A stretch of 64,000 nt of DNA from an uncultured Gemmatimonadota bacterium (GTDB lineage Bacteria > JAAXHH01). This document shows positions 1 through 64,000 of this stretch, one piece after another (position 1 is the first letter of the stretch; the number at the start of each line of letters is the position of its first letter). The stretch is taken from contig OX638340.1 of assembly GCA_951812955.1 (NCBI GenBank), forward strand, positions 1,216,001 through 1,280,000. The letters are read 5' to 3'. Below the pieces are notes generated by a model. The model had not been told where the DNA came from and ran no database searches. It saw only the letters and a program-made list of their open reading frames with translations. The translations under genes and the position numbers were made by a program.

Positions 1-84
1 TAGATCCCACCAGCCTGCGCTACAAGCTGATAAAACCGACTAACGCAGCGCAGCTACTTTCGCAACCGCAAATCCCGTACAATC

Positions 85-2088
85 ATGTCCCATCTCACCA
101 TAGGCACGGCAGGTCACGTCGACCACGGCAAGAGCGCCCTGGTCGAGGCACTCACAGGTGTTCATCCCGACAGCCTCAAAGAAGAGAAGGACCGGGGCAT
201 GACGATCGACCTTGGGTTCACCTTCTTGCAGATGAGCGATGGCCGGGAGGTTCCCATCGTGGACGTGCCGGGCCACGAGCGGTTCCTCAAGACCATGGTC
301 GCGGGCGTGAGCGGCATACATCTCGTGCTCTTCGTCGTGGCCGCCGACGAGGGCGTGATGCCACAGACGGTGGAACATCTCGGTACGGTTAAATACATGG
401 GGGTCGGCGAGGGCATCGTCGTCCTGACGAAATGCGACCTGGTCGACGAGGAATGGCTGATGCTCGTCGAAGAAGATGTGAACTCGCTCGTATCCGGCTC
501 GTTCCTGGAGAGCGCGCCTGTCGTCCGGGTGTCCTCGATCGAGGGCACGGGGATCGACAGGCTGAAGGAGACCGTCGAGGCGAAGTTGAACGGGATTGCG
601 GTCGACGACGACGCGGGCTACTTCCGATTGCCCGTCGACCGCGTATTCTCCATGAAGGGCTTCGGAACGGTCATAGCCGGCACCGTCCTTTCGGGCAGCC
701 TGGAAGCGGATGGGGACACCGAACTGCTCCCTGCCGGGACGCCGCTGAGGGTCCGGGGCATGCAGAGTCACAATGACTCGGTCGATCGTGCCGAGAAAGG
801 ACAACGGGTAGCGCTGAACGTCTCGAATATCAAAACGAGCGACATACAGCGTGGCGATGAACTCGGCACACCCGGATACCTGCTTCCGACATCAATGACC
901 GATGCACAGTTGCAGTGCCTGGAATCTCTTGAAGAACCCCTCAAGAATCGGCAGCGCGTACGTCTGCACAAGGGTACCAGCGAAACGATCGGCAGATTGA
1001 TCCTCCTCGACAGGGACGAACTGGCCCCCGGCGAAACGGGATTCGTGCAGCTTCGCTTGGAGAGACCCATCGTGGCGGAACGGAACGAACGCTTCATCAT
1101 CCGCGGGTTTTCTTCCATGCGGCTGCTCGGCGGCGGACGATTCTTGGAAGTGTATCCTCAAAAGAACCGCCGTTTCCGCCAGACCGTCCTGGACTACCTG
1201 GAAGCGGTGACCGACGCGGAGCCGGATGTCCTGGTAGAACGGGTCATGCGGCACGCCTACGGTGAACATCGGCTCAAATCCATGCAGGACCTCGTTCGAT
1301 CCACGAACTTGAGCGGCGACGTGTTGCAACGGTCCGTGACCCGTTTGGAAGAAGAAGGTGTACTCGTACGGTTCCAGGACCGGCGGTTTCTGCACAATCA
1401 CTGGTACGCCGCCTTGAAGGACGAACTGGTCGTTGCGCTCGACAAGATGCACCGTGACCAGCGACTAAAGGACACCTTGCCCAAGGACGCCCCGAAGCTA
1501 CAGCTATCCTGGGAAGCGCCCGATACCGTCTACGATACGCTGCTCAAGGATCTCGACGAGGAATCCAGGATCGTACTGTCCGGTCGGTCGATCCGCCTGT
1601 CCACGCACGACGTTACATTGACGAGTCAGGAGAAGCGCGTTCTCGAGGCGTTCGAGGAGTTGGCCGAGGCCGATCCACCGGCCGTATTTTCGATGAACGA
1701 AATCACCCAGGTTATGGAAGATCGATCAATCGTCCCAGGGGATTTACCGGTTGATCTGAAGTCAAGCCAAGATATGATTAGGAGTATGGCGGCCTACGCG
1801 CTAGAGCTTGGAATCTTCGTCGAGTTCGCGGAGCGCCAGATCATGCATCACCAGGGGCTAGATGGGGTCAGGGAAAGCCTGGTGAACTATCTGAAAAACC
1901 ATGGAACGGTCCGGGCTTCCGAGTTCCGCGGCCACCTGGGTATCTCCCGCGCGGACGCCACCGCGTTGTTGGACTACTTCTGCGACCTGGGCGTGACCAA
2001 CCGGGAATCGGGGACGCATCGGCTGGCTGGCGAGGACGGGGACGGTGGACAGGACGGGGACGGTGGCCAGGAGGAAGATCGCGGATAA
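85..2088 (+). CDS. selB: Selenocysteine-specific translation elongation factor SelB
   Basis: 667-aa ORF. The N-terminal GTPase has motifs GTAGHVDHGKS (G1), DVPGHERF and TKCDL (NKxD-like). The long C-terminal extension of ~300 aa is typical of the SelB winged-helix mRNA/SECIS-binding domains. It lies immediately upstream of tRNA-Sec. Confidence 0.9.
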   Translation: MSHLTIGTAGHVDHGKSALVEALTGVHPDSLKEEKDRGMTIDLGFTFLQMSDGREVPIVDVPGHERFLKTMVAGVSGIHLVLFVVAADEGVMPQTVEHLGTVKYMGVGEGIVVLTKCDLVDEEWLMLVEEDVNSLVSGSFLESAPVVRVSSIEGTGIDRLKETVEAKLNGIAVDDDAGYFRLPVDRVFSMKGFGTVIAGTVLSGSLEADGDTELLPAGTPLRVRGMQSHNDSVDRAEKGQRVALNVSNIKTSDIQRGDELGTPGYLLPTSMTDAQLQCLESLEEPLKNRQRVRLHKGTSETIGRLILLDRDELAPGETGFVQLRLERPIVAERNERFIIRGFSSMRLLGGGRFLEVYPQKNRRFRQTVLDYLEAVTDAEPDVLVERVMRHAYGEHRLKSMQDLVRSTNLSGDVLQRSVTRLEEEGVLVRFQDRRFLHNHWYAALKDELVVALDKMHRDQRLKDTLPKDAPKLQLSWEAPDTVYDTLLKDLDEESRIVLSGRSIRLSTHDVTLTSQEKRVLEAFEELAEADPPAVFSMNEITQVMEDRSIVPGDLPVDLKSSQDMIRSMAAYALELGIFVEFAERQIMHHQGLDGVRESLVNYLKNHGTVRASEFRGHLGISRADATALLDYFCDLGVTNRESGTHRLAGEDGDGGQDGDGGQEEDRG

Positions 2089-2160
2089 GAAGTGGGCGAT
2101 TGGGAGAGGTTACCCATTTGGCTATTCCGACATATCTGCAAGCTGAAGTACAATCATTCA

Positions 2161-2259
2161 GGGGAGTGTATGGGTTGCTGGTGCGCCTCACGGACTTCAA
2201 ATCCGATGGCGGGCCCTAAACAGGTCCGTGGTGGGTTCGATTCCCACACGCTCCCCCCA
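2161..2259 (+). tRNA. selC: tRNA-Sec (anticodon UCA), selC
   Basis: 99 nt, beginning GGGGAGTG and ending CACGCTCCCC(C)CA. It has an 8-bp acceptor stem with one G-U pair and a long variable arm. The anticodon stem-loop GGACTTCAAATCC is identical to E. coli selC, with anticodon TCA reading UGA. It sits 72 bp downstream of selB. Confidence 0.9.
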
Positions 2260-2477
2260 GTGTATTTCCCATACCAATTAGTACGTAATCTAACTTCATA
2301 ATATCATCGTTCCTGATTTTATAAAGGAGAACTGCAGGCATATAATACACCGAGTGTGGTTATACCTCTGTCGTGGGGGTCGTGCAATATCCGGTCGCCA
2401 AACCCAACAGATTTCCGGCTATTCAATTTACAAACTGCAGTTTATTTGCCGTGGACTTATCTGATTAAGGAATTACG

Positions 2478-2990
2478 TCAATGGGGATGATTCTCAGGAC
2501 GTATCTTTAACCATTCGATTTTCTTTAATACACCAATTACCGCTTCTGTGTAGATTTCCTTCGTCGGCCAACTCTGTTTTTTGTTAATATATGCTTCTAT
2601 AAATGGTCGGTTAGTTTTAAGAAAGTGGTAAATAGACTCTTTCATATCAAAGCTTAATTCGGACGAATGATGAGATAAAGCGATATCAAGTTGCAACAAC
2701 ATGTGTTGGTAACTTCTATATCGCGCTTCATCCAGTTCACTACCACTTATTGGTCTGCGTTTACCGATTTCCCCGACTTCCGTAGACCTTATGGTAAATG
2801 ATTCCGGATTCAATATCTTAGAAATTTGGGTTACTATGATACCCCGAATTTGTTTTGCCTGTTGAGAGCGTCTATATCGACGGGAAAAAAATGTTTTTGT
2901 TGCCAAAACTGCTGCGACAATTATACCTATCAATATCCCATTCTGTATTTCTGTTAAACTGTTGTAATTCATAGATATACAATCTCCCAC
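2478..2990 (-). CDS. Hypothetical protein with N-terminal transmembrane helix, encoded in the AT-rich islet
   Basis: 170-aa ORF (GTG at 2990, or ATG at 2972 giving MNYNSL...). It has the hydrophobic segment GILIGIIVAAVLA, low-GC codon usage unlike the host genes, and no recognisable family. Confidence 0.4.
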   Translation of the reverse strand: MGDCISMNYNSLTEIQNGILIGIIVAAVLATKTFFSRRYRRSQQAKQIRGIIVTQISKILNPESFTIRSTEVGEIGKRRPISGSELDEARYRSYQHMLLQLDIALSHHSSELSFDMKESIYHFLKTNRPFIEAYINKKQSWPTKEIYTEAVIGVLKKIEWLKIRPENHPH

Positions 2991-3074
2991 ACTGGTAATT
3001 CGGCCTTTACTCTCTCGATTAGTTCACGGACCTGGGACTGAAAGTAGCTTATATTAAAAGTTACAATCAGGTTT

Positions 3075-3097
3075 TTCGATTCCCACACGCTCCCCCA
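3075..3097. repeat. attR-like direct repeat of the tRNA-Sec 3' end
   Basis: TTCGATTCCCACACGCTCCCCCA matches 2238-2259 of tRNA-Sec, with one C fewer in the C-run. Confidence 0.7.
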
Positions 3098-3115
3098 ACC
3101 AAAAAGGAATAACCC

Positions 3116-3724
3116 TTGACCCGAAAGGCCGGTCAACCCGCGACAAAACCTGTCGAACCTGATACACAGCCCGGCATGCCCATGGAAATCCTGGGCATGT
3201 ACCTCTTCATCGCCAGCGAACTGATCATCTTCATCACGCTGCTCTTCATCCTGTTCTGGCTGAGGTCGGGTCTCGTAGCGGAATGGCCTCCACCGGACCA
3301 GCCCCGGCTACCCATCGGGATCACGGGTATAAACACCCTGTTTCTACTGGTAAGCGGCTACACCATGCACCGGGCATACCAGGCCGTGAAGCGGAATGCC
3401 TCCCGCCAGCTGACCCGGTGGCTGATGATAACGTGCGTACTGGGCGTGGTCTTCCTCACGGTCCAGGGCTTCGAATGGATCCGGCTGATTCGCTTCGGGC
3501 TGAGTATGACCTCGAGTCTGTACGGCGCCATGTTCTATTCGATCATCGGACTCCACGCGGTCCACGTACTCGCCACCGTGCTCGTCCTGCTCTACCTCTG
3601 GGTTCGGTCCTCCACCGGCGTCTATACCGCTGATAAACACATGGGCGTCGTACTGGGCTACATGTTCTGGCTCTTCGTCGTCCTCATCTGGCCCATCCTC
3701 TACATCCTGGTCTACCTGGTATAA
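3116..3724 (+). CDS. Cytochrome c oxidase subunit III-like (heme-copper oxidase subunit III family) membrane protein
   Basis: 202 aa with about five hydrophobic helices. Sequence resembles small CoxIII/CyoC-type subunits (FEWIRL, GLHAVHVLATVLVL). It is GC-rich like the host. Starts at TTG 3116, with an alternative ATG at 3176. Confidence 0.5.
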   Translation: MTRKAGQPATKPVEPDTQPGMPMEILGMYLFIASELIIFITLLFILFWLRSGLVAEWPPPDQPRLPIGITGINTLFLLVSGYTMHRAYQAVKRNASRQLTRWLMITCVLGVVFLTVQGFEWIRLIRFGLSMTSSLYGAMFYSIIGLHAVHVLATVLVLLYLWVRSSTGVYTADKHMGVVLGYMFWLFVVLIWPILYILVYLV

Positions 3725-3882
3725 ACCGACTAACCTGAACACAACGATGGATAGAAACCAAAAAGCTGTGCTATCTATACAACGTGCAAAACCCCCTCAG
3801 AGTATAGGTTTGTTTTCTACACTACACAAATTGGGACAGGTCTGCATTGCGGGGTTAATATGATCACATCCATGCAGAAAAC

Positions 3883-4566
3883 TCAATATGCCAGAACTCC
3901 AGTTTTATCGACAATCCAGTCGATCATGCAGCGGAAGCATGGACACTGTTCGCCACCTCTCTCGTCAAACAAAACTTCTGATAAGTCTGCTTTGTTTAGA
4001 ATGGTGTGGCAGTCCGATATTTCTCGGTAGGATCGTTTAAGTTTGGTACGAAACAACTGCTCAACAATCCTTTTGGGGGGATTGTCTTGGTTTTGTTCTT
4101 CGGGAGGTAGTCGCCAACCCTGAGGTTTGGTGCTCATCTTGAGTTGCGACTGCAGGTGATTCGGTGTTGCGAGAAGCAACATTTCCAAGTCGTGTTTCAA
4201 TGCACTAGGGTAAAATCGAGATAAACAACTTTGAACCTCATTCGGTCTAGCCCGTGCAGGCAATTCCCTCTTCACCAACATTCTCTGTAAGTCTTTAAGT
4301 TCTCGAAGGTTTCTGTGCCTAAACTCTGTATTCTCATAATAACGATTGGGGTAAAGATCGGGTAACCCTACGACAAGATCATTCTCATCATTCAACAGCT
4401 TTTCGGCTCCTCTAGGTCCAATTTTACGGAAAAACTTTGATTTGTTTTCGAGTGAAATCGTCTGTATACCCCATCCATTTACTCTAAGTATTGATATCCA
4501 GTCTCCCCACAGCGCAGATAGCGCTTTACAGTCCGACTTACCTTCCAAGTAGACCCACACCTTCAC
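3883..4566 (-). CDS. Small partner protein of the ATPase (possible Toprim-like/DUF4276-like effector), hypothetical
   Basis: 227 aa. Its GTG start overlaps the TGA of the upstream reading frame (GTGA). The N-terminus VWVYLEGKSDCKAL is an acidic E-G-x-S-D motif reminiscent of the Toprim-like small partners of OLD/AAA_21 ATPases. It has two C-terminal Cys pairs (CPCFRC). Composition is low-GC. Confidence 0.5.
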   Translation of the reverse strand: MKVWVYLEGKSDCKALSALWGDWISILRVNGWGIQTISLENKSKFFRKIGPRGAEKLLNDENDLVVGLPDLYPNRYYENTEFRHRNLRELKDLQRMLVKRELPARARPNEVQSCLSRFYPSALKHDLEMLLLATPNHLQSQLKMSTKPQGWRLPPEEQNQDNPPKRIVEQLFRTKLKRSYREISDCHTILNKADLSEVLFDERGGEQCPCFRCMIDWIVDKTGVLAY

Positions 4567-4717
4567 GCACCTGCCTCCAGTTCGCCAGATCTATGAAGGT
4601 CGCCTAAGGTTTCGCCGGAGACGTCTTCAAGCATTTGCATCAGTGCGCTGCGACTCGAGGGGCGATACCACCTGACTTTCGAGTCGTCCAACGTGCGAGT
4701 CATAACGGCTACATCAT

Positions 4718-5863
4718 CTATACCAATATACCAAAGCAGTCGAGCAGGTCTGGGCTATGGGTTGTCACGAGCACCTGTGCACGCTCTGCAGCAGACTTGA
4801 TCATTTCCGCCACTATCGGCAACAGGCCGGGATGAAGTCCCAACTCCGGTTCGTCTATAGCTATCAGTGGAGGAGGAACTGGATTCAATAGCGCAGTCGC
4901 CAGACACAGGAACCGCAACATACCGTCAGAGAGTTCCCACAGGTACATGGAACGGGAGATTCCTTTTTCTCGTATCCCGACCAGAGCTTGCGGAGGAGTT
5001 CCGTAGGTAGTTTCGCAATGGATATCCTCGAATGTGGGATACGACACGCGCAGGTATTCGTGTAAGTCCTCTGCAGTCGAACGATAGTCGTATCGTGTCA
5101 GAATTTCGTGTAGCACTGTACCCAAATTGTCACCCACTGACGTCAACATCGTATCCCGTTTTATATCCGCTGGTTTTGATCTAAGCGCAGAAGACCAGGT
5201 GACGTCAAAGCCCGGGTAAAATGCCATACCTGCCAACAAAAACCTAGCGACAGCGGGAATTGGAAACTCATTAAAGAACCTTATCTGGGAAAGTAATAGA
5301 GCCATTTCTTGTTGTGCGGCTATTCCGCGTTCCTGATTCTTTTCTGCCGAACTGGATTCCTGCACCGCAGAAGGTTCGGGCTGCGCAACATCAAAAGGAA
5401 TCAAACGGTGTTTTTCTCTGTCAAATACTTGCCTTCTATACTGTGTTGCCTCCAGAAACTTTAGTGATTCATCATGGCCTGTATACGGATTCAGATTCCT
5501 GAGAACTTCATACTCAGGTTGCATCTGTCCATCCACATTCACTTTCAAAACAACTTCGTACTTTAGTGGGTTATCATTCTGTAGTGGTAGATCATTCCAT
5601 CGAGGAGTCCTTGGTCTACAAAAATCAATCTTCCAACTCAATCGATCAGTGCTGTTGCCCGCCGTAAGCATAGATTGAGCGCCTCGATGCCAACTAAGAG
5701 CAGTTTCTATCGGAAAGTCACAACATTCTCTTATTAACCTTAGGCAATCGATCAGCGAACTCTTGCCGCTAGCATTCGCACCGATTACCACCGTCAAAGG
5801 CTTAAGGTCAGCCTTAAAATCGCTGAGGAGCCGGTAGCCACTTACCTCGATATTCATGATCAT
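4718..5863 (-). CDS. ABC-type ATPase of the AAA_21/OLD-like family (possible 3' frameshift; see findings)
   Basis: 381 aa. It has Walker A VVIGANASGKSS, Walker B/D-loop LIAIDEPELGLHP and the H-loop TTHSPDLL typical of AAA_21/OLD N-terminal ATPases. Low-GC island gene. Confidence 0.8.
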   Translation of the reverse strand: MIMNIEVSGYRLLSDFKADLKPLTVVIGANASGKSSLIDCLRLIRECCDFPIETALSWHRGAQSMLTAGNSTDRLSWKIDFCRPRTPRWNDLPLQNDNPLKYEVVLKVNVDGQMQPEYEVLRNLNPYTGHDESLKFLEATQYRRQVFDREKHRLIPFDVAQPEPSAVQESSSAEKNQERGIAAQQEMALLLSQIRFFNEFPIPAVARFLLAGMAFYPGFDVTWSSALRSKPADIKRDTMLTSVGDNLGTVLHEILTRYDYRSTAEDLHEYLRVSYPTFEDIHCETTYGTPPQALVGIREKGISRSMYLWELSDGMLRFLCLATALLNPVPPPLIAIDEPELGLHPGLLPIVAEMIKSAAERAQVLVTTHSPDLLDCFGILV

Positions 5864-6182
5864 GATCTACCACCTTAAGCTTACTCTCGAAGGTCCATAG
5901 ATCTTCTACTGAGTTAGAATACGATGCACTCCGCCAGAAGGTATCAAAATCTAGATTCAAATATACATAGTCATTCTTTCAATTACAATCTCGTTGACAG
6001 TGTTGAATCTTGGTACGTCAGAAAGGTCATGAAGACACATGAGAAGATGACTCGGTTGAACCTACAAGTTTACCATTTATTTATTGTTGTAGTTCAGGCT
6101 AATTTCAATCTGTGTTATGGGCATAAAGGAAGATCCAAAAACAGTGGAAGATGAACAAAGCTCACTGAGACATGAAGGTTCT

Positions 6183-7013
6183 TCACCTGAAATCCGCGAT
6201 GGATGAAAGATATTCGTAGCTCTGGCGGGCGGCGTCTTCGGGTTCCATGAGCTCGGCAAAGGCCTGGTGCACGGTGACGTAACCGTCGTATTCCAACTCC
6301 TCAAGCGTCCGCATGATGACGGGGAAATCGATCCCGCCCGTTTCCTGGAGTGGAACCGGATCGTGGGGCGCGGGTCCTCGTACCCAGGTGTTCAGGGTCA
6401 TGGATCCATCGGGATTCAGGCGGTGGTTCTGCAGGTAGACGTTGAAGAGCCAGGGCTCGAAACGCTTTATGGTTTCCGGACCGTAATCCTGGCCGCACAG
6501 ATCCAGGTTCGCCGGTTCGTAGATGATGCCGAAATTCTCGCGACCGACCTGTTTCAGCACCGAAACCGACTCCTCCACGGTTTCAAACAGGCTGCGGGTA
6601 TGAGACTGGTGGGCCAGCCGGATGTCCCGTTCGGCCGCCTCGTCCGAAGCCCACCGCACCCAGGCGATATCTTCTTCCGTCTTCATGCCGATCCGGATCA
6701 GGTCGGCGTCCAGCAATTCTGCCAGGTCCAGGTAGGGCGTGATGTTCCGCAAGGCGTCCGGGGCGTGTTCGTCATTTGCGGGAATGGGGATGTCTCCCGT
6801 AACCATTGAAACGGGGAGATCCCGATCATCGAGGATCTTCCGTACGGCTGTGATCTGTTCCAGCGGCGACTTGATGCCGGCCTGGGAAGCCCGCATGCAC
6901 ATGGCGGAGTATCCGATCTCCAGCGCCAGGTCGGCCAGGTGTTCCATGGATCGGTTGGCTTCTTCCTTGTTCAGAACGGATTCGGCGACGCGTACGGACA
7001 ACGAGAGCTCCAT
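6183..7013 (-). CDS. Sugar phosphate isomerase/epimerase (xylose-isomerase-like TIM barrel) family protein
   Basis: 276 aa. Overall similarity to the AP-endonuclease-2/xylose-isomerase-like TIM barrel family. Confidence 0.55.
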   Translation of the reverse strand: MELSLSVRVAESVLNKEEANRSMEHLADLALEIGYSAMCMRASQAGIKSPLEQITAVRKILDDRDLPVSMVTGDIPIPANDEHAPDALRNITPYLDLAELLDADLIRIGMKTEEDIAWVRWASDEAAERDIRLAHQSHTRSLFETVEESVSVLKQVGRENFGIIYEPANLDLCGQDYGPETIKRFEPWLFNVYLQNHRLNPDGSMTLNTWVRGPAPHDPVPLQETGGIDFPVIMRTLEELEYDGYVTVHQAFAELMEPEDAARQSYEYLSSIADFR

Positions 7014-7093
7014 AGACTCAAACCTCTACTTTTTCAGGGTAACATGGCTATAAGGTAACATGGCAATAAGGATGACGAGGCAACACCAACGGC

Positions 7094-7720
7094 CTAACGC
7101 AACTGTACTTCTGATCCACCCGGCAACTGGTGACCGACACAGGCAAGAACCTGGGCGGCAAAGCGATACGTGAGGCCCCAGAGCACGGGCCCTTCACCGT
7201 CCAGGAGATCGATGGCGCATACTTCCCGTTCTCCCCATTCGCCCACGACTGGGGTAGTCACGTACCGGTTCTGATCCATTAGACCAGCAAGCGGGAACCA
7301 GAATGCGTCCTGGACCTCGTGGTTAAGTGATAACTCGAACCCATGCGTAAGACAAAACACGAAAGCGGCGACGTGCACCTTGCTGAGATGTGTAGCCTGG
7401 TCGTCGAGCCGGCAGACGTAGTCCGCCCCGGTAAGGTCGAGACCGGTTTCCTCCCGCGTTTCACGTATGGCGGTTTGCCGGGGATCGACATCGGTAGCGT
7501 CGATCTTCCCGCCGGGAAAACCGATATGGCCGGACCATGGATCGCCGTCGCGCCGCGCACGCACCAGGAAGAGCAATTCCATTCCCCCAACCGCCTCGCG
7601 CAGAAGGACGGCAACGGACGCCGTGAGCGCGCCGGCGGCGGGGTCCAGCAACCTGGCGCGCCTGACGCGCAGCTTTTCAATCAGTGCTCTTTCTTGAATC
7701 ATCGCACCGCTGCTCTCCAT
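7094..7720 (-). CDS. NUDIX hydrolase (CoA pyrophosphatase-like)
   Basis: Nudix box GGKIDATDVDPRQTAIRETREETGL. The start is trimmed to ATG 7720 (MESSGAM...) because the longer ORF overlaps the upstream PhyH gene. Confidence 0.75.
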   Translation of the reverse strand: MESSGAMIQERALIEKLRVRRARLLDPAAGALTASVAVLLREAVGGMELLFLVRARRDGDPWSGHIGFPGGKIDATDVDPRQTAIRETREETGLDLTGADYVCRLDDQATHLSKVHVAAFVFCLTHGFELSLNHEVQDAFWFPLAGLMDQNRYVTTPVVGEWGEREVCAIDLLDGEGPVLWGLTYRFAAQVLACVGHQLPGGSEVQLR

Positions 7721-7772
7721 AGGCAGAACATTTCCACTCGCGACCTGTTTTTCGTGTGCGGCTCCCGACGAT

Positions 7773-8630
7773 TCATGACCGTGCGAACACGACCTGGTTT
7801 CGGGGATGGTCGGCGCGCTGGCCCGGACGCCTGTTGCCCAGGTTGGCATCGATGACCGGCCGGTTTTCCTCGCTGCACGCCGAATCGTCGATACAGAGGC
7901 CGTCCTCATAGAACGTGATCCCAATTGCTTCGCGGATGCGGCACGACGTGTTGGCCCGGGCGCCGTGCACGACCCAGTGGCTGTGCAGGGTGGCGTCGCC
8001 AGCGGGAATCTCCTCTTCCACCACGGGGTTCCGCCTAGTGCGGATGTGGCCTTCGAAGTAGGATTCCGATTTGCGGTGGATCCCCCTGGGGCCCAAGACT
8101 CTTGACCTGTGGGTACCGCTGGCGAATCGCGGCGGCCCCATGTCGATAGCGGTGTCCACGAGGGGTATCCACATGGTGAGCACGTTGTCCGAATGAAGGG
8201 GCCAATGCGGACCGTCCTGGTGCCATGGCGTGAGCCAGCTACCGGGTTCCTTGAACATCGCCTTGTCGTAGTAGATGCGCACCGCGTCCACGCCCATCAG
8301 GTCGGCCGCGATCTTCCCGAAACGGGGCGACTGGATGAACCGCGCCGCACGCTCGTCGGCTTCCCTCAGGTTGAAGGTCTGCATGAATACGCGGGAGAAA
8401 TCATCCTCCGGCCGGTCGCTCATCTTTTTCGCCCCGGCAAACCGATTGGCCGTGACCGACTTCAACACTTCGCGGTACACGTCGATCTCTTCCCTTGAAC
8501 AAACGCCACCCAGATGGACGTGGCCGTTCTCGCGGTATTGGCGTACGTGGTCTGCGGTCAGGGAGTATTCCGACGAAAGATCCGGTCTGAGGGTCGGTTC
8601 GCACGTCGTCATGGATAGAAATCCTTCCAC
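7773..8630 (-). CDS. Phytanoyl-CoA dioxygenase (PhyH) family Fe(II)/2-oxoglutarate oxygenase
   Basis: 285 aa. N-terminal LTADHVRQYRENGHVHL and WHQDGPHWP (the iron-binding HxD context) are typical of PhyH. Confidence 0.65.
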   Translation of the reverse strand: MEGFLSMTTCEPTLRPDLSSEYSLTADHVRQYRENGHVHLGGVCSREEIDVYREVLKSVTANRFAGAKKMSDRPEDDFSRVFMQTFNLREADERAARFIQSPRFGKIAADLMGVDAVRIYYDKAMFKEPGSWLTPWHQDGPHWPLHSDNVLTMWIPLVDTAIDMGPPRFASGTHRSRVLGPRGIHRKSESYFEGHIRTRRNPVVEEEIPAGDATLHSHWVVHGARANTSCRIREAIGITFYEDGLCIDDSACSEENRPVIDANLGNRRPGQRADHPRNQVVFARS

Positions 8631-8823
8631 CCGGCGGATAAAGTCGCCGGTTAGTCTGGGACTGGATCGCAGGTAACGGCAACTAACCTTTTCGCCCTGG
8701 GAAGGTCAAGGAGTTTGCCCCGCTGACGGGAGACCGGCGAACTGAACATTGCAGGGCTCTCCGGAAACGGTTTTACAGGCATCCGCACTTGAAAGTTGAC
8801 AGACCGAATCCGTCCACCAGCCC

Positions 8824-8852
8824 CCCACACTTGACAGGTCGCATCGGTTCGT
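8824..8852 (+). promoter_or_regulatory. Candidate sigma70-type promoter upstream of accA
   Basis: TTGACA (8824-8829), a 17-nt spacer, then TTTATT (8847-8852). A second TTGACA lies about 30 bp upstream. Confidence 0.3.
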
Positions 8853-8948
8853 CTTTATTTGAGGAAACGCGGCGAGACGATCTTGCAGCACACGAGTCCG
8901 CCGCGATTGCAGTTTATGAAACCCGGACGGCAAAGCCCGGAGCATACC

Positions 8949-9950
8949 ATGGAAGAAAACGGCCCGATACTCGAATTCGAAAAGCCGATTTACGAGCTCG
9001 AAAAACGCATCGAGGAAATGAGAAACTATGCGGTGACCGAAAACCTCGATGCCCTGGCCGATGAGATCCAGCGCCTGGAAGAGGAAGTGGTCCGTCAGCG
9101 GCAGAAGACCTATGCCAACCTAACCCGGTGGCAGCGCGTGCTCATCGCCCGCCATCCGAACCGCCCCCACACGCTCGATTATATAAACGGGATGATGACG
9201 GATTTCGTCGAGCTGCACGGTGACCGGTCTTTCGGGGATGACAAAGCCATGGTCACCGGACTGGCGAAAATGGACGGACGGCCCATCGCCGTCGTGGGCC
9301 ACCAGAAGGGAAAGAACACCAAGGAAAACGTGATGCGCAATTTCGGCATGGCGGGTCCCGAGGGATACCGCAAGGCCCTGCGCATCATGAGGCTGGCCGA
9401 GAAGTTCGACATGCCGGTCCTGTCCCTCGTCGACACCCCTGGAGCCTATCCCGGCGCGGGTGCCGAGGAACGGGGCCAGGCGGAAGCCATCGCACGGAAC
9501 ATTTATGAGATGGGACGCCTACGTGTACCGATCATCGTCATGGTCATCGGCGAAGGCGCCAGCGGCGGCGCCCTGGGCATCGGCGTGGGCGACCGGGTCA
9601 TCATGATGGAGAACGCCTGGTATTCGGTGATCAGCCCCGAACCCTGTTCCACCATCCTCTGGAAAGACCAGGAGAAGGCCGCGGCCCGCAAGGCGGACTG
9701 CGCGGAAGCCCTCCGCCTTTCTGCCACCGACCTGCTACAGTTCGGCGTCATCGACGAAATCGTCCCCGAGCCCTTCGGAGGCGCGCACCGCGACCACGAA
9801 ACATCCATTGCCAATGTCAGAAAATCCATCCTCAAGGCGTTGCACGAGGCGGGCGAACAGTCCGTCGAGGAGCGCCTAGAAGCCCGGCTGGAAAAGTACA
9901 GCAGCATGGGCGCATACGATGTAGTACCCACCGCGGACGACCAATCGTAA
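8949..9950 (+). CDS. accA: Acetyl-CoA carboxylase carboxyltransferase subunit alpha
   Basis: Begins [24 protein letters not shown]... It has the carboxyltransferase alpha signature ([49 protein letters not shown]). The 363-aa ORF's upstream extension is unlikely. Confidence 0.9.
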
Positions 9951-9973
9951 ATCGGAATCCGGGAGCGGGATTC

Positions 9974-11161
9974 TTGTTAAAAGCCATCCAGGGCGGCTCG
10001 ATCATTAACGGTAAGGGTGAAATCCCGATTCCCAATGGGATGATCCTGTTGGACGGCAATCGGATAGAAGCCGTCGGTTCCCGCGATAGCCTTCCCATTC
10101 CCCGCGACGCGGAAGTCATCGACCTGGGTACGGCCACCCTCCTCCCCGGTCTCATCGATACCCACGTGCATCTCGTCATGAACGCGAAGGAGGACTGTGT
10201 AACCTCCCTGGCGCGCAAGAACGCAGTGGAGTCGGTGGTCGAGGCCGCCGGCAACGCCCGCCGCGCTCTGCGGGGCGGCGTGACGACCGTGCGGGACTGT
10301 GCCGACGTGTTCGGCGTAACGCTGACGTTGAAGCGAGCCATCGACGCGGGTGAGCTCGAAGGTCCGCGCATTCTCGCCTGCGGACTGCCCATCACCACGA
10401 CGGCGGGACACCTTCACTACATGGGGATCAGCGCGGACAGCAAGGAGGAGGTGCTGAAGGCCGTGCGCACGGTGGTCACCATGGGGGTGGACTGGGTCAA
10501 GGTGTGCGCGACCGGCGGAGGTCTGACCCCCGACAGCAACGTCCGTCGCGCCCAGTATTCGGCGGAGACGTTGTCGGCCCTCGTCCGGGACGCCCATCGT
10601 CTCGGAAGGAAGGTCGCCGCCCACGCCCACGGGACCGAAGGCATTTTGAACTGTGCCATCGCCGGCACCGACAGCATCGAGCACTGTTCGTGGATGGGAG
10701 AGGAAGAAGGACACCGCTACGATGAAAATGCCGTCGATCTGATTCGGAAGAAAGGACTCTACGTCAGCCACACCATCACCGGACCGAGGACGGCTTCGCC
10801 GGAAGAGGTGGAAGAACTGCTGAACAGCGAACTAGGCGAGCGGTTCGCCTTGCAGCGGCGTACGCTGGAAGAAGGCGTGCGCATGGTCATATCCAGCGAT
10901 GCGGGGGTCATCGACACCCGATTCGAGGATTTCACCGGAGGCCTCGTCATCGCCGTCCAGTGCTGCGGCTTCTCACCAATGGGCGCCATCATCGCCTCCA
11001 CGAGCCGTGCGGCCGAAATGCTGGGCATGGAAAACCGGATCGGCTCCCTGGAACCCGGTAAAAGCGCCGATATCCTGGCGGTCGACGGAGATCCGCTTCA
11101 GGATATCAGCGCGATCCGGCGGATCGTCGGCGTGTTCAAGGACGGCGAGCGATACGTGTAA
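9974..11161 (+). CDS. Amidohydrolase family protein (imidazolonepropionase/Xaa-Pro-dipeptidase-like metal-dependent hydrolase)
   Basis: 395 aa. It has the PGLIDTHVHL metal-binding HxH motif and typical amidohydrolase C-terminal motifs (AAHAHG..., DAGV). TTG start. Confidence 0.75.
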   Translation: MLKAIQGGSIINGKGEIPIPNGMILLDGNRIEAVGSRDSLPIPRDAEVIDLGTATLLPGLIDTHVHLVMNAKEDCVTSLARKNAVESVVEAAGNARRALRGGVTTVRDCADVFGVTLTLKRAIDAGELEGPRILACGLPITTTAGHLHYMGISADSKEEVLKAVRTVVTMGVDWVKVCATGGGLTPDSNVRRAQYSAETLSALVRDAHRLGRKVAAHAHGTEGILNCAIAGTDSIEHCSWMGEEEGHRYDENAVDLIRKKGLYVSHTITGPRTASPEEVEELLNSELGERFALQRRTLEEGVRMVISSDAGVIDTRFEDFTGGLVIAVQCCGFSPMGAIIASTSRAAEMLGMENRIGSLEPGKSADILAVDGDPLQDISAIRRIVGVFKDGERYV

Positions 11162-11327
11162 TCCGCAGGAACCCTTCCGTATTTCTCGACAACTGCTCCC
11201 TGCGTTCGCGACCTCCGCACAGTATACCGCGACATCCACGCTGTATATACATTGTATCTACTGAAACTACCTCGCAGAAACCTAGTAACCATACGTGTTT
11301 CAGCACGCCTGGATGGCGCCATGAGGG

Positions 11328-12500
11328 CTAGGCTATCGTACGGGGTTTCAGTTCGCCTGGACGGGTGAATCGAGCGAGCGCGAAGAGGCTAGTGTCGACT
11401 GGCGGCGTTTCGTCGTACAGTTTGGCGGCCAGGATCTCGCCCAGTACCGGGCCGAACTTGAACCCGTGCCCCGAAAACCCCGCGGCTACGACTACGTGGC
11501 TGTAATCGGGATGGCGATCCAGGATGAAGTGGTAGTCCGCAGAATTGGTGTAGAGACAGTGTTTCACCGTGACGGGATTGCGGAAAAGGTGGGGACATCT
11601 TCGGCCGACGAATGCCTGCACCGCGGCGAGATTGACGCGATCCACGTCTTCGGGGTCATCGGCATCGACGATACGGCCGGTTCTATGGCAGCCGGCTTTC
11701 ACCCCAGGCACCTGTACCTGGGGCACGCAGTAAAAGGGATCGGCGGTGTGATAATCGATCACGTTGGGCATGGCACCCGCCTCATGCGAGACCGGCCCGG
11801 CCTGCGGAAAGTAGGCCAGCAGTTCGCGCGTGATCACCAACTTGGCTTTGATCCCCAGTGCGTCAAGCCACCGGCCCGTCCATCCACCCGCTGCCAGCAC
11901 CAGGCTGGCAGCCGACCAGGAGCGCCCGTCGGACGCTGTTACCTCGACACGGTCTTCGCGCGGATCAATCGCAGCGACTTCCGTTTCCGTCAGGGCGTCC
12001 ACGCCATCTTCCCGGACGCAGTCCCACATACTCCGAACCAATACGTCCGCGAAAAGTACCGCGCTGTCGGGCTGGTGGATCGCTTCGCTTGTCCGTGGCA
12101 GGTTCAATTGAGGGAAACGGCGGGAAAAGGCAACGCCGGCCAGCCGCTCGTAGGGTAGTCCGCATTCCCGCAACCGGGTTTCAAGGATACCCAGTACCTC
12201 CGCGTCTGCTGGCGCCAGGTTGCAGATCCCGGTCTGTCTGAACAGCGGCCTGCCCAGGCGTTTCGCGAGGTCTTCCCAGAACCGGAACGCCCGCGACGCC
12301 ATTTCGACGTACACGTTCTCTTCGTAATCGAAACGAAACATCCGGCTGTCGCCGTGCGAACTGCCGTGTTGGTGTGCGGGCGCGTATCTTTCTAGCAGAA
12401 GTACGCGTTTTCCGCGCCCGGCCAGGACATAGGCAGACGAGACGCCGACGACCCCTCCGCCGACCACGATGACATCGTACTGGTTCTCCCGCCGGCTCAC
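11328..12500 (-). CDS. FAD-dependent oxidoreductase, monomeric sarcosine oxidase / N-methyltryptophan oxidase (MSOX/MTOX) family
   Basis: The Rossmann motif DVIVVGGGVVG is present. HGSSHGDSRMF and the C-terminal GFSGHGFKFGPVLGEILA closely match MSOX-family signatures. Confidence 0.8.
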   Translation of the reverse strand: MSRRENQYDVIVVGGGVVGVSSAYVLAGRGKRVLLLERYAPAHQHGSSHGDSRMFRFDYEENVYVEMASRAFRFWEDLAKRLGRPLFRQTGICNLAPADAEVLGILETRLRECGLPYERLAGVAFSRRFPQLNLPRTSEAIHQPDSAVLFADVLVRSMWDCVREDGVDALTETEVAAIDPREDRVEVTASDGRSWSAASLVLAAGGWTGRWLDALGIKAKLVITRELLAYFPQAGPVSHEAGAMPNVIDYHTADPFYCVPQVQVPGVKAGCHRTGRIVDADDPEDVDRVNLAAVQAFVGRRCPHLFRNPVTVKHCLYTNSADYHFILDRHPDYSHVVVAAGFSGHGFKFGPVLGEILAAKLYDETPPVDTSLFALARFTRPGELKPRTIA

Positions 12501-13492
12501 GGCAGGCCCCGTGTCGCGCGGAGCAAGGTCTCCTGCACGAGCAGTTCGTGGGACGGGGGACGGTCCGGCGGCTGATCCCCGGATATGGTTTTCAGGAACG
12601 ACTCCAGCTCGAGGTCGTACAGCTCCTGGCGGCTTCGGCCCTCCACGGGCACCCGGGATTCTCCAGCTGAATATCCGTCCCGGTCGCCGGTCAGGACCAG
12701 CCGGATCTCCGTGCCCGGTTCGAAGGGTTCGATGAGTATGGCGCTTCCCTCTGTGCCGTACACCTCGAAACGGCGCGCGGCCGGCGAAGGTTCCATGGCG
12801 GCGATGTCCACGGTGGCCATGGCGTGATCGTATTCGAATACACCCAGACCGTTATCGGTGAAGGCGGTGACTTCCCCGGTCTCGTTTCTCAGGAACGCGG
12901 TTACCTTTGACGGACGGCCGAGGATCCAGACCACCTGGTCGAGCATGTGGCCGGCCAGGTCGTAGAATATGCCGCCTTGGTGTGTACCGATTACCTCTCT
13001 GGAAGTGGCTGGAACGTTTGTCGACATGTGCGCCCGTATGGAAAAAACGTTGCCCAGCATGCCGGACCTTGCCCAGTCCGCAATTTTGACGAACCCGTCG
13101 TGATACCGGAACATGTACCCCATCTGCACCTGCAGGTTCGCCTTTTCCGCCAAAGCGGCCACCCGCTGCCAGGCGGGCCAGTCGTCCCCGGCAGGCTTGT
13201 CATACCAGGCATGTTTGCCGGCGCGGATGATCTCTTCGGTCTGGGCCAGGCTTTCGTCGTTGCGGCCTTCCGATGCAACGGCGACGACAGCCGGGTCACC
13301 GAGCATATCCTCCGCGCATTCGAACCAGCGGACGTCGGCGTACGGACCGTCGACGTGTTCCAGGGCGGCCCTCCTCTCCGCATTGGGCTCGAACACCCCG
13401 ACGCACTCGACGTCTGGGTTGGTCAACATGGACTGAAGTTTGCCGGCGGCATGCCCGTGACCGGTGCCGTATTGCGCCATGTGAATCGACAT
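12497..13492 (-). CDS. Gfo/Idh/MocA family NAD(P)-dependent oxidoreductase
   Basis: Start trimmed to ATG 13492 (MSIHMAQYGTGHGHAAGK..., a Rossmann-like N-terminus). The rest shows Gfo/Idh/MocA fold similarity. There is a 4-nt overlap with the downstream gene. Confidence 0.65.
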   Translation of the reverse strand: MSIHMAQYGTGHGHAAGKLQSMLTNPDVECVGVFEPNAERRAALEHVDGPYADVRWFECAEDMLGDPAVVAVASEGRNDESLAQTEEIIRAGKHAWYDKPAGDDWPAWQRVAALAEKANLQVQMGYMFRYHDGFVKIADWARSGMLGNVFSIRAHMSTNVPATSREVIGTHQGGIFYDLAGHMLDQVVWILGRPSKVTAFLRNETGEVTAFTDNGLGVFEYDHAMATVDIAAMEPSPAARRFEVYGTEGSAILIEPFEPGTEIRLVLTGDRDGYSAGESRVPVEGRSRQELYDLELESFLKTISGDQPPDRPPSHELLVQETLLRATRGLP

Positions 13493-13680
13493 TTTACGGT
13501 TCCTCTGTGTGCAATGACTGAGACTGTTTCGGGTTACCGGGAAGTAAATGCCGGACGTGGTATCGTCAAGCGAATTCGGGTGGATATGACGCTTGACATC
13601 CGGTCCCGTTTCCGCTACGTTCGCACCAATCTTTCCATGATCCATTAGCTCAAAACCTATTACAGACCAGGAGTTGCAAG

Positions 13681-14529
13681 GTGTCCCTTTCCCAGGCGCA
13701 GATCGACCGATTCAGAGAGGTCGGTTTCCTTAACGTGGGCCGCGTTTACAGCGATAATGAGGCCGACGCATTGCGGGACCGCCTGATGACCGTAATCGCG
13801 GGCACGTCCCGCGGGAGGGCCGAGGCGGTTCGTAACCTGCGCGGCGAGGAGCTCGAGGCGGAAAGAGACGTGGTGATCCAGGTGGTCAATACCTGGCAGG
13901 CGGATGACGGGTTCCGGATCCATCTCTATCACCCCGGGATATGCCGGATGGCCTGCGAACTGATGGGGACCGACGTACTGCGGGTGTGGCACGACCAGAT
14001 CCAGTATAAACCGCCGCGGCGAGGCGGGGCGACGGACTGGCACCAGGACCATCCGTACTGGCCGATCATCCAGCCAGCCGATCTGGTTAGCGCCTGGGTG
14101 GCTCTGGACGATGCAACTGTCGAAAACGGCTGCATGCGTATGGTGCCGCGCAGCCACCAATGGGGACCCCATAAGGGCGGTACGATTGGGACGAACGAAG
14201 ACGGTTTCACGCCGGATCCTGATCTTTCCCTCTTACCGGATGACGAAGATGTCGAAATAGTGCCCTGTGAAGTCAAGAAAGGCGAGTGCATGTTCCACCA
14301 CTGCCTTACGTGGCACGGCAGTCCGCCCAATCCATCCGAATACGGCCGGCCGGCCATCGCGGTGCACTACATGCCCGGATGGACGCGTTACGAACCGACC
14401 AGGACGCATATCATGGAACGAAGGGTAGACGTGGAACCCGGAGAACTCCTGACCGGCCATTACTTCCCCACCGTGTGGGATCACGGCCCCGTCAAACCGC
14501 CGGAGCACTGGTCCGAGGAGCAGGCATGA
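13681..14529 (+). CDS. Phytanoyl-CoA dioxygenase (PhyH) family oxygenase
   Basis: 282 aa. IDRFREVGFLNVGRVYSD and WHQDHPYWP are PhyH signatures. GTG start. Confidence 0.65.
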   Translation: MSLSQAQIDRFREVGFLNVGRVYSDNEADALRDRLMTVIAGTSRGRAEAVRNLRGEELEAERDVVIQVVNTWQADDGFRIHLYHPGICRMACELMGTDVLRVWHDQIQYKPPRRGGATDWHQDHPYWPIIQPADLVSAWVALDDATVENGCMRMVPRSHQWGPHKGGTIGTNEDGFTPDPDLSLLPDDEDVEIVPCEVKKGECMFHHCLTWHGSPPNPSEYGRPAIAVHYMPGWTRYEPTRTHIMERRVDVEPGELLTGHYFPTVWDHGPVKPPEHWSEEQA

Positions 14530-15773
14530 GCGTTGAGGCCAACGTCAACACCGCCTCCCGGCCCGGCGAACTGCGTATCACCGACATGCGCACGGTCACG
14601 ATCGGCGCGTCAACGATTATCAGGCTCGATACCAACCAGGACATTCACGGCCTGGGCGAGGTGCGGGACGGCGCGAGCAAGACCTATGCCCTGGGCCTCA
14701 AGTCGCGCATCCTGGGCGAGAACCCCTGCGAAGTCGACAGGATATTCCGGAAGATCCGCCAGTTCGGGCACCACGCCAGGCAGGCCGGCGGTGTCTGCGC
14801 TATCGAGATGGCCCTGATGGATCTGGCGGGCAAGGTCTACGGCGTGCCCGCCTATCAACTTGCAGGCGGTAAATTCAGGGATTCGGTGCGCATATACTGC
14901 GATACGACCACGTCCCCGGACGCAGAAGAGATGGGGCGTCGCCTCAAGGAACGCGTGGAACGGGGGTTCACCTTTCTGAAGATGGACGTGGGTATCGGCC
15001 TGCTGAAGGCCATACCCGGAACCCTGTCGGCCCCTGCAGGGATGCTGGACACGCTGCACATCATGCATCCATTCACGGGGATTCGGCTGACGGACAAAGG
15101 CATCGGCGTATTGTCGGATTACGTGGCGGGTGTCCGCGACATAGTCGGTTACGAAATCCCGCTCGCCGTCGACCACTTCGGGCACATCGGCGTGGAGGAT
15201 TGCATCCGCCTGGGCAAGGCGCTGGACCGGTACAACCTGGCCTGGTACGAGGATATGGTCCCGTGGCAGTTCACGGAGCAGTACATTCGCTTGCGGGACG
15301 CCTGCGACACGCCGATCTGCACGGGGGAGGACATCTACCTCAAAGATGGGTTCATGGACCTCTTCGAAAACCGGGCCATCTCCGTGTGTCATCCCGACCT
15401 GGCCACGTCGGGCGGCATCCTGGAAACCAAGAAGATCGGCGATTCGGCCCAGGAACACGGCATCTCCATGGCGCTGCACATGTCCGCCATGCCGGTCGCC
15501 CAGATGGCCAGCGTACACTGTGCCGCGGCCACCGAGAACTTCATCGCCCTGGAACACCACCACGTGGACGTGCCGTGGTGGGACGACCTGGTAACCGGCC
15601 TGCCGGATCCAGCGGTACAGGACGGTTTCATGGCGGTGCCCGAAGCGCCCGGTCTGGGAATCGAATTGAATGAAGAGGCGATTCGGGAGCACATCAGCGA
15701 CAAGGATCCGGGATACTTCGAACCCACAGACGAGTGGAATGACCTGCGTTCGCACGATCGCCTATGGAGTTAG
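14526..15773 (+). CDS. Enolase-superfamily enzyme (mandelate racemase/muconate lactonizing enzyme family; sugar-acid dehydratase-like)
   Basis: Its ATG overlaps the stop of the upstream PhyH gene (ATGA). It has the capping domain, the GFTFLKMDVG KxK motif, and DHFGH...WYED...TGED metal-ligand motifs. Confidence 0.75.
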   Translation: MSVEANVNTASRPGELRITDMRTVTIGASTIIRLDTNQDIHGLGEVRDGASKTYALGLKSRILGENPCEVDRIFRKIRQFGHHARQAGGVCAIEMALMDLAGKVYGVPAYQLAGGKFRDSVRIYCDTTTSPDAEEMGRRLKERVERGFTFLKMDVGIGLLKAIPGTLSAPAGMLDTLHIMHPFTGIRLTDKGIGVLSDYVAGVRDIVGYEIPLAVDHFGHIGVEDCIRLGKALDRYNLAWYEDMVPWQFTEQYIRLRDACDTPICTGEDIYLKDGFMDLFENRAISVCHPDLATSGGILETKKIGDSAQEHGISMALHMSAMPVAQMASVHCAAATENFIALEHHHVDVPWWDDLVTGLPDPAVQDGFMAVPEAPGLGIELNEEAIREHISDKDPGYFEPTDEWNDLRSHDRLWS

Positions 15774-15845
15774 TAAAACGGAAGAGCACCAGGAGGTCCA
15801 CGCCCACGTTCGTCTTTGGAGCGGGGCATCTGAAGGAGCGTATCC

Positions 15846-16868
15846 ATGACTATTCCCGTTGCCCAGGGTCCGCCGTTACCGTTTGAGCCCAGCCCCTACA
15901 TCGCGCTTACTGAAACGCAACAGAGCCGGTTCGACGAAGACGGCTTTATCCTGATTGAGGATGCCCTCTCGCCGAGCCACGTCGAACGGCTGCTCAAGGT
16001 CGTCGACACGCTCTACGACAATTTCCACAGGACCCACGGTACCCCGCCCGACGCGCCTTACCAGATTCGCAACGCCCTGATTCACCACGAGGAGCTTTTC
16101 GCGTTGATCGAATACCGGAAGATCCTGTCGCTGGTCGTGGACGTCATGGGGGTAAACATACAGATCCGCACTTCCCACGTGGACGTCCGTCCTCCCATGA
16201 AAGATCACATGGGTGGAGAACTGGGGGCCAAGGGCAGCTTTTTCCCATGGCATTCGGACGCACCCAATTACGGCTATCCCATTACCAACGGCCGGATTCC
16301 CTTTTTAGAAGTGAAAGTCGGGTACTACCTCACCGATCTCACCGAGCACAACAGCGGCGCCATATGCGTGGTGCGGGGCAGTCACAAGCTTTCGCCGGAA
16401 CTGATCCACGATCCGGATTACCAGATCGACCCGATGGACATCGTGGAAGTGCGTGTCAGGCCGGGTACCGCCATGGTCTGGCGCACGGCGCTCTGGCACT
16501 GCCTGGCCCCCAATCTCTCCGGGCGAACCCGCAAGTGCCTCTACTACGGTTACAACCACCGCTGGGCACGACCCGGGGACTACGACCGCCAGGACTCCGA
16601 CCTGTTGGCCCGTTGCACACCCGTTCAGCGCCAGCTGCTGGGTTCCAACACCACGGAGGACGGAGTGGTTTACCAGGACGGCGATCCGGCCCATCCGGCT
16701 TCCAGGTACTGGCGGCCCGAAACCGCGGACGTACCCCTGGAAGCATGGGCTGATAGTCAATATCGGAAAAAACACCGCAGGGAACGGAAGCTATGGGAGA
16801 AACGGAATAGGCTGCCCCCCGGCGCCGTGGGCGCGCCAATAGAGCAGGAGGAAAGCCTCCTGGATTAG
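15846..16868 (+). CDS. PhyH family Fe(II)/2OG oxygenase
   Basis: 340 aa. PWHSDAPNYGYP carries the HxD motif, and the overall architecture is PhyH-like. Confidence 0.6.
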   Translation: MTIPVAQGPPLPFEPSPYIALTETQQSRFDEDGFILIEDALSPSHVERLLKVVDTLYDNFHRTHGTPPDAPYQIRNALIHHEELFALIEYRKILSLVVDVMGVNIQIRTSHVDVRPPMKDHMGGELGAKGSFFPWHSDAPNYGYPITNGRIPFLEVKVGYYLTDLTEHNSGAICVVRGSHKLSPELIHDPDYQIDPMDIVEVRVRPGTAMVWRTALWHCLAPNLSGRTRKCLYYGYNHRWARPGDYDRQDSDLLARCTPVQRQLLGSNTTEDGVVYQDGDPAHPASRYWRPETADVPLEAWADSQYRKKHRRERKLWEKRNRLPPGAVGAPIEQEESLLD

Positions 16869-16947
16869 AGCCGAGACGGGGACCGGAAGGAAACCCTCAA
16901 ACCGCAAGTCATCCGCGAATAAGGGTGTATTTACATCAGAGGAAACC

Positions 16948-17679
16948 ATGACCGAAGCCGAAATCTTCGAATTCGACCTCAATGGCTATATCATGTACCG
17001 GAACGTTCTAACCCGGGACCAGGTCGACCACATGAACGGGGTGCTCGACGAACACCTTACAGAAGAATCCTTCAATTTCCCATTTCTTCACCTGGACCCG
17101 ATGTTCATGGAAGTCATGGCCCTGCCCCGGACGCTGAACATACTCGGGACGATGATCGGGGACTGGATGCGCCTGGACCATGCCTACGGGCTCCAGATGG
17201 ATACGCTCTCCGAGGAACGGGGCGATACAAGACCAAACCTCCACGGCGGACCGCTGGAGGACAACGGCGAGCACCATTACCAGTGGTTCAATGGAAAGAT
17301 GTACAACGGCCTGACCGTCGTCATGTATGCTCTCGAAGACGTGAACCCCGGTGACGGCGGCTTCATCTGCGTACCGGGAAGCCACAAGGCCAACATGGAC
17401 TTCAAACCCGCGGTGAATTCGCATATCGTCGTCAATCCTGCCTTCAGGTCCGGCGATATGCTCATCTTCACGGAAGCGCTGGTCCATGGGACGAACACGT
17501 GGACCTCGTCGAACAAGCGGCGATCCCTGCTATACAAGTACTCCCCGGGACATTCCACGTGGGCGATCCCGGAAAATTGGGAAAAGCTGCGGGCCCTGGC
17601 GGCCAACGATCTGCAGCGCGACCTGCTCAGGGCGCCCAGCATCGAGGGCCGGACGCCCGTTGAGATACCGAAAGCGTGA
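16948..17679 (+). CDS. PhyH-like Fe(II)/2OG oxygenase, tandem paralog A
   Basis: 243 aa. It is about 65-70% identical to the next gene: MTEAEIFEFDLNGYI..., GDGGFICVPGSHKAN. Confidence 0.6.
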   Translation: MTEAEIFEFDLNGYIMYRNVLTRDQVDHMNGVLDEHLTEESFNFPFLHLDPMFMEVMALPRTLNILGTMIGDWMRLDHAYGLQMDTLSEERGDTRPNLHGGPLEDNGEHHYQWFNGKMYNGLTVVMYALEDVNPGDGGFICVPGSHKANMDFKPAVNSHIVVNPAFRSGDMLIFTEALVHGTNTWTSSNKRRSLLYKYSPGHSTWAIPENWEKLRALAANDLQRDLLRAPSIEGRTPVEIPKA

Positions 17680-17774
17680 GGGCGTAGAGCATCTGGCGGG
17701 GGCCGCTCCTTCGAACGCTTCCCGCGACTGAAAACACCCGATGTTGCGCGACGCGGGGCATTCCGGAGGAACCC

Positions 17775-18506
17775 ATGACCGAAGCCGAAATCTTCGAATT
17801 CGACCTCAACGGATACATCATCTACAAGGACATGCTGTCCCGGGACCAGGTGGATCACATGAACGGAATCCTGGACGGGCACCTCGCCGACGATGCCCAC
17901 GGCTTCCAGTTCCTTACACTCGATCCGGTATTCATGGAACTCATGGCCCATCCACGCACGCTGCGGATCATCCGCACGATGATCGGTGAATGGATGCGTC
18001 TGGACCATGCGTACGGTATGCAGATGGACAGACAGTCCGTCGAACGGGGCCATGTGAAACCGAATCTTCACGGCGGCCTGCGCCACGACCACGGAGAACA
18101 CCAGTACCAGTGGCACGATGGAAGGATGTACAATGGACTCATCGTGGTCATGTACGCACTCAAGGACGTCCACCCTGGCGACGGCGGCTTGATCTGCGTC
18201 CCGGGAAGTCACAAGGCCAACATGAATTTCCGGCCACCGGTGGATTCCCACCTAGTGGTGAATCCCTCCTTCATGGCGGGCGACATGCTCATCTTCACCG
18301 AAGCGCTGGTCCACGGCACCACCACGTGGACTTCCGACCAGCGGCGGCGCTCCTTGCTCTATAAGTATTCGCCCGGGTACTCCGCCTGGGCCTCGGCCGA
18401 CGGGCTGGACGACGCCCGTGCCCTGGCAACTGACGATGTCCAGCGCGACCTGCTGAGGCCGCCCAGCGTCGGAAGACGGACGCCCGTGGAGATCCCGGAT
18501 GAGTGA
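17775..18506 (+). CDS. PhyH-like Fe(II)/2OG oxygenase, tandem paralog B
   Basis: 243 aa. Same length and N-terminus (MTEAEIFEFDLNGYI) as the gene at 16948. Confidence 0.6.
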   Translation: MTEAEIFEFDLNGYIIYKDMLSRDQVDHMNGILDGHLADDAHGFQFLTLDPVFMELMAHPRTLRIIRTMIGEWMRLDHAYGMQMDRQSVERGHVKPNLHGGLRHDHGEHQYQWHDGRMYNGLIVVMYALKDVHPGDGGLICVPGSHKANMNFRPPVDSHLVVNPSFMAGDMLIFTEALVHGTTTWTSDQRRRSLLYKYSPGYSAWASADGLDDARALATDDVQRDLLRPPSVGRRTPVEIPDE

Positions 18507-18654
18507 AGGTTACTCCGGCGACGGGCAGAAGCTAGACTCGGAGATGAGCACGAGGAGGCACTGAGCACAATGACGGATGGCACGGCAGGATAAGTGAGCA
18601 AGGTCCGATGCAGATATACGGATGGCCCGGCACGGTAAATGAGGAGATACAGTA

Positions 18655-19470
18655 ATGAACGTGCGCGACGAATTCCGTTACAACCGGTTGACCTGGGAGG
18701 ATATGAACGAGGCGATCGCCATGCAGAAGGTGGTGGTCCTTCCCACGGGTTCAACCGAGCAGCATGGCAAGCACCTTCCGCTGGACACGGACGCGTTCCT
18801 CGTCGAATCGGTCTGTCACGAACTGGGGCGGCGGATCCCCGACCGCGTACTCGTTCTGCCGACGGTCTCCTACGGACTCAACCTGCACCACATAGACTTT
18901 CCCGGTACGATCCACATCGAACCCGAAGTGTTCATCGCCTTCTGCCTGAACATCACCAAAAGCGTCGCCTACCACGGTTTCGAGAAGATCCTGCTCGTTA
19001 ACGGACATGGTTCGAATGCCCCCATGATCGATCTGGTCGCCCGGAAGACGGTGCTGGCCACGGAGTCGCTTTGTTTCGCGGCCAATTACTTCACTTTCCT
19101 GGTGGACGCCTTCAACGAGGTGAAGGAATCAGAGGTGATGGCACACGCAGACGAACTGGAGACCTCATTGTACCTCCACCTCGCCGCCGATCGCGTTAAG
19201 ATGGACAAGGCCGCGCCGGATAACGATCGGGTGGGGAAGTACTGCTCATCGGACAGCACCGGTACCGTGCGCTTCAACGATTTCTGGGGAAGATGGACGG
19301 GCCTCGGGGTCCACGGCGACCCCACGCCGGCGACGGCGGAAAAAGGCGAGATCATCTTCAACGCGTCCGTGGAGGGCCTCGTCGAATTGATCGACGACAT
19401 TCACAAATGGCCGATCGAAAAGCGGCGCGATCAGCACACGGGGCCGGTTCAGAAGGGGATAAGGTGGTAA
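18655..19470 (+). CDS. Creatininase (creatinine amidohydrolase) family protein
   Basis: LPTGSTEQHGKHLPLDTD and LLVNGHGSN are family signatures. Confidence 0.8.
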   Translation: MNVRDEFRYNRLTWEDMNEAIAMQKVVVLPTGSTEQHGKHLPLDTDAFLVESVCHELGRRIPDRVLVLPTVSYGLNLHHIDFPGTIHIEPEVFIAFCLNITKSVAYHGFEKILLVNGHGSNAPMIDLVARKTVLATESLCFAANYFTFLVDAFNEVKESEVMAHADELETSLYLHLAADRVKMDKAAPDNDRVGKYCSSDSTGTVRFNDFWGRWTGLGVHGDPTPATAEKGEIIFNASVEGLVELIDDIHKWPIEKRRDQHTGPVQKGIRW

Positions 19471-19512
19471 GGTTCTGCCTGGCCGTGCGCAGTGACGCAG
19501 GGAGACGCCACC

Positions 19513-19620
19513 CTGTTCGGCTCGCATAAAACCGGCGGCAAGCCGACTTCGCGTTCGACAGAAACCGGCGGCGAGCAGACAGTGCTTTCGCTTGAAACTG
19601 GCGGTGAGATTAAAGCATTC
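19513..19620. repeat. Three imperfect ~33-bp direct repeats (AAACCGGCGGCRAGC-type) between convergent genes
   Basis: aaaccggcggcaagc..., gaaaccggcggcgagc... and gaaactggcggtgag... recur at about 33-bp spacing. Confidence 0.3.
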
Positions 19621-19638
19621 GATTGCGCGATTTAACAG

Positions 19639-20418
19639 CTAGTAGCCCAGGAATCCCCCGTCCACCAACCATGTCGCTCCCGTAACGAAGCCTGCATCGT
19701 CGCTGGCCAGGAACACGGCCACGCGGCCGATTTCCTCGGGCCGGCCCCGGCGGTCCAGGGGCGTATGGCGAAAGTACTTCCCCGATGCGCCTCGACTGAC
19801 GGCGTCTTCTCTCGGATTATCGCTCTGCTCGGTGTGGATATCACCCGGCGCAATACTGTTCACCCGGATCCTGTGACGGGCCAGTTCGATCGCGGCCGAC
19901 TTGGTGAGCCCATCCAGGCCCGCCTTGCTGGCACAGTAGGCGGATGCGCCTTCCTGGGCCGCAAACTGGGCCACGGACGAGATATTGATAATGGCGCCTC
20001 CCACATCCCGGTCAATCATCCGGCGGGCCGCCTCCTGCGTCCCGATGAACGCGCCGGTAAGGTTGATGTCGACGACGTTGCGCCAGTGCTCGTCCGTCTC
20101 CTCCATGAAGGGCCGCAACTCCAGTGACATTCCGGTCAGCGCGGCATTGTTGATCATCACGTCTACCGGACCCAGCAGGTGTTCCGTCCGGTCCAGCAGC
20201 GCCGCTATGTCCTCGCGGCGGCGCACGTCGCACCGTTGCGCGTGGACGGAAAAGCCCTGACTCCTGAACCGCTCGGCCTCGTGCTCGGCGATCTCGACCC
20301 GACGCTGCGCAATCATCACCGCGGCCCCTGCTTCGGCACAACAGCGGGCAATACCGAGACCGATGCCGGTGCCGCCGCCGGTGACGACTACGGTTCTTCC
20401 CTTCAACCGGTCATTCAT
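19639..20418 (-). CDS. SDR family NAD(P)-dependent oxidoreductase
   Basis: TGGGTGIG cofactor motif, NNAA, and the catalytic YxxxK (YCASK). Confidence 0.85.
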   Translation of the reverse strand: MNDRLKGRTVVVTGGGTGIGLGIARCCAEAGAAVMIAQRRVEIAEHEAERFRSQGFSVHAQRCDVRRREDIAALLDRTEHLLGPVDVMINNAALTGMSLELRPFMEETDEHWRNVVDINLTGAFIGTQEAARRMIDRDVGGAIINISSVAQFAAQEGASAYCASKAGLDGLTKSAAIELARHRIRVNSIAPGDIHTEQSDNPREDAVSRGASGKYFRHTPLDRRGRPEEIGRVAVFLASDDAGFVTGATWLVDGGFLGY

Positions 20419-21667
20419 CGGTTACACCTCCCGCTTCCCTTCTCGCATCGCTCTCCATCAAAGACGCGACCTCTTTGGCGACAGCTTCGATCACCGGGAA
20501 ATCCCTTTCCTCCAGTGTACGTACGTCGAGCAGAAATCGGTTCCCCGCCAACCTGCCGAACACTGGTGGCGATTGTCGTCTGAACGCCGCGGCTAGTTGC
20601 CGGTTGGTCCATCCGTCGGGACGCAGCGCGACGGCGCGGGAAGGCAGTTGCTGGACCGGCAGGGCGCCGCCTCCGATTTCGGCGAGGGATTCCTCCACGG
20701 TCACTTCGACGCGGCAACCGAAACAGGCTGCGATGCATTCCGCGAGTCTTCGCGCCTTTAAATCGAGCGCTTCCATCGTCGCTGCGATCATGCCCGTAAC
20801 GGGGTGAGAATCCGCGAGCATAGCCGGATTATGAAAGAGCTCGAGCGTAGCCTGAAGGGCGGCATAGACCATCTTGTCGGCGCGAAAGGCCCGCATCAGC
20901 GGATCCTTTTTCATCTTGTCGAGCAAATCCCTCCGGCCGACGATGATTCCGGCCTGGGATCCGCCCAGCAGTTTGTCGCCACTGAAACAAACCACGTCGA
21001 TTCCGCGGCCGAGCGCGTCCGGGACGGTATATCCAATGTCCAGGCCGTGGTCTTCAAGGCCGACGAGGGCGCCGCTTCCCTGGTCGTACACGACAGGTAT
21101 ATCCCTTTCCCGACCCAACCTGGCCAGTTCCTCGAGTGGTGTGGAGACATCGAGGCCGGCAATATCAAAGTTGCTTCGGTGTACCGCCATGATAAGCGCC
21201 GTCTTTTCGGTGAGGGCGGCCCGGTAGTCTTCCGCTACCGTGTAATTTGTCGTACCGACGCCAACCAGGTCGACCCCACCCGCGGCCATGACGTCGGGCA
21301 TGCGGAAGGACCCGCCGATCTCCACCAGTTGGCCCCGGGAGATGACGACCTCCCCGTCCAGGGCGAGCGCGTGCAGGATCAGCATCACCGCGGCGGCGTT
21401 GTTGTTCACGACGATGGCGGACTCGGCCCCGGTGAGGGAGCAAAGCAGATCGGAAACCAGGTCGTGCCGAGAACCCCGCTTGCCCGTCTCCGCATCAATC
21501 TCGAGCGTACAGAATCCTTCGATTATGTCAGCCACTGCCCGCCGCGCATGCTCGGACATGACGGCCCGTCCCAGACCGGTGTGCAGGATCACGCCCGTGG
21601 CGTTCACCGCGGGTGCCAGTGCACTGATCGAACGTCCGCCTCTGGTTGGATTGGCCCGGTCTGTCAT
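20411..21667 (-). CDS. selA: L-seryl-tRNA(Sec) selenium transferase (selenocysteine synthase) SelA
   Basis: FSGDKLLGGSQAGIIVG...RADKMVYAALQATLELF matches the SelA PLP-lysine region (E. coli FSGDKLLGGPQAGII...RADKMTLAALEATL). The N-terminal TGVILHTGLGRA and IVVNNNAAAV motifs are also present. Confidence 0.9.
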   Translation of the reverse strand: MTDRANPTRGGRSISALAPAVNATGVILHTGLGRAVMSEHARRAVADIIEGFCTLEIDAETGKRGSRHDLVSDLLCSLTGAESAIVVNNNAAAVMLILHALALDGEVVISRGQLVEIGGSFRMPDVMAAGGVDLVGVGTTNYTVAEDYRAALTEKTALIMAVHRSNFDIAGLDVSTPLEELARLGRERDIPVVYDQGSGALVGLEDHGLDIGYTVPDALGRGIDVVCFSGDKLLGGSQAGIIVGRRDLLDKMKKDPLMRAFRADKMVYAALQATLELFHNPAMLADSHPVTGMIAATMEALDLKARRLAECIAACFGCRVEVTVEESLAEIGGGALPVQQLPSRAVALRPDGWTNRQLAAAFRRQSPPVFGRLAGNRFLLDVRTLEERDFPVIEAVAKEVASLMESDARREAGGVTDE

Positions 21668-21752
21668 ATGCGGTGCCGCGAAAGTGTCATATGCGGTGCT
21701 GCGAAAGTGCCTATGCGGTGCTGTGAAAGTGTCATATGCGGTGCCGCGAAGG
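21664..21752. repeat. 4 x ~23-bp tandem repeat (TCATATGCGGTGCCGCGAAAGTG) overlapping the selA start codon and 5' region
   Basis: Units lie at 21664-21686, 21687-21709, 21710-21731 and 21732-21752 with a few substitutions. Each unit carries the palindrome CATATG, and the first supplies the selA ATG. Confidence 0.8.
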
Positions 21753-21812
21753 ATGGCAAGTTAATCAAATCTCATCTGTGACAGTTGTTTCCAGATATTG
21801 AGCATTATCCGT

Positions 21813-22406
21813 CTACCATCGGCCGGCAATCACTCCGGCCATGCTGGCCTTGAATTCCACCCAGGGAAAGGCCGGACCGGGATCGATCTTTCGATCCGGC
21901 GCGATATCGCTGTGACGTACGACGTTGTCCAACGGGATCTTGTAGCGTTCGACGAGGTGGCCGGAAAGCGAGACCACTTGCTCGACCTGACCGGCCGGAT
22001 AGGGCGTCCACCAGTCTCCCTCCGCTGCGATGGGCGACGGTCCGCCATAGGGCGTACTGAAATCCTCGGGCCAGCAGAAGAAGCTTCCGTTCTCCTTCTT
22101 CAGGCGTCCCCAGTTCACGATCTCGATGCCGAGTGACCGTCGATTGCAGCCTTCCCGTCCCCGCCAGGAACTCGTCCCGCAGTGCCAGGCGCAATCTTCG
22201 TCCCGAACCATCTGCAAAAGGGTGCCGTCGAGCCCTACGATATAGTGGCAGCTGACACGCCGATCCGGGTCCCGGAAGATCGCGACGCATTCATCCAGCG
22301 ACGGACCGTCCGTGTAATGGAGCACGAGCATATCAATCTGTTCATCCTCGCGGCTCGAAGCGTACAGGGCCGGGTAAAACGGTATTGCGGCAAGAAACTC
22401 CGACAT
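21813..22406 (-). CDS. N-acetylmuramoyl-L-alanine amidase (AmpD-like, amidase_2/PGRP domain)
   Basis: VLHYTDG...SCHYIVGLDG...AWHCG resembles the AmpD zinc-amidase motifs. Confidence 0.75.
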   Translation of the reverse strand: MSEFLAAIPFYPALYASSREDEQIDMLVLHYTDGPSLDECVAIFRDPDRRVSCHYIVGLDGTLLQMVRDEDCAWHCGTSSWRGREGCNRRSLGIEIVNWGRLKKENGSFFCWPEDFSTPYGGPSPIAAEGDWWTPYPAGQVEQVVSLSGHLVERYKIPLDNVVRHSDIAPDRKIDPGPAFPWVEFKASMAGVIAGRW

Positions 22407-22627
22407 TTGGGCTTAACGCCTTTCCGAAAGGATGTTTCGATTCCCTGATTGCACTGTTAAACTATAGAAGAGACCGTTCCAAGGCAATCCGTTTCACCGC
22501 GCTCACAAGGCGTCAGGTTCAACTCCTCGCAGGTTGACACGTCCATGTCCGCCAGGTATACTATCGCCATGTTTTATACGCGTGCGATCCCAGATTTCAG
22601 GCGTCACAGGACCAGGCAGGCACTTAC

Positions 22628-25600
22628 GTGACCAACGACTCCTTCCAAGAACCATCGCTACGGGACAGATACCTCGAAGAACGGGGGACGGTCTTTCTCA
22701 CCGGCATACACGCCATCGTCCGTTTTCTCGTGGACAAGCAGCGGCGCGACCTGAATTCCGGCGGTCCCATAAGAAGCAGTTTCATATCCGGTTACGAAGG
22801 ATCGCCGCTGGGCGGGCTCGACCTCGAAATTCGCCAGCAGGCATCCCTGCTAAATGAAGCGGCGCCTTTTGTGCACCAGGCGGCGGTCAACGAGAAAACG
22901 GCGGCCGCGGCGGTACATGGCAGCCAGTTCGAAGGCGGCGTGGACGGGTTCTGGTACGGTAAAGCCCACGGCGTAAAATGGGCCCTAGACGAGTTCAGCC
23001 TGGCCAACATCGCGGGGACGGGCAGGGACAGCGGCGTGGTCCTCTTTGCCGGGGACGATCACATGGCGAAGAGCTCCGGTTACCCCGCCAGCAGCGAACA
23101 GGCCCTACGAGACGCGCGCATACCCGTATTCTACCCTTCGACGGTCTCCGAGGTCGTCAGCTACGGACATCACGCACTCGCACTGAGCCGGTACGCCGGC
23201 GTCCTCTGCGGACTTAAACTCGTCACCCCCATCTGCGACGGTGCGGAGACGGTGGATATCGATCCGGACCTTCCTGCGGTTCTGCTTCCCCCGGTCGGCC
23301 CGGTCGGCCAGGTCGGCACGGACGGACACCTTTTCGAGAAACACTTTCACCGGGTGGTCATTTCTACCCAGTCTGTCCCCTTCGAAGAAGAGCTTGCCAC
23401 GGTGCGCCTGGATATCGCCGGCGAGTACGCACGGCTGAACGGGATCGACACGGTCGATAATTCGGAATCGGACAGTTCTCTCGGTATTGTAGCGACTGGA
23501 AAGAGTTACGCGGATATCAAGCAGGCGCTAAGACTGGTGCGCCTCGAGGACCGTATACCGATCCTGAAACTGGGCGTGATCTACCCGGTAAACCGGCAGA
23601 CCATCCGGGATTTCGCCCACGGATTCCAAAACGTGCTGGTCGTCGAGGAAAAAGGGCCCTTCGTGGAAGAAGCGGTAGCCCAGGCCCTCGTAGGCACCGG
23701 CGTATCCAACGTATACGGAAAACGCGGACCAGACGGGCAGCACCTCGTGCCCGCCTACGGAGAACTGAATCCCGATCTGCTCACCCTGCGCCTTGGTCCG
23801 ATACTGCAGGGGATCTTCCCGACGGCTCCCATTTACGACCGCCTGGAAGAACTGAAAACCATCGAGGAAAGGGATCCCGGCACCTTCCTGCGCCGAACCG
23901 CCCATTACTGTCCGGGTTGTCCGCACAGCGTATCGGCCCGGGCGCCTTCCGGGGAAGTCGCTGGCGGCGAGATCGGCTGCTCCTCTCTGGACGCTTACAT
24001 CGAGGCGGACGGCAGAGGCGTCCGGTACATCCCCACCATGGGGCTGGGCGGCGCCATCTACAACGGGATGTTCCCCTTCAACGGGAACGAACACCTGTTT
24101 CAGAATATCGGTGACGGCACCGTGCTGCACAGTGGATTGATCACGCTATTCAGTTCCATATCCCACGGAGCCAACATCACCTACAAGATCCTCTGGAACC
24201 ACGTCGTGGCCATGACCGGCGGGCAGGGCATCACGGGACAGCCGACGCTGGACGATTTCACGCTCATACTCCTGGGCATGGGCGTGAGAGACGTCACGGT
24301 CGTCAGCAAATTCCCGGAGCGGGTGTCGCTCAAGCGCGCCCGGGCCGCGGTGAATACGGATCAGCGTCTCCTGCTCGAACCACGGGACCGGCTCCAGTCC
24401 GCCCAGGAAAGCCTTTCCCGGAAGCCGGGCGTAAAGGTGCTGATCTACGACCAGGAATGCGCCACGGAGTACCGCAGACGCCGCAAGCGTGAAGACCTTG
24501 CCCCGGACCGGTACGTTTACATCCACGAAAGGGTGTGCGAAGGGTGCGGAGACTGCGGTCAGCAGTCCATGTGTCTTGCGCTCGAGCCCAGGCAGACCGA
24601 GTTCGGACCCAAGACCGCCATACTCCAGTCGGCGTGCAACCAGGACCTCTCCTGCCTCAAGGGCGATTGTCCCTCATTTATCTCAGTCGAACCGGTCGGG
24701 GACAGCAGGCCCGTGAAAAAGGAATGCCCGGTTCTCGGCGAAACCGACCTGGATGAGCCTGCACGCAAAGCGGCCATAGCGGGCGAATACGCCATACACC
24801 TCATTGGGATCGGGGGCACCGGTGTCGTGACCGCGGCCCACCTGCTCGCCTTCGCAGCACTTTTTGACGGGAAGAAGGTGAGTGAGATGAACCGCACCGG
24901 ACTGGCGCAGAAGGGTGGTCCGGTGGAATCGCCCATCGTGCTGGGGGACAGGGAAATTCCTCCGTCCAGTTACATCGCGGCCGGCCGGTGCGACCTCTAC
25001 CTGGCGGCGGACATCGCCGGTGCGGTGAATCCCCTTAATCTGCAGGTCGCCTCCTCGGACAGAACCGTCGCCGTGGTAAGCCGTTCCGGCGTCCCGACCG
25101 CACAGATGGTATACGATCCCCAGGTGCCCGGCGCTGACGTCCCGGCCATGGAAGCGCTTATCGACCGCCATACCCGGTCGAAGAACAATGTCTACATCGA
25201 TGCGCAGGACTACGCGATGAAGCTCTTCGGCAACCACATCGTGGCGAACGTGTTTCTCCTGGGCGCAGCCTACCAGGCCGGATACATCCCCCTGCGGGGC
25301 GGGAGTATCGAACGCGCCATCCGTTTGAACGGACAGGCGGTCGACGCCAATCTCCAGGCGTTCCGATGGGGACGCATGGCCGTACTCGACCCGGCCCGGC
25401 TGGACGAAGCCGTGGCGGTGCCAGAACCCGATTCGGACACCCTGATTCAGCGTTACGAGCGCCAACTCGGCCACAAACTGTCACGAATCTACAAGGCGCT
25501 GATCGACCGGATACCCGTTGCCGAGGAATCCTTCCGAAAGTCATGGGTGACTCGCGTGGCCGAACTGATCGCATACCAGGACACGACACTCGCCGAACGG

Positions 25601-26185
25601 TTCGTCGACAGGATTGAACGGATCTTCGATGCCGACAAACGGACAGGGGGATCGGACCGCGGATACCTGCTCACTTCGCACGCGGTGTTCATGCTGCACA
25701 AGCTCATGGCCTACAAGGACGAGTACGAGGTGGCCCGGCTGCTGACGGACCCGACCGAAACCGGCGTCGCAGACCGTTTCGACGGTCCGGTCAAGGTGTC
25801 TTACCATCTTCACCCGCCGCTGTTGCGAGCCTGGGGACTCGATCGTAAACTCCGGCTGGGGCCATGGTTCAGGCCGATGCTTCGGATCATGGCACCTTTC
25901 AAGCGGCTGCGGGGAACCCGATTCGATCCCTTTGGATATACCGCGGCCCGGCGTGAGGAACGTGAACTCGTGACCTGGTATGAATCGTTGTTGTCCCAGG
26001 CCTTCGACTCACTCACCGCGGAGAACTACCCCGAAGTCTCCGAACTGCTGCGGCTGCCCGACGAGATCCGCGGCTACGAACAGGTCAAGCGCCGCTCTGT
26101 GATCAGGGTGAAGAAGAAGGCGGATGAAATACTCGCCGGCCTCCTTCGCCGGGACGAGAGCCTGAAAGCAGAAAGCCGGCCCTGA
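22628..26185 (+). CDS. Indolepyruvate:ferredoxin oxidoreductase family protein (fused IorA-IorB, 2-oxoacid:ferredoxin oxidoreductase)
   Basis: 1185 aa. It has a TPP-binding N-terminal region, a CPGCPH Cys cluster, a 4Fe-4S-like CEGCGDCGQQS motif, and a C-terminal IorB-like domain. GTG start. Confidence 0.85.
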   Translation: MTNDSFQEPSLRDRYLEERGTVFLTGIHAIVRFLVDKQRRDLNSGGPIRSSFISGYEGSPLGGLDLEIRQQASLLNEAAPFVHQAAVNEKTAAAAVHGSQFEGGVDGFWYGKAHGVKWALDEFSLANIAGTGRDSGVVLFAGDDHMAKSSGYPASSEQALRDARIPVFYPSTVSEVVSYGHHALALSRYAGVLCGLKLVTPICDGAETVDIDPDLPAVLLPPVGPVGQVGTDGHLFEKHFHRVVISTQSVPFEEELATVRLDIAGEYARLNGIDTVDNSESDSSLGIVATGKSYADIKQALRLVRLEDRIPILKLGVIYPVNRQTIRDFAHGFQNVLVVEEKGPFVEEAVAQALVGTGVSNVYGKRGPDGQHLVPAYGELNPDLLTLRLGPILQGIFPTAPIYDRLEELKTIEERDPGTFLRRTAHYCPGCPHSVSARAPSGEVAGGEIGCSSLDAYIEADGRGVRYIPTMGLGGAIYNGMFPFNGNEHLFQNIGDGTVLHSGLITLFSSISHGANITYKILWNHVVAMTGGQGITGQPTLDDFTLILLGMGVRDVTVVSKFPERVSLKRARAAVNTDQRLLLEPRDRLQSAQESLSRKPGVKVLIYDQECATEYRRRRKREDLAPDRYVYIHERVCEGCGDCGQQSMCLALEPRQTEFGPKTAILQSACNQDLSCLKGDCPSFISVEPVGDSRPVKKECPVLGETDLDEPARKAAIAGEYAIHLIGIGGTGVVTAAHLLAFAALFDGKKVSEMNRTGLAQKGGPVESPIVLGDREIPPSSYIAAGRCDLYLAADIAGAVNPLNLQVASSDRTVAVVSRSGVPTAQMVYDPQVPGADVPAMEALIDRHTRSKNNVYIDAQDYAMKLFGNHIVANVFLLGAAYQAGYIPLRGGSIERAIRLNGQAVDANLQAFRWGRMAVLDPARLDEAVAVPEPDSDTLIQRYERQLGHKLSRIYKALIDRIPVAEESFRKSWVTRVAELIAYQDTTLAERFVDRIERIFDADKRTGGSDRGYLLTSHAVFMLHKLMAYKDEYEVARLLTDPTETGVADRFDGPVKVSYHLHPPLLRAWGLDRKLRLGPWFRPMLRIMAPFKRLRGTRFDPFGYTAARREERELVTWYESLLSQAFDSLTAENYPEVSELLRLPDEIRGYEQVKRRSVIRVKKKADEILAGLLRRDESLKAESRP

Positions 26186-26269
26186 AAAGGACCGGCTCCC
26201 TACCTTAATACTGTCACACTTCAGTTTCGGTTCAGTGCGAGAGGCTTCGCGGCCTCCTGGCTCTGCTTC

Positions 26270-27484
26270 TCAGCTGCTCACCAGCACCTTCTTGAGTGCG
26301 GCGATGAAGGCCTCGTTTTCCGCCTGCAGGCCGGAGGTGACTCGCAGCCAGTTATTCATCCGCCAGCGCCGCTTGCCGTTGCCGACGAGTACGTTGTACT
26401 CTTCGAATAGTTTGCGGGTAACCTCGTCCGCGTCCTTGCGTACGTTGACGAGCATGAAACTGGACTGGCTGGGCACGTACTCGAGTCCCATCTCATCGAA
26501 CTGGCTCATGAGATAGTCATGACCGTCCCATGCGGCCTTCCGTGCACGGTCCTGGTAATCTCCATCCTCTATACAGGCCTCTGCGGCGACCACCGAGAGC
26601 GAACTGACCCGGCCGCCCTTGTTGTCCTCGAGCTTTTCGATAACATGGGGCCGCGCCAGGCCGTAGCCGATACGCAGGCCGGCCATACCCATGATCTTGG
26701 AAAAAGTACGGGTCACAATGACGTTTTCATGGTCAAGGATCAGCGGTGCCGCGCCGATGCGGTCCTGGGGATTTCGGGCGAACTCGATATAGGCCTCGTC
26801 CACGAAGACCATGACGTCGGAGGGTATCCCGCTCACAAACTTCTTGAGGTCTTCGAAAGGCGCGATGATCCCTGTCGGATTTCCCGGAGAGGTTACGACC
26901 ACGACTCGCGTATTCTCGGTGACGGCCGCCTTCATGGCATCGAGGTCCTGGTGGAAATCCCGGGTTGTGCGTACCAGGCGTGCACTGGCGCCGTAATTCC
27001 GGGCCGTACGTACCACGCCGCCGTAACCGGGCGCGGCCTCGATCATCTGTCCGCCGTCACGCAGGTAGGCCGACGCGATGGCAAAGAGTACCTCGGACGA
27101 TCCGCATCCGAGGGTGACCCACGGTTCCGGCCCTTCAGAGGAGTTGTTGGAAGGAATGACGACCGGCAGTCCGTGCCGTTCCGCGATCTGGCCGTAGAGA
27201 CCCCGGCCCCGGTAGTACCGGTTGAACTTGTAGACGTACTGCATTATGGCCTCGACGGCGCGGGGCGACGGACCGATCGGGTTCTCGTTGCTGCTCAGCC
27301 GGACTAATCCCTCGGGTACACCCCAACCGCGGACGGGCCGCGCACGCGGGCCCGCCACCATCTGGGCCACGGCTTCGTAACTTCCCAGGGAAGCCGCACC
27401 GGCCCCGATCGCAAGCCCCCTGAGAAACTTCCTTCTCGTGAACCCGGATGCTCCCAGATTCACCGCCTTTATCATATTCGACAT
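26270..27484 (-). CDS. PLP-dependent aminotransferase (HisC-like class I/II) with twin-arginine (Tat) signal peptide
   Basis: The N-terminus has TRRKFLRGLAIGAGAASLGSYEAVA, a Tat motif S/T-R-R-x-F-L. The aminotransferase body has TFSKIMGMAGLRIGY (the PLP lysine) and NPTG. Confidence 0.8.
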   Translation of the reverse strand: MSNMIKAVNLGASGFTRRKFLRGLAIGAGAASLGSYEAVAQMVAGPRARPVRGWGVPEGLVRLSSNENPIGPSPRAVEAIMQYVYKFNRYYRGRGLYGQIAERHGLPVVIPSNNSSEGPEPWVTLGCGSSEVLFAIASAYLRDGGQMIEAAPGYGGVVRTARNYGASARLVRTTRDFHQDLDAMKAAVTENTRVVVVTSPGNPTGIIAPFEDLKKFVSGIPSDVMVFVDEAYIEFARNPQDRIGAAPLILDHENVIVTRTFSKIMGMAGLRIGYGLARPHVIEKLEDNKGGRVSSLSVVAAEACIEDGDYQDRARKAAWDGHDYLMSQFDEMGLEYVPSQSSFMLVNVRKDADEVTRKLFEEYNVLVGNGKRRWRMNNWLRVTSGLQAENEAFIAALKKVLVSS

Positions 27485-27528
27485 AACGCCATCCTTTGAT
27501 CAGATGCTCGATACGGTCCCGCGAACGA

Positions 27529-28743
27529 TCAGCTGCTTACCAGCACCTTCTTGAGTGCCGCCATGAAGGCCTCGTTCTCCTCCTGCAGGCCGGACGTCAC
27601 CCTGAGCCAGGTGTCCATTTCCCAGCGGCGCTTCCCGTTGCCGACCATCACGTTGTACTCTTCCCGAAGCTTGCGGACGACTTCGTCCGCGTCCTTGTGC
27701 ACGTTTATGAGCATGAAGCTGGACTGGCTGGGGACGTAGTCGATCCCCATCTCGTCGAACTGGCTGGAGAAGTACTCCTGTCCGTCCCACGTCACCTTTC
27801 GCGCCCGGTCCTGGTAGTCGTGATCTTCCATTCCCGCAGCCGCGGCGTTGGTCGACAACATACTGGGCCGGCCGCCCTTGTTCTGGTTCAGCTTTTCGAT
27901 GACCTCGGGACGCGCCAGGCCGTAGCCGACACCCAACCCCGCCATGCCCATGATCTTGGAAAATGTACGGGCAACGATCACGTTCGGGTGGTCCAGAATC
28001 AGCGGCGCAGCGCCAATCCGATCGGCGGGATTCTTCGAGAACTCGATATAGGCCTCGTCGACGAATACGATCACGTCCGAGGGAACCTCCTGGACGAACT
28101 TCTTCACGGCGTCCGAGGGAACGAGCACGCCGGTCGGGTTGCCAGGATTCGTTATGACCACCACCCTGGTGTTCTCGGTAATGGCGGACTTCATCGCATC
28201 GAGGTCCTGCTGGAAGCCGCTTGCCAGCGGAACCCACTTCACCGTACCGCCGTTCGGCTCCGCGACACGGAAGACGCCGGCGTAACCGGGCGTCGCCTCC
28301 ACCACCTCGGCCCCGTCTCGCAGATAGGCGGATGCGACGGCATAAAGCACTTCCGACGATCCGCAGCCCAGGGTGACCCAGGCGCCGGCCGGCGTGAAGG
28401 CATTGGGAGCCCACTCCACCACGGGCAGTCCGTGCCGCTCGGCGATCCTGGCATAGATGTCCCTGTTCCGGTTGTATCGATTGAACGAATACACGTTTTC
28501 CAGTACGGCTTCCACCGCCCGCGGCGACGGTCCGATTGGCATTTCGTTGCCGCTCAGTCGGACGAGTCCTTCGGGTACGCCCCAGCCACGCACGGGCCGT
28601 GCATTGGGACCGGAGATCATCTGCGCCACCGCCTCGTAACTTCCCAGCGAAACGGCGCCCGCGCCTGCCATAATGCCTTTGATGAAGCCTCGCCGCGAAA
28701 ATCCGGAAGGGGCCTCCATCGTAGTTTCAGCCCTGTCTGCCAT
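27529..28743 (-). CDS. PLP-dependent aminotransferase (HisC-like) with Tat signal peptide, tandem paralog
   Basis: Start trimmed to ATG 28743, preceded by AAGGAG. The N-terminus has SRRGFIKGIMAGAGAVSLGSYEAVA. It is about 70% identical to the gene at 26270 and has TFSKIMGMAGLGVGY. Confidence 0.75.
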   Translation of the reverse strand: MADRAETTMEAPSGFSRRGFIKGIMAGAGAVSLGSYEAVAQMISGPNARPVRGWGVPEGLVRLSGNEMPIGPSPRAVEAVLENVYSFNRYNRNRDIYARIAERHGLPVVEWAPNAFTPAGAWVTLGCGSSEVLYAVASAYLRDGAEVVEATPGYAGVFRVAEPNGGTVKWVPLASGFQQDLDAMKSAITENTRVVVITNPGNPTGVLVPSDAVKKFVQEVPSDVIVFVDEAYIEFSKNPADRIGAAPLILDHPNVIVARTFSKIMGMAGLGVGYGLARPEVIEKLNQNKGGRPSMLSTNAAAAGMEDHDYQDRARKVTWDGQEYFSSQFDEMGIDYVPSQSSFMLINVHKDADEVVRKLREEYNVMVGNGKRRWEMDTWLRVTSGLQEENEAFMAALKKVLVSS

Positions 28744-28954
28744 GATAAACTCCTTGATGGATTGAGTGTGCAGGCTGCGGTGAAGTTCCCGGAATGCAGA
28801 ACAAACCATGAGCCTTCGCGGCCTGTAATAGTAATATACCGGGAATTCGATCCTGTAATTCAATCAATTTAATGCGCCGGAGGCAACATGACAATATAAT
28901 CGTAAGCGCAATGGATCGAGCCGGTTGACGGGACTTGCCAGGCTACTGCTCAAT

Positions 28955-29977
28955 TTACGCCGCGCACAGGTAGTCGTCCACTTCGGCCAGTCCCATGCCT
29001 TGGAGCGCCTGGCGTATCAGCTTCCGCGCGCCCCTGGAGGAAACGGCGACGACGAGCATTGGACGACTATGGCGGGACCAGGCGTCCATCAGTCCACCGG
29101 GACCGATCACCGGCGCTCCCCGCAGTATGCCGCCGATCTTACGGGGAGAAATATCGACAAAGGCATCGACCGTGCGGCCCATGCGGACAAGGTGCTTCGA
29201 CAGCCTGCGGCCGGTCTGGCCCGCGCCCCACACGATCAGACCGTCCCGGCCGTCGAGAGGGCCGTCGATGAGAAACCGGGCCTTGACGCGGAGGAAGTTC
29301 TCCACGGAGTACCTGGAGTCCGTTCTCGTCAACCGCCCGTCGTGCTCCCGCCAGTATAACAGGACCTCCGGTACCTTGGCGAACCGCAGGCCCGCTGCGT
29401 GGCAGCGAAGCCACAGGTCGTAATCCTCCGGCCAGCCGAGATCCCGGTATCCTCCGAGCTTCACGAAATCATCACGGCGCACCATGGCCGACGGGTGGGC
29501 GACAGGGCTTTCTATGTATATCTCGCGGGCGATGTCTTCGGGCTCGACAAGGCTGTTCAACCAGGCTTCGTAGATCTTCATGCCCTCACCAACCGACCCG
29601 TCGGCGAAGGTTTCCACGAGCGACCCGGCAACGCTGATATCCGGTCTGGATTCCAGCAACTCCGCCTGCCTGGCAAGTCGACTTGGATGCATGCGGTCAT
29701 CGGCGTCCATGCGGGCGACATACGTTCCTTCGCATACCGATAATCCGCGGTTCAAGGCCTCGACCAGCCCAACGCGGCCGGCGTTGACCGGCTTGATTCT
29801 CCGGTCCCCACGCCGCCAGGCCTCCAGGATCATCCCGCTGTCGTCGTCCGAACCGTCGTCGACCGCGATGACCTCGAAATCGGCCAGCGTCTGCCCGGTG
29901 ATGCTTTTCAATGCATCGGGAAGCGTTCCGGCGGCATTGTATACAGGCATCAGGATGGATACACGAGGTGGGGACAT
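28955..29977 (-). CDS. Glycosyltransferase family 2 protein
   Basis: ILMPVYNAAGTLPDALKSITGQTLADFEVIAVDDGSDD is the GT-A DxD region. Confidence 0.8.
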   Translation of the reverse strand: MSPPRVSILMPVYNAAGTLPDALKSITGQTLADFEVIAVDDGSDDDSGMILEAWRRGDRRIKPVNAGRVGLVEALNRGLSVCEGTYVARMDADDRMHPSRLARQAELLESRPDISVAGSLVETFADGSVGEGMKIYEAWLNSLVEPEDIAREIYIESPVAHPSAMVRRDDFVKLGGYRDLGWPEDYDLWLRCHAAGLRFAKVPEVLLYWREHDGRLTRTDSRYSVENFLRVKARFLIDGPLDGRDGLIVWGAGQTGRRLSKHLVRMGRTVDAFVDISPRKIGGILRGAPVIGPGGLMDAWSRHSRPMLVVAVSSRGARKLIRQALQGMGLAEVDDYLCAA

Positions 29978-30043
29978 GGCGTAGTTACGAGGAATGGTAA
30001 AGGTGCGGGTACGGCCGTTGGTGAGCGCACCCTCCGGACGGAC

Positions 30044-32488
30044 CTACCCCTTGACCACGATATTGAGCAGCTTGTCCGGCACGAAGATGTTCCGGATCGA
30101 TTCCTTGCCGTCCGTCCAATGACGCACGCGTTCGCTGGCGAAGGCGGCCTGCTCGATTTCCTCGCGGGACCTCCCGGGCGGCAATTCGAGCCTGTCGCGT
30201 ACCCGGCCGTTGATCTGGATGACGTATTCGATCGTGGCCGATACGATCAGGGACGGATCAAATTCCGGCCAGGGCGCGACGCAGATCATGCCCTCGCGGT
30301 CCATGCGTGACCACAGTTCCTGGGTGATAAACGGCGCGAAAGGCGCGGCCAACTGGAGCAGCGTGCAGACGGCGTCGCGATGATGTACCTGCGCGTTCTG
30401 CAGGCCGTTGAGCAGCTCCATGAGGCGCGCGATGGCCGTGTTGTACTGGAACGTCTTCATGTCCTCTGTGACATCGCGGGTCCTGCCGTGCAGCAACGCG
30501 AGCAGTTCGGGGTCTGCCACCGGGGCTGCGCTGAAATCGGTACCTGTGACGTAACGCCACAGACGGTCATAAAACCTGCGCACGCCGTTGATGCCCGCGT
30601 CCTGGAAATCGCCGCCCACCTGGAAAGGTCCCAGGAACATGAGGTAGGTGCGGAAGGTATCGGCCCCGTAATCGTCCAGGTATTCGTCGGGATTGATGAC
30701 GTTGCCCTTGGACTTGCTCATCTTCGCGCCGTTCCGGATGATGGTCCCGTGGGCCCGGAACTTCTTGAAAGGCTCGGAGAAGGAAATGAGTCCGATGTCA
30801 TGCAGCGCCATGGTGATGAACCGGGTGTACATGAGGTGCAGCACAGCGTGCTCGTTGCCCCCGATATACATGTCAACGGGCAGCCATCGCTCGGTGGTCT
30901 CCGGGTCGAAAACCACGTCCTCCCGTTCCGTACTGGGATAGCGGAAGAAGTACCACGCCGAATCGAGGAAGTTGTCGTTTACGTCGGTTTCCCGGGTCGC
31001 GGGGCCGCCGCACTCGGGACAGGTGGTATTCAAAAAGGACGGATCGCGCGCAAGCGGACTGCGGCCCGTACCGTCCGGCTTGAAATCCTCCTCGTGGGGC
31101 AGTACGACGGGTAACTGGTCTTCCGGAACGGGCACCACGCCGCAGTCGCCGCAGTGTATCATGGGAATGGGCGGTCCCCAGTAACGCTGGCGGCTGATGC
31201 ACCAGTCTCGCAGCCGGTAGTTGACCTGGCGCCTGCCAATACCGCTATCTTCCAGCCAGTCGGTGACCGTACGCACGCCCACGGTGCTGTGTGTCCCGTC
31301 GAAGGGCCCGCTGTTGATCATGGTCCCTTCGCCGGCATAGGCCTCCTCCAGGCCGGTGGCGCCGTCGTGTCCATTCGTCCTGTCTTCCGTTCCGCTGATC
31401 ACCTGGACGATCGGCAGATCGAAAGCCCTGGCGAACTCGAAGTCACGGCTGTCATGGGCCGGCACGGCCATGATGGCGCCCGTCCCGTACGTCATCAGCA
31501 CGTAATCGGAAATCCAGATCGGTATTCTGGCGTCGTTCACCGGGTTGACCGCGTAGCCGCCCGTGAACACACCGGTCTTTTCGCGGGTGACGTCCTCGCG
31601 TTCGATAGCCGTCTTTCGACCACTCTCCCTGACGTATTCCTTGACGTCCACACGCTGTTTTTCCGTGGTTACGGCGTCAACCAGCGGGTGTTCCGGCGCG
31701 AGGACCATATAGGTGGCGCCCCAGAGCGTGTCCGGCCGCGTGGTGAATACGCTGAGCTGCTCGTCGTGGTCCGCCAGGCGGAAATCCACCTCGGCCCCTT
31801 CGCTTCGGCCGATCCACCTGCGCTGCGCGGTCTTGGTCGTCTCGGACCAGTCGATCGTCTCCAGGTTCTCGAGGAGTTGTTTGGCGTATGCCGTAATCCG
31901 GAAGAACCACTGGCGCATGTTTCGTTGTTCGACCAATGCACCGCATCGTTCGCATGCTCCGCCCTCGGCCTGTTCCGCCGCCAGCACCGTGTTACAGGAT
32001 GGACACCACGTGACAGGCGCTTCTTTCTGGTAGGCCAGGCCGGCCTTGAATAGCTGAATGAATATCCACTGGGTCCACCGGTAGTAGTCCGGATCGGTGG
32101 TCTGCACCTCGTGACGCCAGTCGAACATGGCACCCAGGCGCTTGAACTGGTTAGTGAAGTTGACGATGTTGTCCGGGATCAGCCGGCCGGGATGGGTGTT
32201 GATCTTGAGGGCGAAGTTTTCGGAATGAATCCCGAAGGCGTCGAAACCCATGGGTTCGAACACGTCATATCCCCTGGCGCGTATGTACCTGCCATGGATA
32301 TCCGCTCCCGTGTAGGCGAACACGTTGCCCACGTGCATGCCCTCGGCGGAGGGATAGGGGAACATCATCAGGTTGTAGTAGGGATTCCGGGCTGCTTCCA
32401 GGTCGACCTCGTAGGTCCCTTCCGAATCCCAGCGCTCGATCCAACGCGCCTCTACCGCTCCGTGATCGTATTTTTCGCCTTTCATCAA
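30044..32488 (-). CDS. leuS: Leucine--tRNA ligase
   Basis: 814 aa. It has the HVGNVFAYT (HIGH-type) motif, the CP1 editing domain, the zinc-binding CPSCNT...CERCG motif and KMSKSKGN. Confidence 0.95.
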   Translation of the reverse strand: MMKGEKYDHGAVEARWIERWDSEGTYEVDLEAARNPYYNLMMFPYPSAEGMHVGNVFAYTGADIHGRYIRARGYDVFEPMGFDAFGIHSENFALKINTHPGRLIPDNIVNFTNQFKRLGAMFDWRHEVQTTDPDYYRWTQWIFIQLFKAGLAYQKEAPVTWCPSCNTVLAAEQAEGGACERCGALVEQRNMRQWFFRITAYAKQLLENLETIDWSETTKTAQRRWIGRSEGAEVDFRLADHDEQLSVFTTRPDTLWGATYMVLAPEHPLVDAVTTEKQRVDVKEYVRESGRKTAIEREDVTREKTGVFTGGYAVNPVNDARIPIWISDYVLMTYGTGAIMAVPAHDSRDFEFARAFDLPIVQVISGTEDRTNGHDGATGLEEAYAGEGTMINSGPFDGTHSTVGVRTVTDWLEDSGIGRRQVNYRLRDWCISRQRYWGPPIPMIHCGDCGVVPVPEDQLPVVLPHEEDFKPDGTGRSPLARDPSFLNTTCPECGGPATRETDVNDNFLDSAWYFFRYPSTEREDVVFDPETTERWLPVDMYIGGNEHAVLHLMYTRFITMALHDIGLISFSEPFKKFRAHGTIIRNGAKMSKSKGNVINPDEYLDDYGADTFRTYLMFLGPFQVGGDFQDAGINGVRRFYDRLWRYVTGTDFSAAPVADPELLALLHGRTRDVTEDMKTFQYNTAIARLMELLNGLQNAQVHHRDAVCTLLQLAAPFAPFITQELWSRMDREGMICVAPWPEFDPSLIVSATIEYVIQINGRVRDRLELPPGRSREEIEQAAFASERVRHWTDGKESIRNIFVPDKLLNIVVKG

Positions 32489-32695
32489 TTCCCCTGAACT
32501 GGTTTTTCGTTGCTGAACGGTTTTTACATTACTTTACTGGATATTCGTGTCCTGTTTCCGGTCCCCTGACTACGGGTAGTTTACCGGTTCTGCGCCTTAC
32601 ATTCGGCGTCCCGTAATTTACCCATCTTGACGTGGTAAATCAAGTTACTACTTTATAGGTAACCGAATACCGAATTTGATTCCGAAGGGTCCGTC

Positions 32696-34147
32696 ATGAC
32701 TCCCCACAACGCCCATCTACTCACAGTCGATGATATCCACCGCTTCATCACGGACGGGTACGTCCAGGTGAATGCCGGTCTTCCCGCGGAGTTCCACCGG
32801 GACCTGTACGAAAAAATCGAGACCGTGCTCGAGGAAGAAGGCAACCCGGGAAACAATATTCTGCCCCGGATCCCCGAGATCCGGAGGGTCTTCGATCAAC
32901 CCTCCGTACGGGGCGCGTTGACCAGTCTGCTCGGACCCGGTTACCTGATGCATCCCCACAGATACTGCCACCTGAACAAGCCGGGTAGCCCCGGCCAGCA
33001 GTGGCACAAGGACGATTACGTCTTCGACCACAACGTACGGCACGCGCGATGTCGCTGGGTCATGGCCTTCTACTATCCCCAGGACGTGAGCGAGGACATG
33101 GGACCCACGGGCATCCTGCCCGGCAGGCAGCACTACAATCGCATCTCAGACTGCGATGCGGCCCGGTCCACCGAGTCCGCATTGGGACTGACCGGCCCCG
33201 CGGGAACGGTCTCCATCGTCAATTTCGATTCCTGGCACCGGGCCACGGCAAATGCCAGCGACAAGAAAAGGTACATGCTGAAGTTCCAGTTTACCCGTAC
33301 GCGGGAACCGGGTGGACCCTCCTGGGGAGGCCGGAAGGCAGAATGGAATCCTTCGAACGGTAACGCCCATCCCGCGGTTTCGGAGATCGTGTGGAACTGG
33401 ATGTCAGGGTTGGAGCCAGCCAGTGTTAAACCCAACGGCGCGTCCATCGACCGGTACCTGTCCGCCCTGGACGGCCCGGACGAGGGAGCACGGCTTCAGG
33501 CCGCATACGAATTAGGGCGGCGAGGAGATAGTGCGGTAGAACCTCTGGTAGAACGACTGTGCGCGACCCAGGTAGAGGATGCGCTGGCGAGCGTGCCCAA
33601 AAACCCGGCGAATCCCACGGGAGGGAATCCATCGGAATTGACGTCCGCATATGCCCTTTCAGCTATGGGGCGCCCCGCGGTCAGCCGACTGGAGGAACTG
33701 TTGGAAGACGACAAGTGGTGGGTCCGGGCCGCCGCCGCGGACGTGCTGGGCGACATCGGCCTGCCGGCGTCTACCTCCCGGCCCGCGCTGTTGCGTTCCC
33801 TCGGCGAGGATGAAAACGCATGGGTGAGGCGAAACGCGTCTGAATCCCTGGCGGTCCTGGGCGATTTCGTCCCGGGTGACGTCCCGGTCCTTCGAAGCGC
33901 GCTCGCGGATGAAGACGAACGGGTACGGCGAAACATCGCCTTCGCCCTGGCAAGGCACCCTTTGCGGGACGCAAGCCTGGTCGACGACCTTGCGGTGCGT
34001 TCTGTGGAAGACGAAGGGCGCTATGTCCGGTACTACGCCCAGGCAGCCGCGGCCAGGATGGCGGGGAATGCGGGTAACGAGTCCCTGTGGGAGGCGATGC
34101 TCGCGACGCGATGGTGTCCGCTGACGACACCGAAGAGCGCGTTCTGA
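32696..34147 (+). CDS. PhyH-family dioxygenase domain fused to C-terminal HEAT/armadillo-like repeats
   Basis: The N-terminal ~230 aa are PhyH-like (QQWHKDD). The C-terminal ~200 aa contain repeated ...VRRNA/VRAAAADVLGDIG... helical repeats of the HEAT (PBS lyase-like) type. Confidence 0.6.
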   Translation: MTPHNAHLLTVDDIHRFITDGYVQVNAGLPAEFHRDLYEKIETVLEEEGNPGNNILPRIPEIRRVFDQPSVRGALTSLLGPGYLMHPHRYCHLNKPGSPGQQWHKDDYVFDHNVRHARCRWVMAFYYPQDVSEDMGPTGILPGRQHYNRISDCDAARSTESALGLTGPAGTVSIVNFDSWHRATANASDKKRYMLKFQFTRTREPGGPSWGGRKAEWNPSNGNAHPAVSEIVWNWMSGLEPASVKPNGASIDRYLSALDGPDEGARLQAAYELGRRGDSAVEPLVERLCATQVEDALASVPKNPANPTGGNPSELTSAYALSAMGRPAVSRLEELLEDDKWWVRAAAADVLGDIGLPASTSRPALLRSLGEDENAWVRRNASESLAVLGDFVPGDVPVLRSALADEDERVRRNIAFALARHPLRDASLVDDLAVRSVEDEGRYVRYYAQAAAARMAGNAGNESLWEAMLATRWCPLTTPKSAF

Positions 34148-34206
34148 TTTAGGGTCGGGGATAATCTCGCCATTGGTGGTGTGCATTCTCCGGACCAGGA
34201 TTTCCT

Positions 34207-34308
34207 CGAGGTTCCTACCCCGTTACCTTCCGATCCGCCTCGAGGTTCCTACCCCGTTACCTTCCGATCCGCCTCGAGGTTCCTACCCCGTTTCCTTCCG
34301 ATCCGCCT
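34207..34308. repeat. 3 x 34-bp perfect/near-perfect tandem repeat (CGAGGTTCCTACCCCGTTACCTTCCGATCCGCCT)
   Basis: Copies lie at 34207-34240, 34241-34274 and 34275-34308 (one substitution). It sits between convergent genes, and the last copy overlaps the permease's C-terminal codons. Confidence 0.85.
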
Positions 34309-35638
34309 CCCGATTGATCCTGCGAAACAGCAGGTACAGGGGATAACTCAGGACGACCACGACGAGCGCCGTCAGGCTGACTCCCGTGCCGCCCATGATA
34401 TTGCCTGCCAGAAACGCCAGGGCGGCGGCGAGTGTCAGTGCCGTGGTCCACGGATATCCCCAGGCACGATAAGGCCGGGGAAGGTCCGGTTCCTTTCGTC
34501 TGAGGATAAAAACGGAAAGGAACAGGATGGCGTAGTTGACCACGGTAAAGAACGCCAGGGCCTCCACCAGCCGCACGAAACTCCCGCTGAACAGCAGGAA
34601 GATGATCGTAGCCGCCAGGCTGGCCAGGAGCGCCACTGTAGGCGTGCCGCCCTTGTTAACGCGGCGGCACTGCCAAAAGAAGAGTCCATCGGTGCTCATG
34701 GCGTAAATCACACGGGCCGCAAACATGTACCCCAGGTTGATCCCCACGATCATGAACCCGGTCACAAAGGCTGTGATGAGTGTCTCCGCGAGTGGCCCGA
34801 AAACGGCTTCCACGGCCCGGCCCACGGCCAGTTCGGCCCCCACGATTTCCGACATGGGCAGCATGCGTAGAACGGCTATGTTGATGAGCAGATACACCGC
34901 GATGACGATCCCGACGCCCATGAACATCGACCGGGGAATCGTCCTGCCGGGGTCTTCCATCTCCTCCGAAAAGTAAGCGGTGAATACCCAGCCATCATAC
35001 GCGTAAAGCACCCCTCTCAGCGCCACGATGAAGGCAACGACCACGGTCCATCCCGTGGGCATGGACGGAGAAGCGGCCGCCTCGACCTCCGAACCTTCAC
35101 TACCCGTCAGCAGGAAGCAGGCGATGATGAGCACGGCGAAGATGACCGCCTTGATCATGCTGGCGACGTTGTGCACGCCGGTTCCCCATTTCACGCCCCT
35201 CCACTGAATCACGGCGAAAGAAACCGCGATTCCCAGGCAAAGCGATAGGCTGAACTGGGGTATGCCTGCGTTGAGGAGATGTAGATACTCGTTGATCACG
35301 ATGATGGTCATGGCTGTCGCGCCGCACCAGTTCAACCAGTCGGTCCAACCGCTGACGAACCCGACGAAGGGTCCGAGGGTCCGGTGTGCGTAGACGTAGT
35401 AGGCGCCGGCGCGCGGCAGTGCTGTGGCCAACTCGGCGGCGGAAGCCGTGCTGAATATCACGAACACACCCGCCGCTATCCAGGTGGCCATGTACCACCA
35501 CGGATCGGGCAGCTGGGCCGCCACTTCACCCGGCGCTCTGAGAATGCCGAGGCTGACGATGCCGCCGAAGGTGATGGCCAGTCCCGTGATCAGGCCGAGG
35601 ACGCGCAGCAGCCCGCCAGGGGAAGACGAGGAAGACAT
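34283..35638 (-). CDS. Amino acid permease (APC superfamily transporter)
   Basis: 451 aa with about 12 TM segments and APC-type N-terminal motifs (GAGIF-like: ITFGGIVSLGIL...). Confidence 0.8.
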   Translation of the reverse strand: MSSSSSPGGLLRVLGLITGLAITFGGIVSLGILRAPGEVAAQLPDPWWYMATWIAAGVFVIFSTASAAELATALPRAGAYYVYAHRTLGPFVGFVSGWTDWLNWCGATAMTIIVINEYLHLLNAGIPQFSLSLCLGIAVSFAVIQWRGVKWGTGVHNVASMIKAVIFAVLIIACFLLTGSEGSEVEAAASPSMPTGWTVVVAFIVALRGVLYAYDGWVFTAYFSEEMEDPGRTIPRSMFMGVGIVIAVYLLINIAVLRMLPMSEIVGAELAVGRAVEAVFGPLAETLITAFVTGFMIVGINLGYMFAARVIYAMSTDGLFFWQCRRVNKGGTPTVALLASLAATIIFLLFSGSFVRLVEALAFFTVVNYAILFLSVFILRRKEPDLPRPYRAWGYPWTTALTLAAALAFLAGNIMGGTGVSLTALVVVVLSYPLYLLFRRINREADRKETG

Positions 35639-35971
35639 AGTAGAAGCCTTAATTCAGAAGAAGGATCGGTCGGAGTCTTTGATAGTTGAATCGTTACGTA
35701 CCCTGGGATTCAAAGCGCTCCGTCAATATGGTTCGACGGAAATCATGAAACAAGGGTTTACCCGTTGGCGATAGATCGCGTCAGGTCAGCATCGCTCAAT
35801 CCTGTGGTGACAAACTTAATTACAGCTTCCGGTGCACCTGCTCCGATTCTGTTTTACCACGTCGGGCAAGAGGGTTTGCTAGCCAAGGCGATGCGGTTTA
35901 TATTGACCGCGCGCGGGATATCGCAGATTGATTGTCCTGCCTGCACAGAATGAACTTATTCTAATGTTTTT

Positions 35972-37207
35972 GTGGGTGCGTCCACGCTCCTGAACCTGAT
36001 GAGTTTAACCCTTAAAAGCTGGACACAGGGCATTGGAATTATGGATCTGCCACTGAAATACGGACTCAATCCCCATCAGCATCCCGCCCGGGTGACCCTG
36101 CCTCCCTCATCACCGCTGCGCGTGCTAAACGGCACACCAGGCTATGTCAATATCATCGACGCCATGGGCGCCTGGCAACTGGCACGGGAATTGAAACAGG
36201 CGACCGGAGTGCCGGGTGCGGCATCCTTCAAACACGCGAGTCCAGCCGGAGCGGCGATTGCCGGCGAACTTAGTGATACCTATCTTTCGTCCCAGTTTCT
36301 GGCCGGTAAGGCGTACTCACCGGGTGCTGCCGCCTATATCCGTGCCCGAGGCGGCGACCGCATGTGTTCCTTCGGGGACGCCGCGGCCGTGAGCGAGGTG
36401 GTGGACCGGACCCTGGCCAACTTGTTAAGGCGGGAAGTGTCCGACCTGATCATCGCGCCGGGATACGATAGGGACGCGTTGGAGATCCTCAGTGCAAAGA
36501 AGGGCGGAGGCTACCTCGTGCTGGAGATCGATCCGGACTACGAGCCGCCCGAGATAGAGCAGAGAACGCTGTTCGGTCTTCAACTGGAACAACCCCGCAA
36601 CGATGCAGCCATCAACCGGGATACTTTTTCCAATATCGTTACCGGCAATCGGGACATTCCGGATTCCGCCCTCGACACGCTCGTCGTGGCGACGATCGCG
36701 CTCAAATACACGCAGTCGAATTCCGTCTGCGTGGCCTACGACGGCCAGGTGATCGGCATGGGCGCGGGCCAGCAATCCCGGATTCACTGCACCCGGCTGG
36801 CCTGCGACAAGGCCGACAAGTGGTTCCTGCAACAGCATCCCCGGACACTGGATCTCCCCTTCCGCGAGGGACTCAAACGCACGAAAAAGACGAACCTCGT
36901 CGACCAGTACCTCCTGTGGGACCAACTTTCCACCACGGAGGAGAACCACAAGCTGGACGGCCTTTCGGCACGTCCGGCACCCATCTCTTCAGAAGAACGC
37001 CGGGAATACCTTGCCCGATTCGACGGAATCTGCCTGTCATCGGACGCCTACATACCCTTTCGCGACAACATCGACCGGGCCAGCCGGAGCAACGTGCAAT
37101 TCGTGGCGCAGACCGGCGGGTCGGCGGCGGATAAGGGCGTGACGGAAGCGGCCGATGAATACGGCATGGCGATGGTCCATACCGGGCTACGGCTGTTTTT
37201 GCACTAG
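35972..37207 (+). CDS. AICAR-transformylase-domain protein (PurH-like C-terminal domain only, lacking the MGS/IMP-cyclohydrolase domain)
   Basis: SFKHASPAGAAIA, GMGAGQQSRIH, SSDAYIPFRDNID and the C-terminal VAQTGGSAADKGVTEAADEYGMAMVHTGLRLFLH align with PurH AICARFT-domain motifs. There is no N-terminal MGS-like domain. The true start is possibly at 36044 (MDLPLKYGLNPHQ). Confidence 0.65.
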   Translation: MGASTLLNLMSLTLKSWTQGIGIMDLPLKYGLNPHQHPARVTLPPSSPLRVLNGTPGYVNIIDAMGAWQLARELKQATGVPGAASFKHASPAGAAIAGELSDTYLSSQFLAGKAYSPGAAAYIRARGGDRMCSFGDAAAVSEVVDRTLANLLRREVSDLIIAPGYDRDALEILSAKKGGGYLVLEIDPDYEPPEIEQRTLFGLQLEQPRNDAAINRDTFSNIVTGNRDIPDSALDTLVVATIALKYTQSNSVCVAYDGQVIGMGAGQQSRIHCTRLACDKADKWFLQQHPRTLDLPFREGLKRTKKTNLVDQYLLWDQLSTTEENHKLDGLSARPAPISSEERREYLARFDGICLSSDAYIPFRDNIDRASRSNVQFVAQTGGSAADKGVTEAADEYGMAMVHTGLRLFLH

Positions 37208-37240
37208 CGACGGCCGTGGTGGCTTCTACTGTGACATTTC

Positions 37241-38764
37241 TTGCAGGACCACTTTCAATCGCACTGGAAAATCCGTCAGGATCCTTTCAACCCCCTTCTC
37301 GATGAAAGCCCGCAAGCTTCAGCGGTGTCCGCGAAGAAAACACGGACGGTAGTGAAAGGGCTTCGAGTGACACGCAAGCCGAATATCATCTATCTGCTGG
37401 CGGACGACTGGGGATACGGGGATGTAAGCTGTCTCAATCCCGATTCCAAAATCCCGACGCTGCATACCGATCGGCTCGCAGGCGAAGGGATGGTGTTTAC
37501 GGATGCCCACAGCAATTCCGCGGTATGCACGCCCACGCGATACGGCGTGCTGACGGGACGTTACTGCTGGCGATCGCGGCTGAAGCGCGGGGTCTTGAAC
37601 GGCTATTCCGAACCGTTGATCGAGGAGGGACGCATGACGGTCCCTACGCTGCTTCGCGACCAGGGATATACGACGGCCTGCGTGGGCAAGTGGCACCTGG
37701 GACTGGGCTGGCAGACCTCCGGAGGAGTGGAGACGGTAAATAAGGAGACGGTGCGTTTCTCCGCTCCTTTGTCCCATGGTCCCCATACGGTGGGATTCGA
37801 CCATTCATACATCATCCCGGCGTCCCTCGATATGGAGCCCTACTGCTATATCGAAGATGGGGAGGTCGTGGAGCTTTCGGTCGAAGAGATAGCGGACTCG
37901 CCTCGGCCGGCCTTTTGGCGTGGAGGGGCCTGCGCGCCGGGGTTTTCCCATGAGACCTGCCTGCTGGAACTGACGATGCGGGCCGAGGGATTTATCCATC
38001 GGCACGCGAAAGAACATGGCGATCGGCCATTCTTTCTTTACTTCCCCGCACCTTCTCCCCATACGCCTCATTTTTCGCGAGACCGATTTGCCGGCCGGAG
38101 CCAGGCGGGCGTGTATGGAGATTACGTGACGGAGCACGACTGGAGTATCGGGCGAATCCTGGAGGCGGTGAAGCGCAATGGCCTGGAGGAGAATACGCTG
38201 ATTATCGTGACGAGTGACAATGGCTGCCACGCAGAGCCTATCGGGTTGAAGGAAAAGTATGATCACCTTGGAAATTACGTTTTCCGGGGTCAGAAGTCAG
38301 ATGCCTGGGACGGCGGTCACCGCATCCCGTTTATCGCGTCGTGGCCGGGCGTGATCGAACCAGGGTCACGATGTGAAAAGACGGTTTGTCTGACGGATCT
38401 GCTTGCGACCGTTGCCGGGATCTGCGAAGTGGACCTGCCGGTAGACGCCGGCGAAGACAGCTGCAATATCCTGCCCTATCTGCGGGGCGAACAGGCAGAG
38501 ACGATCCGTGAAGCGACGGTGCATCACTCGATCAGCGGGGAATTCGCCATACGGAAGGACAGGTGGAAGCTGGTAGAATGCCGCGGTTCGGGTGGGTGGA
38601 CCCTGAAAGAATCGGATGTGCCCGGGGATGCGCCGCCGATGCAACTCTACGATATGGTTTCCGATCCGGGAGAACGGTTAAACCTGTTTAGCAAAAAGCC
38701 CGGTGTGGTCGAGGATTTGCTCGACACGCTGAATCGGTACCGGACCGGCGGCCGGAGCACGTGA
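37241..38764 (+). CDS. Arylsulfatase (formylglycine-dependent sulfatase family)
   Basis: IIYLLADDWGYGD, the CTPTR FGly motif and GKWHLG are present. No obvious signal peptide. The start may be the internal GTG near 37352. Confidence 0.85.
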   Translation: MQDHFQSHWKIRQDPFNPLLDESPQASAVSAKKTRTVVKGLRVTRKPNIIYLLADDWGYGDVSCLNPDSKIPTLHTDRLAGEGMVFTDAHSNSAVCTPTRYGVLTGRYCWRSRLKRGVLNGYSEPLIEEGRMTVPTLLRDQGYTTACVGKWHLGLGWQTSGGVETVNKETVRFSAPLSHGPHTVGFDHSYIIPASLDMEPYCYIEDGEVVELSVEEIADSPRPAFWRGGACAPGFSHETCLLELTMRAEGFIHRHAKEHGDRPFFLYFPAPSPHTPHFSRDRFAGRSQAGVYGDYVTEHDWSIGRILEAVKRNGLEENTLIIVTSDNGCHAEPIGLKEKYDHLGNYVFRGQKSDAWDGGHRIPFIASWPGVIEPGSRCEKTVCLTDLLATVAGICEVDLPVDAGEDSCNILPYLRGEQAETIREATVHHSISGEFAIRKDRWKLVECRGSGGWTLKESDVPGDAPPMQLYDMVSDPGERLNLFSKKPGVVEDLLDTLNRYRTGGRST

Positions 38765-38869
38765 AACCGCGAGGTAGGTGAGACCTTCGAATCAGGTAAG
38801 GCCGCGAGGTACTTGAGACCGCGAGGCAGGGTAGGCCGCGAGGTACGTGAGCAAAGGAGTGTGGATGCG

Positions 38870-40714
38870 ATGAACGGCAAGAGACCCAACGTCATACTGG
38901 TTATCACTGACGACCAGGGATACGGGGACCTGGGTTGTACGGGCCACCCCTGGTTGAGGACGCCAAGTATCGATGCATTTCACCGCGACGCGGTCCGCCT
39001 TGCGGATTTCCACGTTTCGCCTCTGTGTACGCCGACGCGCGGAGCCTTGATGACGGGACGGCGACCCGTACGAAACGGCGCATGGGCGACCTGCTGGGGA
39101 CGGTCCATCCTACGGAAGTCCGAGACGACCATGGCGGACGTTTTCAGCGAGGCCGGGTACCGAACCGCCATGTTCGGAAAGTGGCACCTGGGCGACAACT
39201 ATCCCTATCGTCCCCAGGACCGGGGATTCCGGCACGTGGTGGCCCACAAGGGCGGGGGCGTGGGACAGACGCCCGATTTCTGGGGCAACAATTACTTCGA
39301 CGACACCTATTTCCAAAACGGGGAGCCCGTGGAACACGCCGGATACTGCACGGACGTGTGGTTCGACGAGGCGATCCGTTTCATCGAGGGGTGCGCGGCC
39401 GGCCGGTCCGCCGGTTCGTCGCCAGCGCAGAGGCAGCGCCAGGAAGCATCCCCGGCCAGTCCGAACGGAGCGGACAGAGCGGACAGTCCGAACGGAGCGG
39501 ACGGAGCGGACGAGCCGTTCTTCGTTTATCTGGCAACCAACGCACCGCACACCCCTTATCTCGTGTCCGAGGAATACGCCCATCCGTACCAGGGTATTCA
39601 AGATATACCGGAACCCGAGTTCTGCGGAATGATCGCGAACATCGACGAGAATTTCGGCCGACTGCGGCGTACGCTGGCACAACTGGGTCTGGAAGAAAAC
39701 ACCATCCTGGTCTTCATGACCGACAACGGGAGCTCCGGTGGCAGTGAACTCGATGAAAACCAGCACGCGGTGCGAGGTTACAACGCGGGGATGCGGGGCA
39801 AGAAGGGCTCCTACTACGACGGCGGTCATCGCGTGCCCTTCTTCCTTCGCTGGCCTGGAGGCGGTCTCGGGGGAGGACGTGACGTGGACGAGATGACCCT
39901 CCACGTAGACATCCTGCCGACACTCGTCGCGTTGTGCGGGTTGGACGAACCCGATGTGGACTTCGACGGGGTCAGTGTGGCGCCGCTACTTCGTGGTGAG
40001 CGGTCGGGCCTGCCCGGCGACCGGGTGCACTTTCTTCAGTACCGGCAGGATACCGTGCCTCCGGAGAAATGGACCAGCGCGGTCATGACCCGACGTTGGC
40101 GGCTGGTGCGGGGAAAGGAACTGTACGATATCAAGGCCGATCCGGGACAGTGGTGTGATGTCGCCCGGGAGCATCCCGACGTGGTGGACCGGCTGCGATG
40201 TAATCACGACGCCTGGTGGGACGAGATATCACCCGGTCTCGATGTGTATTGCCCCATCGAACTGGGAAGCCCCGCCGAGAATCCCACCCGCCTCTGCGCC
40301 ATGGACGTCCTTGGCGACGTGGCCTGGCACCAGACCCATATTGCCCGGGCACAGGAGAGCAGCGGGACCTGGGCCGTCGAGATCGAAAGGCCGGCCCGCT
40401 ACCGGTTCAATCTTCGCCGGTGGCCCGCCGAACGCGAGCTTGCGATCGACGGCGTGATACCGCCGGACGAGGCGCGCCGCCTTATCTATGCGCCTGAAGA
40501 TGCGGGCGCGCTGGCCATTCAGCCCGTCGAAGCACGCCTGTCCCTGTTCGGTCAAACACACCGCATGACAGTGAGTAAAGGCGATACGGCCGTCGAATTC
40601 ACCCTCGAAATCACACATACGGGTGTGACGAACCTGGAAGCCTCCTTCGTCGACGTGACCGGAGATGCCAGGGGAGCGTTCTATGTGGATGTCGAGCGGC
40701 TGGATGAGGTTTAG
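38870..40714 (+). CDS. Arylsulfatase (formylglycine-dependent sulfatase family) with low-complexity insertion
   Basis: VILVITDDQGYGD, CTPTRGALMTGR and GKWHLG are present. No signal peptide. It contains an in-frame 2 x 27-bp duplication encoding SPNGADRAD SPNGADGAD. Confidence 0.85.
   Translation: MNGKRPNVILVITDDQGYGDLGCTGHPWLRTPSIDAFHRDAVRLADFHVSPLCTPTRGALMTGRRPVRNGAWATCWGRSILRKSETTMADVFSEAGYRTAMFGKWHLGDNYPYRPQDRGFRHVVAHKGGGVGQTPDFWGNNYFDDTYFQNGEPVEHAGYCTDVWFDEAIRFIEGCAAGRSAGSSPAQRQRQEASPASPNGADRADSPNGADGADEPFFVYLATNAPHTPYLVSEEYAHPYQGIQDIPEPEFCGMIANIDENFGRLRRTLAQLGLEENTILVFMTDNGSSGGSELDENQHAVRGYNAGMRGKKGSYYDGGHRVPFFLRWPGGGLGGGRDVDEMTLHVDILPTLVALCGLDEPDVDFDGVSVAPLLRGERSGLPGDRVHFLQYRQDTVPPEKWTSAVMTRRWRLVRGKELYDIKADPGQWCDVAREHPDVVDRLRCNHDAWWDEISPGLDVYCPIELGSPAENPTRLCAMDVLGDVAWHQTHIARAQESSGTWAVEIERPARYRFNLRRWPAERELAIDGVIPPDEARRLIYAPEDAGALAIQPVEARLSLFGQTHRMTVSKGDTAVEFTLEITHTGVTNLEASFVDVTGDARGAFYVDVERLDEV
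39458..39511 (+). repeat. In-frame 2 x 27-bp tandem duplication inside the sulfatase gene
   Basis: agtccgaacggagcggacagagcggac is followed by agtccgaacggagcggacggagcggac. Confidence 0.8.
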
Positions 40715-40774
40715 AGCCGGCCTGCTGTTCGACTATCTGTGGCTCGGATCGAATGTGAAACCGAAGCGTAAGAC

Positions 40775-41713
40775 CTAAGCCGTCACCCCGTGACGGATGC
40801 CAAGCGCCCCGGAGAACCTTTCGATGGAAGTCGCCAGCCCGTCGATCAGTCCCTCGTCAAAGGCTGTCAACCTGGCGTCCGTAGATCGGCAGCGCGTGGT
40901 GATGGGCAATCCGACGCGTTGCAGGTACCGCTTGCAGGTCACGAGGTACTTGTTGTTCACGACCGGCGCCAGGGCAGTCATCATCCGTTGTACCTCCTCC
41001 GCCGTTTCCGGCTGTCCGTCATATTCCGCGCACAGCCAGGAGAACAGTTCGGGAAACACGTTGGCGGCAACGGGCGAAATGCCCGCGGCGCCGTGGCGCA
41101 GCCCCTCGAGACCGGTTTCGAAATGGGCGTTGTAGACACCGAGCCGCGTAGACCTTACAGCGTCGATCTTCCGCCTTAGTATATCGATATTGCAGGCGGT
41201 ATCCTTGTGATATAGGAACCTGTCTGTGCTGCCGAAATGACCGAAGAGACCGGGCGAAATGAGCCGGTGATAGGGCGTTGGACATTCGTAGAGACCCAGC
41301 GGGACAGGGTCGGTCAGTTCGAGCAACCGCTCCATATTCCGTTTAAGCACTTCCTCGCTCTCGTCCCGGCCGGCCAGCAGGCAAACGATGACGACTACCG
41401 CGTCCACGCCCGTACCGGCCATGCGCCGGACGAAATCGGCCTGGCCGTCGACCGGACCGCCGAAGGTGCCAGTCGCGACCACCGGTACCCGTCCGCCGGC
41501 CCGCTGTACGACGCGGCGGGTCACCTCCAGGCGTTCGTCATCGTCCAGGTGAAACATCTCGCTTGAACCACAGCAGGCAAAGAGTCCGGCCGATCCTCTT
41601 TCGATGTACCAGTCGGTCAGGGCATCCACGCCCCGCCAGTCGATGGATCCGTCTTCGTGAAAGGCGTTGAGCATCACCGGCCAGAGGCCGCGTGGCAGTT
41701 TATTCATAGACAT
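40775..41713 (-). CDS. Dihydrodipicolinate synthase/N-acetylneuraminate lyase (DapA-like class I aldolase) family protein
   Basis: Start trimmed to ATG 41713 (MSMNKLPRGLWPVMLNAF...). It has the DHDPS-family TIM-barrel pattern with a conserved Lys region, but an atypical GTTGE-equivalent motif (CCGSSE). Confidence 0.55.
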   Translation of the reverse strand: MSMNKLPRGLWPVMLNAFHEDGSIDWRGVDALTDWYIERGSAGLFACCGSSEMFHLDDDERLEVTRRVVQRAGGRVPVVATGTFGGPVDGQADFVRRMAGTGVDAVVVIVCLLAGRDESEEVLKRNMERLLELTDPVPLGLYECPTPYHRLISPGLFGHFGSTDRFLYHKDTACNIDILRRKIDAVRSTRLGVYNAHFETGLEGLRHGAAGISPVAANVFPELFSWLCAEYDGQPETAEEVQRMMTALAPVVNNKYLVTCKRYLQRVGLPITTRCRSTDARLTAFDEGLIDGLATSIERFSGALGIRHGVTA

Positions 41714-41996
41714 GGCGTGGCGTCCTGAGTGGACAGGGCATGGTTCGATTGACTGGAATGAGTTCGCGGTCCAGGGATCATATCCTTTAATCGTCCTCGG
41801 TGTCAAGAATAACCGTACCGAAACAAACGGCCGGACGAACGCCGGTTTTGATTGGCCAGGCACGCGGCGTAGTCCTTTACACCCAACGGCGTCGAAGGTA
41901 TATTTTCGGGTAGCGATCCTGGTATCGCATGGGCGTTTCCAACCCCATTCACAATGACGAATCCGCCATATTTCCGTTCAAAATCGAAAGAAAGCC

Positions 41997-43289
41997 ATGT
42001 CCGTTCTCGGCCTTACCTGTACCCGTTGCGATGCCCAGTATCCACTGGGACCCATGTTCTTCGGTTGTCCCGCTTGCGCTGACGGCCCGGATCGCGGCAC
42101 TGACGACCCCGGTCATGGCGCGGTCGACCTCGGTCGCGGCGCGGCTGCCTTGACCGTGACCTATGACTACCAGGCGATCGCCGCCGAACTGAACGTGGAG
42201 AACTGGAACCGGGCGGGGCACGGCATCTGGCGGTTCGATGCCCTCCTTCCAATTCGGGATCCGTCTGTTCAGATTTCTCTTGGCGAGGGGAACACGGCCC
42301 TTGTGCGGCCCAGGAAAGTCTGCGAAGCGACCGGGTTGTCGAATCTGTTCATAAAGAACGAAACGACCAATCCCACCTGGGCCTTCAAGGACCGCTTCCA
42401 CGCTTCCTCGGTCTCCATGGCGAAGTCCCTGGGCTTCTCCCGGATTACGGCCAGCACCACGGGCAATCACGGCGCTTCGGCCGCGGCCTATGCCGCTGCC
42501 GCGGAGATGGATTCATGCATCATCCTGTGCCACCCGGAATCATCCATGCTCCAGCGGGACATGATCGCCCTGTACGGTGGTCACGCCTTCGTGCTGGAGA
42601 ACCGGTTCAAGTACCTGGACACGCTGATCCGGGATCATGGCTACTATCCCTCCACGACCATGACGCCGATGCCCACCGGTACGCCCTACGGTATCGAGGG
42701 CTACAAGACCATTGCGTTCGAGATCTTCGTACAGCTCGGTGGCCACGTTCCCGACCGTATGTTCTGTCCGATCGCCGCCGGTGATGCGCTTTTCGGTCCG
42801 TGGAAGGGGTTCAACGAGATGCGCCTGCTCGATCTGTCTGATCGGAATCCGGTCATGCACGGTGTCCAGCCGGCGGGATGCAATCCCTACGTACAGTCGT
42901 TCCAGCAGAGACGCAGGGACGTGATCGTCCATCCGGATCCGAGTTCCATCGCCCTTTCCATTCGCGACGACACCGGCGGCCCCTCGGCGCTGCGGGCCAT
43001 ATACGATTCAGGTGGCGACGCGACCGACGTTACCGAAGACGAGATCATCGAGGCGGTGCGCCTGCTCGCGCACAGCGGGTACCTGGTAGAACCCTCCTCG
43101 GCGGCGTCCGTTGCTGGAGCGATCAAGGCGGCCCGGGCGGGTCGACTCGCCCCGGATGAGACCGTCGTCTGCCTGGTCACCGGATCGGGCGCCAAGTGGC
43201 CGGAGGTCATGGCCGAACTCTCCAGTCGAGAAGCGCTCGTCGAGCCCACGTGGGATGAGATCAAGGCGCGGGCAGGCCTCGACGGCTGA
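41997..43289 (+). CDS. Threonine synthase-like PLP enzyme (fold-type II) with N-terminal zinc-ribbon
   Basis: N-terminal CTRCDAQY...CPAC. FKDR supplies the PLP lysine, and GNHGAS and the glycine-rich GSGAK loop are present. Confidence 0.65.
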   Translation: MSVLGLTCTRCDAQYPLGPMFFGCPACADGPDRGTDDPGHGAVDLGRGAAALTVTYDYQAIAAELNVENWNRAGHGIWRFDALLPIRDPSVQISLGEGNTALVRPRKVCEATGLSNLFIKNETTNPTWAFKDRFHASSVSMAKSLGFSRITASTTGNHGASAAAYAAAAEMDSCIILCHPESSMLQRDMIALYGGHAFVLENRFKYLDTLIRDHGYYPSTTMTPMPTGTPYGIEGYKTIAFEIFVQLGGHVPDRMFCPIAAGDALFGPWKGFNEMRLLDLSDRNPVMHGVQPAGCNPYVQSFQQRRRDVIVHPDPSSIALSIRDDTGGPSALRAIYDSGGDATDVTEDEIIEAVRLLAHSGYLVEPSSAASVAGAIKAARAGRLAPDETVVCLVTGSGAKWPEVMAELSSREALVEPTWDEIKARAGLDG

Positions 43290-43302
43290 CCACTGCAATA
43301 GC

Positions 43303-45816
43303 ATGGCAATGACCACAACCCTTTATATGCTCGCCGACGACCTCGCCGGCGCTCACGACGTGGCGGTTCCCTTCGCGAAGCGCAACTTCGCCGTGGCCGT
43401 ACTGTCCGATCCGAACCGCCTGGATCGATTCGATTCCGCCGACCTGGTTGTGCTGAACACGAACACCCGTTCCTGCAGCGAGTCGGAAGCCGCGGAACGA
43501 GTCGGCGCGGCCTGCGAAGCGGTACGGGTGCGTAACGGTTCGATTATCTACAAGAAGATCGACTCGACCCTGAGGGGGCATGTCGGCCTCGAAATCGACC
43601 TGGTGAGCGAAATGATGGACTTCAATCTGGCCGTATGCGCACCGGCTTTCCCGGAACTCGGAAGGACCACGGTGGGCGGTTATCAACTGCTCCGCGGCAT
43701 GCCCGTCAGCGGCGCGGACATGGCGGGACCCGACATTCCACCGCAACATGCTTTCATTCCGGATCTACTGCATACCGGCTCCGGCAGGAAGACCGTCCTC
43801 GTCGACTTGAAGACCGTCCAGGAAGGCGCGACGGCCATTCGTGAAGCAGTCGCCTGTTTCAGGGCGGTGCCGGGGACCAGGATAGTGGTGGACATGGCAG
43901 ATCCAACGTGCTGGAACGGGCTGCTGGACGCGGTCCTTGAAAACAGCGTGGTGTCGGCCAGGAGTGGATCTCCAGCGGCCGCCACGGCCACTACGCTGCT
44001 CTGCGGCTCAGGTGGAATGGCCGCCGCGCTCGCCGACAGGTTCGCATCCGCACGGGGTCAGCGGGCGTCGTCAACGACCCTGAAGCCGCGCTTCGATAGC
44101 GTTTCCCCGGAATCCAAAAGCCATCCTGTCCTAGTCTTCGCCTGCAGCCTGCACGCCACGACCGCTCGCCAGGTCGAGCAGGTCAGCGGCCGGGACTCGG
44201 TGGTGACCTGCCCCTTCGATCCCCTGTTGATTGTGGACGAAGGGTCCCGGAACGACGAGGTGGATCGACTGGCAGCACGCGTCGCTGAGGTCCTTGCGAA
44301 TGGACGGAACGCCGTCGTAACACCTGTTCGCCCCGGGCGCGGGGGGCGGCGGGCGTGGCTTGAGAGGTTGTCGGCGGCAACAGCCGGCCGCGATCCCGCG
44401 TCTGCAGTCATCGAGAACCTGGGAGAAGTCGCACGCAGACTGTTAACGAGCGTTCGCCCGGAGGGTCTCATACTCACGGGAGGGGAAACCGCCTGCAGCG
44501 TATTTCACGAACTGAACGCGGATGGCGCCTGGGTCCTCGAAGAGATGGATACCGGCGTTGGCCTGGCCGCTGTCGCGGGTGGTCCCCACGATGGAATGGG
44601 TCTGGTCATTAAGCCCGGATCCTTCGGCGACGAGCGGACGCTGGTGCGGGCCATGGAACGGCTCAATTCGCGTTCCAGCGGCTCGCAGGCAGGCGGCGTC
44701 CGTGCCCGTACCGGCGAAAACAGCAGTGGTGCGGATGATCGGCCGGTTGTCGGGATCACCATGGGCGATCCGAACGGCGTGGGACCGGAAGTCATCGTAA
44801 AGATCCTGTCGCAGGAATGGGTCTACGAACTGTGCCGGCCGCTCGTCATCGGGCATGATGAAGTAATCCGCCGGGTCCTCCCGTTGGCACGGACGGGCTC
44901 CTCCAACGGCTGCGATGGCCGTGATACCGGTCCATGCCTCGGAATCCGCCGGGTCGACCGTCCAGGAAACGGCCGGTACCGCCATGGCAAGGTGGACGTC
45001 ATGAACGCCTGGGAGGTGGAAATCGATAAACTTACTCCAGGCCAAGTACAATCCGAAGCCGGTCGTCTAGCCGTGGAATCCGTCAAGCTGGCCGCCCGCA
45101 TGGCGATGGAGGATGAAATCGACGCCGTGGTCACCGCGCCGATGAATAAGGAAGCCATGGGACTTGCCGGCTATGCCTTCGCCGGTCACACCGAATTGCT
45201 TGCCGAAGCCACCGGATCGGCGAAATTCCGGCTTTCGCTGGCCTTCGACGGGATCCTGGTCTCCCACGCGACGACCCACGTATCCCTGAGAGACGCCATC
45301 GACCGTCTTTCCGAGGAGGAAATCCTCGTCACCGTGGACCTGGTCGGCAACGCGCTGGTCGGCATGGGCGTGACCGCGCCCCGGATCGCCGTCTGCGGTC
45401 TGAATCCCCATGCGGGGGAGGGCGGTCTCTTTGGAGACGAGGAAATTCGGATCATCGAACCTGCGCTCGAAAAGGCACGCGAGAGAGCCGTCAACCGTGG
45501 TTGGCAAATTGTCGGCCCATTGCCGCCCGACACCGTGTTCATGCGGGCTCGAAAGGGCGATTTCGACGGGATCGTCGGCATGTACCACGACCAGGGCCAC
45601 ATTCCGGTCAAGGCCATCGCCTTCGACCGCGCGGTCAACGTGACGCTGGGCCTGCCTATCGTCCGCACTTCCGTGGACCACGGCACCGCATTTGATATCG
45701 CGGGCAGGGGCGTAGCCGACGCGGGCAACCTGGGCGAAGCGCTCAGGATGGCCGTGAAGCTGATCGGCGAACAGTGGTCCGTGGGAAACAGAACAGGAGG
45801 GGGTTCCGCGTCATGA
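43303..45816 (+). CDS. Fusion protein: four-carbon acid sugar kinase (DUF1537/OtnK family) N-terminal + PdxA-family 4-hydroxythreonine-4-phosphate dehydrogenase (PdxA2-like) C-terminal
   Basis: The N-terminus YMLADDLAGAHDVAV is a DUF1537 signature. The C-terminal half has VGITMGDPNGVGPEVI, PMNKEAMGLAGYAFAGHTELL and HGTAFDIAGRGVADAGNLGEAL, which are PdxA motifs. It is a single uninterrupted frame. The start was moved to ATG 43303 to avoid overlap with the upstream gene. Confidence 0.75.
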   Translation: MAMTTTLYMLADDLAGAHDVAVPFAKRNFAVAVLSDPNRLDRFDSADLVVLNTNTRSCSESEAAERVGAACEAVRVRNGSIIYKKIDSTLRGHVGLEIDLVSEMMDFNLAVCAPAFPELGRTTVGGYQLLRGMPVSGADMAGPDIPPQHAFIPDLLHTGSGRKTVLVDLKTVQEGATAIREAVACFRAVPGTRIVVDMADPTCWNGLLDAVLENSVVSARSGSPAAATATTLLCGSGGMAAALADRFASARGQRASSTTLKPRFDSVSPESKSHPVLVFACSLHATTARQVEQVSGRDSVVTCPFDPLLIVDEGSRNDEVDRLAARVAEVLANGRNAVVTPVRPGRGGRRAWLERLSAATAGRDPASAVIENLGEVARRLLTSVRPEGLILTGGETACSVFHELNADGAWVLEEMDTGVGLAAVAGGPHDGMGLVIKPGSFGDERTLVRAMERLNSRSSGSQAGGVRARTGENSSGADDRPVVGITMGDPNGVGPEVIVKILSQEWVYELCRPLVIGHDEVIRRVLPLARTGSSNGCDGRDTGPCLGIRRVDRPGNGRYRHGKVDVMNAWEVEIDKLTPGQVQSEAGRLAVESVKLAARMAMEDEIDAVVTAPMNKEAMGLAGYAFAGHTELLAEATGSAKFRLSLAFDGILVSHATTHVSLRDAIDRLSEEEILVTVDLVGNALVGMGVTAPRIAVCGLNPHAGEGGLFGDEEIRIIEPALEKARERAVNRGWQIVGPLPPDTVFMRARKGDFDGIVGMYHDQGHIPVKAIAFDRAVNVTLGLPIVRTSVDHGTAFDIAGRGVADAGNLGEALRMAVKLIGEQWSVGNRTGGGSAS

Positions 45817-47615
45817 AGTCCAAACACCTGGGCCGTGACGGACGGTCCAAGGACTCCGGCCCGAAGGACGCCGCCGGAAGCCATATTTTTTTGCCGAAAA
45901 AGTCTCCTGCCGCCGGCCTACGCCGTTCGTCCATCTCCGGCCGGTGGTATCCGGCTATCCTTGCGGCTGCCTTCCTGGGATGCGCGGGCGTGCTGGTCGC
46001 CCGAACCTTGCCGATGATCCCGCAGGGCGACGCCCCGGTCTTCAACTCCATCGGCAAGCAGTTGCCGCCCGATGCTGCGCCGCTCGAATTCCAGACCTAC
46101 CGGTTCATGCGCGACGAGCCCCGAAGCCTGGACGTCAGCGTCAATCTCTACGTGGGGCAGTGGAACGAGTTCCTCTTCGAGACCCTGGTCGCGAAGGACG
46201 AAAACGGCGACCTCATCCCGGCCGCGGCGGATCGCTGGGAGATCTCGCCCGACGGAAAAACCTGGACCTTCTTCCTGCGGAAAACGGGACGGTGGAGCGA
46301 CGGAAGGCCCGTCACGGCCCACGATTTCGTTTACACTTTCCGCCGTTCCCTGTCCTACGAGACGGCCAATCCATACGCCGCCTTCTACAGCGACATCGTG
46401 GGCGCAAAAACCTACAGCCAGACCCCTAACGCCGATCCCTCCATGCTGGGCGTCAGGGCGATCGACGACCATACGCTGACGGTCGAAACCACCCACCCGG
46501 CGCCCTACCTCGGCCTCATCCTTTCCGTCCCCACTTCCATGCCAGTGCCCCGGTGGCAGGTGGAAAAGCATGGTCCCAGATGGACCGAGGAAGGGAATTG
46601 CGTATCCAACTCGAGCTATCGATTGACGGAGTGGAAACATGGCAGCCACATGGATTTCGAACTCAATCCCCACTACGACGGTCCCATCAAGGGCTATGTG
46701 GAAAAAATAAACCGGGTATTCCGTCATCCGTCTACGGCCAACCTGCTCCCTTATGAAAACGACGAGGTGGGTTTTGCCGAGGTGCAGGCCAACGAATTGA
46801 TTCGCGTGCAGCGCGACCCCGGATTGCATGCGGAACTGATCTCGAATCCGACGGACGGCACGTGGTACATCTTCTTTAATACACGGCAACCGCCCTTCAG
46901 CGATGCCAGGGTCCGGCGCGCCATCGCCCGGGCCATCGATCGCGAGACGATCTGCCGCGTAGTGCTGCACGGCGCCGCGGTTCCCGCCTATTCCATGCTG
47001 CCGGTCACGTTCGACGCCCACGGCGACTACAGGGAGTTCCAGGAGTTCGATCCGTCAAAGGCGCGGGAACTCCTGGCCGATGCGGGGTATCCCGGCGGCC
47101 GTGGATTCCCCAGGATGGAGATGTGGCTCCGGCAGCCGAGGCCGGATATCAGGATGGTCGCGGAAGTGATCCAGGGCATGCTGAATGAGCACCTGGGCGT
47201 CGATATCACGTTCCGAAGCGCGGATTACCCGGTTTTCACCAATTACATGTTCAACTGGAACATCGATCTTGGACTGGTGCCCTTCTTCGGGGATTACCGC
47301 GATCCCAAGAACATGCTGGACATGATCTGGCGCCCCGGAACCCGCGGGCGCAGCCGACACGATTTCGAGCACACGGAATTCGAGGCGTTGCTGGACGCCG
47401 CGGATCAGGAAATAGATCCGGATAAACGGACCGGGATCTTCCGCCGGGCAGAGCGCATCCTGGTAGAGGAATCGGGAGCCGCTTTCGTCTTCCACCCCAT
47501 GGCCAATTCCCTGTTCAAGCCATGGCTCAGGGGACTCAAAACCAACCGATTCGGCGGAAAAACCGTGATCTTCACAGATTTATATATCGGCGAGGATTTT
47601 TCCGGGGCGAGGTAG
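45813..47615 (+). CDS. ABC transporter substrate-binding protein, family 5 (peptide/nickel/opine type), probable lipoprotein
   Basis: Its ATG overlaps the stop of the upstream gene (ATGA). The signal peptide has an AAAFLGC lipobox-like site. SBP_bac_5-like body. Confidence 0.75.
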   Translation: MKSKHLGRDGRSKDSGPKDAAGSHIFLPKKSPAAGLRRSSISGRWYPAILAAAFLGCAGVLVARTLPMIPQGDAPVFNSIGKQLPPDAAPLEFQTYRFMRDEPRSLDVSVNLYVGQWNEFLFETLVAKDENGDLIPAAADRWEISPDGKTWTFFLRKTGRWSDGRPVTAHDFVYTFRRSLSYETANPYAAFYSDIVGAKTYSQTPNADPSMLGVRAIDDHTLTVETTHPAPYLGLILSVPTSMPVPRWQVEKHGPRWTEEGNCVSNSSYRLTEWKHGSHMDFELNPHYDGPIKGYVEKINRVFRHPSTANLLPYENDEVGFAEVQANELIRVQRDPGLHAELISNPTDGTWYIFFNTRQPPFSDARVRRAIARAIDRETICRVVLHGAAVPAYSMLPVTFDAHGDYREFQEFDPSKARELLADAGYPGGRGFPRMEMWLRQPRPDIRMVAEVIQGMLNEHLGVDITFRSADYPVFTNYMFNWNIDLGLVPFFGDYRDPKNMLDMIWRPGTRGRSRHDFEHTEFEALLDAADQEIDPDKRTGIFRRAERILVEESGAAFVFHPMANSLFKPWLRGLKTNRFGGKTVIFTDLYIGEDFSGAR

Positions 47616-47687
47616 GACTTCGGGGCAGGGCGATGCAAGGCGAGCGAAGCGTCCCGAGGGGGACACTCGCCGCCATCAGGCCGCCGA

Positions 47688-47787
47688 TTACTTCTTCTTA
47701 TGCCTGTCGGCCCGCAAGCGTTTCTTGCGCTTATGGGTAGCGATCTTCGACCGCTTACGCTTCTTACCACTGGGCACGTCTGTCTCC
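47688..47787 (-). CDS. Small highly basic peptide (32 aa, VPSGKKRKRSKIATHKRKKRLRADRHKKK), possible bS22/THX-class ribosomal protein
   Basis: A GTG start is preceded by AAGGGAG seven nt upstream. It lies 8 bp downstream of the HU-family gene on the same strand and is extremely K/R-rich. Confidence 0.3.
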
Positions 47788-47794
47788 CTTTGTG

Positions 47795-48076
47795 TTAGTT
47801 TTCCTTCTGTACACGGTTTTTAAGATGATCTGACGGTTTGAAAACAGGCACCACGCACGGCGGGATCCTGATCCCCGTACCGGTCTTCGGATTGCGGGCG
47901 ACGCGCGCCTTCCTTTCCTTCACCTTGAATATACCGAATCCACGCAGTTCAATCTTCTCGCCCCTGCCTAGTGCCGACGAGATGGAATCCAGCAACGCGT
48001 TCAACACTTCAGCTGTGTCCACCTTGGTCATCCCCGTGGACTGCGCTATTCGTGCCACGATATCGGCCTTAGTCAT
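47795..48076 (-). CDS. HU-family DNA-binding protein (HU/IHF-like)
   Basis: 93 aa. GFGIFKVKERKARVARNPKTG is the characteristic HU beta-arm motif. Confidence 0.85.
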   Translation of the reverse strand: MTKADIVARIAQSTGMTKVDTAEVLNALLDSISSALGRGEKIELRGFGIFKVKERKARVARNPKTGTGIRIPPCVVPVFKPSDHLKNRVQKEN

Positions 48077-48106
48077 ACCATTCTCCTTGATCGTTGGTGT
48101 TGCCGT

Positions 48107-49000
48107 TCAGCGATACCGGTATTCGACGATTCCCGGTGAATACAGACTTGTCACCGAATCCATGTTATCCATCAGCAATTCGAAAAAGGATTTGGGGCGT
48201 TGCCGGACCACGTTGGGTTTGCCCGGAAGACCGGCCATCCTGCCGGCCATGGCGATCGCGTCCTGGTAGGTTCCCAGGCGGTCCACGAGCCGCAGGGGAA
48301 GTGCCTGATTGCCCGTGTATATCCGCCCGTCGGCCAGTTCAACGACTTCTTCCCGCGAAAGCGGCCTGAATTGCGTGACCGCTTCGACGAACTGATCGTA
48401 GACATCGTCCACAACCGACTGGAGCAGTCCAACCTCCGTATCCGTCATGCCCCGGGCAACCGAACCGATATCCTTGTGCCTTCCGCTCTTTACGACCTGC
48501 CAGTCGATACCCACCTTTTCCAGCAGGCCTTCGGCTTGCGGTACCACCATGATCACGCCGATACTGCCCGTTAGCGTACCCGGATTGGCCATGATGGAAT
48601 CCGCCGCGCAGGCAATATAGTAACCGCCCGACGCAGCCACGCTTCCCATGGACGCCACGATGACCTTTCCCGCTTCACGGGTCTTCCGCAGTTCATCGAA
48701 GATCTCCTGCGTGGGGGCCACGGCGCCGCCGGGACTCTCGACGCGTAGCACTACGGCCCGCACGGAATCGTCCTCGCGATACTTGATGATCTGGCTGACC
48801 GTGTCGTCGGACCGGGTGATCGGACCCCTGACTTCGACCAGTGCGACCCGGCCATCGCCCATGCCGGAAAAGGACTTTTCACTGCTCAACATGGGACCGA
48901 CGATCAGCAGCACCATGACGATGGCGATAACCAGTACCCCGCCGCCGAGCATTCCGCCGATAATCCAGTCTGATTTTCGAGCCATTACAATGCTCCGCAA
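48107..49000 (-). CDS. sppA: Signal peptide peptidase SppA (36K type)
   Basis: It has an N-terminal TM anchor, the GSVAASGGYYIA serine nucleophile region and a conserved Lys (VVKSGRHKD). Confidence 0.8.
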   Translation of the reverse strand: MRSIVMARKSDWIIGGMLGGGVLVIAIVMVLLIVGPMLSSEKSFSGMGDGRVALVEVRGPITRSDDTVSQIIKYREDDSVRAVVLRVESPGGAVAPTQEIFDELRKTREAGKVIVASMGSVAASGGYYIACAADSIMANPGTLTGSIGVIMVVPQAEGLLEKVGIDWQVVKSGRHKDIGSVARGMTDTEVGLLQSVVDDVYDQFVEAVTQFRPLSREEVVELADGRIYTGNQALPLRLVDRLGTYQDAIAMAGRMAGLPGKPNVVRQRPKSFFELLMDNMDSVTSLYSPGIVEYRYR

Positions 49001-49098
49001 TCCCGCGTCGCGTACAAATTCCAGTACAGTCCAGGATCATTTTGGACGTGATATTCCGTGATCAAAATATCACGTTAGTTTAAGTATGTCAATGACTT

Positions 49099-50922
49099 TT
49101 AGGAATCGGACGGATCGATGTGGAGCCGGTCGCCGGGGTGTATGGCGCTGCGCCGGCCCAGTCCGTTCGTCCTGCGCAGTGCGCTCACGGTCACGTTGTG
49201 GGCCCGCGCGATTTCCCAGAGGGTGTCGCCGGGTTTTACGGTGTAGATGATGGTGCCGGGCGCCGATGCGCTGCCCGCGCCGCGATTCGTTCCGTCTCCC
49301 GTACCGGACGTTCGAGTCGAGGACGAAGCGCCTCCGTCCGCGGCGCCGCGCGGCCGCGGGACATAGATGGTCAGGCTGCGGCCGGCAATGATATCACCCG
49401 GATTGTTCAGCTTGTTCCAGTCCTGCAGGTTTGCCATGGAAACGCTGTATCTTCTTCCGATACGTGCCAGCGTATCGCCCCGCCTGATCCGGTAGGATAT
49501 GGCTCGATGGGTCGCTGGATCGGGCGGTGCTACGTCCCTGGGCCGCCGATTTGAAATGGATCGATTCGACGAACGGATCGACGAGCCGAATAGCGGTATG
49601 GCGAGCACCTGGCCGATCCGCAGCCGGTTAGGACGGCGTATGCTGTTTTCGACGACGATATCCCTCGTACTTACTCCGAAACGGCGGGAAATACGCCCCA
49701 GGGTGTCTCCTCTCCGGACTTTGTAAAACGCCATGTCGGATGGATCCGGTCCGGGCGGTTCGATGCCGGCCCACGTGGTGTAGGACCGCTTCGTTCCCAG
49801 CGGAACGTTGAGGTCGAACCCCGGCACAGCCTTCCAGCGGCGCAGTTCCGGGTTCAGTTCACGCAGTTTCTCGACCTGGATCTTCATGCCCTCGGCCACT
49901 TCTTCCAATACCATGGCCCGCTGCACCGGAACGGATTCGTGTATCAGCGGCAGGCCTCCCAGGGGATCGAATCCATATTCCTCCGGCGTCTTTGCGATGA
50001 CGGCCGACGCCATGACGAAGGCAACGAAGTGAATCGAACGGCCGGGCAGTCTCATGTTCCAGAGACTCAGGCCTTGCGCTGTTCGCACCGGCTCGGATCC
50101 GGCATGGTGCGCCGCCATTACGAGATCCCAACTGCCCAGTTCCAGATAGAGATCCTTGAACCTGGCCACCGCCGCGCGCGTGGACTTCTCAGGATCGTAA
50201 CGCTCGTCGACCTCGTCGCTTCGGGCCAGGCCGTAACGGTCCGCGTCTTCCAGAGAAAGTTGCCACAAACCCGCCCTGCCATCTCCGGAGCGCGCCCTGG
50301 GGTCGAAGCCGCTTTCGACCATGGCGACGTAGACCAGGTCGTCCGGAAGACCGGATCTGGAAAGAATCGACTGGATCATGGCCCGGTACCGGTTCGTCCG
50401 GCTCAGCCACCCTGTGAAAATGCCGGAAGCATCGTTCCGCAGGACTTGAATCGCCCTTTTCACCCGGTCGTCGTAGCTTATGGGAACGTCGAACCGGCCG
50501 AAATCGGGCCATGGTGGTTCAACCGCTGGAACGCGGTCAAATCCATCCACGTAGGATGCGAGGAGTGAAAAACCTTCGGCGCCGGACCTTTCTTCGAGGT
50601 AAGTGTCCGTCGTCGAACCCGCATCCGCCGTGACGGAATCGGTTGCAGGATGGCGCTCCCTCGCGTCGGAATCCGCGGTGATTCCCTGATTTCCTTCAAA
50701 GGCCGTAGTCGCGCTAGTATCGGGTAAATGGAAAGGAGCATACAAAAATACCGACGCTGAAATCGAAGTAGCGTCGGTTGGCGAGTCCACGGCGGCGGGG
50801 GAGGCCGCATGGAGGACGGCGTGAGACGGGCACAGGAAAGCCAGGCAGATCGTCAGCCGCCACAGGGTGCGTAAACGGCTGGCCGGTATACTGCGATTTA
50901 CCGTGCAGATGGTACTGAGCAT
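49099..50922 (-). CDS. Membrane-bound lytic murein transglycosylase D-like protein (SLT domain + 3 C-terminal LysM domains)
   Basis: The SLT catalytic motif is AMVESGFDPRARSGDGRAGLWQL. Three LysM repeats are present (YKVRRGDTLGRIS..., YRIRRGDTLARIG..., YTVKPGDTLWEIA...). Start trimmed to M40 (a signal peptide follows). Confidence 0.8.
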   Translation of the reverse strand: MLSTICTVNRSIPASRLRTLWRLTICLAFLCPSHAVLHAASPAAVDSPTDATSISASVFLYAPFHLPDTSATTAFEGNQGITADSDARERHPATDSVTADAGSTTDTYLEERSGAEGFSLLASYVDGFDRVPAVEPPWPDFGRFDVPISYDDRVKRAIQVLRNDASGIFTGWLSRTNRYRAMIQSILSRSGLPDDLVYVAMVESGFDPRARSGDGRAGLWQLSLEDADRYGLARSDEVDERYDPEKSTRAAVARFKDLYLELGSWDLVMAAHHAGSEPVRTAQGLSLWNMRLPGRSIHFVAFVMASAVIAKTPEEYGFDPLGGLPLIHESVPVQRAMVLEEVAEGMKIQVEKLRELNPELRRWKAVPGFDLNVPLGTKRSYTTWAGIEPPGPDPSDMAFYKVRRGDTLGRISRRFGVSTRDIVVENSIRRPNRLRIGQVLAIPLFGSSIRSSNRSISNRRPRDVAPPDPATHRAISYRIRRGDTLARIGRRYSVSMANLQDWNKLNNPGDIIAGRSLTIYVPRPRGAADGGASSSTRTSGTGDGTNRGAGSASAPGTIIYTVKPGDTLWEIARAHNVTVSALRRTNGLGRRSAIHPGDRLHIDPSDS

Positions 50923-51046
50923 AGTGAGCGCTGTATACGAAAATCCGACTGCGTTCGATGGATCTTTACAGGCCGATGGGTCGGCCGGAACCTCGGTCAG
51001 TCCAACAGGCACTGACATTCGGGATGAGGTCGCCACCATCGGGTAG

Positions 51047-51119
51047 TGGAGCTGAGCGGGATCGAACCGCTGACCTCATGAATGCCATTCATGCGCTCTC
51101 CCAGCTGAGCTACAGCCCC
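51047..51119 (-). tRNA. tRNA-Ala (anticodon GGC)
   Basis: The reverse complement reads GGGGCTGTAGCTCAGCTGGGAGAGCGCATGAATGGCATTCATGAGGTCAGCGGTTCGATCCCGCTCAGCTCCA. It has a G3:U70 identity pair and a 5-bp anticodon stem with loop ATGGCAT. CCA is not encoded. Confidence 0.9.
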
Positions 51120-51472
51120 TGACGCCGCTAAAAATATGAACAGGACAGGAGACTGTCAAGTGAAAACCTCGCGCGGATGCAGTCGCTGAAAGTGCAGGAT
51201 GCCGCCGTGGATAAAGCGCGGGCGACACCTCGGAACTAACGCGGATGCCGCCGCAAATGGATACGTTTGCAACCCAGATCGAAATCAAGATTACCGCTTG
51301 ATGTCGACGGAGTTCCTGATTAACGTCGAGGTACCGGGCACGCCTTCAGTCCGCGCGGCGGATCGACGCCGGAATCCTGTGTATTCACGTTGGCAATTGC
51401 AGTCATCGACGAATCGGGGGCGTGCCGGAATAGCGGTCGGTACCCCTATGTTCATCGAAAGGCCATAGATTC

Positions 51473-52948
51473 ATGTCCATAGTCAAGACCAGCGTAAGCC
51501 ATCCAATCCGCGTCGATGCAGTACGTCCGAGGGACGGTTTCGGCCAGATCGGCGTCACCCTGTGTCCCGGCAAAAAGTATCCCTGGGGAATTGCGGGGAA
51601 CTGGGAACGCGACCTGTGCCTGGACCTCGAAAGGATCAGAAAGTGGGGCGCGACGGCGGTAGTCAGCCTGATCACCGAGGAGGAAATACGGGACCTGCAA
51701 GTTCAGGACATCTCAAGGGCGGTTGCGGACCGCCATATGGAGTGGTGGCACCTGCCCATCCCGGACGGGCAGCCACCCGGACCAGACTTCGAAAAAGCCT
51801 GGGTTCATGCGGGAGCGGCCATCCGGGACCGCCTGCGACTCGGATTCGACGTGCTCGTCCATTGTAAGGGCGGCCTGGGCCGCGCGGGTACGGTCGCCGC
51901 GCGGTTGCTCGTTGAGTTCGGCGAAAATCCGGACGAAGCGATACGGCGCGTTCGAGCGGCACGCTCGCAAAACGCCCTCGAAACGCGCGACCAGGAACGC
52001 CACGTAAAGCAATGCGCGCGGGCAGCGCCCACTCGACCCGTCACGACAGAAGAAAGCATCCGGGACCGCGCGATCGGCGCCTTCCTGGGTCTCGCGGTAG
52101 GGGACGCGGTCGGCACGACGCTCGAGTTCCGGGGCCGCGACGCGCAGGAGCGGGTGGACGATATGGTAGGCGGTGGTCCGTTCAATCTGTCAGCCGGCGA
52201 ATGGACCGACGACACCACCATGGCGCTGGCCCTGGCCGACAGTCTCGCCGAATGCGGGACGCTCGATTGCCGGGACCTGATGGACCGGTTCGTCCGATGG
52301 TGGAAGAAAGGCGAATACTCATGCACCGGGAGTTGCTTCGACATCGGGAATACCACGAGCGCGGCGCTTTCACGCTATGTGCGGACAGACGATCCGATCG
52401 CTGGTTCCACCGAATCCCGCGCCGCGGGAAACGGTTCGCTGATGCGGCTCGCCCCGGTCGCACTGCGCTACTGGGACGACCGCGCCTTGCTCGACGCCAC
52501 GGCGGCAGAACAGTCCCGGACCACCCACGGGTCCGAGGAGGCGGTGGACGCCTGCCGGGCCTTCGCGGAACTGCTTGCGGACGCCATCGCGGGCAAAGCA
52601 CGGGTGGAAGTCCTCGCCCCGAGGTCCTTCGATGGAGCACCGGCCGTCGCCCGGATTCTTGGTGGTAGCTGGCGCGGCCTTGCCCGGAGAAAGATCAGTT
52701 CGAGCGGATATGTGATAGACACCATGGAAGCCGCGTTATGGTCCGTCGCCCGCACCTCCGATTTCCGGGGCGCCGTGCTGCTCGCGGCCAACCTGGCTGA
52801 TGACGCCGACACGGTCGCCGCGGTGACGGGGCAGCTCGCCGGAGCGCTCTACGGCCTGAGCGGCATTCCCGGCGACTGGCTTGATCAGGTCGCGTGGAAG
52901 GATCGACTCCTGGACGTGGCGGGCCGATTGACGAGCAGAACCATCTGA
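51473..52948 (+). CDS. Fusion protein: protein-tyrosine/dual-specificity phosphatase-like domain + ADP-ribosylglycohydrolase (ARH/DraG family) domain
   Basis: The N-terminal ~180 aa have the PTP signature VHCKGGLGRAGT (Cx5R). The C-terminal ~300 aa have ARH motifs GAFLGLAVGDAVG, GEWTDDTTMALA, GNGSLMRLAPV and TVAAVTGQLAGALYG. Confidence 0.75.
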   Translation: MSIVKTSVSHPIRVDAVRPRDGFGQIGVTLCPGKKYPWGIAGNWERDLCLDLERIRKWGATAVVSLITEEEIRDLQVQDISRAVADRHMEWWHLPIPDGQPPGPDFEKAWVHAGAAIRDRLRLGFDVLVHCKGGLGRAGTVAARLLVEFGENPDEAIRRVRAARSQNALETRDQERHVKQCARAAPTRPVTTEESIRDRAIGAFLGLAVGDAVGTTLEFRGRDAQERVDDMVGGGPFNLSAGEWTDDTTMALALADSLAECGTLDCRDLMDRFVRWWKKGEYSCTGSCFDIGNTTSAALSRYVRTDDPIAGSTESRAAGNGSLMRLAPVALRYWDDRALLDATAAEQSRTTHGSEEAVDACRAFAELLADAIAGKARVEVLAPRSFDGAPAVARILGGSWRGLARRKISSSGYVIDTMEAALWSVARTSDFRGAVLLAANLADDADTVAAVTGQLAGALYGLSGIPGDWLDQVAWKDRLLDVAGRLTSRTI

Positions 52949-53175
52949 CCTCTGCCCCTGGACCACATTCACAGGCTCTTGTATCTGCTATACTCTGACC
53001 GATTGACGAGCAGGACGAATTGACCTCTGTACAACCCGGGGCGCATACCGGGTTCGGCATCGATTGGCGCAAATTTCTGCTTGAATAGCGCAGGGCGCCG
53101 TGTTATAGTCCTGCATCTCGTTACAACCTTTCCGAACGCATACGATTTCAGTTCGATCGTTGAATCAGGACGCCC

Positions 53176-54441
53176 ATGGCGGAATCCCTGGCAATCGACG
53201 GCGGAACACCGGTCCGCACGCAACAGTGGCCTCCGCTCATACCCGGTGGATCGGTTTACGGGGAAGAGGAAAAACAGGCCGCCATCGAAGTCATCGAGGC
53301 CCGTTCTCCTTTCCGTTACTACGGCATAGAGTCCCTGGGCAAGGTCGACCGGTTCGAAGCGGCCTACGCCCGGTACGTCGGCACCCGCTTCGCCCTGGCA
53401 ACCCACAGCGGAAGCACAGCGCTCTCCGTGGCCCTCGCCGCCCTCGACGTGGGTCCGGGCACGGAAGTCATCATGCCGGCCTTCATGTGGATCGCCGACG
53501 TCAACGCGGTCGTGCATCTGCGTGCCGTGCCGGTCCTCGCCGACATCGACGAAACGCTGAACCTCGACCCCGGTGACATTGAACGCCGCATCACGCCCCG
53601 CACCCGGGTCATCATCGCCGTCCACATGGCCGGAACGGCCGCCGACATGCCCGCCATCCTGGAGGTGGCGGACCGGCACGGGATCCCCGTGCTCGAGGAT
53701 TGCTCCCAGGCGGCGGGCGCGCGCATCGGAGGGCGGCCCGTGGGATCCATGGGCAAGGCCGGTGCCGTCAGCCTGCAGTACAACAAAAATTTCACCACCG
53801 GCGAAGGCGGGATGATTACGACGGACGACGATGAAGTCTACCGCCGGGCGGTCTGCTTCCACGACACGGGTTTCGAACGGGATCTCGAAGGGGTTTCGAC
53901 CGGAGAGGACTCGGCGTTCGAGACCTTTGGCATGGGCGTCCGCATGGACGAACTCCGCGGCGCGGTAGGCCTGGTCCAACTGGAGAAGTTGCCCGGCATC
54001 CTGGAAGGCATGCGACGCCATCAGGACAGGTTGCGCGAGACGCTCGGCAGGACGCCCGGTATCCAGCTTCGCCGCATCGCCGATCCCGAAGGCGACAGCG
54101 GGGCCTATTTCTCCTGGATTCATGATTCGGCGGAAGCGGCCGCCCGTTTCACCGCGGCCGTCAGGGCGGAAGGCATCCCTGCTGGAGAGCCCCACGGCGG
54201 CATTCACCAGTACAGGTACATGTCCAACCTGCTGAACAAGGCGCCGGTGACGACGGCCGGATGCCCCTGGACCTGTCCATTCAACTCCGAAAGCCCTATG
54301 GAATACCGCGCCGGCATGCTGCCGCGCAGCGACGATCTGCTGGACCGGGCGCGCATCCTGCCGTTGCCCGCACAGTTGACCGAAGAAGACGTGGACGACG
54401 TGATCCGGGCGTTCCGCAAGGTAGCGCGGGCCGTCCTGTAG
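53176..54441 (+). CDS. DegT/DnrJ/EryC1/StrS family PLP-dependent (sugar) aminotransferase
   Basis: Typical family organisation, with the lysine region SLQYNKNFTTGEGGMI. Confidence 0.8.
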   Translation: MAESLAIDGGTPVRTQQWPPLIPGGSVYGEEEKQAAIEVIEARSPFRYYGIESLGKVDRFEAAYARYVGTRFALATHSGSTALSVALAALDVGPGTEVIMPAFMWIADVNAVVHLRAVPVLADIDETLNLDPGDIERRITPRTRVIIAVHMAGTAADMPAILEVADRHGIPVLEDCSQAAGARIGGRPVGSMGKAGAVSLQYNKNFTTGEGGMITTDDDEVYRRAVCFHDTGFERDLEGVSTGEDSAFETFGMGVRMDELRGAVGLVQLEKLPGILEGMRRHQDRLRETLGRTPGIQLRRIADPEGDSGAYFSWIHDSAEAAARFTAAVRAEGIPAGEPHGGIHQYRYMSNLLNKAPVTTAGCPWTCPFNSESPMEYRAGMLPRSDDLLDRARILPLPAQLTEEDVDDVIRAFRKVARAVL

Positions 54442-54503
54442 CGTGATCGAATCCGTAGTGCAACTTTATCAGGGCGTTCCGCAAGGTAGCGCGGGCCGTC
54501 CTG
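54407..54503. repeat. 32-bp perfect direct repeat (GGGCGTTCCGCAAGGTAGCGCGGGCCGTCCTG) duplicating the last codons of the DegT gene 33 bp downstream
   Basis: Copy 1 is at 54407-54438 (the gene's 3' end). Copy 2 is at 54472-54503 (intergenic). Confidence 0.85.
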
Positions 54504-54544
54504 AAAGCTTGCCCTTTAACTGAACCAGCCACGGGAGAACCCGC

Positions 54545-55732
54545 ATGAGCGATGTTACGAGCCCGGTCCGGACAGACAACCTCCCCCCACCGGACGACGC
54601 ATTCTGGAAAGGAATCCGCCGCGACCAGTTCTACCTGGAACCCGATATCGCCTTTCTCCAGGGCGGCTCCGTCGGACCGTCACCCAAGCCGGTCGTGGAT
54701 CGCGTGACCGAGGCCATCCGGGCCTTCGACAGCGACCCTTTGAAGCACCAGCAGCAATACTGGCCTATTGTCGAGGAAGCGAGAGAAAAGCTGGCGAAAT
54801 ACGTTGGCACGCGGCCGGAGCGCATCGCGCTGGTCCAGAACACCACCATGGCGCTCAGCGTCTTCGCCCAGGGCGTGACCTGGAAGGTAGGCGGAGAAAT
54901 CCTGATGACGGACCAGGAATACGGCGCGGTAAACGCCTGCTTCGACTACGTGGCCGAACGGCACGGCATGACCGTCCGCAGGGTGCATCTGCCCATGGAG
55001 ATCACCGACAAGCAGCAGATTATCGATGTATTCAAAAGTGGAATAAACGAGCGTACGGCGGCCCTGGTCTTCGGGCACGTGTATTGGTCGACGGGCATGG
55101 TGACGCCAGTGAAGGAACTGACGGAAATCGGCCGTGAGCATGGCATCTGGGTCGTGGTGGACGGCGCTCACGCCGTGAGCATGGTCCCCCTGCATCTGGA
55201 CGAATGGAATCCCCATTTCTACGCGTCCAGCCTCCACAAGTGGACCCTGTCCCCCAAAGGCACGGGCATGCTCTTCGTATCGGACGACGCCCATGACCGG
55301 GTCGAGCCGCTCATCCTGGGTTCCAGCGCCCATCCCAATCCGAACGCGAGCCGGTTCGACATGATGGGCACCCGGGACCAGACGCCATTCATTGGGCTGG
55401 GAACGGCGCTCGATTTCCAGCAGGAGATCGGATGGGATCACATACGGACGTATTGTCGGGGCCTGGTGAATTACATGCGCGAACGCCTAGGCCGCATCCG
55501 GGGTGTACGCTTCCTGACGCCGCGCGACCCCGAGATGTCCGGGTTCATCACGACCTTCACTATCGAAGGCGCCGATCTCCAGAAAATCCGGCAGGAACTG
55601 TGGGACGACGAAAAGATCGAGACCGTGGCCTTCCACATCAACGACGTGCCCGTCTTCCGCATTTCCACTCATTTTTATAACAGCCGGGAGGAAATCGACC
55701 GCATGGTGCGGGCCATCGAGCGGCGGCTGTAG
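54545..55732 (+). CDS. Aminotransferase class V-fold PLP-dependent enzyme (isopenicillin-N-epimerase/cysteine-desulfurase-like)
   Basis: 395 aa. The SLHKW lysine motif is present with class V fold similarity. Confidence 0.7.
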   Translation: MSDVTSPVRTDNLPPPDDAFWKGIRRDQFYLEPDIAFLQGGSVGPSPKPVVDRVTEAIRAFDSDPLKHQQQYWPIVEEAREKLAKYVGTRPERIALVQNTTMALSVFAQGVTWKVGGEILMTDQEYGAVNACFDYVAERHGMTVRRVHLPMEITDKQQIIDVFKSGINERTAALVFGHVYWSTGMVTPVKELTEIGREHGIWVVVDGAHAVSMVPLHLDEWNPHFYASSLHKWTLSPKGTGMLFVSDDAHDRVEPLILGSSAHPNPNASRFDMMGTRDQTPFIGLGTALDFQQEIGWDHIRTYCRGLVNYMRERLGRIRGVRFLTPRDPEMSGFITTFTIEGADLQKIRQELWDDEKIETVAFHINDVPVFRISTHFYNSREEIDRMVRAIERRL

Positions 55733-55747
55733 GGAAAGGAAATTGAA

Positions 55748-56803
55748 ATGAACGATGAACATGGGTTCATAACGCGCACCATCCACGAGGGCGAGGCGGG
55801 GAATTCGTCGGCGACGCCGATCTACCAGTCGACCACGGTGGACGGTGCATATCTTCGGGGAAGCAATCCGACTTTCACGGCATTCGAGGAGAAGATGTGC
55901 GCACTCGAGGGCGGCGGACGCAGTATCGCGACCGCCTGCGGCATGGCGTCGGTCACCCAGGCCGTGATGACGCTCATTCGCGCGGGCTCCAGAATCGTGT
56001 GTCACCAAACCGGCTACGTCTGGACCCGGCATTTCATGTCCGAAGAGCTGCCCCGGCTCGGTTTCGATACCGAACTGATCGACATGCGGGATCCGAAACA
56101 GCTCGACGCGGCCCTTGAGAAGCCCACGGACGTGGTTTACTTCGAACCCTTGTCCAATCCCACGCTGGACATCATCGATGCGCCCGGTGTCATTCAAAAG
56201 GCCCACCAGGCCGGCGCGAAGGTCGTAATCGATAATACGTTTCTCTCCCCCTATCTCTTCCGTCCCATGGACCACGGGGCAGACGTCGTGCTGCACAGTG
56301 CAACCAAGTATCTCTGCGGTCACGGAGACGCCCTGGCCGGCATCATCACGACCCGCGATCCCGATCTGGGTGAACAGGTCCTTCGATCCCGGAACACCTA
56401 TGGCGGCATCTTGAGCCCTATGAACGCCTTTCTCCTGCTCCGGGGGATAAAGACCCTCTCCATCCGCATGGACCGGCACAACCTGAACGCCCGCGCCGTG
56501 GCGGACTTCCTGGAATCCCATCCCCGGGTAAAAAGGACCTACTATCCCGGTCTTCCCTCCACGCCCGGACACGAAATCGCACGGTCCCAGTGGAACGGAT
56601 ATGGCGGGATGGTGAGTTTCGAAATCGCCGAGGAGACCGTCGTCGGATTCCTCGACCGCGTGCGCCTGTGCAAGCCCTGGGTGAGCCTGGGCGACGTCGG
56701 CTCCCTCGTCACCGGCGACCCGGAGGGGCAACGCGTAAGGATGTCCGTGGGTCTCGAAGACACCGATGACATTATCAAGGATCTCGAGCAGGCGCTGGGT
56801 TGA
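55748..56803 (+). CDS. Cys/Met-metabolism PLP-dependent enzyme (cystathionine gamma-synthase/gamma-lyase family)
   Basis: SATKYLCGHGDALAG carries the PLP lysine, consistent with the trans-sulfuration family. Confidence 0.85.
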   Translation: MNDEHGFITRTIHEGEAGNSSATPIYQSTTVDGAYLRGSNPTFTAFEEKMCALEGGGRSIATACGMASVTQAVMTLIRAGSRIVCHQTGYVWTRHFMSEELPRLGFDTELIDMRDPKQLDAALEKPTDVVYFEPLSNPTLDIIDAPGVIQKAHQAGAKVVIDNTFLSPYLFRPMDHGADVVLHSATKYLCGHGDALAGIITTRDPDLGEQVLRSRNTYGGILSPMNAFLLLRGIKTLSIRMDRHNLNARAVADFLESHPRVKRTYYPGLPSTPGHEIARSQWNGYGGMVSFEIAEETVVGFLDRVRLCKPWVSLGDVGSLVTGDPEGQRVRMSVGLEDTDDIIKDLEQALG

Positions 56804-56891
56804 GGGATTGACGGAAATTCGCACACGCAACCGCTCGCGTACCTGATGCATGAAGTCTGGGTCACAAAGCACGTCGTCTCGAGCCGTGTCG

Positions 56892-57047
56892 TTATGAGCC
56901 GCGTCGATCAATGGACACGTAAGCGCAAGCTGCGGAGTCATGAGCCGCGTTGATCAATGGACACGTATGCGCAAGCTGCGGAGTCATGAGCCGCGTTGAT
57001 CAATGGACACGTATGCGCAAGCTACGGAGTCATGAGCCGCGTTGATC
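56892..57047. repeat. ~3.4 x 46-bp tandem repeat (TCATGAGCCGCGTTGATCAATGGACACGTATGCGCAAGCTGCGGAG)
   Basis: Units lie at 56892-56937, 56938-56983 and 56984-57029, with a partial unit to about 57047 and degenerate copies on either side. It is intergenic. Confidence 0.85.
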
Positions 57048-57489
57048 TCAGACTGCGCGTCATGAGCAGCGTCGAGTAGCAATAGTTCCCACCCGGCATG
57101 ACGCAAGGTTCCCGCTTTCTACCACAGGCTCTCGCAACCACTTCACACAACCTGCCACCTGCTTCCTGCACCCATCACTACGATTTGATTCAGCGTAAAT
57201 GGCGCGCAACGAGAACGGACAGAAAGTGAGTCGTGTCCAGCGGGTCGGAGCGGTAACAGCTTGTCTGGTGCGTGAGCCGAATGGAATAACTGGTAGGGAA
57301 CCGACAGGATACGGCACGCGTTCAATGGAGCAATGGACAGGGAAGCCGACAGTACGCGGCACACGATCACCATCATCAGCAGGCTGGGAGCGAACTGCAG
57401 TTTAAGTCAATCGTAGCTGTAACAAGAGCCACACCAGTAAACAAGCCACGACAGAAAGAAGAGACCACAACATCAACAAGGAGCCGCGA

Positions 57490-58254
57490 ATGTCACGAAG
57501 GCGCGTATTCATTGGAGACCTGACACGTAAGGAGTTCCGCGAAGGGATCGAGGACGGTACAATCAAGGCCGCCATCGTGCCCACGGCGGCTACGGAACAG
57601 CACCTCGAACACCTTGAAATGATCCACGACACGGCCAGTGTCGCTTACATGGCTGAACACGCGGCCCTTGAGTTGTATCCCCAGGTCGTCGTCGCTTCTC
57701 CCATCGCCATTGGCGTATCGGAACACTGGATGGAACACAGAGGAACGCTGACGGTCCGTCCCGAGATCTTCACCGAATACGTCTACGATGTGTGCGATGC
57801 CCTGAAGCGGGGCGGGATAACCAACATCCTTATTCTGAATGGACACGGCGGCAACGTAGTCCCGATGATGAACCGGATAGAGGACTTTCGGCGACGACTC
57901 GGCGTCAACGTGCGCTTCAATTCCTACTGGGACACCTACCCCACGGATTTCGTGTATCGGTACATGGAACGCGAAGCACTCCCCGGACACGCCGACGAAT
58001 ACGAGACCTCCATGGCCATGGCCCTCTTCCCGCACCGGGTCCACCCGGACGACATGGAAATGGAAAGCACCGCCCGTTTTGGAACGAAGGAGAAGGGCGA
58101 AGCTCTCGCGCCCGTGGCGGTGAACGGCGTGGCGGACTTGCTGATCCGAATGATCGCCGGGGAGGAGATCGACCTGGAACCCCGCACGTTCCGTGCAGCC
58201 GGCGCCCAGTCGATGATCCGGGATCGGCTCATCGAGGCGAGATCTGAGCAATGA
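57490..58254 (+). CDS. Creatininase family protein (second paralog)
   Basis: VPTAATEQHLEHLEMIHD and LILNGHGGN match the family. Confidence 0.7.
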   Translation: MSRRRVFIGDLTRKEFREGIEDGTIKAAIVPTAATEQHLEHLEMIHDTASVAYMAEHAALELYPQVVVASPIAIGVSEHWMEHRGTLTVRPEIFTEYVYDVCDALKRGGITNILILNGHGGNVVPMMNRIEDFRRRLGVNVRFNSYWDTYPTDFVYRYMEREALPGHADEYETSMAMALFPHRVHPDDMEMESTARFGTKEKGEALAPVAVNGVADLLIRMIAGEEIDLEPRTFRAAGAQSMIRDRLIEARSEQ

Positions 58255-58300
58255 CGGTTGATAGGAGAGGGCCGCGACAACGGCGTCTCTGCTTGCGAAA

Positions 58301-58390
58301 AGCGCATCAAGGTGTGCAACGTATGAGAAGCGCATCAAGGTGTGCAACGTATGAGAAGCGCATCAAGGTGTGCAGCTTATGAGAAGCGTG
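58301..58390. repeat. 3 x 28-bp tandem repeat (AGCGCATCAAGGTGTGCAACGTATGAGA)
   Basis: Units lie at 58301-58328, 58329-58356 and 58357-58384 (2 substitutions), with a partial fourth. It is intergenic, upstream of the lipoprotein pair. Confidence 0.85.
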
Positions 58391-58424
58391 TACCAGTAGG
58401 TGTTACAAGAACTGGAGGTAGGGA

Positions 58425-59105
58425 TTGACAGACCGCAATGCCCATCCGTACTATACGAATCCGCGCCGGGGAGGTTCCTTTCCGGTACCTGTTTCAGCAG
58501 TGTTTGTCGTTCTGGTTGTGTTCTTCGTCGGGATTTCGGTCGCGTTACTCGCGTGTTCGGAATCGTCGCCAACGGAACCGGAAATGGGAGAGCACGGAAC
58601 GAACGGCGGGGAATCAGGTGAGGGCGGTGAAGGAGGTTCAGGTGAACATGGTGAAGGTGGCGAGGGTGGCGAGGGTTCTGGTGGCGAGGGTGGCGAAGAA
58701 TCCGGCAACGCGCTGACAAAGGATCAGACCTTTGATTCGGTGCGGAAGGGTGCTCGCCTCGTCCTGCGTTACGATTCCACCGCCGACGCCTTCGTCGGGA
58801 CTGTGTCGAATACCACCGATTCCACCCTGGTCCAGGTCCGTGTCGAAGTGCACCTGTCCAACGGCACGGAACTGGGCCCCACTACGCCGGTCGACCTCGC
58901 CCCGGGTGGGTCGGTGCCCGTCACACTGTCCGCCATGGGAGAATCGTTCGACGGCTGGACCCCTCACGCCGAAGTGGGTCCCTCCAGCGGAAGCGGCGGC
59001 GAGCATGGAAGTGGCGGAGAGTCAGGTGAGGGCGCCAGCGAGTCAGGTGAAGGCAGCGGGGGCGAACATGGTGGAAGTGGTGAAGGCGGAGGTGATGGGG
59101 GTTGA
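58425..59105 (+). CDS. Hypothetical lipoprotein with Gly/Glu/His-rich (GEGGEHG) repeat tails flanking a conserved ~90-aa core
   Basis: A TTG start is preceded by GGAGGT. The signal peptide has an LLAC|S lipobox. Acidic repeats EHGTNGGESGEGGEGGSGEHGEGGEGG occur at both ends. The core is RKGARLVLRYD...FVGTVSNTT...VRVEVHLSNGTELGPTTPVDL...GWTPHAEV. Confidence 0.5.
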   Translation: MTDRNAHPYYTNPRRGGSFPVPVSAVFVVLVVFFVGISVALLACSESSPTEPEMGEHGTNGGESGEGGEGGSGEHGEGGEGGEGSGGEGGEESGNALTKDQTFDSVRKGARLVLRYDSTADAFVGTVSNTTDSTLVQVRVEVHLSNGTELGPTTPVDLAPGGSVPVTLSAMGESFDGWTPHAEVGPSSGSGGEHGSGGESGEGASESGEGSGGEHGGSGEGGGDGG

Positions 59106-59209
59106 ATGTACAGCGCCATACCCAGCATCACCGCGACATTGATGCGGCATTGGACGAGGGAACAGTAAAGGAGGACGAATTGTCAACATCCAATATACGT
59201 TCAAACGGT

Positions 59210-59983
59210 ATGAATCCCCAGCCGGCGAATCACGCCCCGGAATCGGCTTTAACCGCGTTTGCTTTTTTGAGTGTACTCTTCGCCCTGGTTTCGGTCACGG
59301 CCTTGGCGTGTTCAAATGACGCGGGTGAAAACCAGTCCACGTCCGATACGGCACGGATGGTAGCTGTCGATGCGCAGCAGAACGGCGAAGCATCGGAGTC
59401 GCGTGGCGGAGAAAGGGCTTCCAGCGGGGAATCAGGTGAGCACGGCGGGGATGGCGAAGCGATGGAATCCGGCGGGGAATCAGGTGAGTACGGTGGGGAT
59501 GGCGGAGAAAACGAAGGCGAGGGGGGCGGTAGTGACGAAGGCGAAGAATCCGGCGCGTTGCTGGCCCTGGATGAGACCTATGATACGGTACGCAGAGGCG
59601 CCCGGCTTATCCTGAACTACGACGCCGGTACCAATTCCTTCGTCGGAACGGTGTCGAACACCACCGGTGAAACCCTTCGCCGCGTCCGGGTCGAAGTGCA
59701 CCTGTCCAACGGCACGGAACTGGGCCCCACGACTCCTGTCGATCTCACTTCGGGTGAGATGACCGAAGTTACCCTTTCTGCAACGGCAGAACCTTTTACC
59801 GGCTGGACGCCCCATGCCGAGGTAGACACGGGGGACGGTAGCGGAGGCGAGCATGGTGAAGGCGGTGAAGGCGGTGAAGGCGGTGAAGGCGGCGGTGAGC
59901 ATGGTGGACGCGGTGAAAGCAGCGAAGGTGGTGGAGAGGACGGCGAGCACGGTGAAGGTGGCGAGGGTGACGGGAGCGCGTAA
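59210..59983 (+). CDS. Hypothetical lipoprotein paralog with Gly/Glu/His-rich repeat tails
   Basis: Starts at ATG 59210, or at TTG 59180 preceded by AAGGAGG. It has an LAC|S lipobox and the same conserved core (RRGARLILNYD...FVGTVSNTT...VRVEVHLSNGTELGPTTPVDL...GWTPHAEV). The C-terminus is made of GEHGEGGEGGEGG repeats. Confidence 0.5.
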   Translation: MNPQPANHAPESALTAFAFLSVLFALVSVTALACSNDAGENQSTSDTARMVAVDAQQNGEASESRGGERASSGESGEHGGDGEAMESGGESGEYGGDGGENEGEGGGSDEGEESGALLALDETYDTVRRGARLILNYDAGTNSFVGTVSNTTGETLRRVRVEVHLSNGTELGPTTPVDLTSGEMTEVTLSATAEPFTGWTPHAEVDTGDGSGGEHGEGGEGGEGGEGGGEHGGRGESSEGGGEDGEHGEGGEGDGSA

Positions 59984-60191
59984 GGCGGTGAAAGAGGCGA
60001 AGGCGGCGGGGGGCGACGAACACGGAACAGGCGGTGAAGACCGCGGCGAACATGACGGAGGCTGAGACTGGTTCGTATGCCATGTACCAGAATCCGTGAA
60101 AAACACCGCTTGATCGTACTCCTCAATGGACCTATTGTAACAACCAGCACATCAACATTACCGCCTGATAAAGAGTGATCGGAAAAGCAAA

Positions 60192-61292
60192 GTGCAACCA
60201 ACGCCAGCCAACCCAAGCCTGAAACAAATCCCGCTCCTGACCGCGAGCCAGATCGCCCGGTTCAAGCGCGACGGCTTCCTCGTTCTTCCCGCCGCGCTAG
60301 ACCCCGAACTCTGCCGCCAGGCCAGGGACGCGATGTGGGCCGCGGTGGCAACGCACCATCCCGTCATGAAGCGCGACGATCCCTCCACCTGGGCGCCGTT
60401 CAACGATGAAGTAAGCGGCCAACTTAAAGCGAAGCAGCCCGAGATCGGCGGGGACCCCTATTTCTTCACCGAAGGCCACCGCTTCTATGTCCGAAATGGC
60501 ACCGAGCCACTCATGCTCGATCTGGCCCCCAGACCCTTGTGGCAGGTCGCCGAGCAATTACTTGGTCAGGGCACGGTGGTATGGCCCGCCGGAGCGGATG
60601 CGTCCGGCATGACGACGGGACCGTGCTTCATGTCCGACGAAGCGGTGAGCGGTCTGGCCAGCCATGGAGTCAAAGAGACCGGGCAATGGCCTGAGAAGGG
60701 ATCCTTCACCACGGAAGAAGCGCTGCGCCTGCCCAGGACCGGTCCGGTGTGGTCGACCGGACAAGGGACACGCGGTTTGTACTGCACCCTGCCCAACAGC
60801 CCGTCTCCCGGTCCGGATTACCGCCGCGCCCATTCGGACGGGGTCTGCTACGGACGCGTCCGGTTTCAGGTAACCGCTTATGTCGACGACCTGCCGGCCA
60901 ATTCCGGTGGCTTCACGGTGTGGCCAGGCAGCCACAGACGAATCTGGCGCGAGCAGTGGCAGACCTTTCTCGAAGGTGAAAAGTACACGGACGACAACCT
61001 GGCGGAACGCAAGGCCGACGGTTATAACGATCCCGTCATCCAGCGCATCAAGGCCGACACCCGACCCGTTGATTGCCACGGTCCCGCCGGCACGGTGGTC
61101 TTGTGGCACACCAAGATCCTGCATATTGCCGGACAGAATACCTCCTCAGATATCATTCGCCAGGCAACTATCTACGGTTTCATGAAAACGCCGGAATCCC
61201 TTCCCGATCCGCTTGTAACGGACCACACCAACATGGATATCTGGCGTGACTGGTCCGATGAAGTGCGGGCTGTTGATGAGCGCCAGGAATAG
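60192..61292 (+). CDS. PhyH family Fe(II)/2OG oxygenase
   Basis: 366 aa. N-terminal LTASQIARFKRDGFLVLPAAL with PhyH-like architecture. GTG start. Confidence 0.55.
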   Translation: MQPTPANPSLKQIPLLTASQIARFKRDGFLVLPAALDPELCRQARDAMWAAVATHHPVMKRDDPSTWAPFNDEVSGQLKAKQPEIGGDPYFFTEGHRFYVRNGTEPLMLDLAPRPLWQVAEQLLGQGTVVWPAGADASGMTTGPCFMSDEAVSGLASHGVKETGQWPEKGSFTTEEALRLPRTGPVWSTGQGTRGLYCTLPNSPSPGPDYRRAHSDGVCYGRVRFQVTAYVDDLPANSGGFTVWPGSHRRIWREQWQTFLEGEKYTDDNLAERKADGYNDPVIQRIKADTRPVDCHGPAGTVVLWHTKILHIAGQNTSSDIIRQATIYGFMKTPESLPDPLVTDHTNMDIWRDWSDEVRAVDERQE

Positions 61293-61398
61293 CGCCTTGC
61301 TCCCGACCCTTGCCGGTGGAATCTACTTTTTCTGTCTCGCCCGTCAATACTCCAAAAACCCACATTTGCCAGGCATTTTCCTTGCGCTCCGATTCGAT

Positions 61399-61418
61399 GT
61401 TATTACAATAGTAGTAAC
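61399..61418 (+). promoter_or_regulatory. Imperfect inverted repeat (GTTATTAC-N5-TAGTAAC) upstream of the antitoxin gene; candidate autoregulatory operator
   Basis: The 8-bp arms carry one mismatch. It sits about 15 bp upstream of the antitoxin ATG in an AT-richer promoter-like stretch. Confidence 0.3.
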
Positions 61419-61433
61419 GACAGGGGGTATTTC

Positions 61434-61661
61434 ATGGTCGAACTCAAAGTCCGAAAATTCGGCAACTCGCTCGGCGTCGTCCTGCCCAAGGAAGTCGTCA
61501 ATCGGCTGCGCACGAAGGATGGGGAGCCACTGTTCCTCACCGAAGGACCGGACGGCAGCTACAAGTTGACGCCCTACGATCCCAACTTTGCAGAAAAGAT
61601 GGAGATGGCAGAAAAGATCATCGACCGCTATCGCAACACACTCCATGTCCTGGCCAAGTGA
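61434..61661 (+). CDS. AbrB/MazE/SpoVT-family antitoxin (type II TA)
   Basis: 75 aa. VKVRKFGNSLGVVLPKEV is the swapped-hairpin AbrB-type DNA-binding motif. Its stop overlaps the toxin's GTG (GTGA). Confidence 0.7.
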   Translation: MVELKVRKFGNSLGVVLPKEVVNRLRTKDGEPLFLTEGPDGSYKLTPYDPNFAEKMEMAEKIIDRYRNTLHVLAK

Positions 61662-62053
61662 CGGAGCCGGTCTGGATAGAAACACGCGATGCACTGATGT
61701 TGCACGAGCGCCTTATTGTGCTACACGGTGGTGCGGCGGGGGTGCGCGACAAAGGCTTGCTGCAATCAGCTCTGGCCCGAGCGCGTCAAATCTACGCGTA
61801 TTCGGATACGCCAGATCTCATCGAAATGGCGACGGCCTATACAGTGAGCATCGTGCGCAACCATCCATTTGTAGATGGCAACAAGCGTACCGGCTTTGTA
61901 GTCGGAATCCTGTTTCTTGAGCTGAACGGATTTCACTTCACCGCCACTCAAGCGTGCGCGGCTCAGTCCGTTATAGAACTAGCAGGCGGGTCACTTGATG
62001 AAGCGGGCTACACGGCGTTCCTGCGCGCGAATGTCGAAACGCTGAAAGGATGA
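61658..62053 (+). CDS. Doc/Fic-family toxin (death-on-curing type)
   Basis: 131 aa. HPFVDGNKRTG is the Fic/Doc active-site motif HxFx(D/E)GNKR. Confidence 0.8.
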   Translation: MTEPVWIETRDALMLHERLIVLHGGAAGVRDKGLLQSALARARQIYAYSDTPDLIEMATAYTVSIVRNHPFVDGNKRTGFVVGILFLELNGFHFTATQACAAQSVIELAGGSLDEAGYTAFLRANVETLKG

Positions 62054-62138
62054 ACGGAACGCGGAGCGATGAAACGAAAGTGGAGCGATGAAACGAACAT
62101 AGAGCGGTGAGCGGTGAACGGAACACGGAGCGATGACA
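62050..62138. repeat. Imperfect short direct repeats (GAACGGAAC / GGAGCGATGAAACGAA family) downstream of the toxin gene
   Basis: GGAGCGATGAAACGAA occurs at 62063-62078 and 62082-62097, with a related copy at 62127-62138. GAACGGAAC occurs at 62052 and 62118. Confidence 0.4.
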
Positions 62139-62212
62139 TCACATCTGCAACGCCCAACCGCCGCCACAACAAGCCTTAAGTCAGACCCTAAATCTGGAGG
62201 AATGGAGGGAAC

Positions 62213-63145
62213 ATGTCGACCATTACCAAACCGGGCAACGAAACCGGTGCCGATTCAGCTGTCGAGCCCGCCGCCGCATTTGACGCCGACTCCACATCTG
62301 CCGCCGCCCCCGTTCCCATGACCGAGGAGCAGAAGTTCTTCTTCGACCTGAAGGGCTGGATCCTCGTGCCCTCCGTATTGTCGGAGACCGAGATCGAGGA
62401 AATGAAGGCCGAAGCGTACGCTGCGGTAAAACCGGACTATCAGGGTAAAAACAGCGACCTGCAACAGGGCTATCAGGGCATGCTGGCCAACCTGCTCGAT
62501 CATCCGGCCGTGGTGGGCATTCTGAACGAGATCCTCACCGAGCCGCCCTTTGTGGGGGACGACCATTACGGATTCCGCTGCGAGAACTCCTTCCTCATGG
62601 TGCGGGAACCCGGCTGGGAGTCGACTGTTAAGGGCACCGGGCTGCCCCATGTCGTGCGCCCTCCCCAGCAGGCCAACGCCATGCGCTACCAGGTGCAGGG
62701 CGGCAAGATCTTCGCGGGACTGACGCGCGTCGTATGGGAGTTGGAGGAAGTCCGGGCGGGGTACGGCGGCACCTCCTTTCTGAGCGGTTCGCACAAGGCT
62801 CATTTCAATTACGGCGGACCGGACCGGTACCGGCCCAACATCAGCGAATCGCCCTGGGAGGAAAGTCTATACGCCGCCATGGAGGATTACAGTTGTCCGC
62901 CGGGGTCGATGCTGGTCTTCACCGAAAGCCTCATCCACGCTGCGAACGATTGGACCAATCCGGACAACCGTCGATGCGCTGTATTCAACTGCTACAACTC
63001 GATCTGGGCGCAGTGGCACCGGCTCAATCTCGACCACGAGGTTATCGATAAGATGCCACCCAAGCGGCAGTCCCTCTTCCGCGGTGCGTGGCAACTGGGC
63101 GGCGACGGGAATCGTACGTACTCGGCGGACAATCGGTCGGTGTGA
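62213..63145 (+). CDS. PhyH-like Fe(II)/2OG oxygenase (related to the 16948/17775 pair)
   Basis: 310 aa. FFFDLKGWILVP resembles FEFDLNGYI, and GSHKAH is present. Confidence 0.55.
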   Translation: MSTITKPGNETGADSAVEPAAAFDADSTSAAAPVPMTEEQKFFFDLKGWILVPSVLSETEIEEMKAEAYAAVKPDYQGKNSDLQQGYQGMLANLLDHPAVVGILNEILTEPPFVGDDHYGFRCENSFLMVREPGWESTVKGTGLPHVVRPPQQANAMRYQVQGGKIFAGLTRVVWELEEVRAGYGGTSFLSGSHKAHFNYGGPDRYRPNISESPWEESLYAAMEDYSCPPGSMLVFTESLIHAANDWTNPDNRRCAVFNCYNSIWAQWHRLNLDHEVIDKMPPKRQSLFRGAWQLGGDGNRTYSADNRSV

Positions 63146-63284
63146 ACCGGCTCGTCTACTCGAGTCGACCAGTGGCGCGCCTCGCCGCATTACCGGTCGG
63201 TGTCGGTTCGCACCGGCGAATACGTTCACGCGCCGACCGAAAAACGCACTCGAGCGTATACCATCCACGACGAAAGATATGAGA

Positions 63285-63961
63285 TGACCGAAATACCCGG
63301 TGGCCTGGATGCCGTCCCGCCGCACCCCCCTTCCGTCCCGCGAAGTTCCGACCTGAAGATCACCGCCGTGGAGACCCTCATCCCCGATGATATCATGCCG
63401 GGGTTGGTCCTGCTTCGGATCCACACCGACACGGGCGCCGTCGGCCACGGGGAGACCTACTACGTCCCCCACGCGGTGGCCGCCGTGATCCATGACTGGA
63501 TGGCCCGCCGTCTGCTGGGCAGCGATCCATGTTCTATCGAGCACCACTGGCGGTTTTTCTATGAACGCATGAGTGCTTTCGGATCCCGCGGAGCGGAGAT
63601 GCGTGCCTTGAGCGCCGTAGACCTGGCCCTCTGGGATATCCTCGGCCAGGTGTGCGGACTACCTGTCTGGCAACTACTGGGCGGAAAGGCGCGGGAAGCC
63701 GTACGAGTCTACAACAGTTGCGGCGGTCCCACCTATGGACGACGTCCACCCGGGGCGCCTTCGGAGCAGGGCTGGCCCGGCCACGGTGACATCGGCAAAC
63801 CAGGGCCTTTGGAAGACAACTGGGCAGCACACAACGCCGCGGGCGACCTGGCCGAGGAACTTGTGGCGGAAGGCTACACGGGCATGAAGTTCTGGACCTT
63901 CGACCGGGCGTACCGGGCCCACGGAGCGAGTTACCTTCCCATGTCTACGGTCCGGGCATGA
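63285..63961 (+). CDS. Enolase-superfamily (MR/MLE) protein, N-terminal part; interrupted by an in-frame TGA at 63959-63961 with the frame continuing to the window end
   Basis: Capping-domain motifs are present (ITAVETLIP..., ALSAVDLALWDILGQ, VPVWQLLGG, GYTGMKFW). After the TGA the same frame reads VKPLEEVRKRVGD, matching the conserved ...REAVGD... barrel motif of this family. Confidence 0.55.
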
Positions 63962-64000
63962 GTCAAGCCTCTGGAGGAGGTGCGCAAACGGGTGGGCGAC

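Follow-up and report, generated by a model that had tools for sequence, protein, structure and literature searches.

A tandem pair of HisC-like aminotransferases with predicted twin-arginine signal peptides in an uncultured Gemmatimonadota bacterium

Two adjacent genes, here termed AT1 and AT2, lie in a 64-kb stretch of DNA from an uncultured marine Gemmatimonadota bacterium (the window, 64,000 nt). We consider it probable (roughly 70%) that they encode paralogous, Tat-exported PLP aminotransferases of subfamily Iβ that act in the periplasm. Both proteins would be synthesized as precursors carrying a twin-arginine signal peptide for later cleavage and would fold, take up PLP, and dimerize in the cytoplasm before being exported by the Tat translocase, whose presence in the genome is assumed. 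Signal peptidase would then cut after A-V-A, leaving a mature N terminus of the form Q-M-[VI]-x-G-P-x-A-R-P-V-R-G-W-G-V-P that corresponds to the N-terminal lid of the subfamily. Once in the periplasm, the enzymes would transaminate by a ping-pong mechanism, with an amino compound and a 2-oxo acid as reaction partners, as PtaA does in Pseudomonas. By the sequence criteria described below, AT1 and AT2 are neither HisC enzymes of histidine biosynthesis nor orthologs of PtaA.

Gene layout, translation starts, and signal peptides

The features of the gene pair and its N-terminal regions are as follows.

26270..27484, (−) strand: AT1, the downstream gene, with an ORF beginning at ATG; encodes the 404-aa precursor of a HisC/ArAT-like PLP aminotransferase (subfamily Iβ)
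27529..28743 (counted from the ATG), (−) strand: AT2, encoding a 404-aa paralog; upstream gene of the pair
27485..27528, (−) strand: 44-nt spacer from the AT2 stop to the AT1 start, with no terminator-like site
27492..27496, (−) strand: Shine-Dalgarno-like AAGGA before the AT1 ATG, read from the sequence
28750..28755, (−) strand: Shine-Dalgarno AAGGAG before the AT2 ATG, read from the sequence
27362..27484, (−) strand: predicted Tat signal peptide of AT1, codons 1–41 (n-region, T-R-R-K-F-L-R-G, h-region LAIGAGAASLG, c-region SYEAVA/Q, the slash marking the predicted cleavage site); RR codons at 27431–27436
28621..28743, (−) strand: predicted Tat signal peptide of AT2, codons 1–41 (S-R-R-G-F-I-K-G, h-region IMAGAGAVSLG, SYEAVA/Q); RR codons at 28690–28695

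The span of 26270–28743 given for the pair in an earlier note on this DNA agreed exactly with the ORF list, and all the peptides quoted there were found, namely FTRRKFLRGLAIGAGAASLGSYEAVAQ, FSRRGFIKGIMAGAGAVSLGSYEAVAQ, and TFSKIMGMAGL, the last in both proteins. BLASTP aligned AT1 and AT2 without gaps over 392 residues at 72% identity. Since the 44-nt spacer lacks a terminator-like site, the two genes are likely co-transcribed; the corresponding spacer measures 16 nt in the tandem pair of a Tara Oceans relative and 45 nt in that of L004–L006. In the ORF list, the AT2 frame is extendable upstream to a TTG at 28863. An independent gene caller assigned 404 aa to both genes in a public assembly carrying an identical AT1, and the exact AT1 sequence is present on public Gemmatimonadota contigs.

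The earlier note had allowed that the true start codons might lie downstream of the RR motif, which would remove the signal peptides. Shine-Dalgarno motifs stand 7–12 nt 5′ of both ATGs, and AAGGAG is likewise found 5′ of the start of the AT1 ortholog in L099. When AT1 codons 1–41 were compared with those of a 79%-identical ortholog, the differences at codon positions 1/2/3 numbered 7/4/30, with 23 synonymous versus 10 non-synonymous codon changes; because the differences are mostly at third positions, the RR region of AT1 is translated and under purifying selection. Together with the invariance of R17, R18, and F20 among homologs (see below), this third-position bias and the ribosome-binding motifs speak against downstream starts, and we take the start codons of AT1 and AT2 upstream of the RR motif to be real.

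Both N termini follow the pattern S/T-R-R-x-F-[LI]-[KR]-G, a Gly/Ala-rich h-region, and A-V-A/Q. The h-regions scored (GLAIGAGAASLGSY and GIMAGAGAVSLGSY) had a mean Kyte-Doolittle hydropathy of ~1.1; Gly/Ala-rich h-regions of low hydrophobicity are typical of Tat signals. The TIGR01409 TAT_signal_seq model matched AT1 with 24.5 bits and AT2 with 19.1 bits, both above its cut-off of 16.7, and the Pfam TAT_signal model (PF10518) scored 16.6 and 19.9 bits, respectively, both below the gathering score of 22.7. Among the ORFs of the window, only AT1 and AT2 combine an RR motif with a hydrophobic stretch. Across 36 homologs (set A1; 35–87% identity), R17, R18, and F20 were invariant and S16, G23, A40, and Q41 nearly so (A40 and Q41 in at least 90%), with the n-region ahead of the RR motif varying freely. 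Thus, the Tat motif and hydrophobic stretch ending in AVA that had been noticed on both paralogs were confirmed by the TIGR01409 scores and by conservation, and the RR motif, which the earlier note had proposed to look for in homologs, is retained by them. The AT2-type signal is kept in the AT2-clade homologs P0021–P0029, and all full-length homologs down to ~35% identity keep the signal; cytoplasmic HisC (360–370 aa) begins ~40 residues later. In the AF2 model of AT1, residues 1–49 had pLDDT values below 50 and were unstructured and outside the fold; a helix was predicted for residues 17–30.

Genes for the Tat machinery (TatA/TatC) were found neither in the 64-kb window nor in 1.48 Mb of fetched loci. 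In a related genome (L001), the 2Fe-2S subunit of a molybdo-oxidoreductase begins FTRRGFLKGAGAGA, a textbook RR signal, which by sequence places classical Tat substrates in this lineage. Tat export of AT1 and AT2 is very likely; as both are full-length PLP enzymes bearing genuine, conserved Tat-type signal peptides, they are best read as extracytoplasmic.

Enzyme family, active site, and comparison with known enzymes

Both proteins matched Pfam Aminotran_1_2 (PF00155; gathering score 19.7), AT1 with 167.5 bits (E-value 6e-49) and AT2 with 155.3 bits (E-value 3e-45). This match and the TFSKIMGMAGL motif substantiate their earlier description as full-length class I/II aminotransferases with a PLP lysine. 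Among narrower models, the highest scores came from hisC (TIGR01141; 220.6 bits for AT1 and 221.5 bits for AT2, below the equivalog cut-off of 276.55) and PRK09105 (NF006580; 217.9 and 218.1 bits, cut-off 444), followed by PtaA (NF051461; 166.6 and 171.5 bits, equivalog cut-off 500). Weaker matches were obtained for CobD threonine-phosphate decarboxylase (125–128 bits) and GntC cyclodehydratase (122 bits). The AF2 model of AT1 (pLDDT 84.6, confident from about residue 55 on) gave 3ffh, 3ly1, and 4r2n as top Foldseek matches, with a probability of 1.00 to HisC/ArAT structures. By family and modeled fold, AT1 and AT2 are HisC/ArAT-type PLP aminotransferases of subfamily Iβ, and this membership suggests transaminase chemistry.

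Three codons mark the positions discussed next.

26696..26698, (−) strand: Lys263 codon of AT1 (Schiff-base lysine for PLP, matching K214 of E. coli HisC), from alignment with E. coli HisC
27955..27957, (−) strand: Lys263 codon of AT2 (PLP lysine), from alignment
27931..27933, (−) strand: Gly271 codon (GGT) of AT2, which by alignment takes the place of the arginine that binds the PLP phosphate (E. coli HisC R222, Mtb HspAT R240)

Residues Y90, N202, D229, Y232, T260, S262, K263, and R381, which did not vary among 81 sequences, correspond in the alignment to HisC Y55, N157, D184, Y187, T211, S213, K214, and R335, respectively. They include the catalytic lysine (K263), the aspartate at the pyridine N (D229), the Asn and Tyr at O3′ (N202 and Y232), and the C-terminal substrate arginine (R381). 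Position 271 is R in AT1 (R271, equivalent to HisC R222), in the AT1 clade, in clades C and D, and in cytoplasmic HisC, and it is G in AT2 and G, S, or A throughout the AT2 clade and the related clades P0028–P0044. The PLP-phosphate arginine is not known as one of the residues that all aminotransferases share, so Gly271 does not exclude AT2 from the family. Loss of this phosphate anchor could weaken cofactor binding in AT2, which would be awkward for carriage of PLP through Tat. The role of the R222/R240-type arginine in binding the PLP phosphate, like those of the pocket residues of the HisC/ArAT fold, has been described (PMC4703992). Positions 91 and 271, which adjoin the PLP-phosphate contacts, are among those that separate the AT1 clade from the AT2 clade.

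The substrate pocket departs from that of HisC and ArAT at several points. The partner-subunit Pro-Tyr/Phe is replaced by Gly290-Gly291 in both proteins, and the HisC lid Tyr motif (E. coli Y20) is absent, the lid P-Y-x-P-G-K being replaced by G-P-x-A-R-P-V-R-G-W-G-V-P. Gly368 occupies the column of HisC R322, the first substrate arginine, in a loop whose alignment is uncertain; five residues further on stands an invariant Arg373. Of the HisC residues that bind histidinol phosphate (the lid Tyr, the partner-subunit P-Y, and the phosphate-binding R322 and R335), only the equivalent of R335 (R381) is retained. The altered pocket suggests a different, possibly bulkier amino substrate than those of HisC and ArAT. 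Compared with HisC (TIGR01141; E. coli 1FG3/1GEX, Listeria 3FFH) and ArAT (M. tuberculosis Rv3772, 4R2N), AT1 and AT2 share the fold (TM 0.75–0.87), the catalytic K, D, N, Y, T, and S with the C-terminal Arg, and the NENP.GPSP and DEAYxEF motifs at ~24–28% identity, but HisC and ArAT are cytoplasmic and lack a signal peptide. PDB 3LY1, a structural genomics entry from Erwinia carotovora subsp. atroseptica named "putative histidinol-phosphate aminotransferase," is the closest solved sequence (E-value 2.7e-36) and ranks among the top two matches by fold. Like AT1 and AT2, it lacks P-F/Y at the partner-subunit pocket position; however, it is only ~28% identical and functionally uncharacterized, and the deposited chain begins past the signal-peptide region.

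The nearest precedent for export is PtaA ("periplasmic transaminase A") of Pseudomonas fluorescens and P. aeruginosa, which is Tat-exported folded with PLP and active in the periplasm (Ringel, Dräger & Brüser 2017, reviewed in PMC6206403). PtaA is regarded as a "normal" PLP transaminase and also occurs in species that make no pyoverdine (PMC6206403). AT1 and AT2 resemble it in their N-terminal twin-arginine signal and in HisC-like family by profile score (167–171 bits, among the top matches). In contrast, they fall far below the 500-bit equivalog cut-off and so are not orthologs, and they occur in Gemmatimonadota as a tandem duplicate with no pyoverdine genes nearby, AT2 lacking the PLP-phosphate Arg. 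A PtaA-like action on the N-terminal glutamate of pyoverdine/ferribactin, in a pyoverdine producer, finds no support: pvd or NRPS genes were not detected among the window genes scanned, and the nearest relatives carry annotations as Gemmatimonadota MAGs. PRK09105, which ties with hisC as the best match (218 bits), aligns from residue 14–15 of AT1 and AT2 and thus covers the RR motif. Among related proteins, the PtaA and PRK09105 models align onto RR-bearing N termini from profile positions 2–9 (positions 2–4 for PRK09105 in other RR-bearing relatives). Since AT1, AT2, and all ten RR-bearing representatives tested fell below its 444-bit cut-off, the radiation of HisC-like enzymes with Tat signals is broader than the curated PRK09105 subfamily.

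Relatives and genomic neighborhood

Because their scores lie below the HisC, PtaA, and PRK09105 cut-offs, AT1 and AT2 are assigned by sequence to an uncharacterized clade whose members come from genomes of marine Gemmatimonadota, Latescibacteria-like bacteria, and Zixibacteria. Genomes of this clade carry up to ~4 Tat-bearing paralogs, with two to four in uncultured marine Gemmatimonadota. The search newly returned 149 nearest representatives of 50%-identity clusters, and a motif scan detected an RR signal in 62 of them (~40%). The view that export of a PLP-loaded aminotransferase is rare is therefore hard to maintain, both against this proportion and against PtaA (PMC6206403); with PtaA known as a Tat-exported PLP transaminase, export of AT1 and AT2 would not be new. 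The tandem pair is kept in the Tara Oceans relative (L097/L099), and tandem pairs of Tat-bearing paralogs also occur in a different lineage (L004–L006, L013); the duplication has been retained.

The neighbors of AT1 and AT2 encode LeuRS, a GT2 glycosyltransferase, and an indolepyruvate-oxidoreductase-family protein, with no his genes among them. Sulfatases (37241.., 38813..) and PhyH dioxygenases lie 4–12 kb away in other transcription units, and N-terminal signal peptides were not found on these enzymes in the window. The context of the Tat-aminotransferases differs between lineages, one family-level synteny block excepted, and no conserved neighbor pointing to a substrate or to a periplasmic 2-oxo acid source was found at the loci compared. 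Of the earlier proposal, the extracytoplasmic location is supported by the conserved Tat signals, and the tandem arrangement is retained in relatives. The accompanying suggestion of a link to the neighboring sulfatases and dioxygenases finds no support, given their distance, their lack of signal peptides, and the poorly conserved wider context.

Alternative explanations and wider meaning

Among other explanations, we regard as possible, yet doubtful, that AT1 and AT2 are subunits of one periplasmic heterodimeric aminotransferase, the duplication serving asymmetric active sites (R271 versus G271). The fold comprises obligate dimers whose active sites are built from both chains (PMC4703992), the two genes lie side by side on one strand, 16–45 nt apart, in three lineages, and the clade-separating positions 91 and 271 sit beside the PLP-phosphate contacts. 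An R-type is paired with a G-type both in the window (AT1/AT2) and in L004–L006 (P0047/P0039), where both sides of the pair could be typed; L013 holds the G-type P0037 with an untyped upstream partner. Against this reading, A-type proteins are also encoded singly, without a partner gene beside them (P0040 in L009, P0044 in L014, P0043 in L011), the order of R and G genes is reversed between lineages, and syntenic loci adjacent to metH hold an R-type (L001) or an A-type (L014), so position 271 looks labile rather than diagnostic. It is unlikely that the proteins are Tat-exported but catalyze other PLP chemistry, such as decarboxylation, beta/gamma-elimination, or PvdN-like oxidative decarboxylation of a periplasmic substrate. 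The fold family does include CobD and GntC, CobD structures appear among the Foldseek matches, the pocket departs from HisC/ArAT, and a periplasmic transaminase would require a 2-oxo acid, whose source is a question raised in the PtaA review (PMC6206403). Nevertheless, the transaminase models HisC, PRK09105, and PtaA clearly score best (218–221 bits), and the full transaminase catalytic set is invariant, including the C-terminal carboxylate/phosphate-binding Arg381.

The remaining alternatives concern the N terminus. Some Tat substrates retain the signal as a membrane anchor, and the helix modeled at residues 17–30 would suit an uncleaved, Tat-inserted signal-anchor on the outer face of the cytoplasmic membrane. 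We find this very unlikely, as the h-region is short (~13 residues), Gly/Ala/Ser-rich, and, at a hydropathy of ~1.1, weak for a stable transmembrane helix, and the small-x-small A-V-A/Q site is nearly invariant. Barely credible is the idea that both are ordinary cytoplasmic histidinol-phosphate aminotransferases whose RR extension reflects a start called too far upstream. An internal Met42 directly after the predicted cleavage site and the public annotation of relatives would fit this idea, which is already contradicted by the conserved, synonymously changing extension with its invariant RR and F, the Shine-Dalgarno motifs before the upstream ATGs, and the independent 404-aa calls. The subthreshold TIGR01141 scores (< 276.55), the missing lid Tyr motif and R322-aligned arginine, and a location outside any his operon also contradict it.

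If AT1 and AT2 are periplasmic aminotransferases, as we favor, they may belong to a widespread system for amino-group transfer in the periplasm of marine FCB-group bacteria (Gemmatimonadota, Latescibacteria-like, Zixibacteria). Such a system would comprise several Tat-exported HisC-like paralogs per genome, R/G-type heterodimers, and an enlarged pocket (Gly-Gly, new lid) for bulky exported or imported molecules (peptides, siderophore-like compounds, envelope glycoconjugates) rather than free proteinogenic amino acids; in this full form, the proposal is speculative and rather unlikely. Characterized periplasmic PLP enzymes are very few, with PtaA and PvdN acting in pyoverdine tailoring; periplasmic racemases are further examples. 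RR-bearing HisC-like aminotransferases, in comparison, form a large, mostly uncurated radiation, and not one of the ten representatives tested reached a curated family cut-off. Their substrates, once found, would show what extracytoplasmic amino-group transfer is for (nitrogen scavenging, tailoring of secreted metabolites, or envelope modification). They would also reveal how the 2-oxo-acid co-substrate is handled and PLP/PMP recycled in the periplasm, two points that the PtaA literature leaves open as well (PMC6206403). Finally, relatives of AT1 and AT2 carry the public annotation "histidinol-phosphate aminotransferase"; this label is probably wrong, and proteins so mislabeled would make the histidine pathway of MAGs look more complete than it is.

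Tat-type signal peptides of the aminotransferase pair

The two HisC-like PLP aminotransferases form a tandem pair with AT2 as the upstream gene, separated from AT1 by 44 nt:

26270..27484, (−) strand, AT1, ORF of 404 aa
27529..28743 (from its ATG), (−) strand, AT2, ORF of 404 aa

The proteins are 72% identical across 392 residues without a gap, match Pfam Aminotran_1_2 (E-values of 6e-49 for AT1 and 3e-45 for AT2), and both contain the lysine motif TFSKIMGMAGL. Their N-termini follow the same order, namely a variable n-region, a twin-arginine (RR) segment (T-R-R-K-F-L-R-G in AT1 and S-R-R-G-F-I-K-G in AT2), a Gly/Ala-rich h-region, and S-Y-E-A-V-A/Q (the slash marking the predicted cleavage point). 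The earlier note's description of a tandem, Tat-bearing pair was thus borne out in every detail that it quoted, coordinates included. When analyzed in isolation, the N-termini scored 24.5 (AT1) and 19.1 (AT2) bits against NCBIfam TIGR01409, passing its curated cut-off of 16.7, and fell slightly under the gathering score of the shorter Pfam TAT_signal model. A six-frame motif scan of the 64 kb found an RR motif with a hydrophobic N-terminus in AT1 and AT2 only.

A database search returned ~80 full-length relatives (35–92% identity) from metagenome-assembled genomes labelled Gemmatimonadetes, Latescibacteria, Zixibacteria, and other candidate divisions, and all of them have kept the Tat signal. 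Cytoplasmic HisC (360–370 aa) enters the matches only near 35% identity and begins some 40 residues later. In an alignment of 36 homologues, R17, R18, and F20 are invariant and S16, G23, A40, and Q41 are at least 90% conserved, with no conservation in the n-region ahead of the RR motif.

The earlier note had named start codons downstream of the RR motif as the finding that would speak against exported proteins. The evidence upholds the upstream starts: the RR region is conserved; synonymous change dominates codons 1–41 of AT1 relative to a 79%-identical ortholog (7, 4, and 30 differences at codon positions 1, 2, and 3, respectively; 23 synonymous and 10 non-synonymous codon changes); AAGGA (AT1) and AAGGAG (AT2) lie 7–12 nt 5′ of the ATGs, with similar motifs preceding the orthologous ATGs; and an independent gene caller assigned 404 aa to both genes in a public long-read assembly with an identical AT1. 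This identical AT1 is found on ptg000094l of ENA ERZ18545484 and on a contig of 3,813,436 bp. AT1 and AT2 therefore carry conserved, translated Tat-type signal peptides. In the alignment-based AlphaFold2 model (pLDDT of 84.6), residues 1–49, all below 50, fall outside the globular fold. In a promoter and terminator scan of 26100–29100, neither the single promoter-like site (28894–28866, (−) strand) nor the single terminator-like site, which falls within AT1, exceeded shuffle expectation, and no conclusion was drawn from them.

Enzyme family, active site, and paralogues

None of the best NCBIfam scores reached its cut-off: hisC TIGR01141 (220.6 bits for AT1 and 221.5 for AT2; cut-off of 276.55), PRK09105 NF006580 (217.9 and 218.1; 444), PRK03321 NF002878 (187.4 and 198.2; 374), and PtaA NF051461 (166.6 and 171.5; 500). 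AT1 and AT2 are therefore HisC-like members of subfamily Iβ that fall outside every curated family. The PRK09105 profile alignment begins at residue 14–15 of both proteins, taking in the RR motif. The fold is that of subfamily Iβ, and Foldseek matched the model to the HisC/ArAT structures 3FFH, 3LY1, and 4R2N (TM 0.75–0.87). The catalytic apparatus of a transaminase is intact, with Y90, N202, D229, Y232, T260, S262, K263, and R381 invariant across 81 sequences (Y55, N157, D184, Y187, T211, S213, K214, and R335, respectively, in E. coli HisC).

The substrate pocket differs from that of HisC/ArAT, with residue roles taken from work on M. tuberculosis HspAT/ArAT (PMC4703992). In place of the HisC/ArAT lid P-Y-x-P-G-K, AT1 and AT2 share the strongly conserved motif G-P-x-A-R-P-V-R-G-W-G-V-P at the N-terminus of the mature form. 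Gly368 aligns with E. coli HisC R322, the first phosphate/carboxylate-binding arginine, in a loop whose alignment is uncertain, and an invariant Arg373 follows five residues later. Gly290-Gly291 stands where the pocket otherwise receives a Pro-Tyr/Phe pair from the partner subunit (P260-Y261 in mHspAT and P245-F246 in mArAT; PMC4703992). These differences in substrate recognition argue against AT1 and AT2 being biosynthetic HisC, as do the Tat signal and the absence of a his operon around the pair in the window; the annotation of this clade as HisC in databases is probably a mis-annotation.

The two proteins also differ from each other at position 271, where class-I aminotransferases carry their PLP-phosphate-binding arginine (R222 in E. 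coli HisC and R240 in M. tuberculosis HspAT; PMC4703992):

26672–26674, (−) strand, Arg271 of AT1, PLP-phosphate Arg position
27931–27933, (−) strand, Gly271 of AT2, PLP-phosphate Arg position

In the 81-sequence table, Arg occupies this position in AT1, in the more distant Tat-bearing clades C and D, and in cytoplasmic HisC (R-type), while Gly, Ser, or Ala is found in AT2, its entire clade, and the related G/A-type clades. At L013, one of the loci from public genomes, the G-type protein P0037 is preceded upstream by an RR-bearing partner. The pair in the window and that of loci L004–L006 each combine one R-type with one G-type protein, as would fit an obligate AT1/AT2 heterodimer, but A-type proteins also occur as single genes and residue 271 changes type between syntenic loci, so that we regard such an arrangement as rather unlikely.

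A neighbour-joining tree and an identity matrix separated the proteins into four groups. The AT1 clade is sister to the AT2 clade (mutual identity of ~70%), and the related G/A-type clades (P0028–P0044) are 56–62% identical to both; clade C (402–404 aa) and clade D (413–442 aa) stand at ~50% and ~40% identity, respectively. AT1-, AT2-, and clade-C-type proteins (P0016, P0024, and P0061) apparently come from one Gemmatimonadota contig of 1,777,567 bp, and the 3.72-Mb chromosome OZ252103.1 (locus L016) has an RR-bearing paralogue, ~38% identical, with the AT1-type P0015 apparently from the same genome. Several Tat-bearing paralogues are therefore kept in these genomes.

Probable export and its precedent

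Judged by their signal peptides, AT1 and AT2 are very likely exported, and this part of the earlier interpretation stands. Both would fold, load PLP, and dimerize in the cytoplasm, cross the membrane by the Tat route, and be cleaved after A-V-A; they would then carry out ping-pong transamination between a periplasmic amino compound and a 2-oxo acid, as PtaA does. No TatA motif was matched by a regular expression in the window, and tblastn with E. coli TatA/B/C gave no match in the window or in 100 loci from public genomes, a coverage of ~20 kb per genome that is too narrow to be informative. Indirect support for Tat use in the lineage comes from a classical type of Tat substrate in a related genome, where the Gemmatimonadota contig of locus L001 has both a Tat-aminotransferase and a 2Fe-2S subunit whose RR signal is of textbook form:

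L001 2465–3127, (−) strand, 2Fe-2S small subunit of a xanthine-dehydrogenase-family molybdoenzyme, N-terminus FTRRGFLKGAGAGAV..AAAQ

The supposed rarity of exported PLP aminotransferases was not supported. PtaA (periplasmic transaminase A), from fluorescent pseudomonads, has been described as an ordinary PLP transaminase that Tat moves in its folded, cofactor-bound state. It turns the glutamate carried by the pyoverdine fluorophore into 2-oxoglutarate and also occurs in species that do not produce pyoverdine (PMC6206403; also PMC9305348). Literature searches for other Tat-exported aminotransferases yielded the pyoverdine review (PMC6206403) as their only relevant find, a match on Leptospira having no bearing on the subject. 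Searching 1.84 billion 50%-identity representatives exhaustively with HMMER yielded 1,142 relatives at E ≤ 1e-30; among the best 150 of these, 149 were newly returned, and a motif scan found an RR signal in 62 of the 149. Ten of these RR-bearing representatives compared with NCBIfam all fell under the PRK09105 and PtaA cut-offs, and these profiles reach most of the ten N-termini, from profile positions 2–9. Because of this frequency, the coverage of N-termini by the profiles, and the demonstration for PtaA, the Tat signal is common in this HisC-like branch, known to curated models, and shown experimentally once. The principle of export is already established, and what AT1 and AT2 add is an uncharacterised, expanded clade hidden under the HisC label.

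A profile search of genome contigs with the 36-homologue alignment gave no additional close loci among the 600 matches listed, all of them ≤38% identical and mostly cytoplasmic HisC. The Pseudomonas locus L039 was ruled out as a PtaA comparator, being the cytoplasmic HisC of pheA-hisC-tyrA-aroA.

Gene neighbourhood and other window genes

The pair lies in a block with the order LeuRS, GT2 glycosyltransferase, AT2, AT1, a convergent fused indolepyruvate-oxidoreductase-family gene, Amidase_2, SelA-like, SDR, creatininase, and PhyH. This block is kept in a Tara Oceans relative at 70–79% protein identity, a synteny limited to the family level. The tandem pair of a Latescibacteria-like lineage, made up of clade-C and G-type proteins that both have RR and lie 45 nt apart, has quite unlike surroundings (IDO, glyoxalase, CMD, and PhyH). 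In one further locus, a single Tat-aminotransferase adjoins peptidase S15 and nitroreductase genes. A single Tat-aminotransferase is divergent from metH in L001, L009, and L014, being R-type clade C in the first and A-type in the other two (types only ~49% identical). Since these three loci are syntenic with one another, they count as one observation, and a functional tie to metH was rejected.

The product of the fused gene next to AT1 (22628–26185, (+) strand), 1185 aa long, belongs to the indolepyruvate/2-oxoacid:ferredoxin oxidoreductase family and has DUF6537 at its C-terminus. The gene and AT1 converge across an 84-nt gap, and the adjacency is preserved in the Tara relative. A link to the aminotransferases through arylpyruvates is conceivable. 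An IDO gene is present in L005, L006, and L013. The associations with indolepyruvate oxidoreductase and with IDO are each confined to one lineage, leaving aromatic catabolism as a weak hint.

PhyH genes recur beside Tat-aminotransferases in L009, L013, and L014. In the window itself, Pfam confirms at least four Fe(II)/2-oxoglutarate dioxygenases of the PhyH family, and there is a further candidate:

7773–8630, 15846–16868, and 17775–18506, PhyH-family dioxygenases
32696–34147, PhyH-family dioxygenase, fused to HEAT repeats
60192–61292, fifth PhyH candidate, read from the sequence

With at least five such genes in the window alone, the candidate included, and PhyH very abundant in these genomes, this adjacency was discounted as a functional signal. 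No neighbour was conserved across lineages among the loci compared; context therefore fails to reveal the substrate. Nor is there support for the suggested processing of compounds released by the sulfatases and dioxygenases nearby, which have no signal peptide, lie 4–12 kb off, and belong to other transcription units. The sulfatase-family genes form an adjacent pair:

37241–38764, (+) strand, sulfatase family, no recognisable N-terminal signal peptide
38813–40714, (+) strand, sulfatase family, no recognisable N-terminal signal peptide

Sulfatases are usually exported, and this pair either acts in the cytoplasm or may have wrong start calls.

Further genes of the window are as follows:

85–2088, (+) strand, SelB selenocysteine elongation factor, at the window start
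3883–4566 and 4718–5863, (−) strand, adjoining AAA_21/AAA_15 ATPase and DUF4276 protein
20411–21667, (−) strand, SelA-family PLP protein of 418 aa, about 18 kb from SelB
43111–45816, (+) strand, 901-aa fusion in a single ORF of a DUF1537-type four-carbon acid-sugar kinase (SBD_N and NBD_C) and a PdxA-family dehydrogenase
51473–52948, (+) strand, fusion in one ORF of a dual-specificity-phosphatase-like domain (PTP-SAK) and an ADP-ribosylglycohydrolase

The ATPase and DUF4276 genes lie in a low-GC island (window 2000–6000; 0.47–0.48 versus about 0.60) and resemble a two-gene module gained by horizontal transfer, perhaps one with a role in defence. The SelA-family gene overlaps the SDR gene (19639–20418) by 8 nt and may encode a non-tRNA paralogue and not selenocysteine synthase. 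At the place matching the kinase–PdxA fusion, the Tara relative has a PALP and PdxA fusion.

Follow-up and report, generated by a model that had tools for sequence, protein, structure and literature searches.

A DUF1537 kinase and a PdxA2-type dehydrogenase share one reading frame

In the window, by which we mean the whole 64,000-nucleotide stretch of DNA analysed here, we found that a DUF1537 kinase and a PdxA2-type dehydrogenase are encoded as a real single polypeptide, at positions 43303-45816 of the forward strand. On balance, we favour the view that this protein is a bifunctional enzyme that phosphorylates the C4 hydroxyl of a D-threonate/D-erythronate-type substrate and then oxidatively decarboxylates the product to dihydroxyacetone phosphate (DHAP). 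The observations behind this view are the frame, the domains, the catalytic motifs, the PdxA2 affinity, the recurrence of the architecture and its fusion/fission relationship. The gene and its parts are as follows.

43303..45816, + strand: kinase-PdxA2 fusion gene, 837 aa, three Pfam domains in one frame
43321..43947, + strand: SBD_N domain of the kinase, residues 7-215 (Pfam PF07005, 149.7 bits; ADDLAG and KKIDSTLRG motifs)
44131..44643, + strand: NBD_C domain of the kinase, residues 277-447 (Pfam PF17042, 87.9 bits; TGGET and KPGSFG motifs)
44644..44739, + strand: linker between the two enzyme halves, about residues 448-479, with hypervariable sequence and predicted disorder
44740..45762, + strand: PdxA2-type NAD-dependent decarboxylating dehydrogenase domain, residues 480-820 (TIGR00557, PdxA2 affinity)

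Translation of the window gives a stop-free frame from the ATG at 43303 to the TGA at 45814-45816. The mechanical open reading frame around the gene reaches upstream to 43111, and a gene caller run on a near-identical contig chose the ATG at 43255, giving a fusion of 853 aa; 43303 is a reasonable start, since the 837-aa form is conserved from residue 7 onwards. An earlier note on this DNA had described one frame running from MLADDLAGAHD through the PdxA motifs with no intervening stop, and the continuous translation bears this out, as all of the quoted motifs are in it (MLADDLAGAHD, KKIDSTLRG, TGGET, KPGSFG, GHTE, NPHAGE, MYHDQGH and VDHGTAFD). The same note had named a stop or frameshift near 44650-44750 as the sign of two separate genes; none is present in the sequence, and the interval 44600-44800 has neither a stop nor a change of frame. 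With SBD_N, NBD_C and PdxA domains in an intact frame, the description of a single kinase-dehydrogenase polypeptide stands.

Both kinase domains exceed their Pfam gathering scores (25 bits for SBD_N PF07005 and 28.3 bits for NBD_C PF17042), and the DUF1537 family motifs ADDxxG, KKxDSTLRG, TGGET and KxGxFG are present. Across 34 fused proteins, D12, D13, G16, D19, K84, K85, D87, S88, R91 and G92 of SBD_N are invariant, as are T392, G393, G394, E395, K437, G439 and G442 of NBD_C. In Foldseek comparisons, solved DUF1537 kinases align structurally with the N-terminal half at TM scores of 0.83 (5dmh) and 0.79 (3dqq), the sequence identity to any solved DUF1537 protein being only about 21-26%. Judged by its domains, motifs and fold, the N-terminal half is a complete member of the DUF1537 kinase family. 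Its top family model is D-threonate kinase, followed by 3-oxo-tetronate kinase, and it misses the substrate-level equivalog cut-offs for D-threonate kinase (175.6 versus 450 bits), 3-oxo-tetronate kinase (114.1 versus 350 bits) and 3-oxo-isoapionate kinase (33.3 versus 700 bits).

The C-terminal half matches Pfam PdxA (PF04166) over the full length of the model (positions 1-286) at residues 509-817, with 331.7 bits, and passes the general pdxA model TIGR00557 at residues 483-820 (334.4 bits versus a cut-off of 290.35). The metal-binding histidines and the active-site motifs NPHAGE, YHDQGH, DHGTAFD and GHTE are present and invariant; among the 34 fused proteins, the invariant residues are H629, N701-P702-H703, H762-D763, H766 and D792-H793. 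We take the histidines to map to His166, His211 and His266 of E. coli. The PdxA2-type structures 4jqp, 6e85 and 2hi1 scored 275-280 bits and five presumed true PdxA chains (1yxo, 1ps6, 1ps7, 1r8k and 3lxy) 191-201 bits, the sorting of entries into PdxA2 and PdxA being our own presumption, since every compared entry except 6e85 was deposited as 4-hydroxythreonine-4-phosphate dehydrogenase. Superposition on the PdxA2 structures gave TM scores of 0.80-0.85. The D-threonate 4-phosphate dehydrogenase equivalog NF002891 is missed (304.7 bits versus a cut-off of 583). By sequence, and with the entries sorted in this way, the PdxA half is nearer to PdxA2 than to true PdxA, and it is genetically coupled to a DUF1537 kinase. 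As to the reference entries themselves, 6e85 was deposited as D-threonate 4-phosphate dehydrogenase and 1ps6 comes from E. coli.

The fusion is recurrent and some close relatives are split

More than 50 clusters of proteins, drawn from independent assemblies and 35-99% identical, share this architecture, which answers the earlier suggestion that databases be searched for orthologous fusions. An intact fused frame in more than 40 clusters, at 62-99% identity, comes from ENA, NCBI, JGI and Logan assemblies and includes several megabase contigs. One possible explanation for the single frame is that two adjacent genes were joined by an error, an indel that sequencing or assembly introduced into the linker. 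A single linker base does separate close relatives from the fused state, and the linker is weakly constrained. We nevertheless consider such an artefact extremely improbable, given that the fused frame recurs across those clusters and all four assembly sources. Relatives from other assemblies that are 99, 89, 80 and 77% identical preserve the frame, and the linker substitutions that distinguish the 99, 89 and 80% relatives remain in frame. Moreover, the position of the PdxA start codon holds alanine rather than methionine, and no Shine-Dalgarno-like stretch precedes the PdxA half.

The earlier note had held that DUF1537 and PdxA2 genes are normally separate neighbours. In a genome contig scan with a pan-PdxA pattern, the matches listed, which come from distant taxa and not from close relatives, include 42 co-linear loci of diverse taxonomy, and the two genes are separate in 41 of them, in agreement with that statement. 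The implied novelty of the fusion did not survive, in view of an earlier mention in the literature and of more than 25 fusion clusters, counted at 50% identity and in both domain orders. A scan of 1.84 billion representatives gave about 20 clusters with the same order and about five with the reverse order. The fusion is thus already known from the literature and recurrent in many lineages. Table 4 of Henry et al. (2016, BMC Genomics) lists a fusion of DUF1537 to a PLP-pathway gene, and the supplementary text available for that fusion survey contains nothing on DUF1537.

Some close relatives carry two genes. In a syntenic relative (L005), the kinase and PdxA genes lie 10 nt apart, and the difference from the fused state is a 1-nt indel located in the linker. 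Split forms nest within the fused clade in a neighbour-joining tree, a simple distance tree without support values. From these comparisons, the fusion looks ancestral in the lineage of the window, which comprises sponge-type Gemmatimonadota and relatives, with some close relatives having re-split, and a single-base indel in the linker would be the route by which they did so. Programmed frameshifting was considered for the split relatives and set aside, as no recognisable slippery site was found. The lineage offers a clean natural case of reversible fusion and fission, in which a single-base indel toggles between one gene and two. The toggle site is a disordered linker that bears repeats in some relatives: 15-nt repeats are present in the linker of L002, and the window copy has no tandem repeat.

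The linker argues for tethering rather than channelling

The earlier note had proposed that the fusion channels the phosphorylated acid sugar directly to the dehydrogenase. This proposal found no support: the linker varies from 21 to 91 aa across relatives, is hypervariable and predicted to be disordered, and close relatives have re-split the gene. In the predicted structure of the fusion (pTM 0.54), linker residues 457-477 have pLDDT values below 50. The linker and the re-split genes argue that the fusion serves to tether and co-express the two enzymes, and speak against a built channel. The two modules would fold independently, with a flexible linker tethering them, and the most plausible role of the fusion would be 1:1 co-expression and proximity, not a structural tunnel. 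The fusion/fission case bears on whether channelling, or co-expression alone, is the reason why such metabolic fusions persist.

A ThrC-like gene is the only conserved partner of the fusion

The following features surround the fusion gene.

40775..41713, - strand: very divergent DHDPS-family protein, 312 aa, divergently transcribed (PF00701, 81.6 bits)
41806-41777, - strand: divergent promoter partner, from a consensus scan
41876..41904, + strand: match to a sigma-70-like promoter (TTTACA-17-TATATT), lying upstream of the ThrC-like gene, from a consensus scan
41997..43289, + strand: ThrC-like PLP enzyme, 430 aa, with an N-terminal CxxC...CxxC segment (PALP, 208.6 bits)
45813..47615, + strand: OppA/MppA-like family-5 solute-binding protein (SBP_bac_5, 272.5 bits)

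The two promoter matches agree with the consensus at 10/12 and 11/12 positions, which is a weak kind of evidence. In the window, the surroundings of the fusion gene are not those usual for an acid-sugar cluster, and they include no organic-acid transporter and no DeoR.

The ThrC-like gene is the only conserved partner of the fusion. Its product is 72% identical to that of the partner gene at L010, a related locus where the fusion is only 45% identical and where the ThrC-like and fusion genes overlap by 4 nt (stop/start). At L006, the fusion and the binding protein are kept and no ThrC-like gene lies upstream, and the partner gene was not found at 80 other loci examined. More distant members of the ThrC-like family do not adjoin kinase or PdxA genes; one lies between genes for an amino-acid permease and a PAP2 phosphatase. 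The family has its own signature, (S/T)TGNHG plus P(Y/F)GxEGYK, and its members are annotated publicly either as "threonine synthase" or only as "PLP-dependent enzyme".

The earlier note had placed a threonine-synthase-like enzyme beside the fusion. A member of this PLP family is indeed encoded upstream, with the fold-type II PLP family and the PLP lysine in common with canonical ThrC, but it is not a canonical threonine synthase by either cut-offs or phosphate-site residues. It falls under all ThrC equivalog cut-offs (241.5 versus 303 for PRK08197 and 156.4 versus 167.1 for TIGR00260) and scores 138-162 bits against solved ThrCs. We compared it with four solved ThrCs, realigning the Thermus and B. 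subtilis sequences. Relative to Thermus ThrC, it carries T88H, N154P, S155T, R160G, Q164Y and N188A; T88, N154, S155, R160 and N188 are invariant in the four solved enzymes and are H, P, T, G and A in the window protein. These five are presumably the positions that bind the phosphate of O-phosphohomoserine, roles reportedly described by Omi and colleagues in 2003. Our literature search returned nothing usable on ThrC phosphate-binding residues or on characterised ThrC-like paralogues. The sequence comparison argues that the gene encodes a non-canonical paralogue. This widespread paralogue family with a remodelled active-site pocket is the one lead that the locus offers.

The note had also read the locus as a compact uptake and catabolism unit, which the downstream gene does not sustain. 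Its product has an N-terminal hydrophobic anchor and resembles peptide binders (its scores against OppA and MppA structures are about 211 and about 201 bits). Its start overlaps the fusion stop, and a 4-nt overlap is called at L001 and L002. No permease or ATPase genes lie within 10 kb of this orphan gene, and it is absent from L010, which keeps the rest of the locus. A role for this OppA/MppA-like protein in the pathway is therefore unsupported. We also rejected the DHDPS-family gene as a core partner: such genes lie near fused genes in three lineages, but at 24-27% identity, and the gene is absent from L010. Its position is conserved at L001, L002, L005 and L012. The protein keeps a lysine where that of the DHDPS IKD motif aligns, and its best solved relative scores only 60.7 bits.

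Candidate substrates and reactions

A C4 acid sugar or a hydroxy-amino acid, as the earlier note had it, is a reasonable candidate substrate. For the favoured D-threonate/D-erythronate reading, we infer which compound is consumed, which products form and in what order the two reactions run. The DUF1537 kinase would transfer phosphate from ATP to the terminal hydroxyl, on C4, of a 3,4-dihydroxy acid with four carbons, most likely D-threonate or D-erythronate. The metal- and NAD-dependent PdxA2-type domain would then oxidise the 3-hydroxyl, and loss of CO2 from the resulting beta-keto acid would yield DHAP, which would enter glycolysis. Names given by JGI to relatives include "D-threonate/D-erythronate kinase", and in Proteobacteria fused homologues lie in acid-sugar-type clusters with TRAP, TTT or SSF transporters, DeoR, DHDPS-family proteins and Fe-ADH. 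DUF1537 kinases are assigned to D-erythronate and L-threonate catabolism in published work. The conserved ThrC-family partner hints, against this reading, at an amino-acid substrate.

One such substrate is 4-hydroxy-L-threonine (4HT). The kinase would make 4-phosphohydroxy-L-threonine and the PdxA2 domain 3-amino-2-oxopropyl phosphate, for PLP synthesis or detoxification; the ThrC-like enzyme would act on a related gamma-substituted amino acid, or would be the enzyme protected from 4HT as a toxic antimetabolite. Reviews cite DUF1537 members that convert 4HT to 4HTP, the PdxA substrate, and PdxA2 reportedly catalyses the PdxA reaction. The PdxA half passes TIGR00557 (334 versus 290), its most conserved neighbour is the threonine-synthase-family PLP enzyme with the stop/start overlap at L010, and the several PhyH-type hydroxylases within the window are circumstantial. 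However, no pdxJ, pdxH or thrB was seen across the 64 kb, and the more distant ThrC-like proteins have no kinase or PdxA gene beside them. In the ThrC-like protein, the canonical residues for phosphate binding are missing, which makes standard handling of a phospho-amino acid unlikely. We regard a 4HT module as improbable.

An equally unlikely alternative is a three-enzyme pathway, with the ThrC-like enzyme, kinase and dehydrogenase working one after another, whose substrate is not 4HT or a simple tetronate but a compound taken up from the sponge host, such as a peptide-derived hydroxy acid or a modified amino acid that is imported. The pairing of the ThrC-like gene with the fusion persists between clades with fusions that share only 45% identity, the ThrC-like family carries a signature of its own and has a member beside an amino-acid permease and a PAP2 phosphatase, the OppA/MppA-like binder is translationally coupled to the fusion, and neither half reaches a substrate-level equivalog. 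Yet no chemistry is known that would connect a fold-type II PLP enzyme with a substrate of DUF1537/PdxA2 enzymes, L006 has the fusion and the binding protein with no ThrC-like gene upstream, and gene adjacency alone is no proof of a shared pathway. More doubtful still is a reading in which the ThrC-like enzyme, with its H88/G160/Y164 signature, and the fusion form an undescribed three-activity pathway for an amino acid with a hydroxyl or another substituent in the gamma position, for instance 4-hydroxythreonine or a homoserine derivative, or in which an atypical threonine synthase is shielded or fed by a 4HT kinase/dehydrogenase. That three-activity pathway would be placed in sponge-associated Gemmatimonadota, Latescibacteria and Zixibacteria, where the gene pair is conserved and translationally coupled. 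A 2023 PLP survey yielded no information on Gemmatimonadota.

Comparison with known systems

The value of the fusion lies mainly in annotation. At NCBI, fusions of 830-900 residues are named "4-hydroxythreonine-4-phosphate dehydrogenase PdxA", which conceals the kinase half and probably misstates the pathway.

Thiaville and colleagues reportedly described DUF1537-PdxA2 fusion proteins and gene pairs (ACS Chem Biol, 2016). Those fusions have the same two families in each polypeptide and a PdxA2-type dehydrogenase half, whereas in the Gemmatimonadota-type clade of the window, which is uncharacterised, the linkers are long and variable and the partner gene is ThrC-like. The two-step catabolism of D-threonate and D-erythronate to DHAP by DtnK/DenK and PdxA2, said to have been established by Zhang and colleagues (PNAS, 2016), involves the same enzyme families and the same predicted chemistry, and includes the best model and structure matches of the window protein; there, however, the genes are separate and adjacent, and the window protein falls under both equivalog cut-offs.

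The fusions of Burkholderia sp. BCC1630 (L008) and Avisuccinivibrio pullicola (L075) share domain order and size (768-775 aa) and have a DHDPS-family gene nearby, but they are only 35-38% identical to the fusion in the window, have short linkers and are surrounded by Fe-ADH, DeoR and SSF/TRAP/TTT transporters instead of a ThrC-like enzyme and an OppA-like binder. Canonical ThrC differs from the upstream protein at the six positions given above (T88, N154, S155, R160, Q164 and N188). In Arabidopsis LTD, a multi-domain protein that metabolises L-threonate, consecutive enzymes of four-carbon acid-sugar catabolism are likewise fused, including a DUF1537-type kinase domain, but this eukaryotic protein follows an L-threonate dehydrogenase route and has no PdxA2.

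A single kinase–dehydrogenase polypeptide

Translation of window positions 43303-45816 on the forward strand gave 837 open codons, from the ATG at 43303 to the TGA at 45814-45816. Pfam placed SBD_N (residues 7-215), NBD_C (277-447) and a full-length PdxA domain (509-817) in this one frame, each scoring well past its gathering threshold, and NCBIfam widened the PdxA match to residues 479-820. The region 44650-44750, where an earlier note had asked whether a stop or frameshift separates two genes, was free of both, and the fusion of a DUF1537 kinase with a PdxA2-type dehydrogenase proposed there is upheld by the open frame with its three domains. A gene caller chose an alternative start, ATG 43255, on a near-identical contig. 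As conservation in the homologue alignment begins at residue 7 of the 837-residue form, the choice of start has no effect on this finding. All recognisable catalytic motifs were invariant throughout the fused family.

Of the 77 matches from a word-indexed search of 5.8 billion proteins, about 58 are full-length and carry the three domains. They comprise 41 clusters with 62-99% identity, another 10 with 45-48%, of which some are named Latescibacteria or Gemmatimonadota, and a group at 34-40% to which Burkholderia sp. BCC1630 and one eukaryotic transcript belong. The window itself hardly differs from ENA contig ERZ18545484:ptg000094l, with 100% identity in the neighbouring ThrC-like (threonine synthase-like) and DHDPS-like proteins, and is syntenic with the "Gemmatimonadetes bacterium" MAG GCA_009841265.1 at 68% identity; relatives' record names (ENGE20, ROBB21) suggest sponge-microbiome studies. 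Judged from these sequence matches, the fusion is neither an assembly artefact nor rare. When 1.84 billion representatives at 50% identity were scanned exhaustively with HMMER, 20,814 matches to one half or the other were obtained. In the top 150, the kinase-then-PdxA order was present in about 20 representatives of at least 690 residues and the reverse, with PdxA N-terminal, in about five. Among the matches listed, which came from very diverse bacteria and archaea, a single open frame occurred in one of 42 co-linear kinase/PdxA loci, that of Avisuccinivibrio pullicola; in the other 41 the genes bear out the expectation that kinase and PdxA2 are usually separate neighbours. These counts indicate that fusion is a recurrent minority state and adjacency the norm.

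Probable fission through the inter-domain linker

In a syntenic relative (L005), a 495-residue kinase and a 365-residue PdxA lie 10 nt apart in different frames. Aligned with a fused locus (L002), the junctions are one single-base indel apart; the indel puts a TAA in frame just before an AAGGAAG stretch and the pdxA ATG. Sequence comparison thus indicates that split relatives arise through a 1-nt linker indel. Linker length ranged from 21 to 91 residues among relatives, and in many the linker is a run of (A/T)GDT(E/P) pentapeptides, encoded as 15-nt tandem repeats:

L002 11416-11512, 15-nt tandem repeats encoding (A/T)GDT(E/P) units; also in the linkers of protein clusters P0007, P0011, P0013, P0022 and others

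No tandem repeats were found in the window's own linker (32-36 residues). Neighbour-joining on the kinase domain put every split form in a single subclade within the fused clade; the outgroups were fused without exception. The split relatives carry truncated tails of at least two different kinds. The tree and the tails are most simply read as an old fusion followed by at least two recent fissions, an event count that is provisional because the tree carries no support values.

Predicted structure and channelling

An AlphaFold2 model built with 34 fused homologues as input had a mean pLDDT of 76.5 and a pTM of only 0.54, with pLDDT below 50 at residues 457-477. Its N-terminal half superposed on the DUF1537 structures 5dmh and 3dqq (TM 0.79-0.83) and its C-terminal half on 4jqp, 6e85 and 2hi1 (TM 0.80-0.85); structure comparison found no solved chain spanning both halves. 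The protein is thus predicted to be two well-folded modules whose relative orientation is not fixed. Direct channelling of the phosphorylated acid sugar, suggested earlier, gains nothing from these data, since loose predicted modules, a variable linker and natural fissions give a built channel no support. Tethering and co-expression would be the economical account of the fusion; kinetic channelling may nevertheless occur.

Enzyme family and likely substrate

The dehydrogenase half scored 275-280 bits against 4jqp, 6e85 and 2hi1, and 191-201 bits against 1yxo, 1ps6, 1ps7, 1r8k and 3lxy. We take the first three to be PdxA2-type and the latter five to be true PdxA, a sorting of our own, as all compared PdxA-family chains share one deposited name except 6e85, deposited as D-threonate 4-phosphate dehydrogenase. 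On that sorting, the PdxA2 assignment holds. The best model for the kinase half was D-threonate kinase (175.6 bits), followed by 3-oxo-tetronate kinase (114.1 bits). Neither half reached a substrate-level equivalog cut-off, and with solved DUF1537 proteins the kinase half shares only about 21-26% identity.

Published studies assign DUF1537 kinases to four-carbon acid-sugar catabolism, with a side activity on 4-hydroxythreonine. Together with the PdxA2-type scores, the D-threonate kinase model and the invariant motifs, these roles modestly favour a route in which the kinase half would phosphorylate D-threonate or D-erythronate at C4 and the PdxA2 half would then carry out NAD-dependent oxidative decarboxylation to DHAP. 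We consider 4-hydroxy-L-threonine unlikely as the primary substrate; a substrate other than these three is similarly improbable.

Neighbouring genes

Three genes lie near the fusion:

40775-41713 (-), DHDPS-family gene, very divergent and divergently transcribed
41997-43289 (+), ThrC-like gene (family P0078-P0197) upstream of the fusion, with an N-terminal CxxC...CxxC segment
45813-47615 (+), exported family-5 OppA/MppA-like binding protein, its start overlapping the fusion stop

In the ThrC-like protein two clades share 72% identity, against only 45% in their fusions; the ThrC-like stop overlaps the fusion start in one locus (L010), and equally long contigs carry ThrC-like proteins at 66-67% identity and fusions at 45-48%. 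Together these observations argue that it is a conserved operon partner of the fusion, though it is missing beside the fusion at L006. The protein reached no ThrC cut-off, PGAP labels its close relatives only "pyridoxal-phosphate dependent enzyme", and alignment with four solved ThrCs gave H, P, T, G, Y and A at Thermus positions 88, 154, 155, 160, 164 and 188. Of these positions, T88, N154, S155, R160 and N188 are reportedly the O-phosphohomoserine phosphate ligands (Omi et al. 2003). The missed cut-offs, the naming and the six replaced positions thus indicate that it is not a canonical ThrC. Its signature H88/G160/Y164 (versus T88/R160/Q164) is shared by some 120 members of the family, with identity as low as 37%, in Acidobacteriota, Chloroflexota and others. 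The family also has the N-terminal CxxC...CxxC segment, and public records vary in naming it, with either "threonine synthase" or just "PLP-dependent enzyme". No kinase or PdxA genes were seen beside the more distant members, and all 80 kinase/PdxA loci listed, a diverse set, lacked a ThrC-like gene within 6 kb. One member has an amino-acid permease on one side and a PAP2 phosphatase on the other.

The compact uptake and catabolism unit envisaged in the earlier note is poorly supported. The nearest solved relatives of the binding protein are the peptide binders OppA and MppA, no permease or ATPase gene was found within 10 kb, and L010 lacks the binding-protein gene and keeps the rest of the locus. 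The orphan gene follows the fusion head-to-tail and precedes HU, SppA and LysM lytic transglycosylase genes of the opposite orientation.

Burkholderia and Avisuccinivibrio likewise carry DHDPS-family genes beside the fused gene, at only 24-27% identity, and L010 has none. The proteobacterial fused loci encode a DHDPS-family aldolase, Fe-ADH, DeoR and organic-acid transporters of the SSF, TRAP or TTT type:

L008 (Burkholderia sp. BCC1630) 5901-13093
L075 (Avisuccinivibrio pullicola) 817-13450

The Burkholderia locus additionally has a BNR_2 sialidase-like gene. We speculate that these loci might cleave 2-keto-3-deoxy acids to pyruvate and a C4 aldehyde-acid, the latter being reduced to tetronate.

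Other features of the window

7773-8630 (-), 13681-14529 (+), 15846-16868 (+), 32696-34147 (+), 60192-61292 (+), 62213-63145 (+), at least six PhyH-family Fe/2-oxoglutarate dioxygenase genes
37241-40714, two sulfatases
18655-19470, creatininase
85-2088 (+), SelB
20411-21667 (-), SelA
2478-5863, low-GC3 patch (GC3 0.33-0.47 versus about 0.75 elsewhere)
4718-5863 (-), AAA_21/AbiEii-like ATPase gene inside the low-GC3 patch
55487-62053, stretch with GC3 of about 0.6
61658-62053, Fic/DOC gene (GC3 0.59), beyond the PhyH gene 60192-61292 (GC3 0.73)
51473-52948, one gene with protein-tyrosine-phosphatase-like domains and an ADP-ribosylglycohydrolase domain, conserved in relatives

MR/MLE enolase-family genes accompany the PhyH-family genes, one of which has HEAT repeats; with the sulfatases and creatininase they form a repertoire typical of the scavenging of host compounds. 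The low-GC3 patch is probably a horizontally acquired island. Four ORFs of the 55487-62053 stretch (55745-56941, 57493-58347, 58425-59105 and 59102-59983) had no Pfam match. With SelB and SelA, the organism has machinery for selenocysteine incorporation.

Comparison with known systems

The abstract of Thiaville et al. 2016 reportedly mentions both physical clustering and fusion with genes of the PdxA2 family. A DUF1537 fusion to a PLP-pathway gene is also on record in Table 4 of Henry et al. 2016 (BMC Genomics). With publication in 2016 and many fused clusters found, the fusion itself is not new; residual novelty rests in two places, the indel-driven toggle between fusion and fission and the ThrC-like partner.

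Follow-up and report, generated by a model that had tools for sequence, protein, structure and literature searches.

The window analysed here, a 64-kb stretch of the genome of an uncultured Gemmatimonadota bacterium, contains two tandem paralogous genes (ORF1 and ORF2) that are predicted to encode exported, lipid-anchored proteins, in each of which a rigid core is flanked by disordered, strongly polyanionic Gly/Glu tails. We consider extracytoplasmic binding of divalent metal cations to be the most likely function, and we propose tentatively, with a probability of about 45%, that the family consists of extracytoplasmic lipoproteins acting as cation-binding buffers or sensor accessories, the metal binding being what we infer from the features described below. 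The tails would serve as low-affinity, multivalent capture or buffer elements, and a conserved face of the core (R57, E59 and H61, together with H99 and E101) may provide either a tighter putative metal site or a surface on which a partner docks. Such a partner is probably, in many lineages, the sensor kinase of a BaeSR-like two-component system encoded immediately downstream, for which the lipoprotein could be a co-sensor or accessory, by analogy with ZraP for ZraSR or SaeP for SaeRS.

ORF1 (58425–59105, forward strand) codes for a 226-residue lipoprotein precursor of an FxLYD-like family with Gly/Glu/GEH tails, and its TTG start lies 6 nt downstream of a GGAGG Shine-Dalgarno sequence (58414–58418). 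ORF2 (59180–59983, forward strand) codes for a 267-residue precursor, the likelier start being the TTG at 59180, located 5 nt downstream of AGGAGG (59169–59174); the longest form of the gene spans 59102–59983 (293 aa), and an ATG at 59210 has neither a ribosome-binding site nor a positive n-region. Both genes exist as a tandem pair behind Shine-Dalgarno sites, as the first-pass annotation had described. The exact ORF1 protein is present in public assemblies, and this match gave two sister strains (L004 and L005); the same look-up with the ORF2 protein in three start variants yielded no match in the collection searched. Gene callers pick the equivalent of the 59102 start for ORF2 in both sister strains.

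The locus is flanked by genes for a creatininase-family protein and a PhyH dioxygenase, with the family gene duplicated in the window and no further family copies elsewhere in the 64 kb. The ORF1 and ORF2 proteins share 47% identity over 204 aa (E = 2e-43), and their cores have 58 identities among 84 aligned residues, which bears out the shared conserved core noted earlier at a length of ~87 aa. The closest lineages have a single copy, to which ORF2 is orthologous; its core is 77-78% identical to those of L009, L013, L016 and L018, and the start of its tail (DTGDG...GEHGEGGEGG) is also the same. A 41-nt stretch of ORF1 (58842–58882, forward strand) is identical to ORF2 at 59690–59730, and could be a short gene-conversion tract between the paralogues. 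Comparison with one sister strain gives pN and pS values of 0.014 and 0.073 for ORF1 and 0.037 and 0.095 for ORF2. Because the core alone finds 747 homologues and pN is well below pS, these are not chance reading frames; they are genuine tandem paralogues, both under purifying selection, and the earlier description of them as real genes of lipoprotein type holds.

In both precursors a lipobox pattern of PS51257 type places the Cys at residue 44 (FVGISVALLAC-S in ORF1 and FALVSVTALAC-S in ORF2), in agreement with the LAC-S lipoboxes already recognized, and both are predicted to be bacterial lipoproteins (Lgt/LspA substrates). The ORF1 signal peptide (58425–58556, forward strand) ends in L-L-A-C with the Cys44 codon at 58554–58556; in L005 the lipobox at the same position is L-L-G-C. 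With the TTG starts used the n-regions contain Arg, and they are unusually long. A lipobox-like Cys is found in 135 of 184 single-domain relatives.

The conserved cores are each 87 aa long (58716–58976 in ORF1 and 59564–59824 in ORF2, both forward strand). An AlphaFold2 model of the ORF2 segment 59519–59887 has 88 residues with pLDDT of 90 or above arranged in seven strands, with flanks below 55, a confident prediction of a rigid, Ig-like beta-sandwich of ~87 aa; FxLYD is a distant relative of this domain. Residues R57, E59, H61, H99 and E101 are invariant or nearly so, as are Y34, D35, N47, an ELGP segment and W96. R57, E59 and H61 share one strand of the model, H99 and E101 are on the last strand, and these residues are exposed; even the much more divergent middle domain of multi-domain relatives retains E59, H99, E101 and in most cases H61. 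The best structural neighbours of the core include the biofilm scaffold protein RbmA, the lipoprotein SadB and adhesin domains, and no CopC, CusF, PCuAC or ZraP-type proteins were recovered in the fold searches. Searches of the PDB with the window protein sequences gave chance matches only.

Pfam scans assign no family to either ORF (E≤1), and neither these nor 122 relatives (E≤0.01) match CopC, CusF, PCuAC, YcnI, ZraP/CpxP/Spy or SilE/PcoE. The relationship to FxLYD (NF038353), also a small all-beta extracytoplasmic module, is at the superfamily level: 121 of 122 aligned members match the model at E≤0.01 (best 1.8e-8), whereas ORF1 (20.5 bits), ORF2 (18.9) and the ORF2 core fragment (20.8) stay under the 23-bit cut-off and cover the 71-position model only in part. 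The window subfamily also differs in having Gly/Glu/GEH tails and its own near-invariant signature, R.GARL...YD...F.GTV.NTT...VRVEVHLSNG.ELGPTTP.DL.PG...W..H.EV. Members that pass the threshold, in Wukongibacter, Poribacteria and Planctomycetota, are named 'FxLYD domain-containing protein' by NCBI. FxLYD itself has no known function; the library searched held no papers on it and nothing relevant on GEH-type peptide strings. The earlier view that the family is undescribed therefore holds as regards Pfam and the literature, but not as regards its name, since members already carry that of FxLYD.

The family is widespread and unstudied. Homologue clusters at 90% identity number 747 (with the core alone) and 2,055, and there are 1,002 clusters at 50% identity (E≤1e-3). 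Relatives include tandem gene arrays and fusions of two or three domains. The closest 80 of at least 589 genome loci are, from their labels, nearly all in sponge-symbiont-type metagenome-assembled genomes (MAGs) of at least eight phylum-level groups, and the family is also represented in a free-living Firmicute isolate and a Desulfobacterales MAG. Wukongibacter baidiensis DY30321 was the one carrier in culture to be found. Core identity of 56-79% across many phyla, together with closest relatives in sponge-symbiont MAGs, suggests that a function useful in this habitat has spread horizontally, and because there is no Pfam model standard enrichment analyses would overlook the family. A silica or biomineral role, by analogy with the His/Asp-rich glassin, was set aside because several of the host sponges in the MAG labels (Aplysina and Ircinia) lack siliceous spicules.

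The tails flanking the core are of simple composition. The disordered N-terminal tail of ORF1 (58554–58715, forward strand; 54 aa) contains 21 Gly, 14 Glu and two GEH motifs, and its C-terminal tail (58977–59102, forward strand; 42 aa) contains 21 Gly, 7 Glu and two GEH; in ORF2 the lipobox Cys (59309–59311) and N-terminal tail (59309–59563, forward strand; 85 aa) include one GEH and one GEY, and the C-terminal tail (59825–59980, forward strand; 52 aa) has 26 Gly, 12 Glu and three GEH. All eight His among the 233 tail residues are thus in G-E-H. Tail His is sparse (about 2-3 per tail), so that Glu and Gly dominate the composition; the description of the tails as His/Glu/Gly-rich is right for Gly, Glu and the Glu-His pairs, but not for His. 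Across the family Glu precedes 439 of 503 tail His (87%), mostly as G-E-H-[GDS] with GEHG, GEHD and GEHS dominating, and as Glu makes up only ~20% of tails the motif goes beyond composition. At least two His are present in a tail in 134 of 184 members, and tail His is missing altogether from 27 of 184 relatives. The first-pass annotation had staked its metal reading in part on the repeats being conserved in orthologues, and they are: the same tails are found in many phyla, with 87% of tail His in the Glu-His dyad. The calculated net charges of the mature proteins at pH 8 are about -28 and -41, and the charge shifts by about 4.5-5 units when the pH is taken from 8 to 6.

Clustering of gene neighbourhoods at 82 family loci shows a two-component system as the only neighbour found repeatedly in different lineages; all others that recur do so within particular lineages. 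At 30 loci genes for an OmpR-type regulator and a HAMP-HisKA-HATPase kinase come directly after the family gene on its strand, separated by short gaps or overlapping (by 4 bp in the spirochaete locus); in Wukongibacter one unrelated gene of 455 aa lies in between. The linked loci are mostly from Chloroflexota classes, plus one each from Acidimicrobiia, a spirochaete and a Firmicute (Wukongibacter). The best model for the kinase is BaeS_SmeS, over its full length (240 against a cut-off of 500), and its scores are far below every NCBIfam cut-off; this includes the heavy-metal model cztS_silS_copS (TIGR01386; 162 bits against 292.6), and the linked regulator similarly scores 153 against 279 for cztR_silR_copR (TIGR01387). 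The periplasmic domain of the kinase bears an acidic insert, usually ending in a conserved Phe-His. The remaining 52 loci, including that in the window, have no adjacent two-component system, none of the 17 Poribacteria loci has one, and none is present anywhere in the 64-kb window. The missing linkage in the window lineage and in Poribacteria, and the kinase scores below the heavy-metal cut-off, count against the proposed cation-binding or co-sensor role. The first-pass annotation had proposed a search for metal-resistance or uptake genes; these are absent from the window neighbourhood, as are metal transporter and chaperone genes, and none recurs among the 82 loci. Rfam searches found no metal riboswitch or other known RNA in or near the locus, and a scan for promoters and terminators gave nothing above shuffled expectation. 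The lack of metal-gene neighbours and of a metal riboswitch, the sparse tail His and its absence in 27 of 184 relatives, and the lack of fold matches to metal binders all count against cation binding.

Several known systems offer points of comparison. ZraP, small and extracytoplasmic, has Gly/His-rich motifs that bind metal; it is genetically linked to, and modulates, a sensor kinase/response regulator pair. The likeness of our family to ZraP/ZraSR, CpxP and Spy would be by analogy only, with no relationship in sequence or fold: all three proteins belong to the alpha-helical LTxxQ group, whereas the core modelled here is a beta-sandwich with no Pfam match to them. Gene order differs from that of ZraP/ZraSR too, as the family gene is upstream of the regulator and kinase genes on the same strand, and the regulator is of OmpR type. 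Low-affinity binding of transition metals by disordered, acidic segments containing His is known from SilE/PcoE, the ZnuA loop, the CopB N-terminus, Hpn, and the SlyD and UreE tails, and SilE and PcoE are periplasmic 'metal sponges' under two-component control. No homology to these segments was detected; their His (or Met) density is much higher, whereas the family tails are dominated by Gly and Glu with His almost only in G-E-H, and the family loci have no metal-resistance genes nearby. In SaeP-SaeRS, CseA-CseBC and LpqB-MtrAB a regulator/kinase pair is encoded in one operon with a lipoprotein, the arrangement also seen, by analogy, at 30 of the 82 family loci, although the linkage is absent in the window; these accessories have no sequence similarity to the family and lack acidic Glu-His repeat tails. 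If the Glu-His tails do bind metals, the family would add a new class of metal buffers or co-sensors of the envelope, widespread over many phyla with about 1,000 clusters at 50% identity, and the gene-regulator-kinase operon offers a directly testable handle on what the two-component system senses.

The same features can be read without metals, and two such readings, each of which we regard as unlikely, have to be weighed. The proteins could interact with surfaces or matrix, the Ig-like core binding a host, matrix or envelope ligand and the tails being no more than hydrated, flexible polyanionic spacers ('bristles') that keep the core clear of the membrane. Such proteins would serve in symbiosis or adhesion and have spread among sponge symbionts. 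The generic nature of the Ig-like sandwich, with RbmA, SadB and adhesin domains as neighbours, fits such a role, as do the sponge-symbiont origin of nearly all of the closest 80 loci over at least eight phylum-level groups at 56-79% identity, the tandem arrays and two- to three-domain fusions typical of surface proteins, and tails in which Glu and Gly rather than His predominate. However, a pure spacer leaves unexplained why 87% of tail His across phyla have the G-E-H context, and neither the two-component operon of 30 loci nor the face of invariant, charged Glu/His/Arg residues on the core is accounted for; members in the free-living Firmicute isolate and the Desulfobacterales MAG do not fit a symbiosis factor either. 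The second reading, about as doubtful, is that the lipoprotein is a signalling accessory through which envelope stress or pH, and not a metal, would act on the adjacent BaeS-like kinase, with Glu-His tails that could titrate near neutral pH. It draws on the one-strand, closely spaced or overlapping arrangement of family gene, regulator and kinase, on the similarity of the kinase to the envelope-stress and efflux regulator BaeS, on the calculated charge change of about 4.5-5 units between pH 8 and pH 6, and on SaeP, CseA and LpqB, whose genes are co-transcribed with two-component systems. Yet it does not extend to the 52 of 82 loci, including that in the window, without an adjacent system, nor to the window as a whole, which has no such system, and many tails are too poor in His for a large pH-dependent charge switch. 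We retain extracytoplasmic cation binding as the preferred reading. A further elaboration of it, which we offer as speculative and rather improbable, is that G-E-H-tailed Ig-like lipoproteins are a horizontally exchanged module enriched in sponge microbiomes, acting as a new type of cation (or pH) co-sensor for a dedicated BaeS-like two-component system and, where that system is absent as in the window, as stand-alone envelope cation buffers needed in the sponge mesohyl; without a Pfam or KO entry such a module would have been missed by annotation-based enrichment studies.

A different question concerns the 3' end of ORF2, which the first-pass annotation took to be frameshifted or phase-variable. 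After the TAA stop (59981–59983, forward strand) the +1 frame does read AVKEAKAAGGDEHGTGGEDRGEHDGG before a further stop, ending at 60065, so that the observation of a like repeat continuing in another frame stands, and both the tail repeats and a G-run do vary between strains. The TAA, though, is common to all three strains in three independent assemblies, and in L004 and L005 the stretch corresponding to 59984–60065 (forward strand) is in frame with ORF2 (GGERGEGDGGDEHGTGGEDRGKHDGG and a stop), which identifies the tail-shortening event as a nonsense change and not a frameshift. A nonsense mutation has cut ORF2 short, and the 82 bp left behind are the relic of an ancestral tail that was longer; the orthologues L013, L016 and L018 end in ...GGEHGTGG. 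In the window one additional G (G6 instead of G5) in the run at 60008–60013 puts the relic in the +1 frame, and since this difference lies 25 nt past the stop it cannot affect the protein. Readthrough of the TAA was judged unlikely because the window relic already carries this frameshift. Coding repeat indels among the three strains are all multiples of 9 bp and in frame, unlike those of a phase-variable (contingency) gene, in which repeat units of a length not divisible by three switch the frame as copies change, and ORF2 is still under purifying selection; on/off switching or frameshifting through the repetitive tail is thus very improbable. The locus is a clean annotation example of repetitive tails evolving by in-frame gain and loss of units and by nonsense truncation, not by frameshifting.

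The variation in repeat length that had been anticipated is seen between strains. Tail-coding DNA gains and loses 9-bp units in frame: the GGTGGCGAG repeat in the ORF1 N-terminal tail (58656–58696, forward strand) has one unit fewer in L005, and GGTGAAGGC, present in 4.2 copies in the ORF2 C-terminal tail (59855–59892, forward strand), is part of a tail with one 9-bp unit more in the window than in L004 and L005. The three 28-bp repeats noted earlier upstream of ORF1 were recovered by TRF as 3.2 copies of AAGCGCATCAAGGTGTGCAACGTATGAG with 96% matches at 58300–58388, within the spacer that separates the creatininase gene from ORF1. The repeat is unique within the window, where no matches are expected by chance, and is absent upstream of orthologues in other lineages; the window has three copies of the 28-bp unit, L005 two and L004 one.

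ORF1 and ORF2, the tandem paralogous lipoprotein genes of the window, were recovered on the forward strand much as the first-pass annotation had described them, at 58425-59105 and 59102-59983 respectively. ORF1 begins at a TTG codon 6 nt 3' of GGAGG. The coordinates of ORF2 are those of its longest form, and a TTG at 59180, which lies 5 nt 3' of AGGAGG and from which the signal peptide acquires a positively charged n-region, is a more plausible start than 59102. Both products match the PS51257-type lipobox pattern with the cysteine at residue 44, and the two proteins share 47% identity over 204 aa (E = 2e-43). Each mature protein consists of a Gly/Glu/Ser-rich N-terminal tail (54 aa in ORF1, 85 aa in ORF2), an 87-aa core, and a C-terminal Gly/Glu tail (42 and 52 aa), and is strongly acidic, with a pI of about 4.1 and a calculated net charge at pH 8 of about -28 (ORF1) or -41 (ORF2). 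Histidines are sparse in the tails (8 of 233 residues) and every one of them lies in a G-E-H tripeptide.

Comparative data show that both are genuine genes. With the ORF core as the only query, 747 protein clusters were retrieved at up to 74% identity, and a profile run against 1.84 billion representatives returned 1,002 clusters at E<=1e-3, 821 of them at E<=1e-10. The exact ORF1 sequence led to two sister strains (loci L004 and L005), and relative to L005 ORF1 has a pN/pS of 0.014/0.073 and ORF2 one of 0.037/0.095. The paralogues, whose cores are 71% identical overall at the nucleotide level, share a 41-nt identical run (58842-58882 and 59690-59730) from which other lineages differ at 4-12 positions, a pattern that suggests gene conversion over a short tract between the tandem copies.

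Repeat-like sequence 3' of ORF2 (59984-60065) had been taken as a sign that its tail was frameshifted or phase-variable, and alignment of window positions 58255-60192 with L004 and L005, followed by translation, contradicts this. The ORF2 TAA stop (59981-59983) is identical in all three strains, and in L004 and L005 the 26 codons that follow it stay in the ORF2 frame, reading GGERGEGDGGDEHGTGGEDRGKHDGG* and ending at a TGA equivalent to window 60063-60065. The window has G6 at 60008-60013 where the sister strains have G5, and this additional base, beyond the stop, places its copy in the +1 frame. The single-copy orthologues of the nearest lineages have ...GGEHGTGG* as their ending, so the segment is the former ORF2 C-terminus, which a nonsense change cut off and which is now subject to drift; the live ORF2 is free of any frameshift. 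The suspected variation in repeat length is nonetheless real between strains: the ORF1 N-terminal tail of L005 has one 9-bp unit fewer and the ORF2 C-terminal tail of the window one more, all such coding changes being in frame. The 28-bp tandem repeat reported upstream of ORF1 is also present (58300-58388, 3.2 copies) and is unique in the window; the unit occurs three times there, once in L004 (5932-5959) and twice in L005 (5904-5959), and orthologues in other lineages have no copy upstream. The repeat occupies the intergenic spot expected for the ORF1 promoter, and its copy number might affect ORF1 expression.

Pfam assigns no family to the window proteins or to 122 relatives, giving only scattered weak matches to Ig-like DUFs. 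The NCBIfam model FxLYD_dom is matched by 121 of the 122 relatives at E<=0.01, with the ORF1 and ORF2 products scoring under its 23-bit cut-off. The earlier description of the family as undescribed thus holds in part, since it has no Pfam family and a literature search found no paper on FxLYD, although some members bear the NCBI name 'FxLYD domain-containing protein'. The usual member is a lipoprotein of 130-160 aa with (SESGEH)n-type repeats N-terminal of the core, GGEHG-type repeats C-terminal of it, or both. Among 184 single-domain members, 134 have at least two histidines in a tail and 27 have no tail histidine; Glu precedes 439 of the 503 tail histidines, chiefly as GEHG, GEHD and GEHS, even though it accounts for only about 20% of the residues in the tails. 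The repeats are therefore kept in orthologues, as a short linear motif within Gly/Glu filler whose conservation goes beyond mere composition.

An AlphaFold2 model built on the 122-sequence alignment predicts a seven-strand all-beta core (pLDDT of at least 90 for 88 residues) with disordered flanks. Invariant or near-invariant core positions include Y34, D35, N47, R57, E59, H61, an ELGP turn, W96, H99 and E101, and strand periodicity applied to the predicted secondary structure would place R57, E59 and H61 on one face of strand 4, and T97, H99 and E101 on one face of the last strand. Lipoproteins of ~500 aa in Chloroflexota and Acidimicrobiia relatives fuse two or three cores (L025 7746-9314, L029 6891-8384, L045 7788-9329 and similar loci), many with a divergent Cys-containing middle domain (SSPI...LCYVQAEPHLK...FDGYVVH.EVFDCGG) with conserved Glu/His positions. 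This far more divergent domain retains YD, E59, usually H61, ELGP, PG, H99 and E101.

When one genome per species was scanned, at least 589 family loci were found. The best 80 of these (core identity 56-79%) span at least eight phylum-level groups by MAG label, namely Gemmatimonadetes, Latescibacterota, Chloroflexota, Poribacteria, Acidimicrobiia, Spirochaetia, Vicinamibacterales and Planctomycetota, with one isolate. 

Most of the 80 carry sponge-symbiont bin names; the label series SB066x, PCPOR and APA are confirmed as such bins, and other labels appear to denote sponge-project MAGs. This breadth at such identity suggests that the family has spread horizontally within sponge microbiomes, and it is not exclusive to sponges, since Desulfobacterales and Planctomycetota MAGs also carry members. 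Tandem arrays of two or three genes (Poribacteria, L002) are common in the family, as are the two- to three-domain fusions.

In the window the genes have metabolic neighbours, including PLP-dependent enzymes, as well as a MazE-Doc pair; a creatininase-family gene (57490-58254) lies on one side and PhyH dioxygenase genes (60192-61292 and 62213-63145) on the other. The closest lineages (L006-L018) have a single family copy between the same creatininase-family gene and PhyH, so the tandem pair is specific to the window and its two sister strains. ORF2 is the orthologue of that single copy, the two cores being 77-78% identical and the tails beginning alike. The creatininase-family stop overlaps the family-gene start (ATGA) in L006, L007, L008, L010 and L014 (at about 7700-8500), and in L008 the end of the family gene and the start of PhyH share about 4 bp; these overlaps imply a translationally coupled three-gene operon in the closest lineages. 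Such a predicted operon mixes cytoplasmic enzymes with an exported lipoprotein.

Across 82 non-redundant loci only one partner recurs between lineages, a two-component system. At 30 of the 82, genes for an OmpR-type regulator (~225 aa) and a HAMP-HisKA-HATPase kinase (~469 aa) come after the family gene, all in one orientation. The arrangement occurs in 10 of 12 Dehalococcoidia, 6 of 10 Caldilineaceae and other Chloroflexota. Outside that phylum it is found in one Acidimicrobiia, in one spirochaete whose genes overlap and in the Firmicute Wukongibacter, which has an unrelated 455-aa gene interposed. The periplasmic domain of the kinase has a variable acidic insert, usually Phe-His-terminated, and a conserved ESHGFL motif. 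The 64-kb window contains no such two-component system and no additional family copy, and no riboswitch was found in the locus.

We propose, as the reading best backed by the data and with a probability of roughly 0.45, that the family comprises extracytoplasmic, lipid-anchored cation-binding proteins that act in many lineages as a co-sensor or buffer with the adjacent kinase, in a manner that may be likened to ZraP and SaeP. Weak capture of divalent metals would fall to the multivalent Glu-rich tails with their Glu-His dyads, and the core's invariant charged face would serve as either a tighter site or a contact surface for a partner, which in many lineages would be the kinase. The evidence is indirect, and comprises the conservation of the tail motif and of the core Glu/His residues, the matching acidic/His insert of the kinase, and the operon linkage. 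In a less likely reading the tails are mere spacers and the proteins bind surfaces or matrix. An accessory role in non-metal signalling, such as pH or envelope stress, shares the kinase linkage and is about as unlikely in our estimation. Metal-resistance or uptake genes, which the first-pass annotation led one to look for near relatives, are not recurrent at the 82 loci, and the kinase, closest over its full length to BaeS_SmeS and well under every curated cut-off, is not by score a member of the heavy-metal-sensor subfamily. Disordered acidic or His-bearing extracytoplasmic metal binders are a known kind of protein, as are lipoprotein accessories of two-component systems; what has not been described before is this family with its near-invariant core, the G-E-H motif of its tails and the gene-regulator-kinase operon. 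Wider importance would follow if both the co-sensor role and the cross-phylum, sponge-associated spread hold up.

The region is crowded with PhyH (phytanoyl-CoA dioxygenase-like) paralogues, of which there are several, and with genes of the mandelate racemase family (also L005 12168-12672). The PhyH gene that adjoins the locus is one of a 58-member cluster in related genomes of ~3.7-3.9 Mb. Between the two PhyH genes is a strain-variable islet (window 61434-62053, L004 9204-12602), which encodes a MazE-type antitoxin and Fic/Doc toxin pair in the window and L005, and DUF6088, AbiEii, ApeA_NTD1 and DUF433 genes in L004. Elsewhere in the window a gene for a SelB-type selenocysteine elongation factor (85-2088) is directly followed by tRNA-Sec (2162-2255; Rfam 70.6 bits), which indicates that the organism uses selenocysteine.
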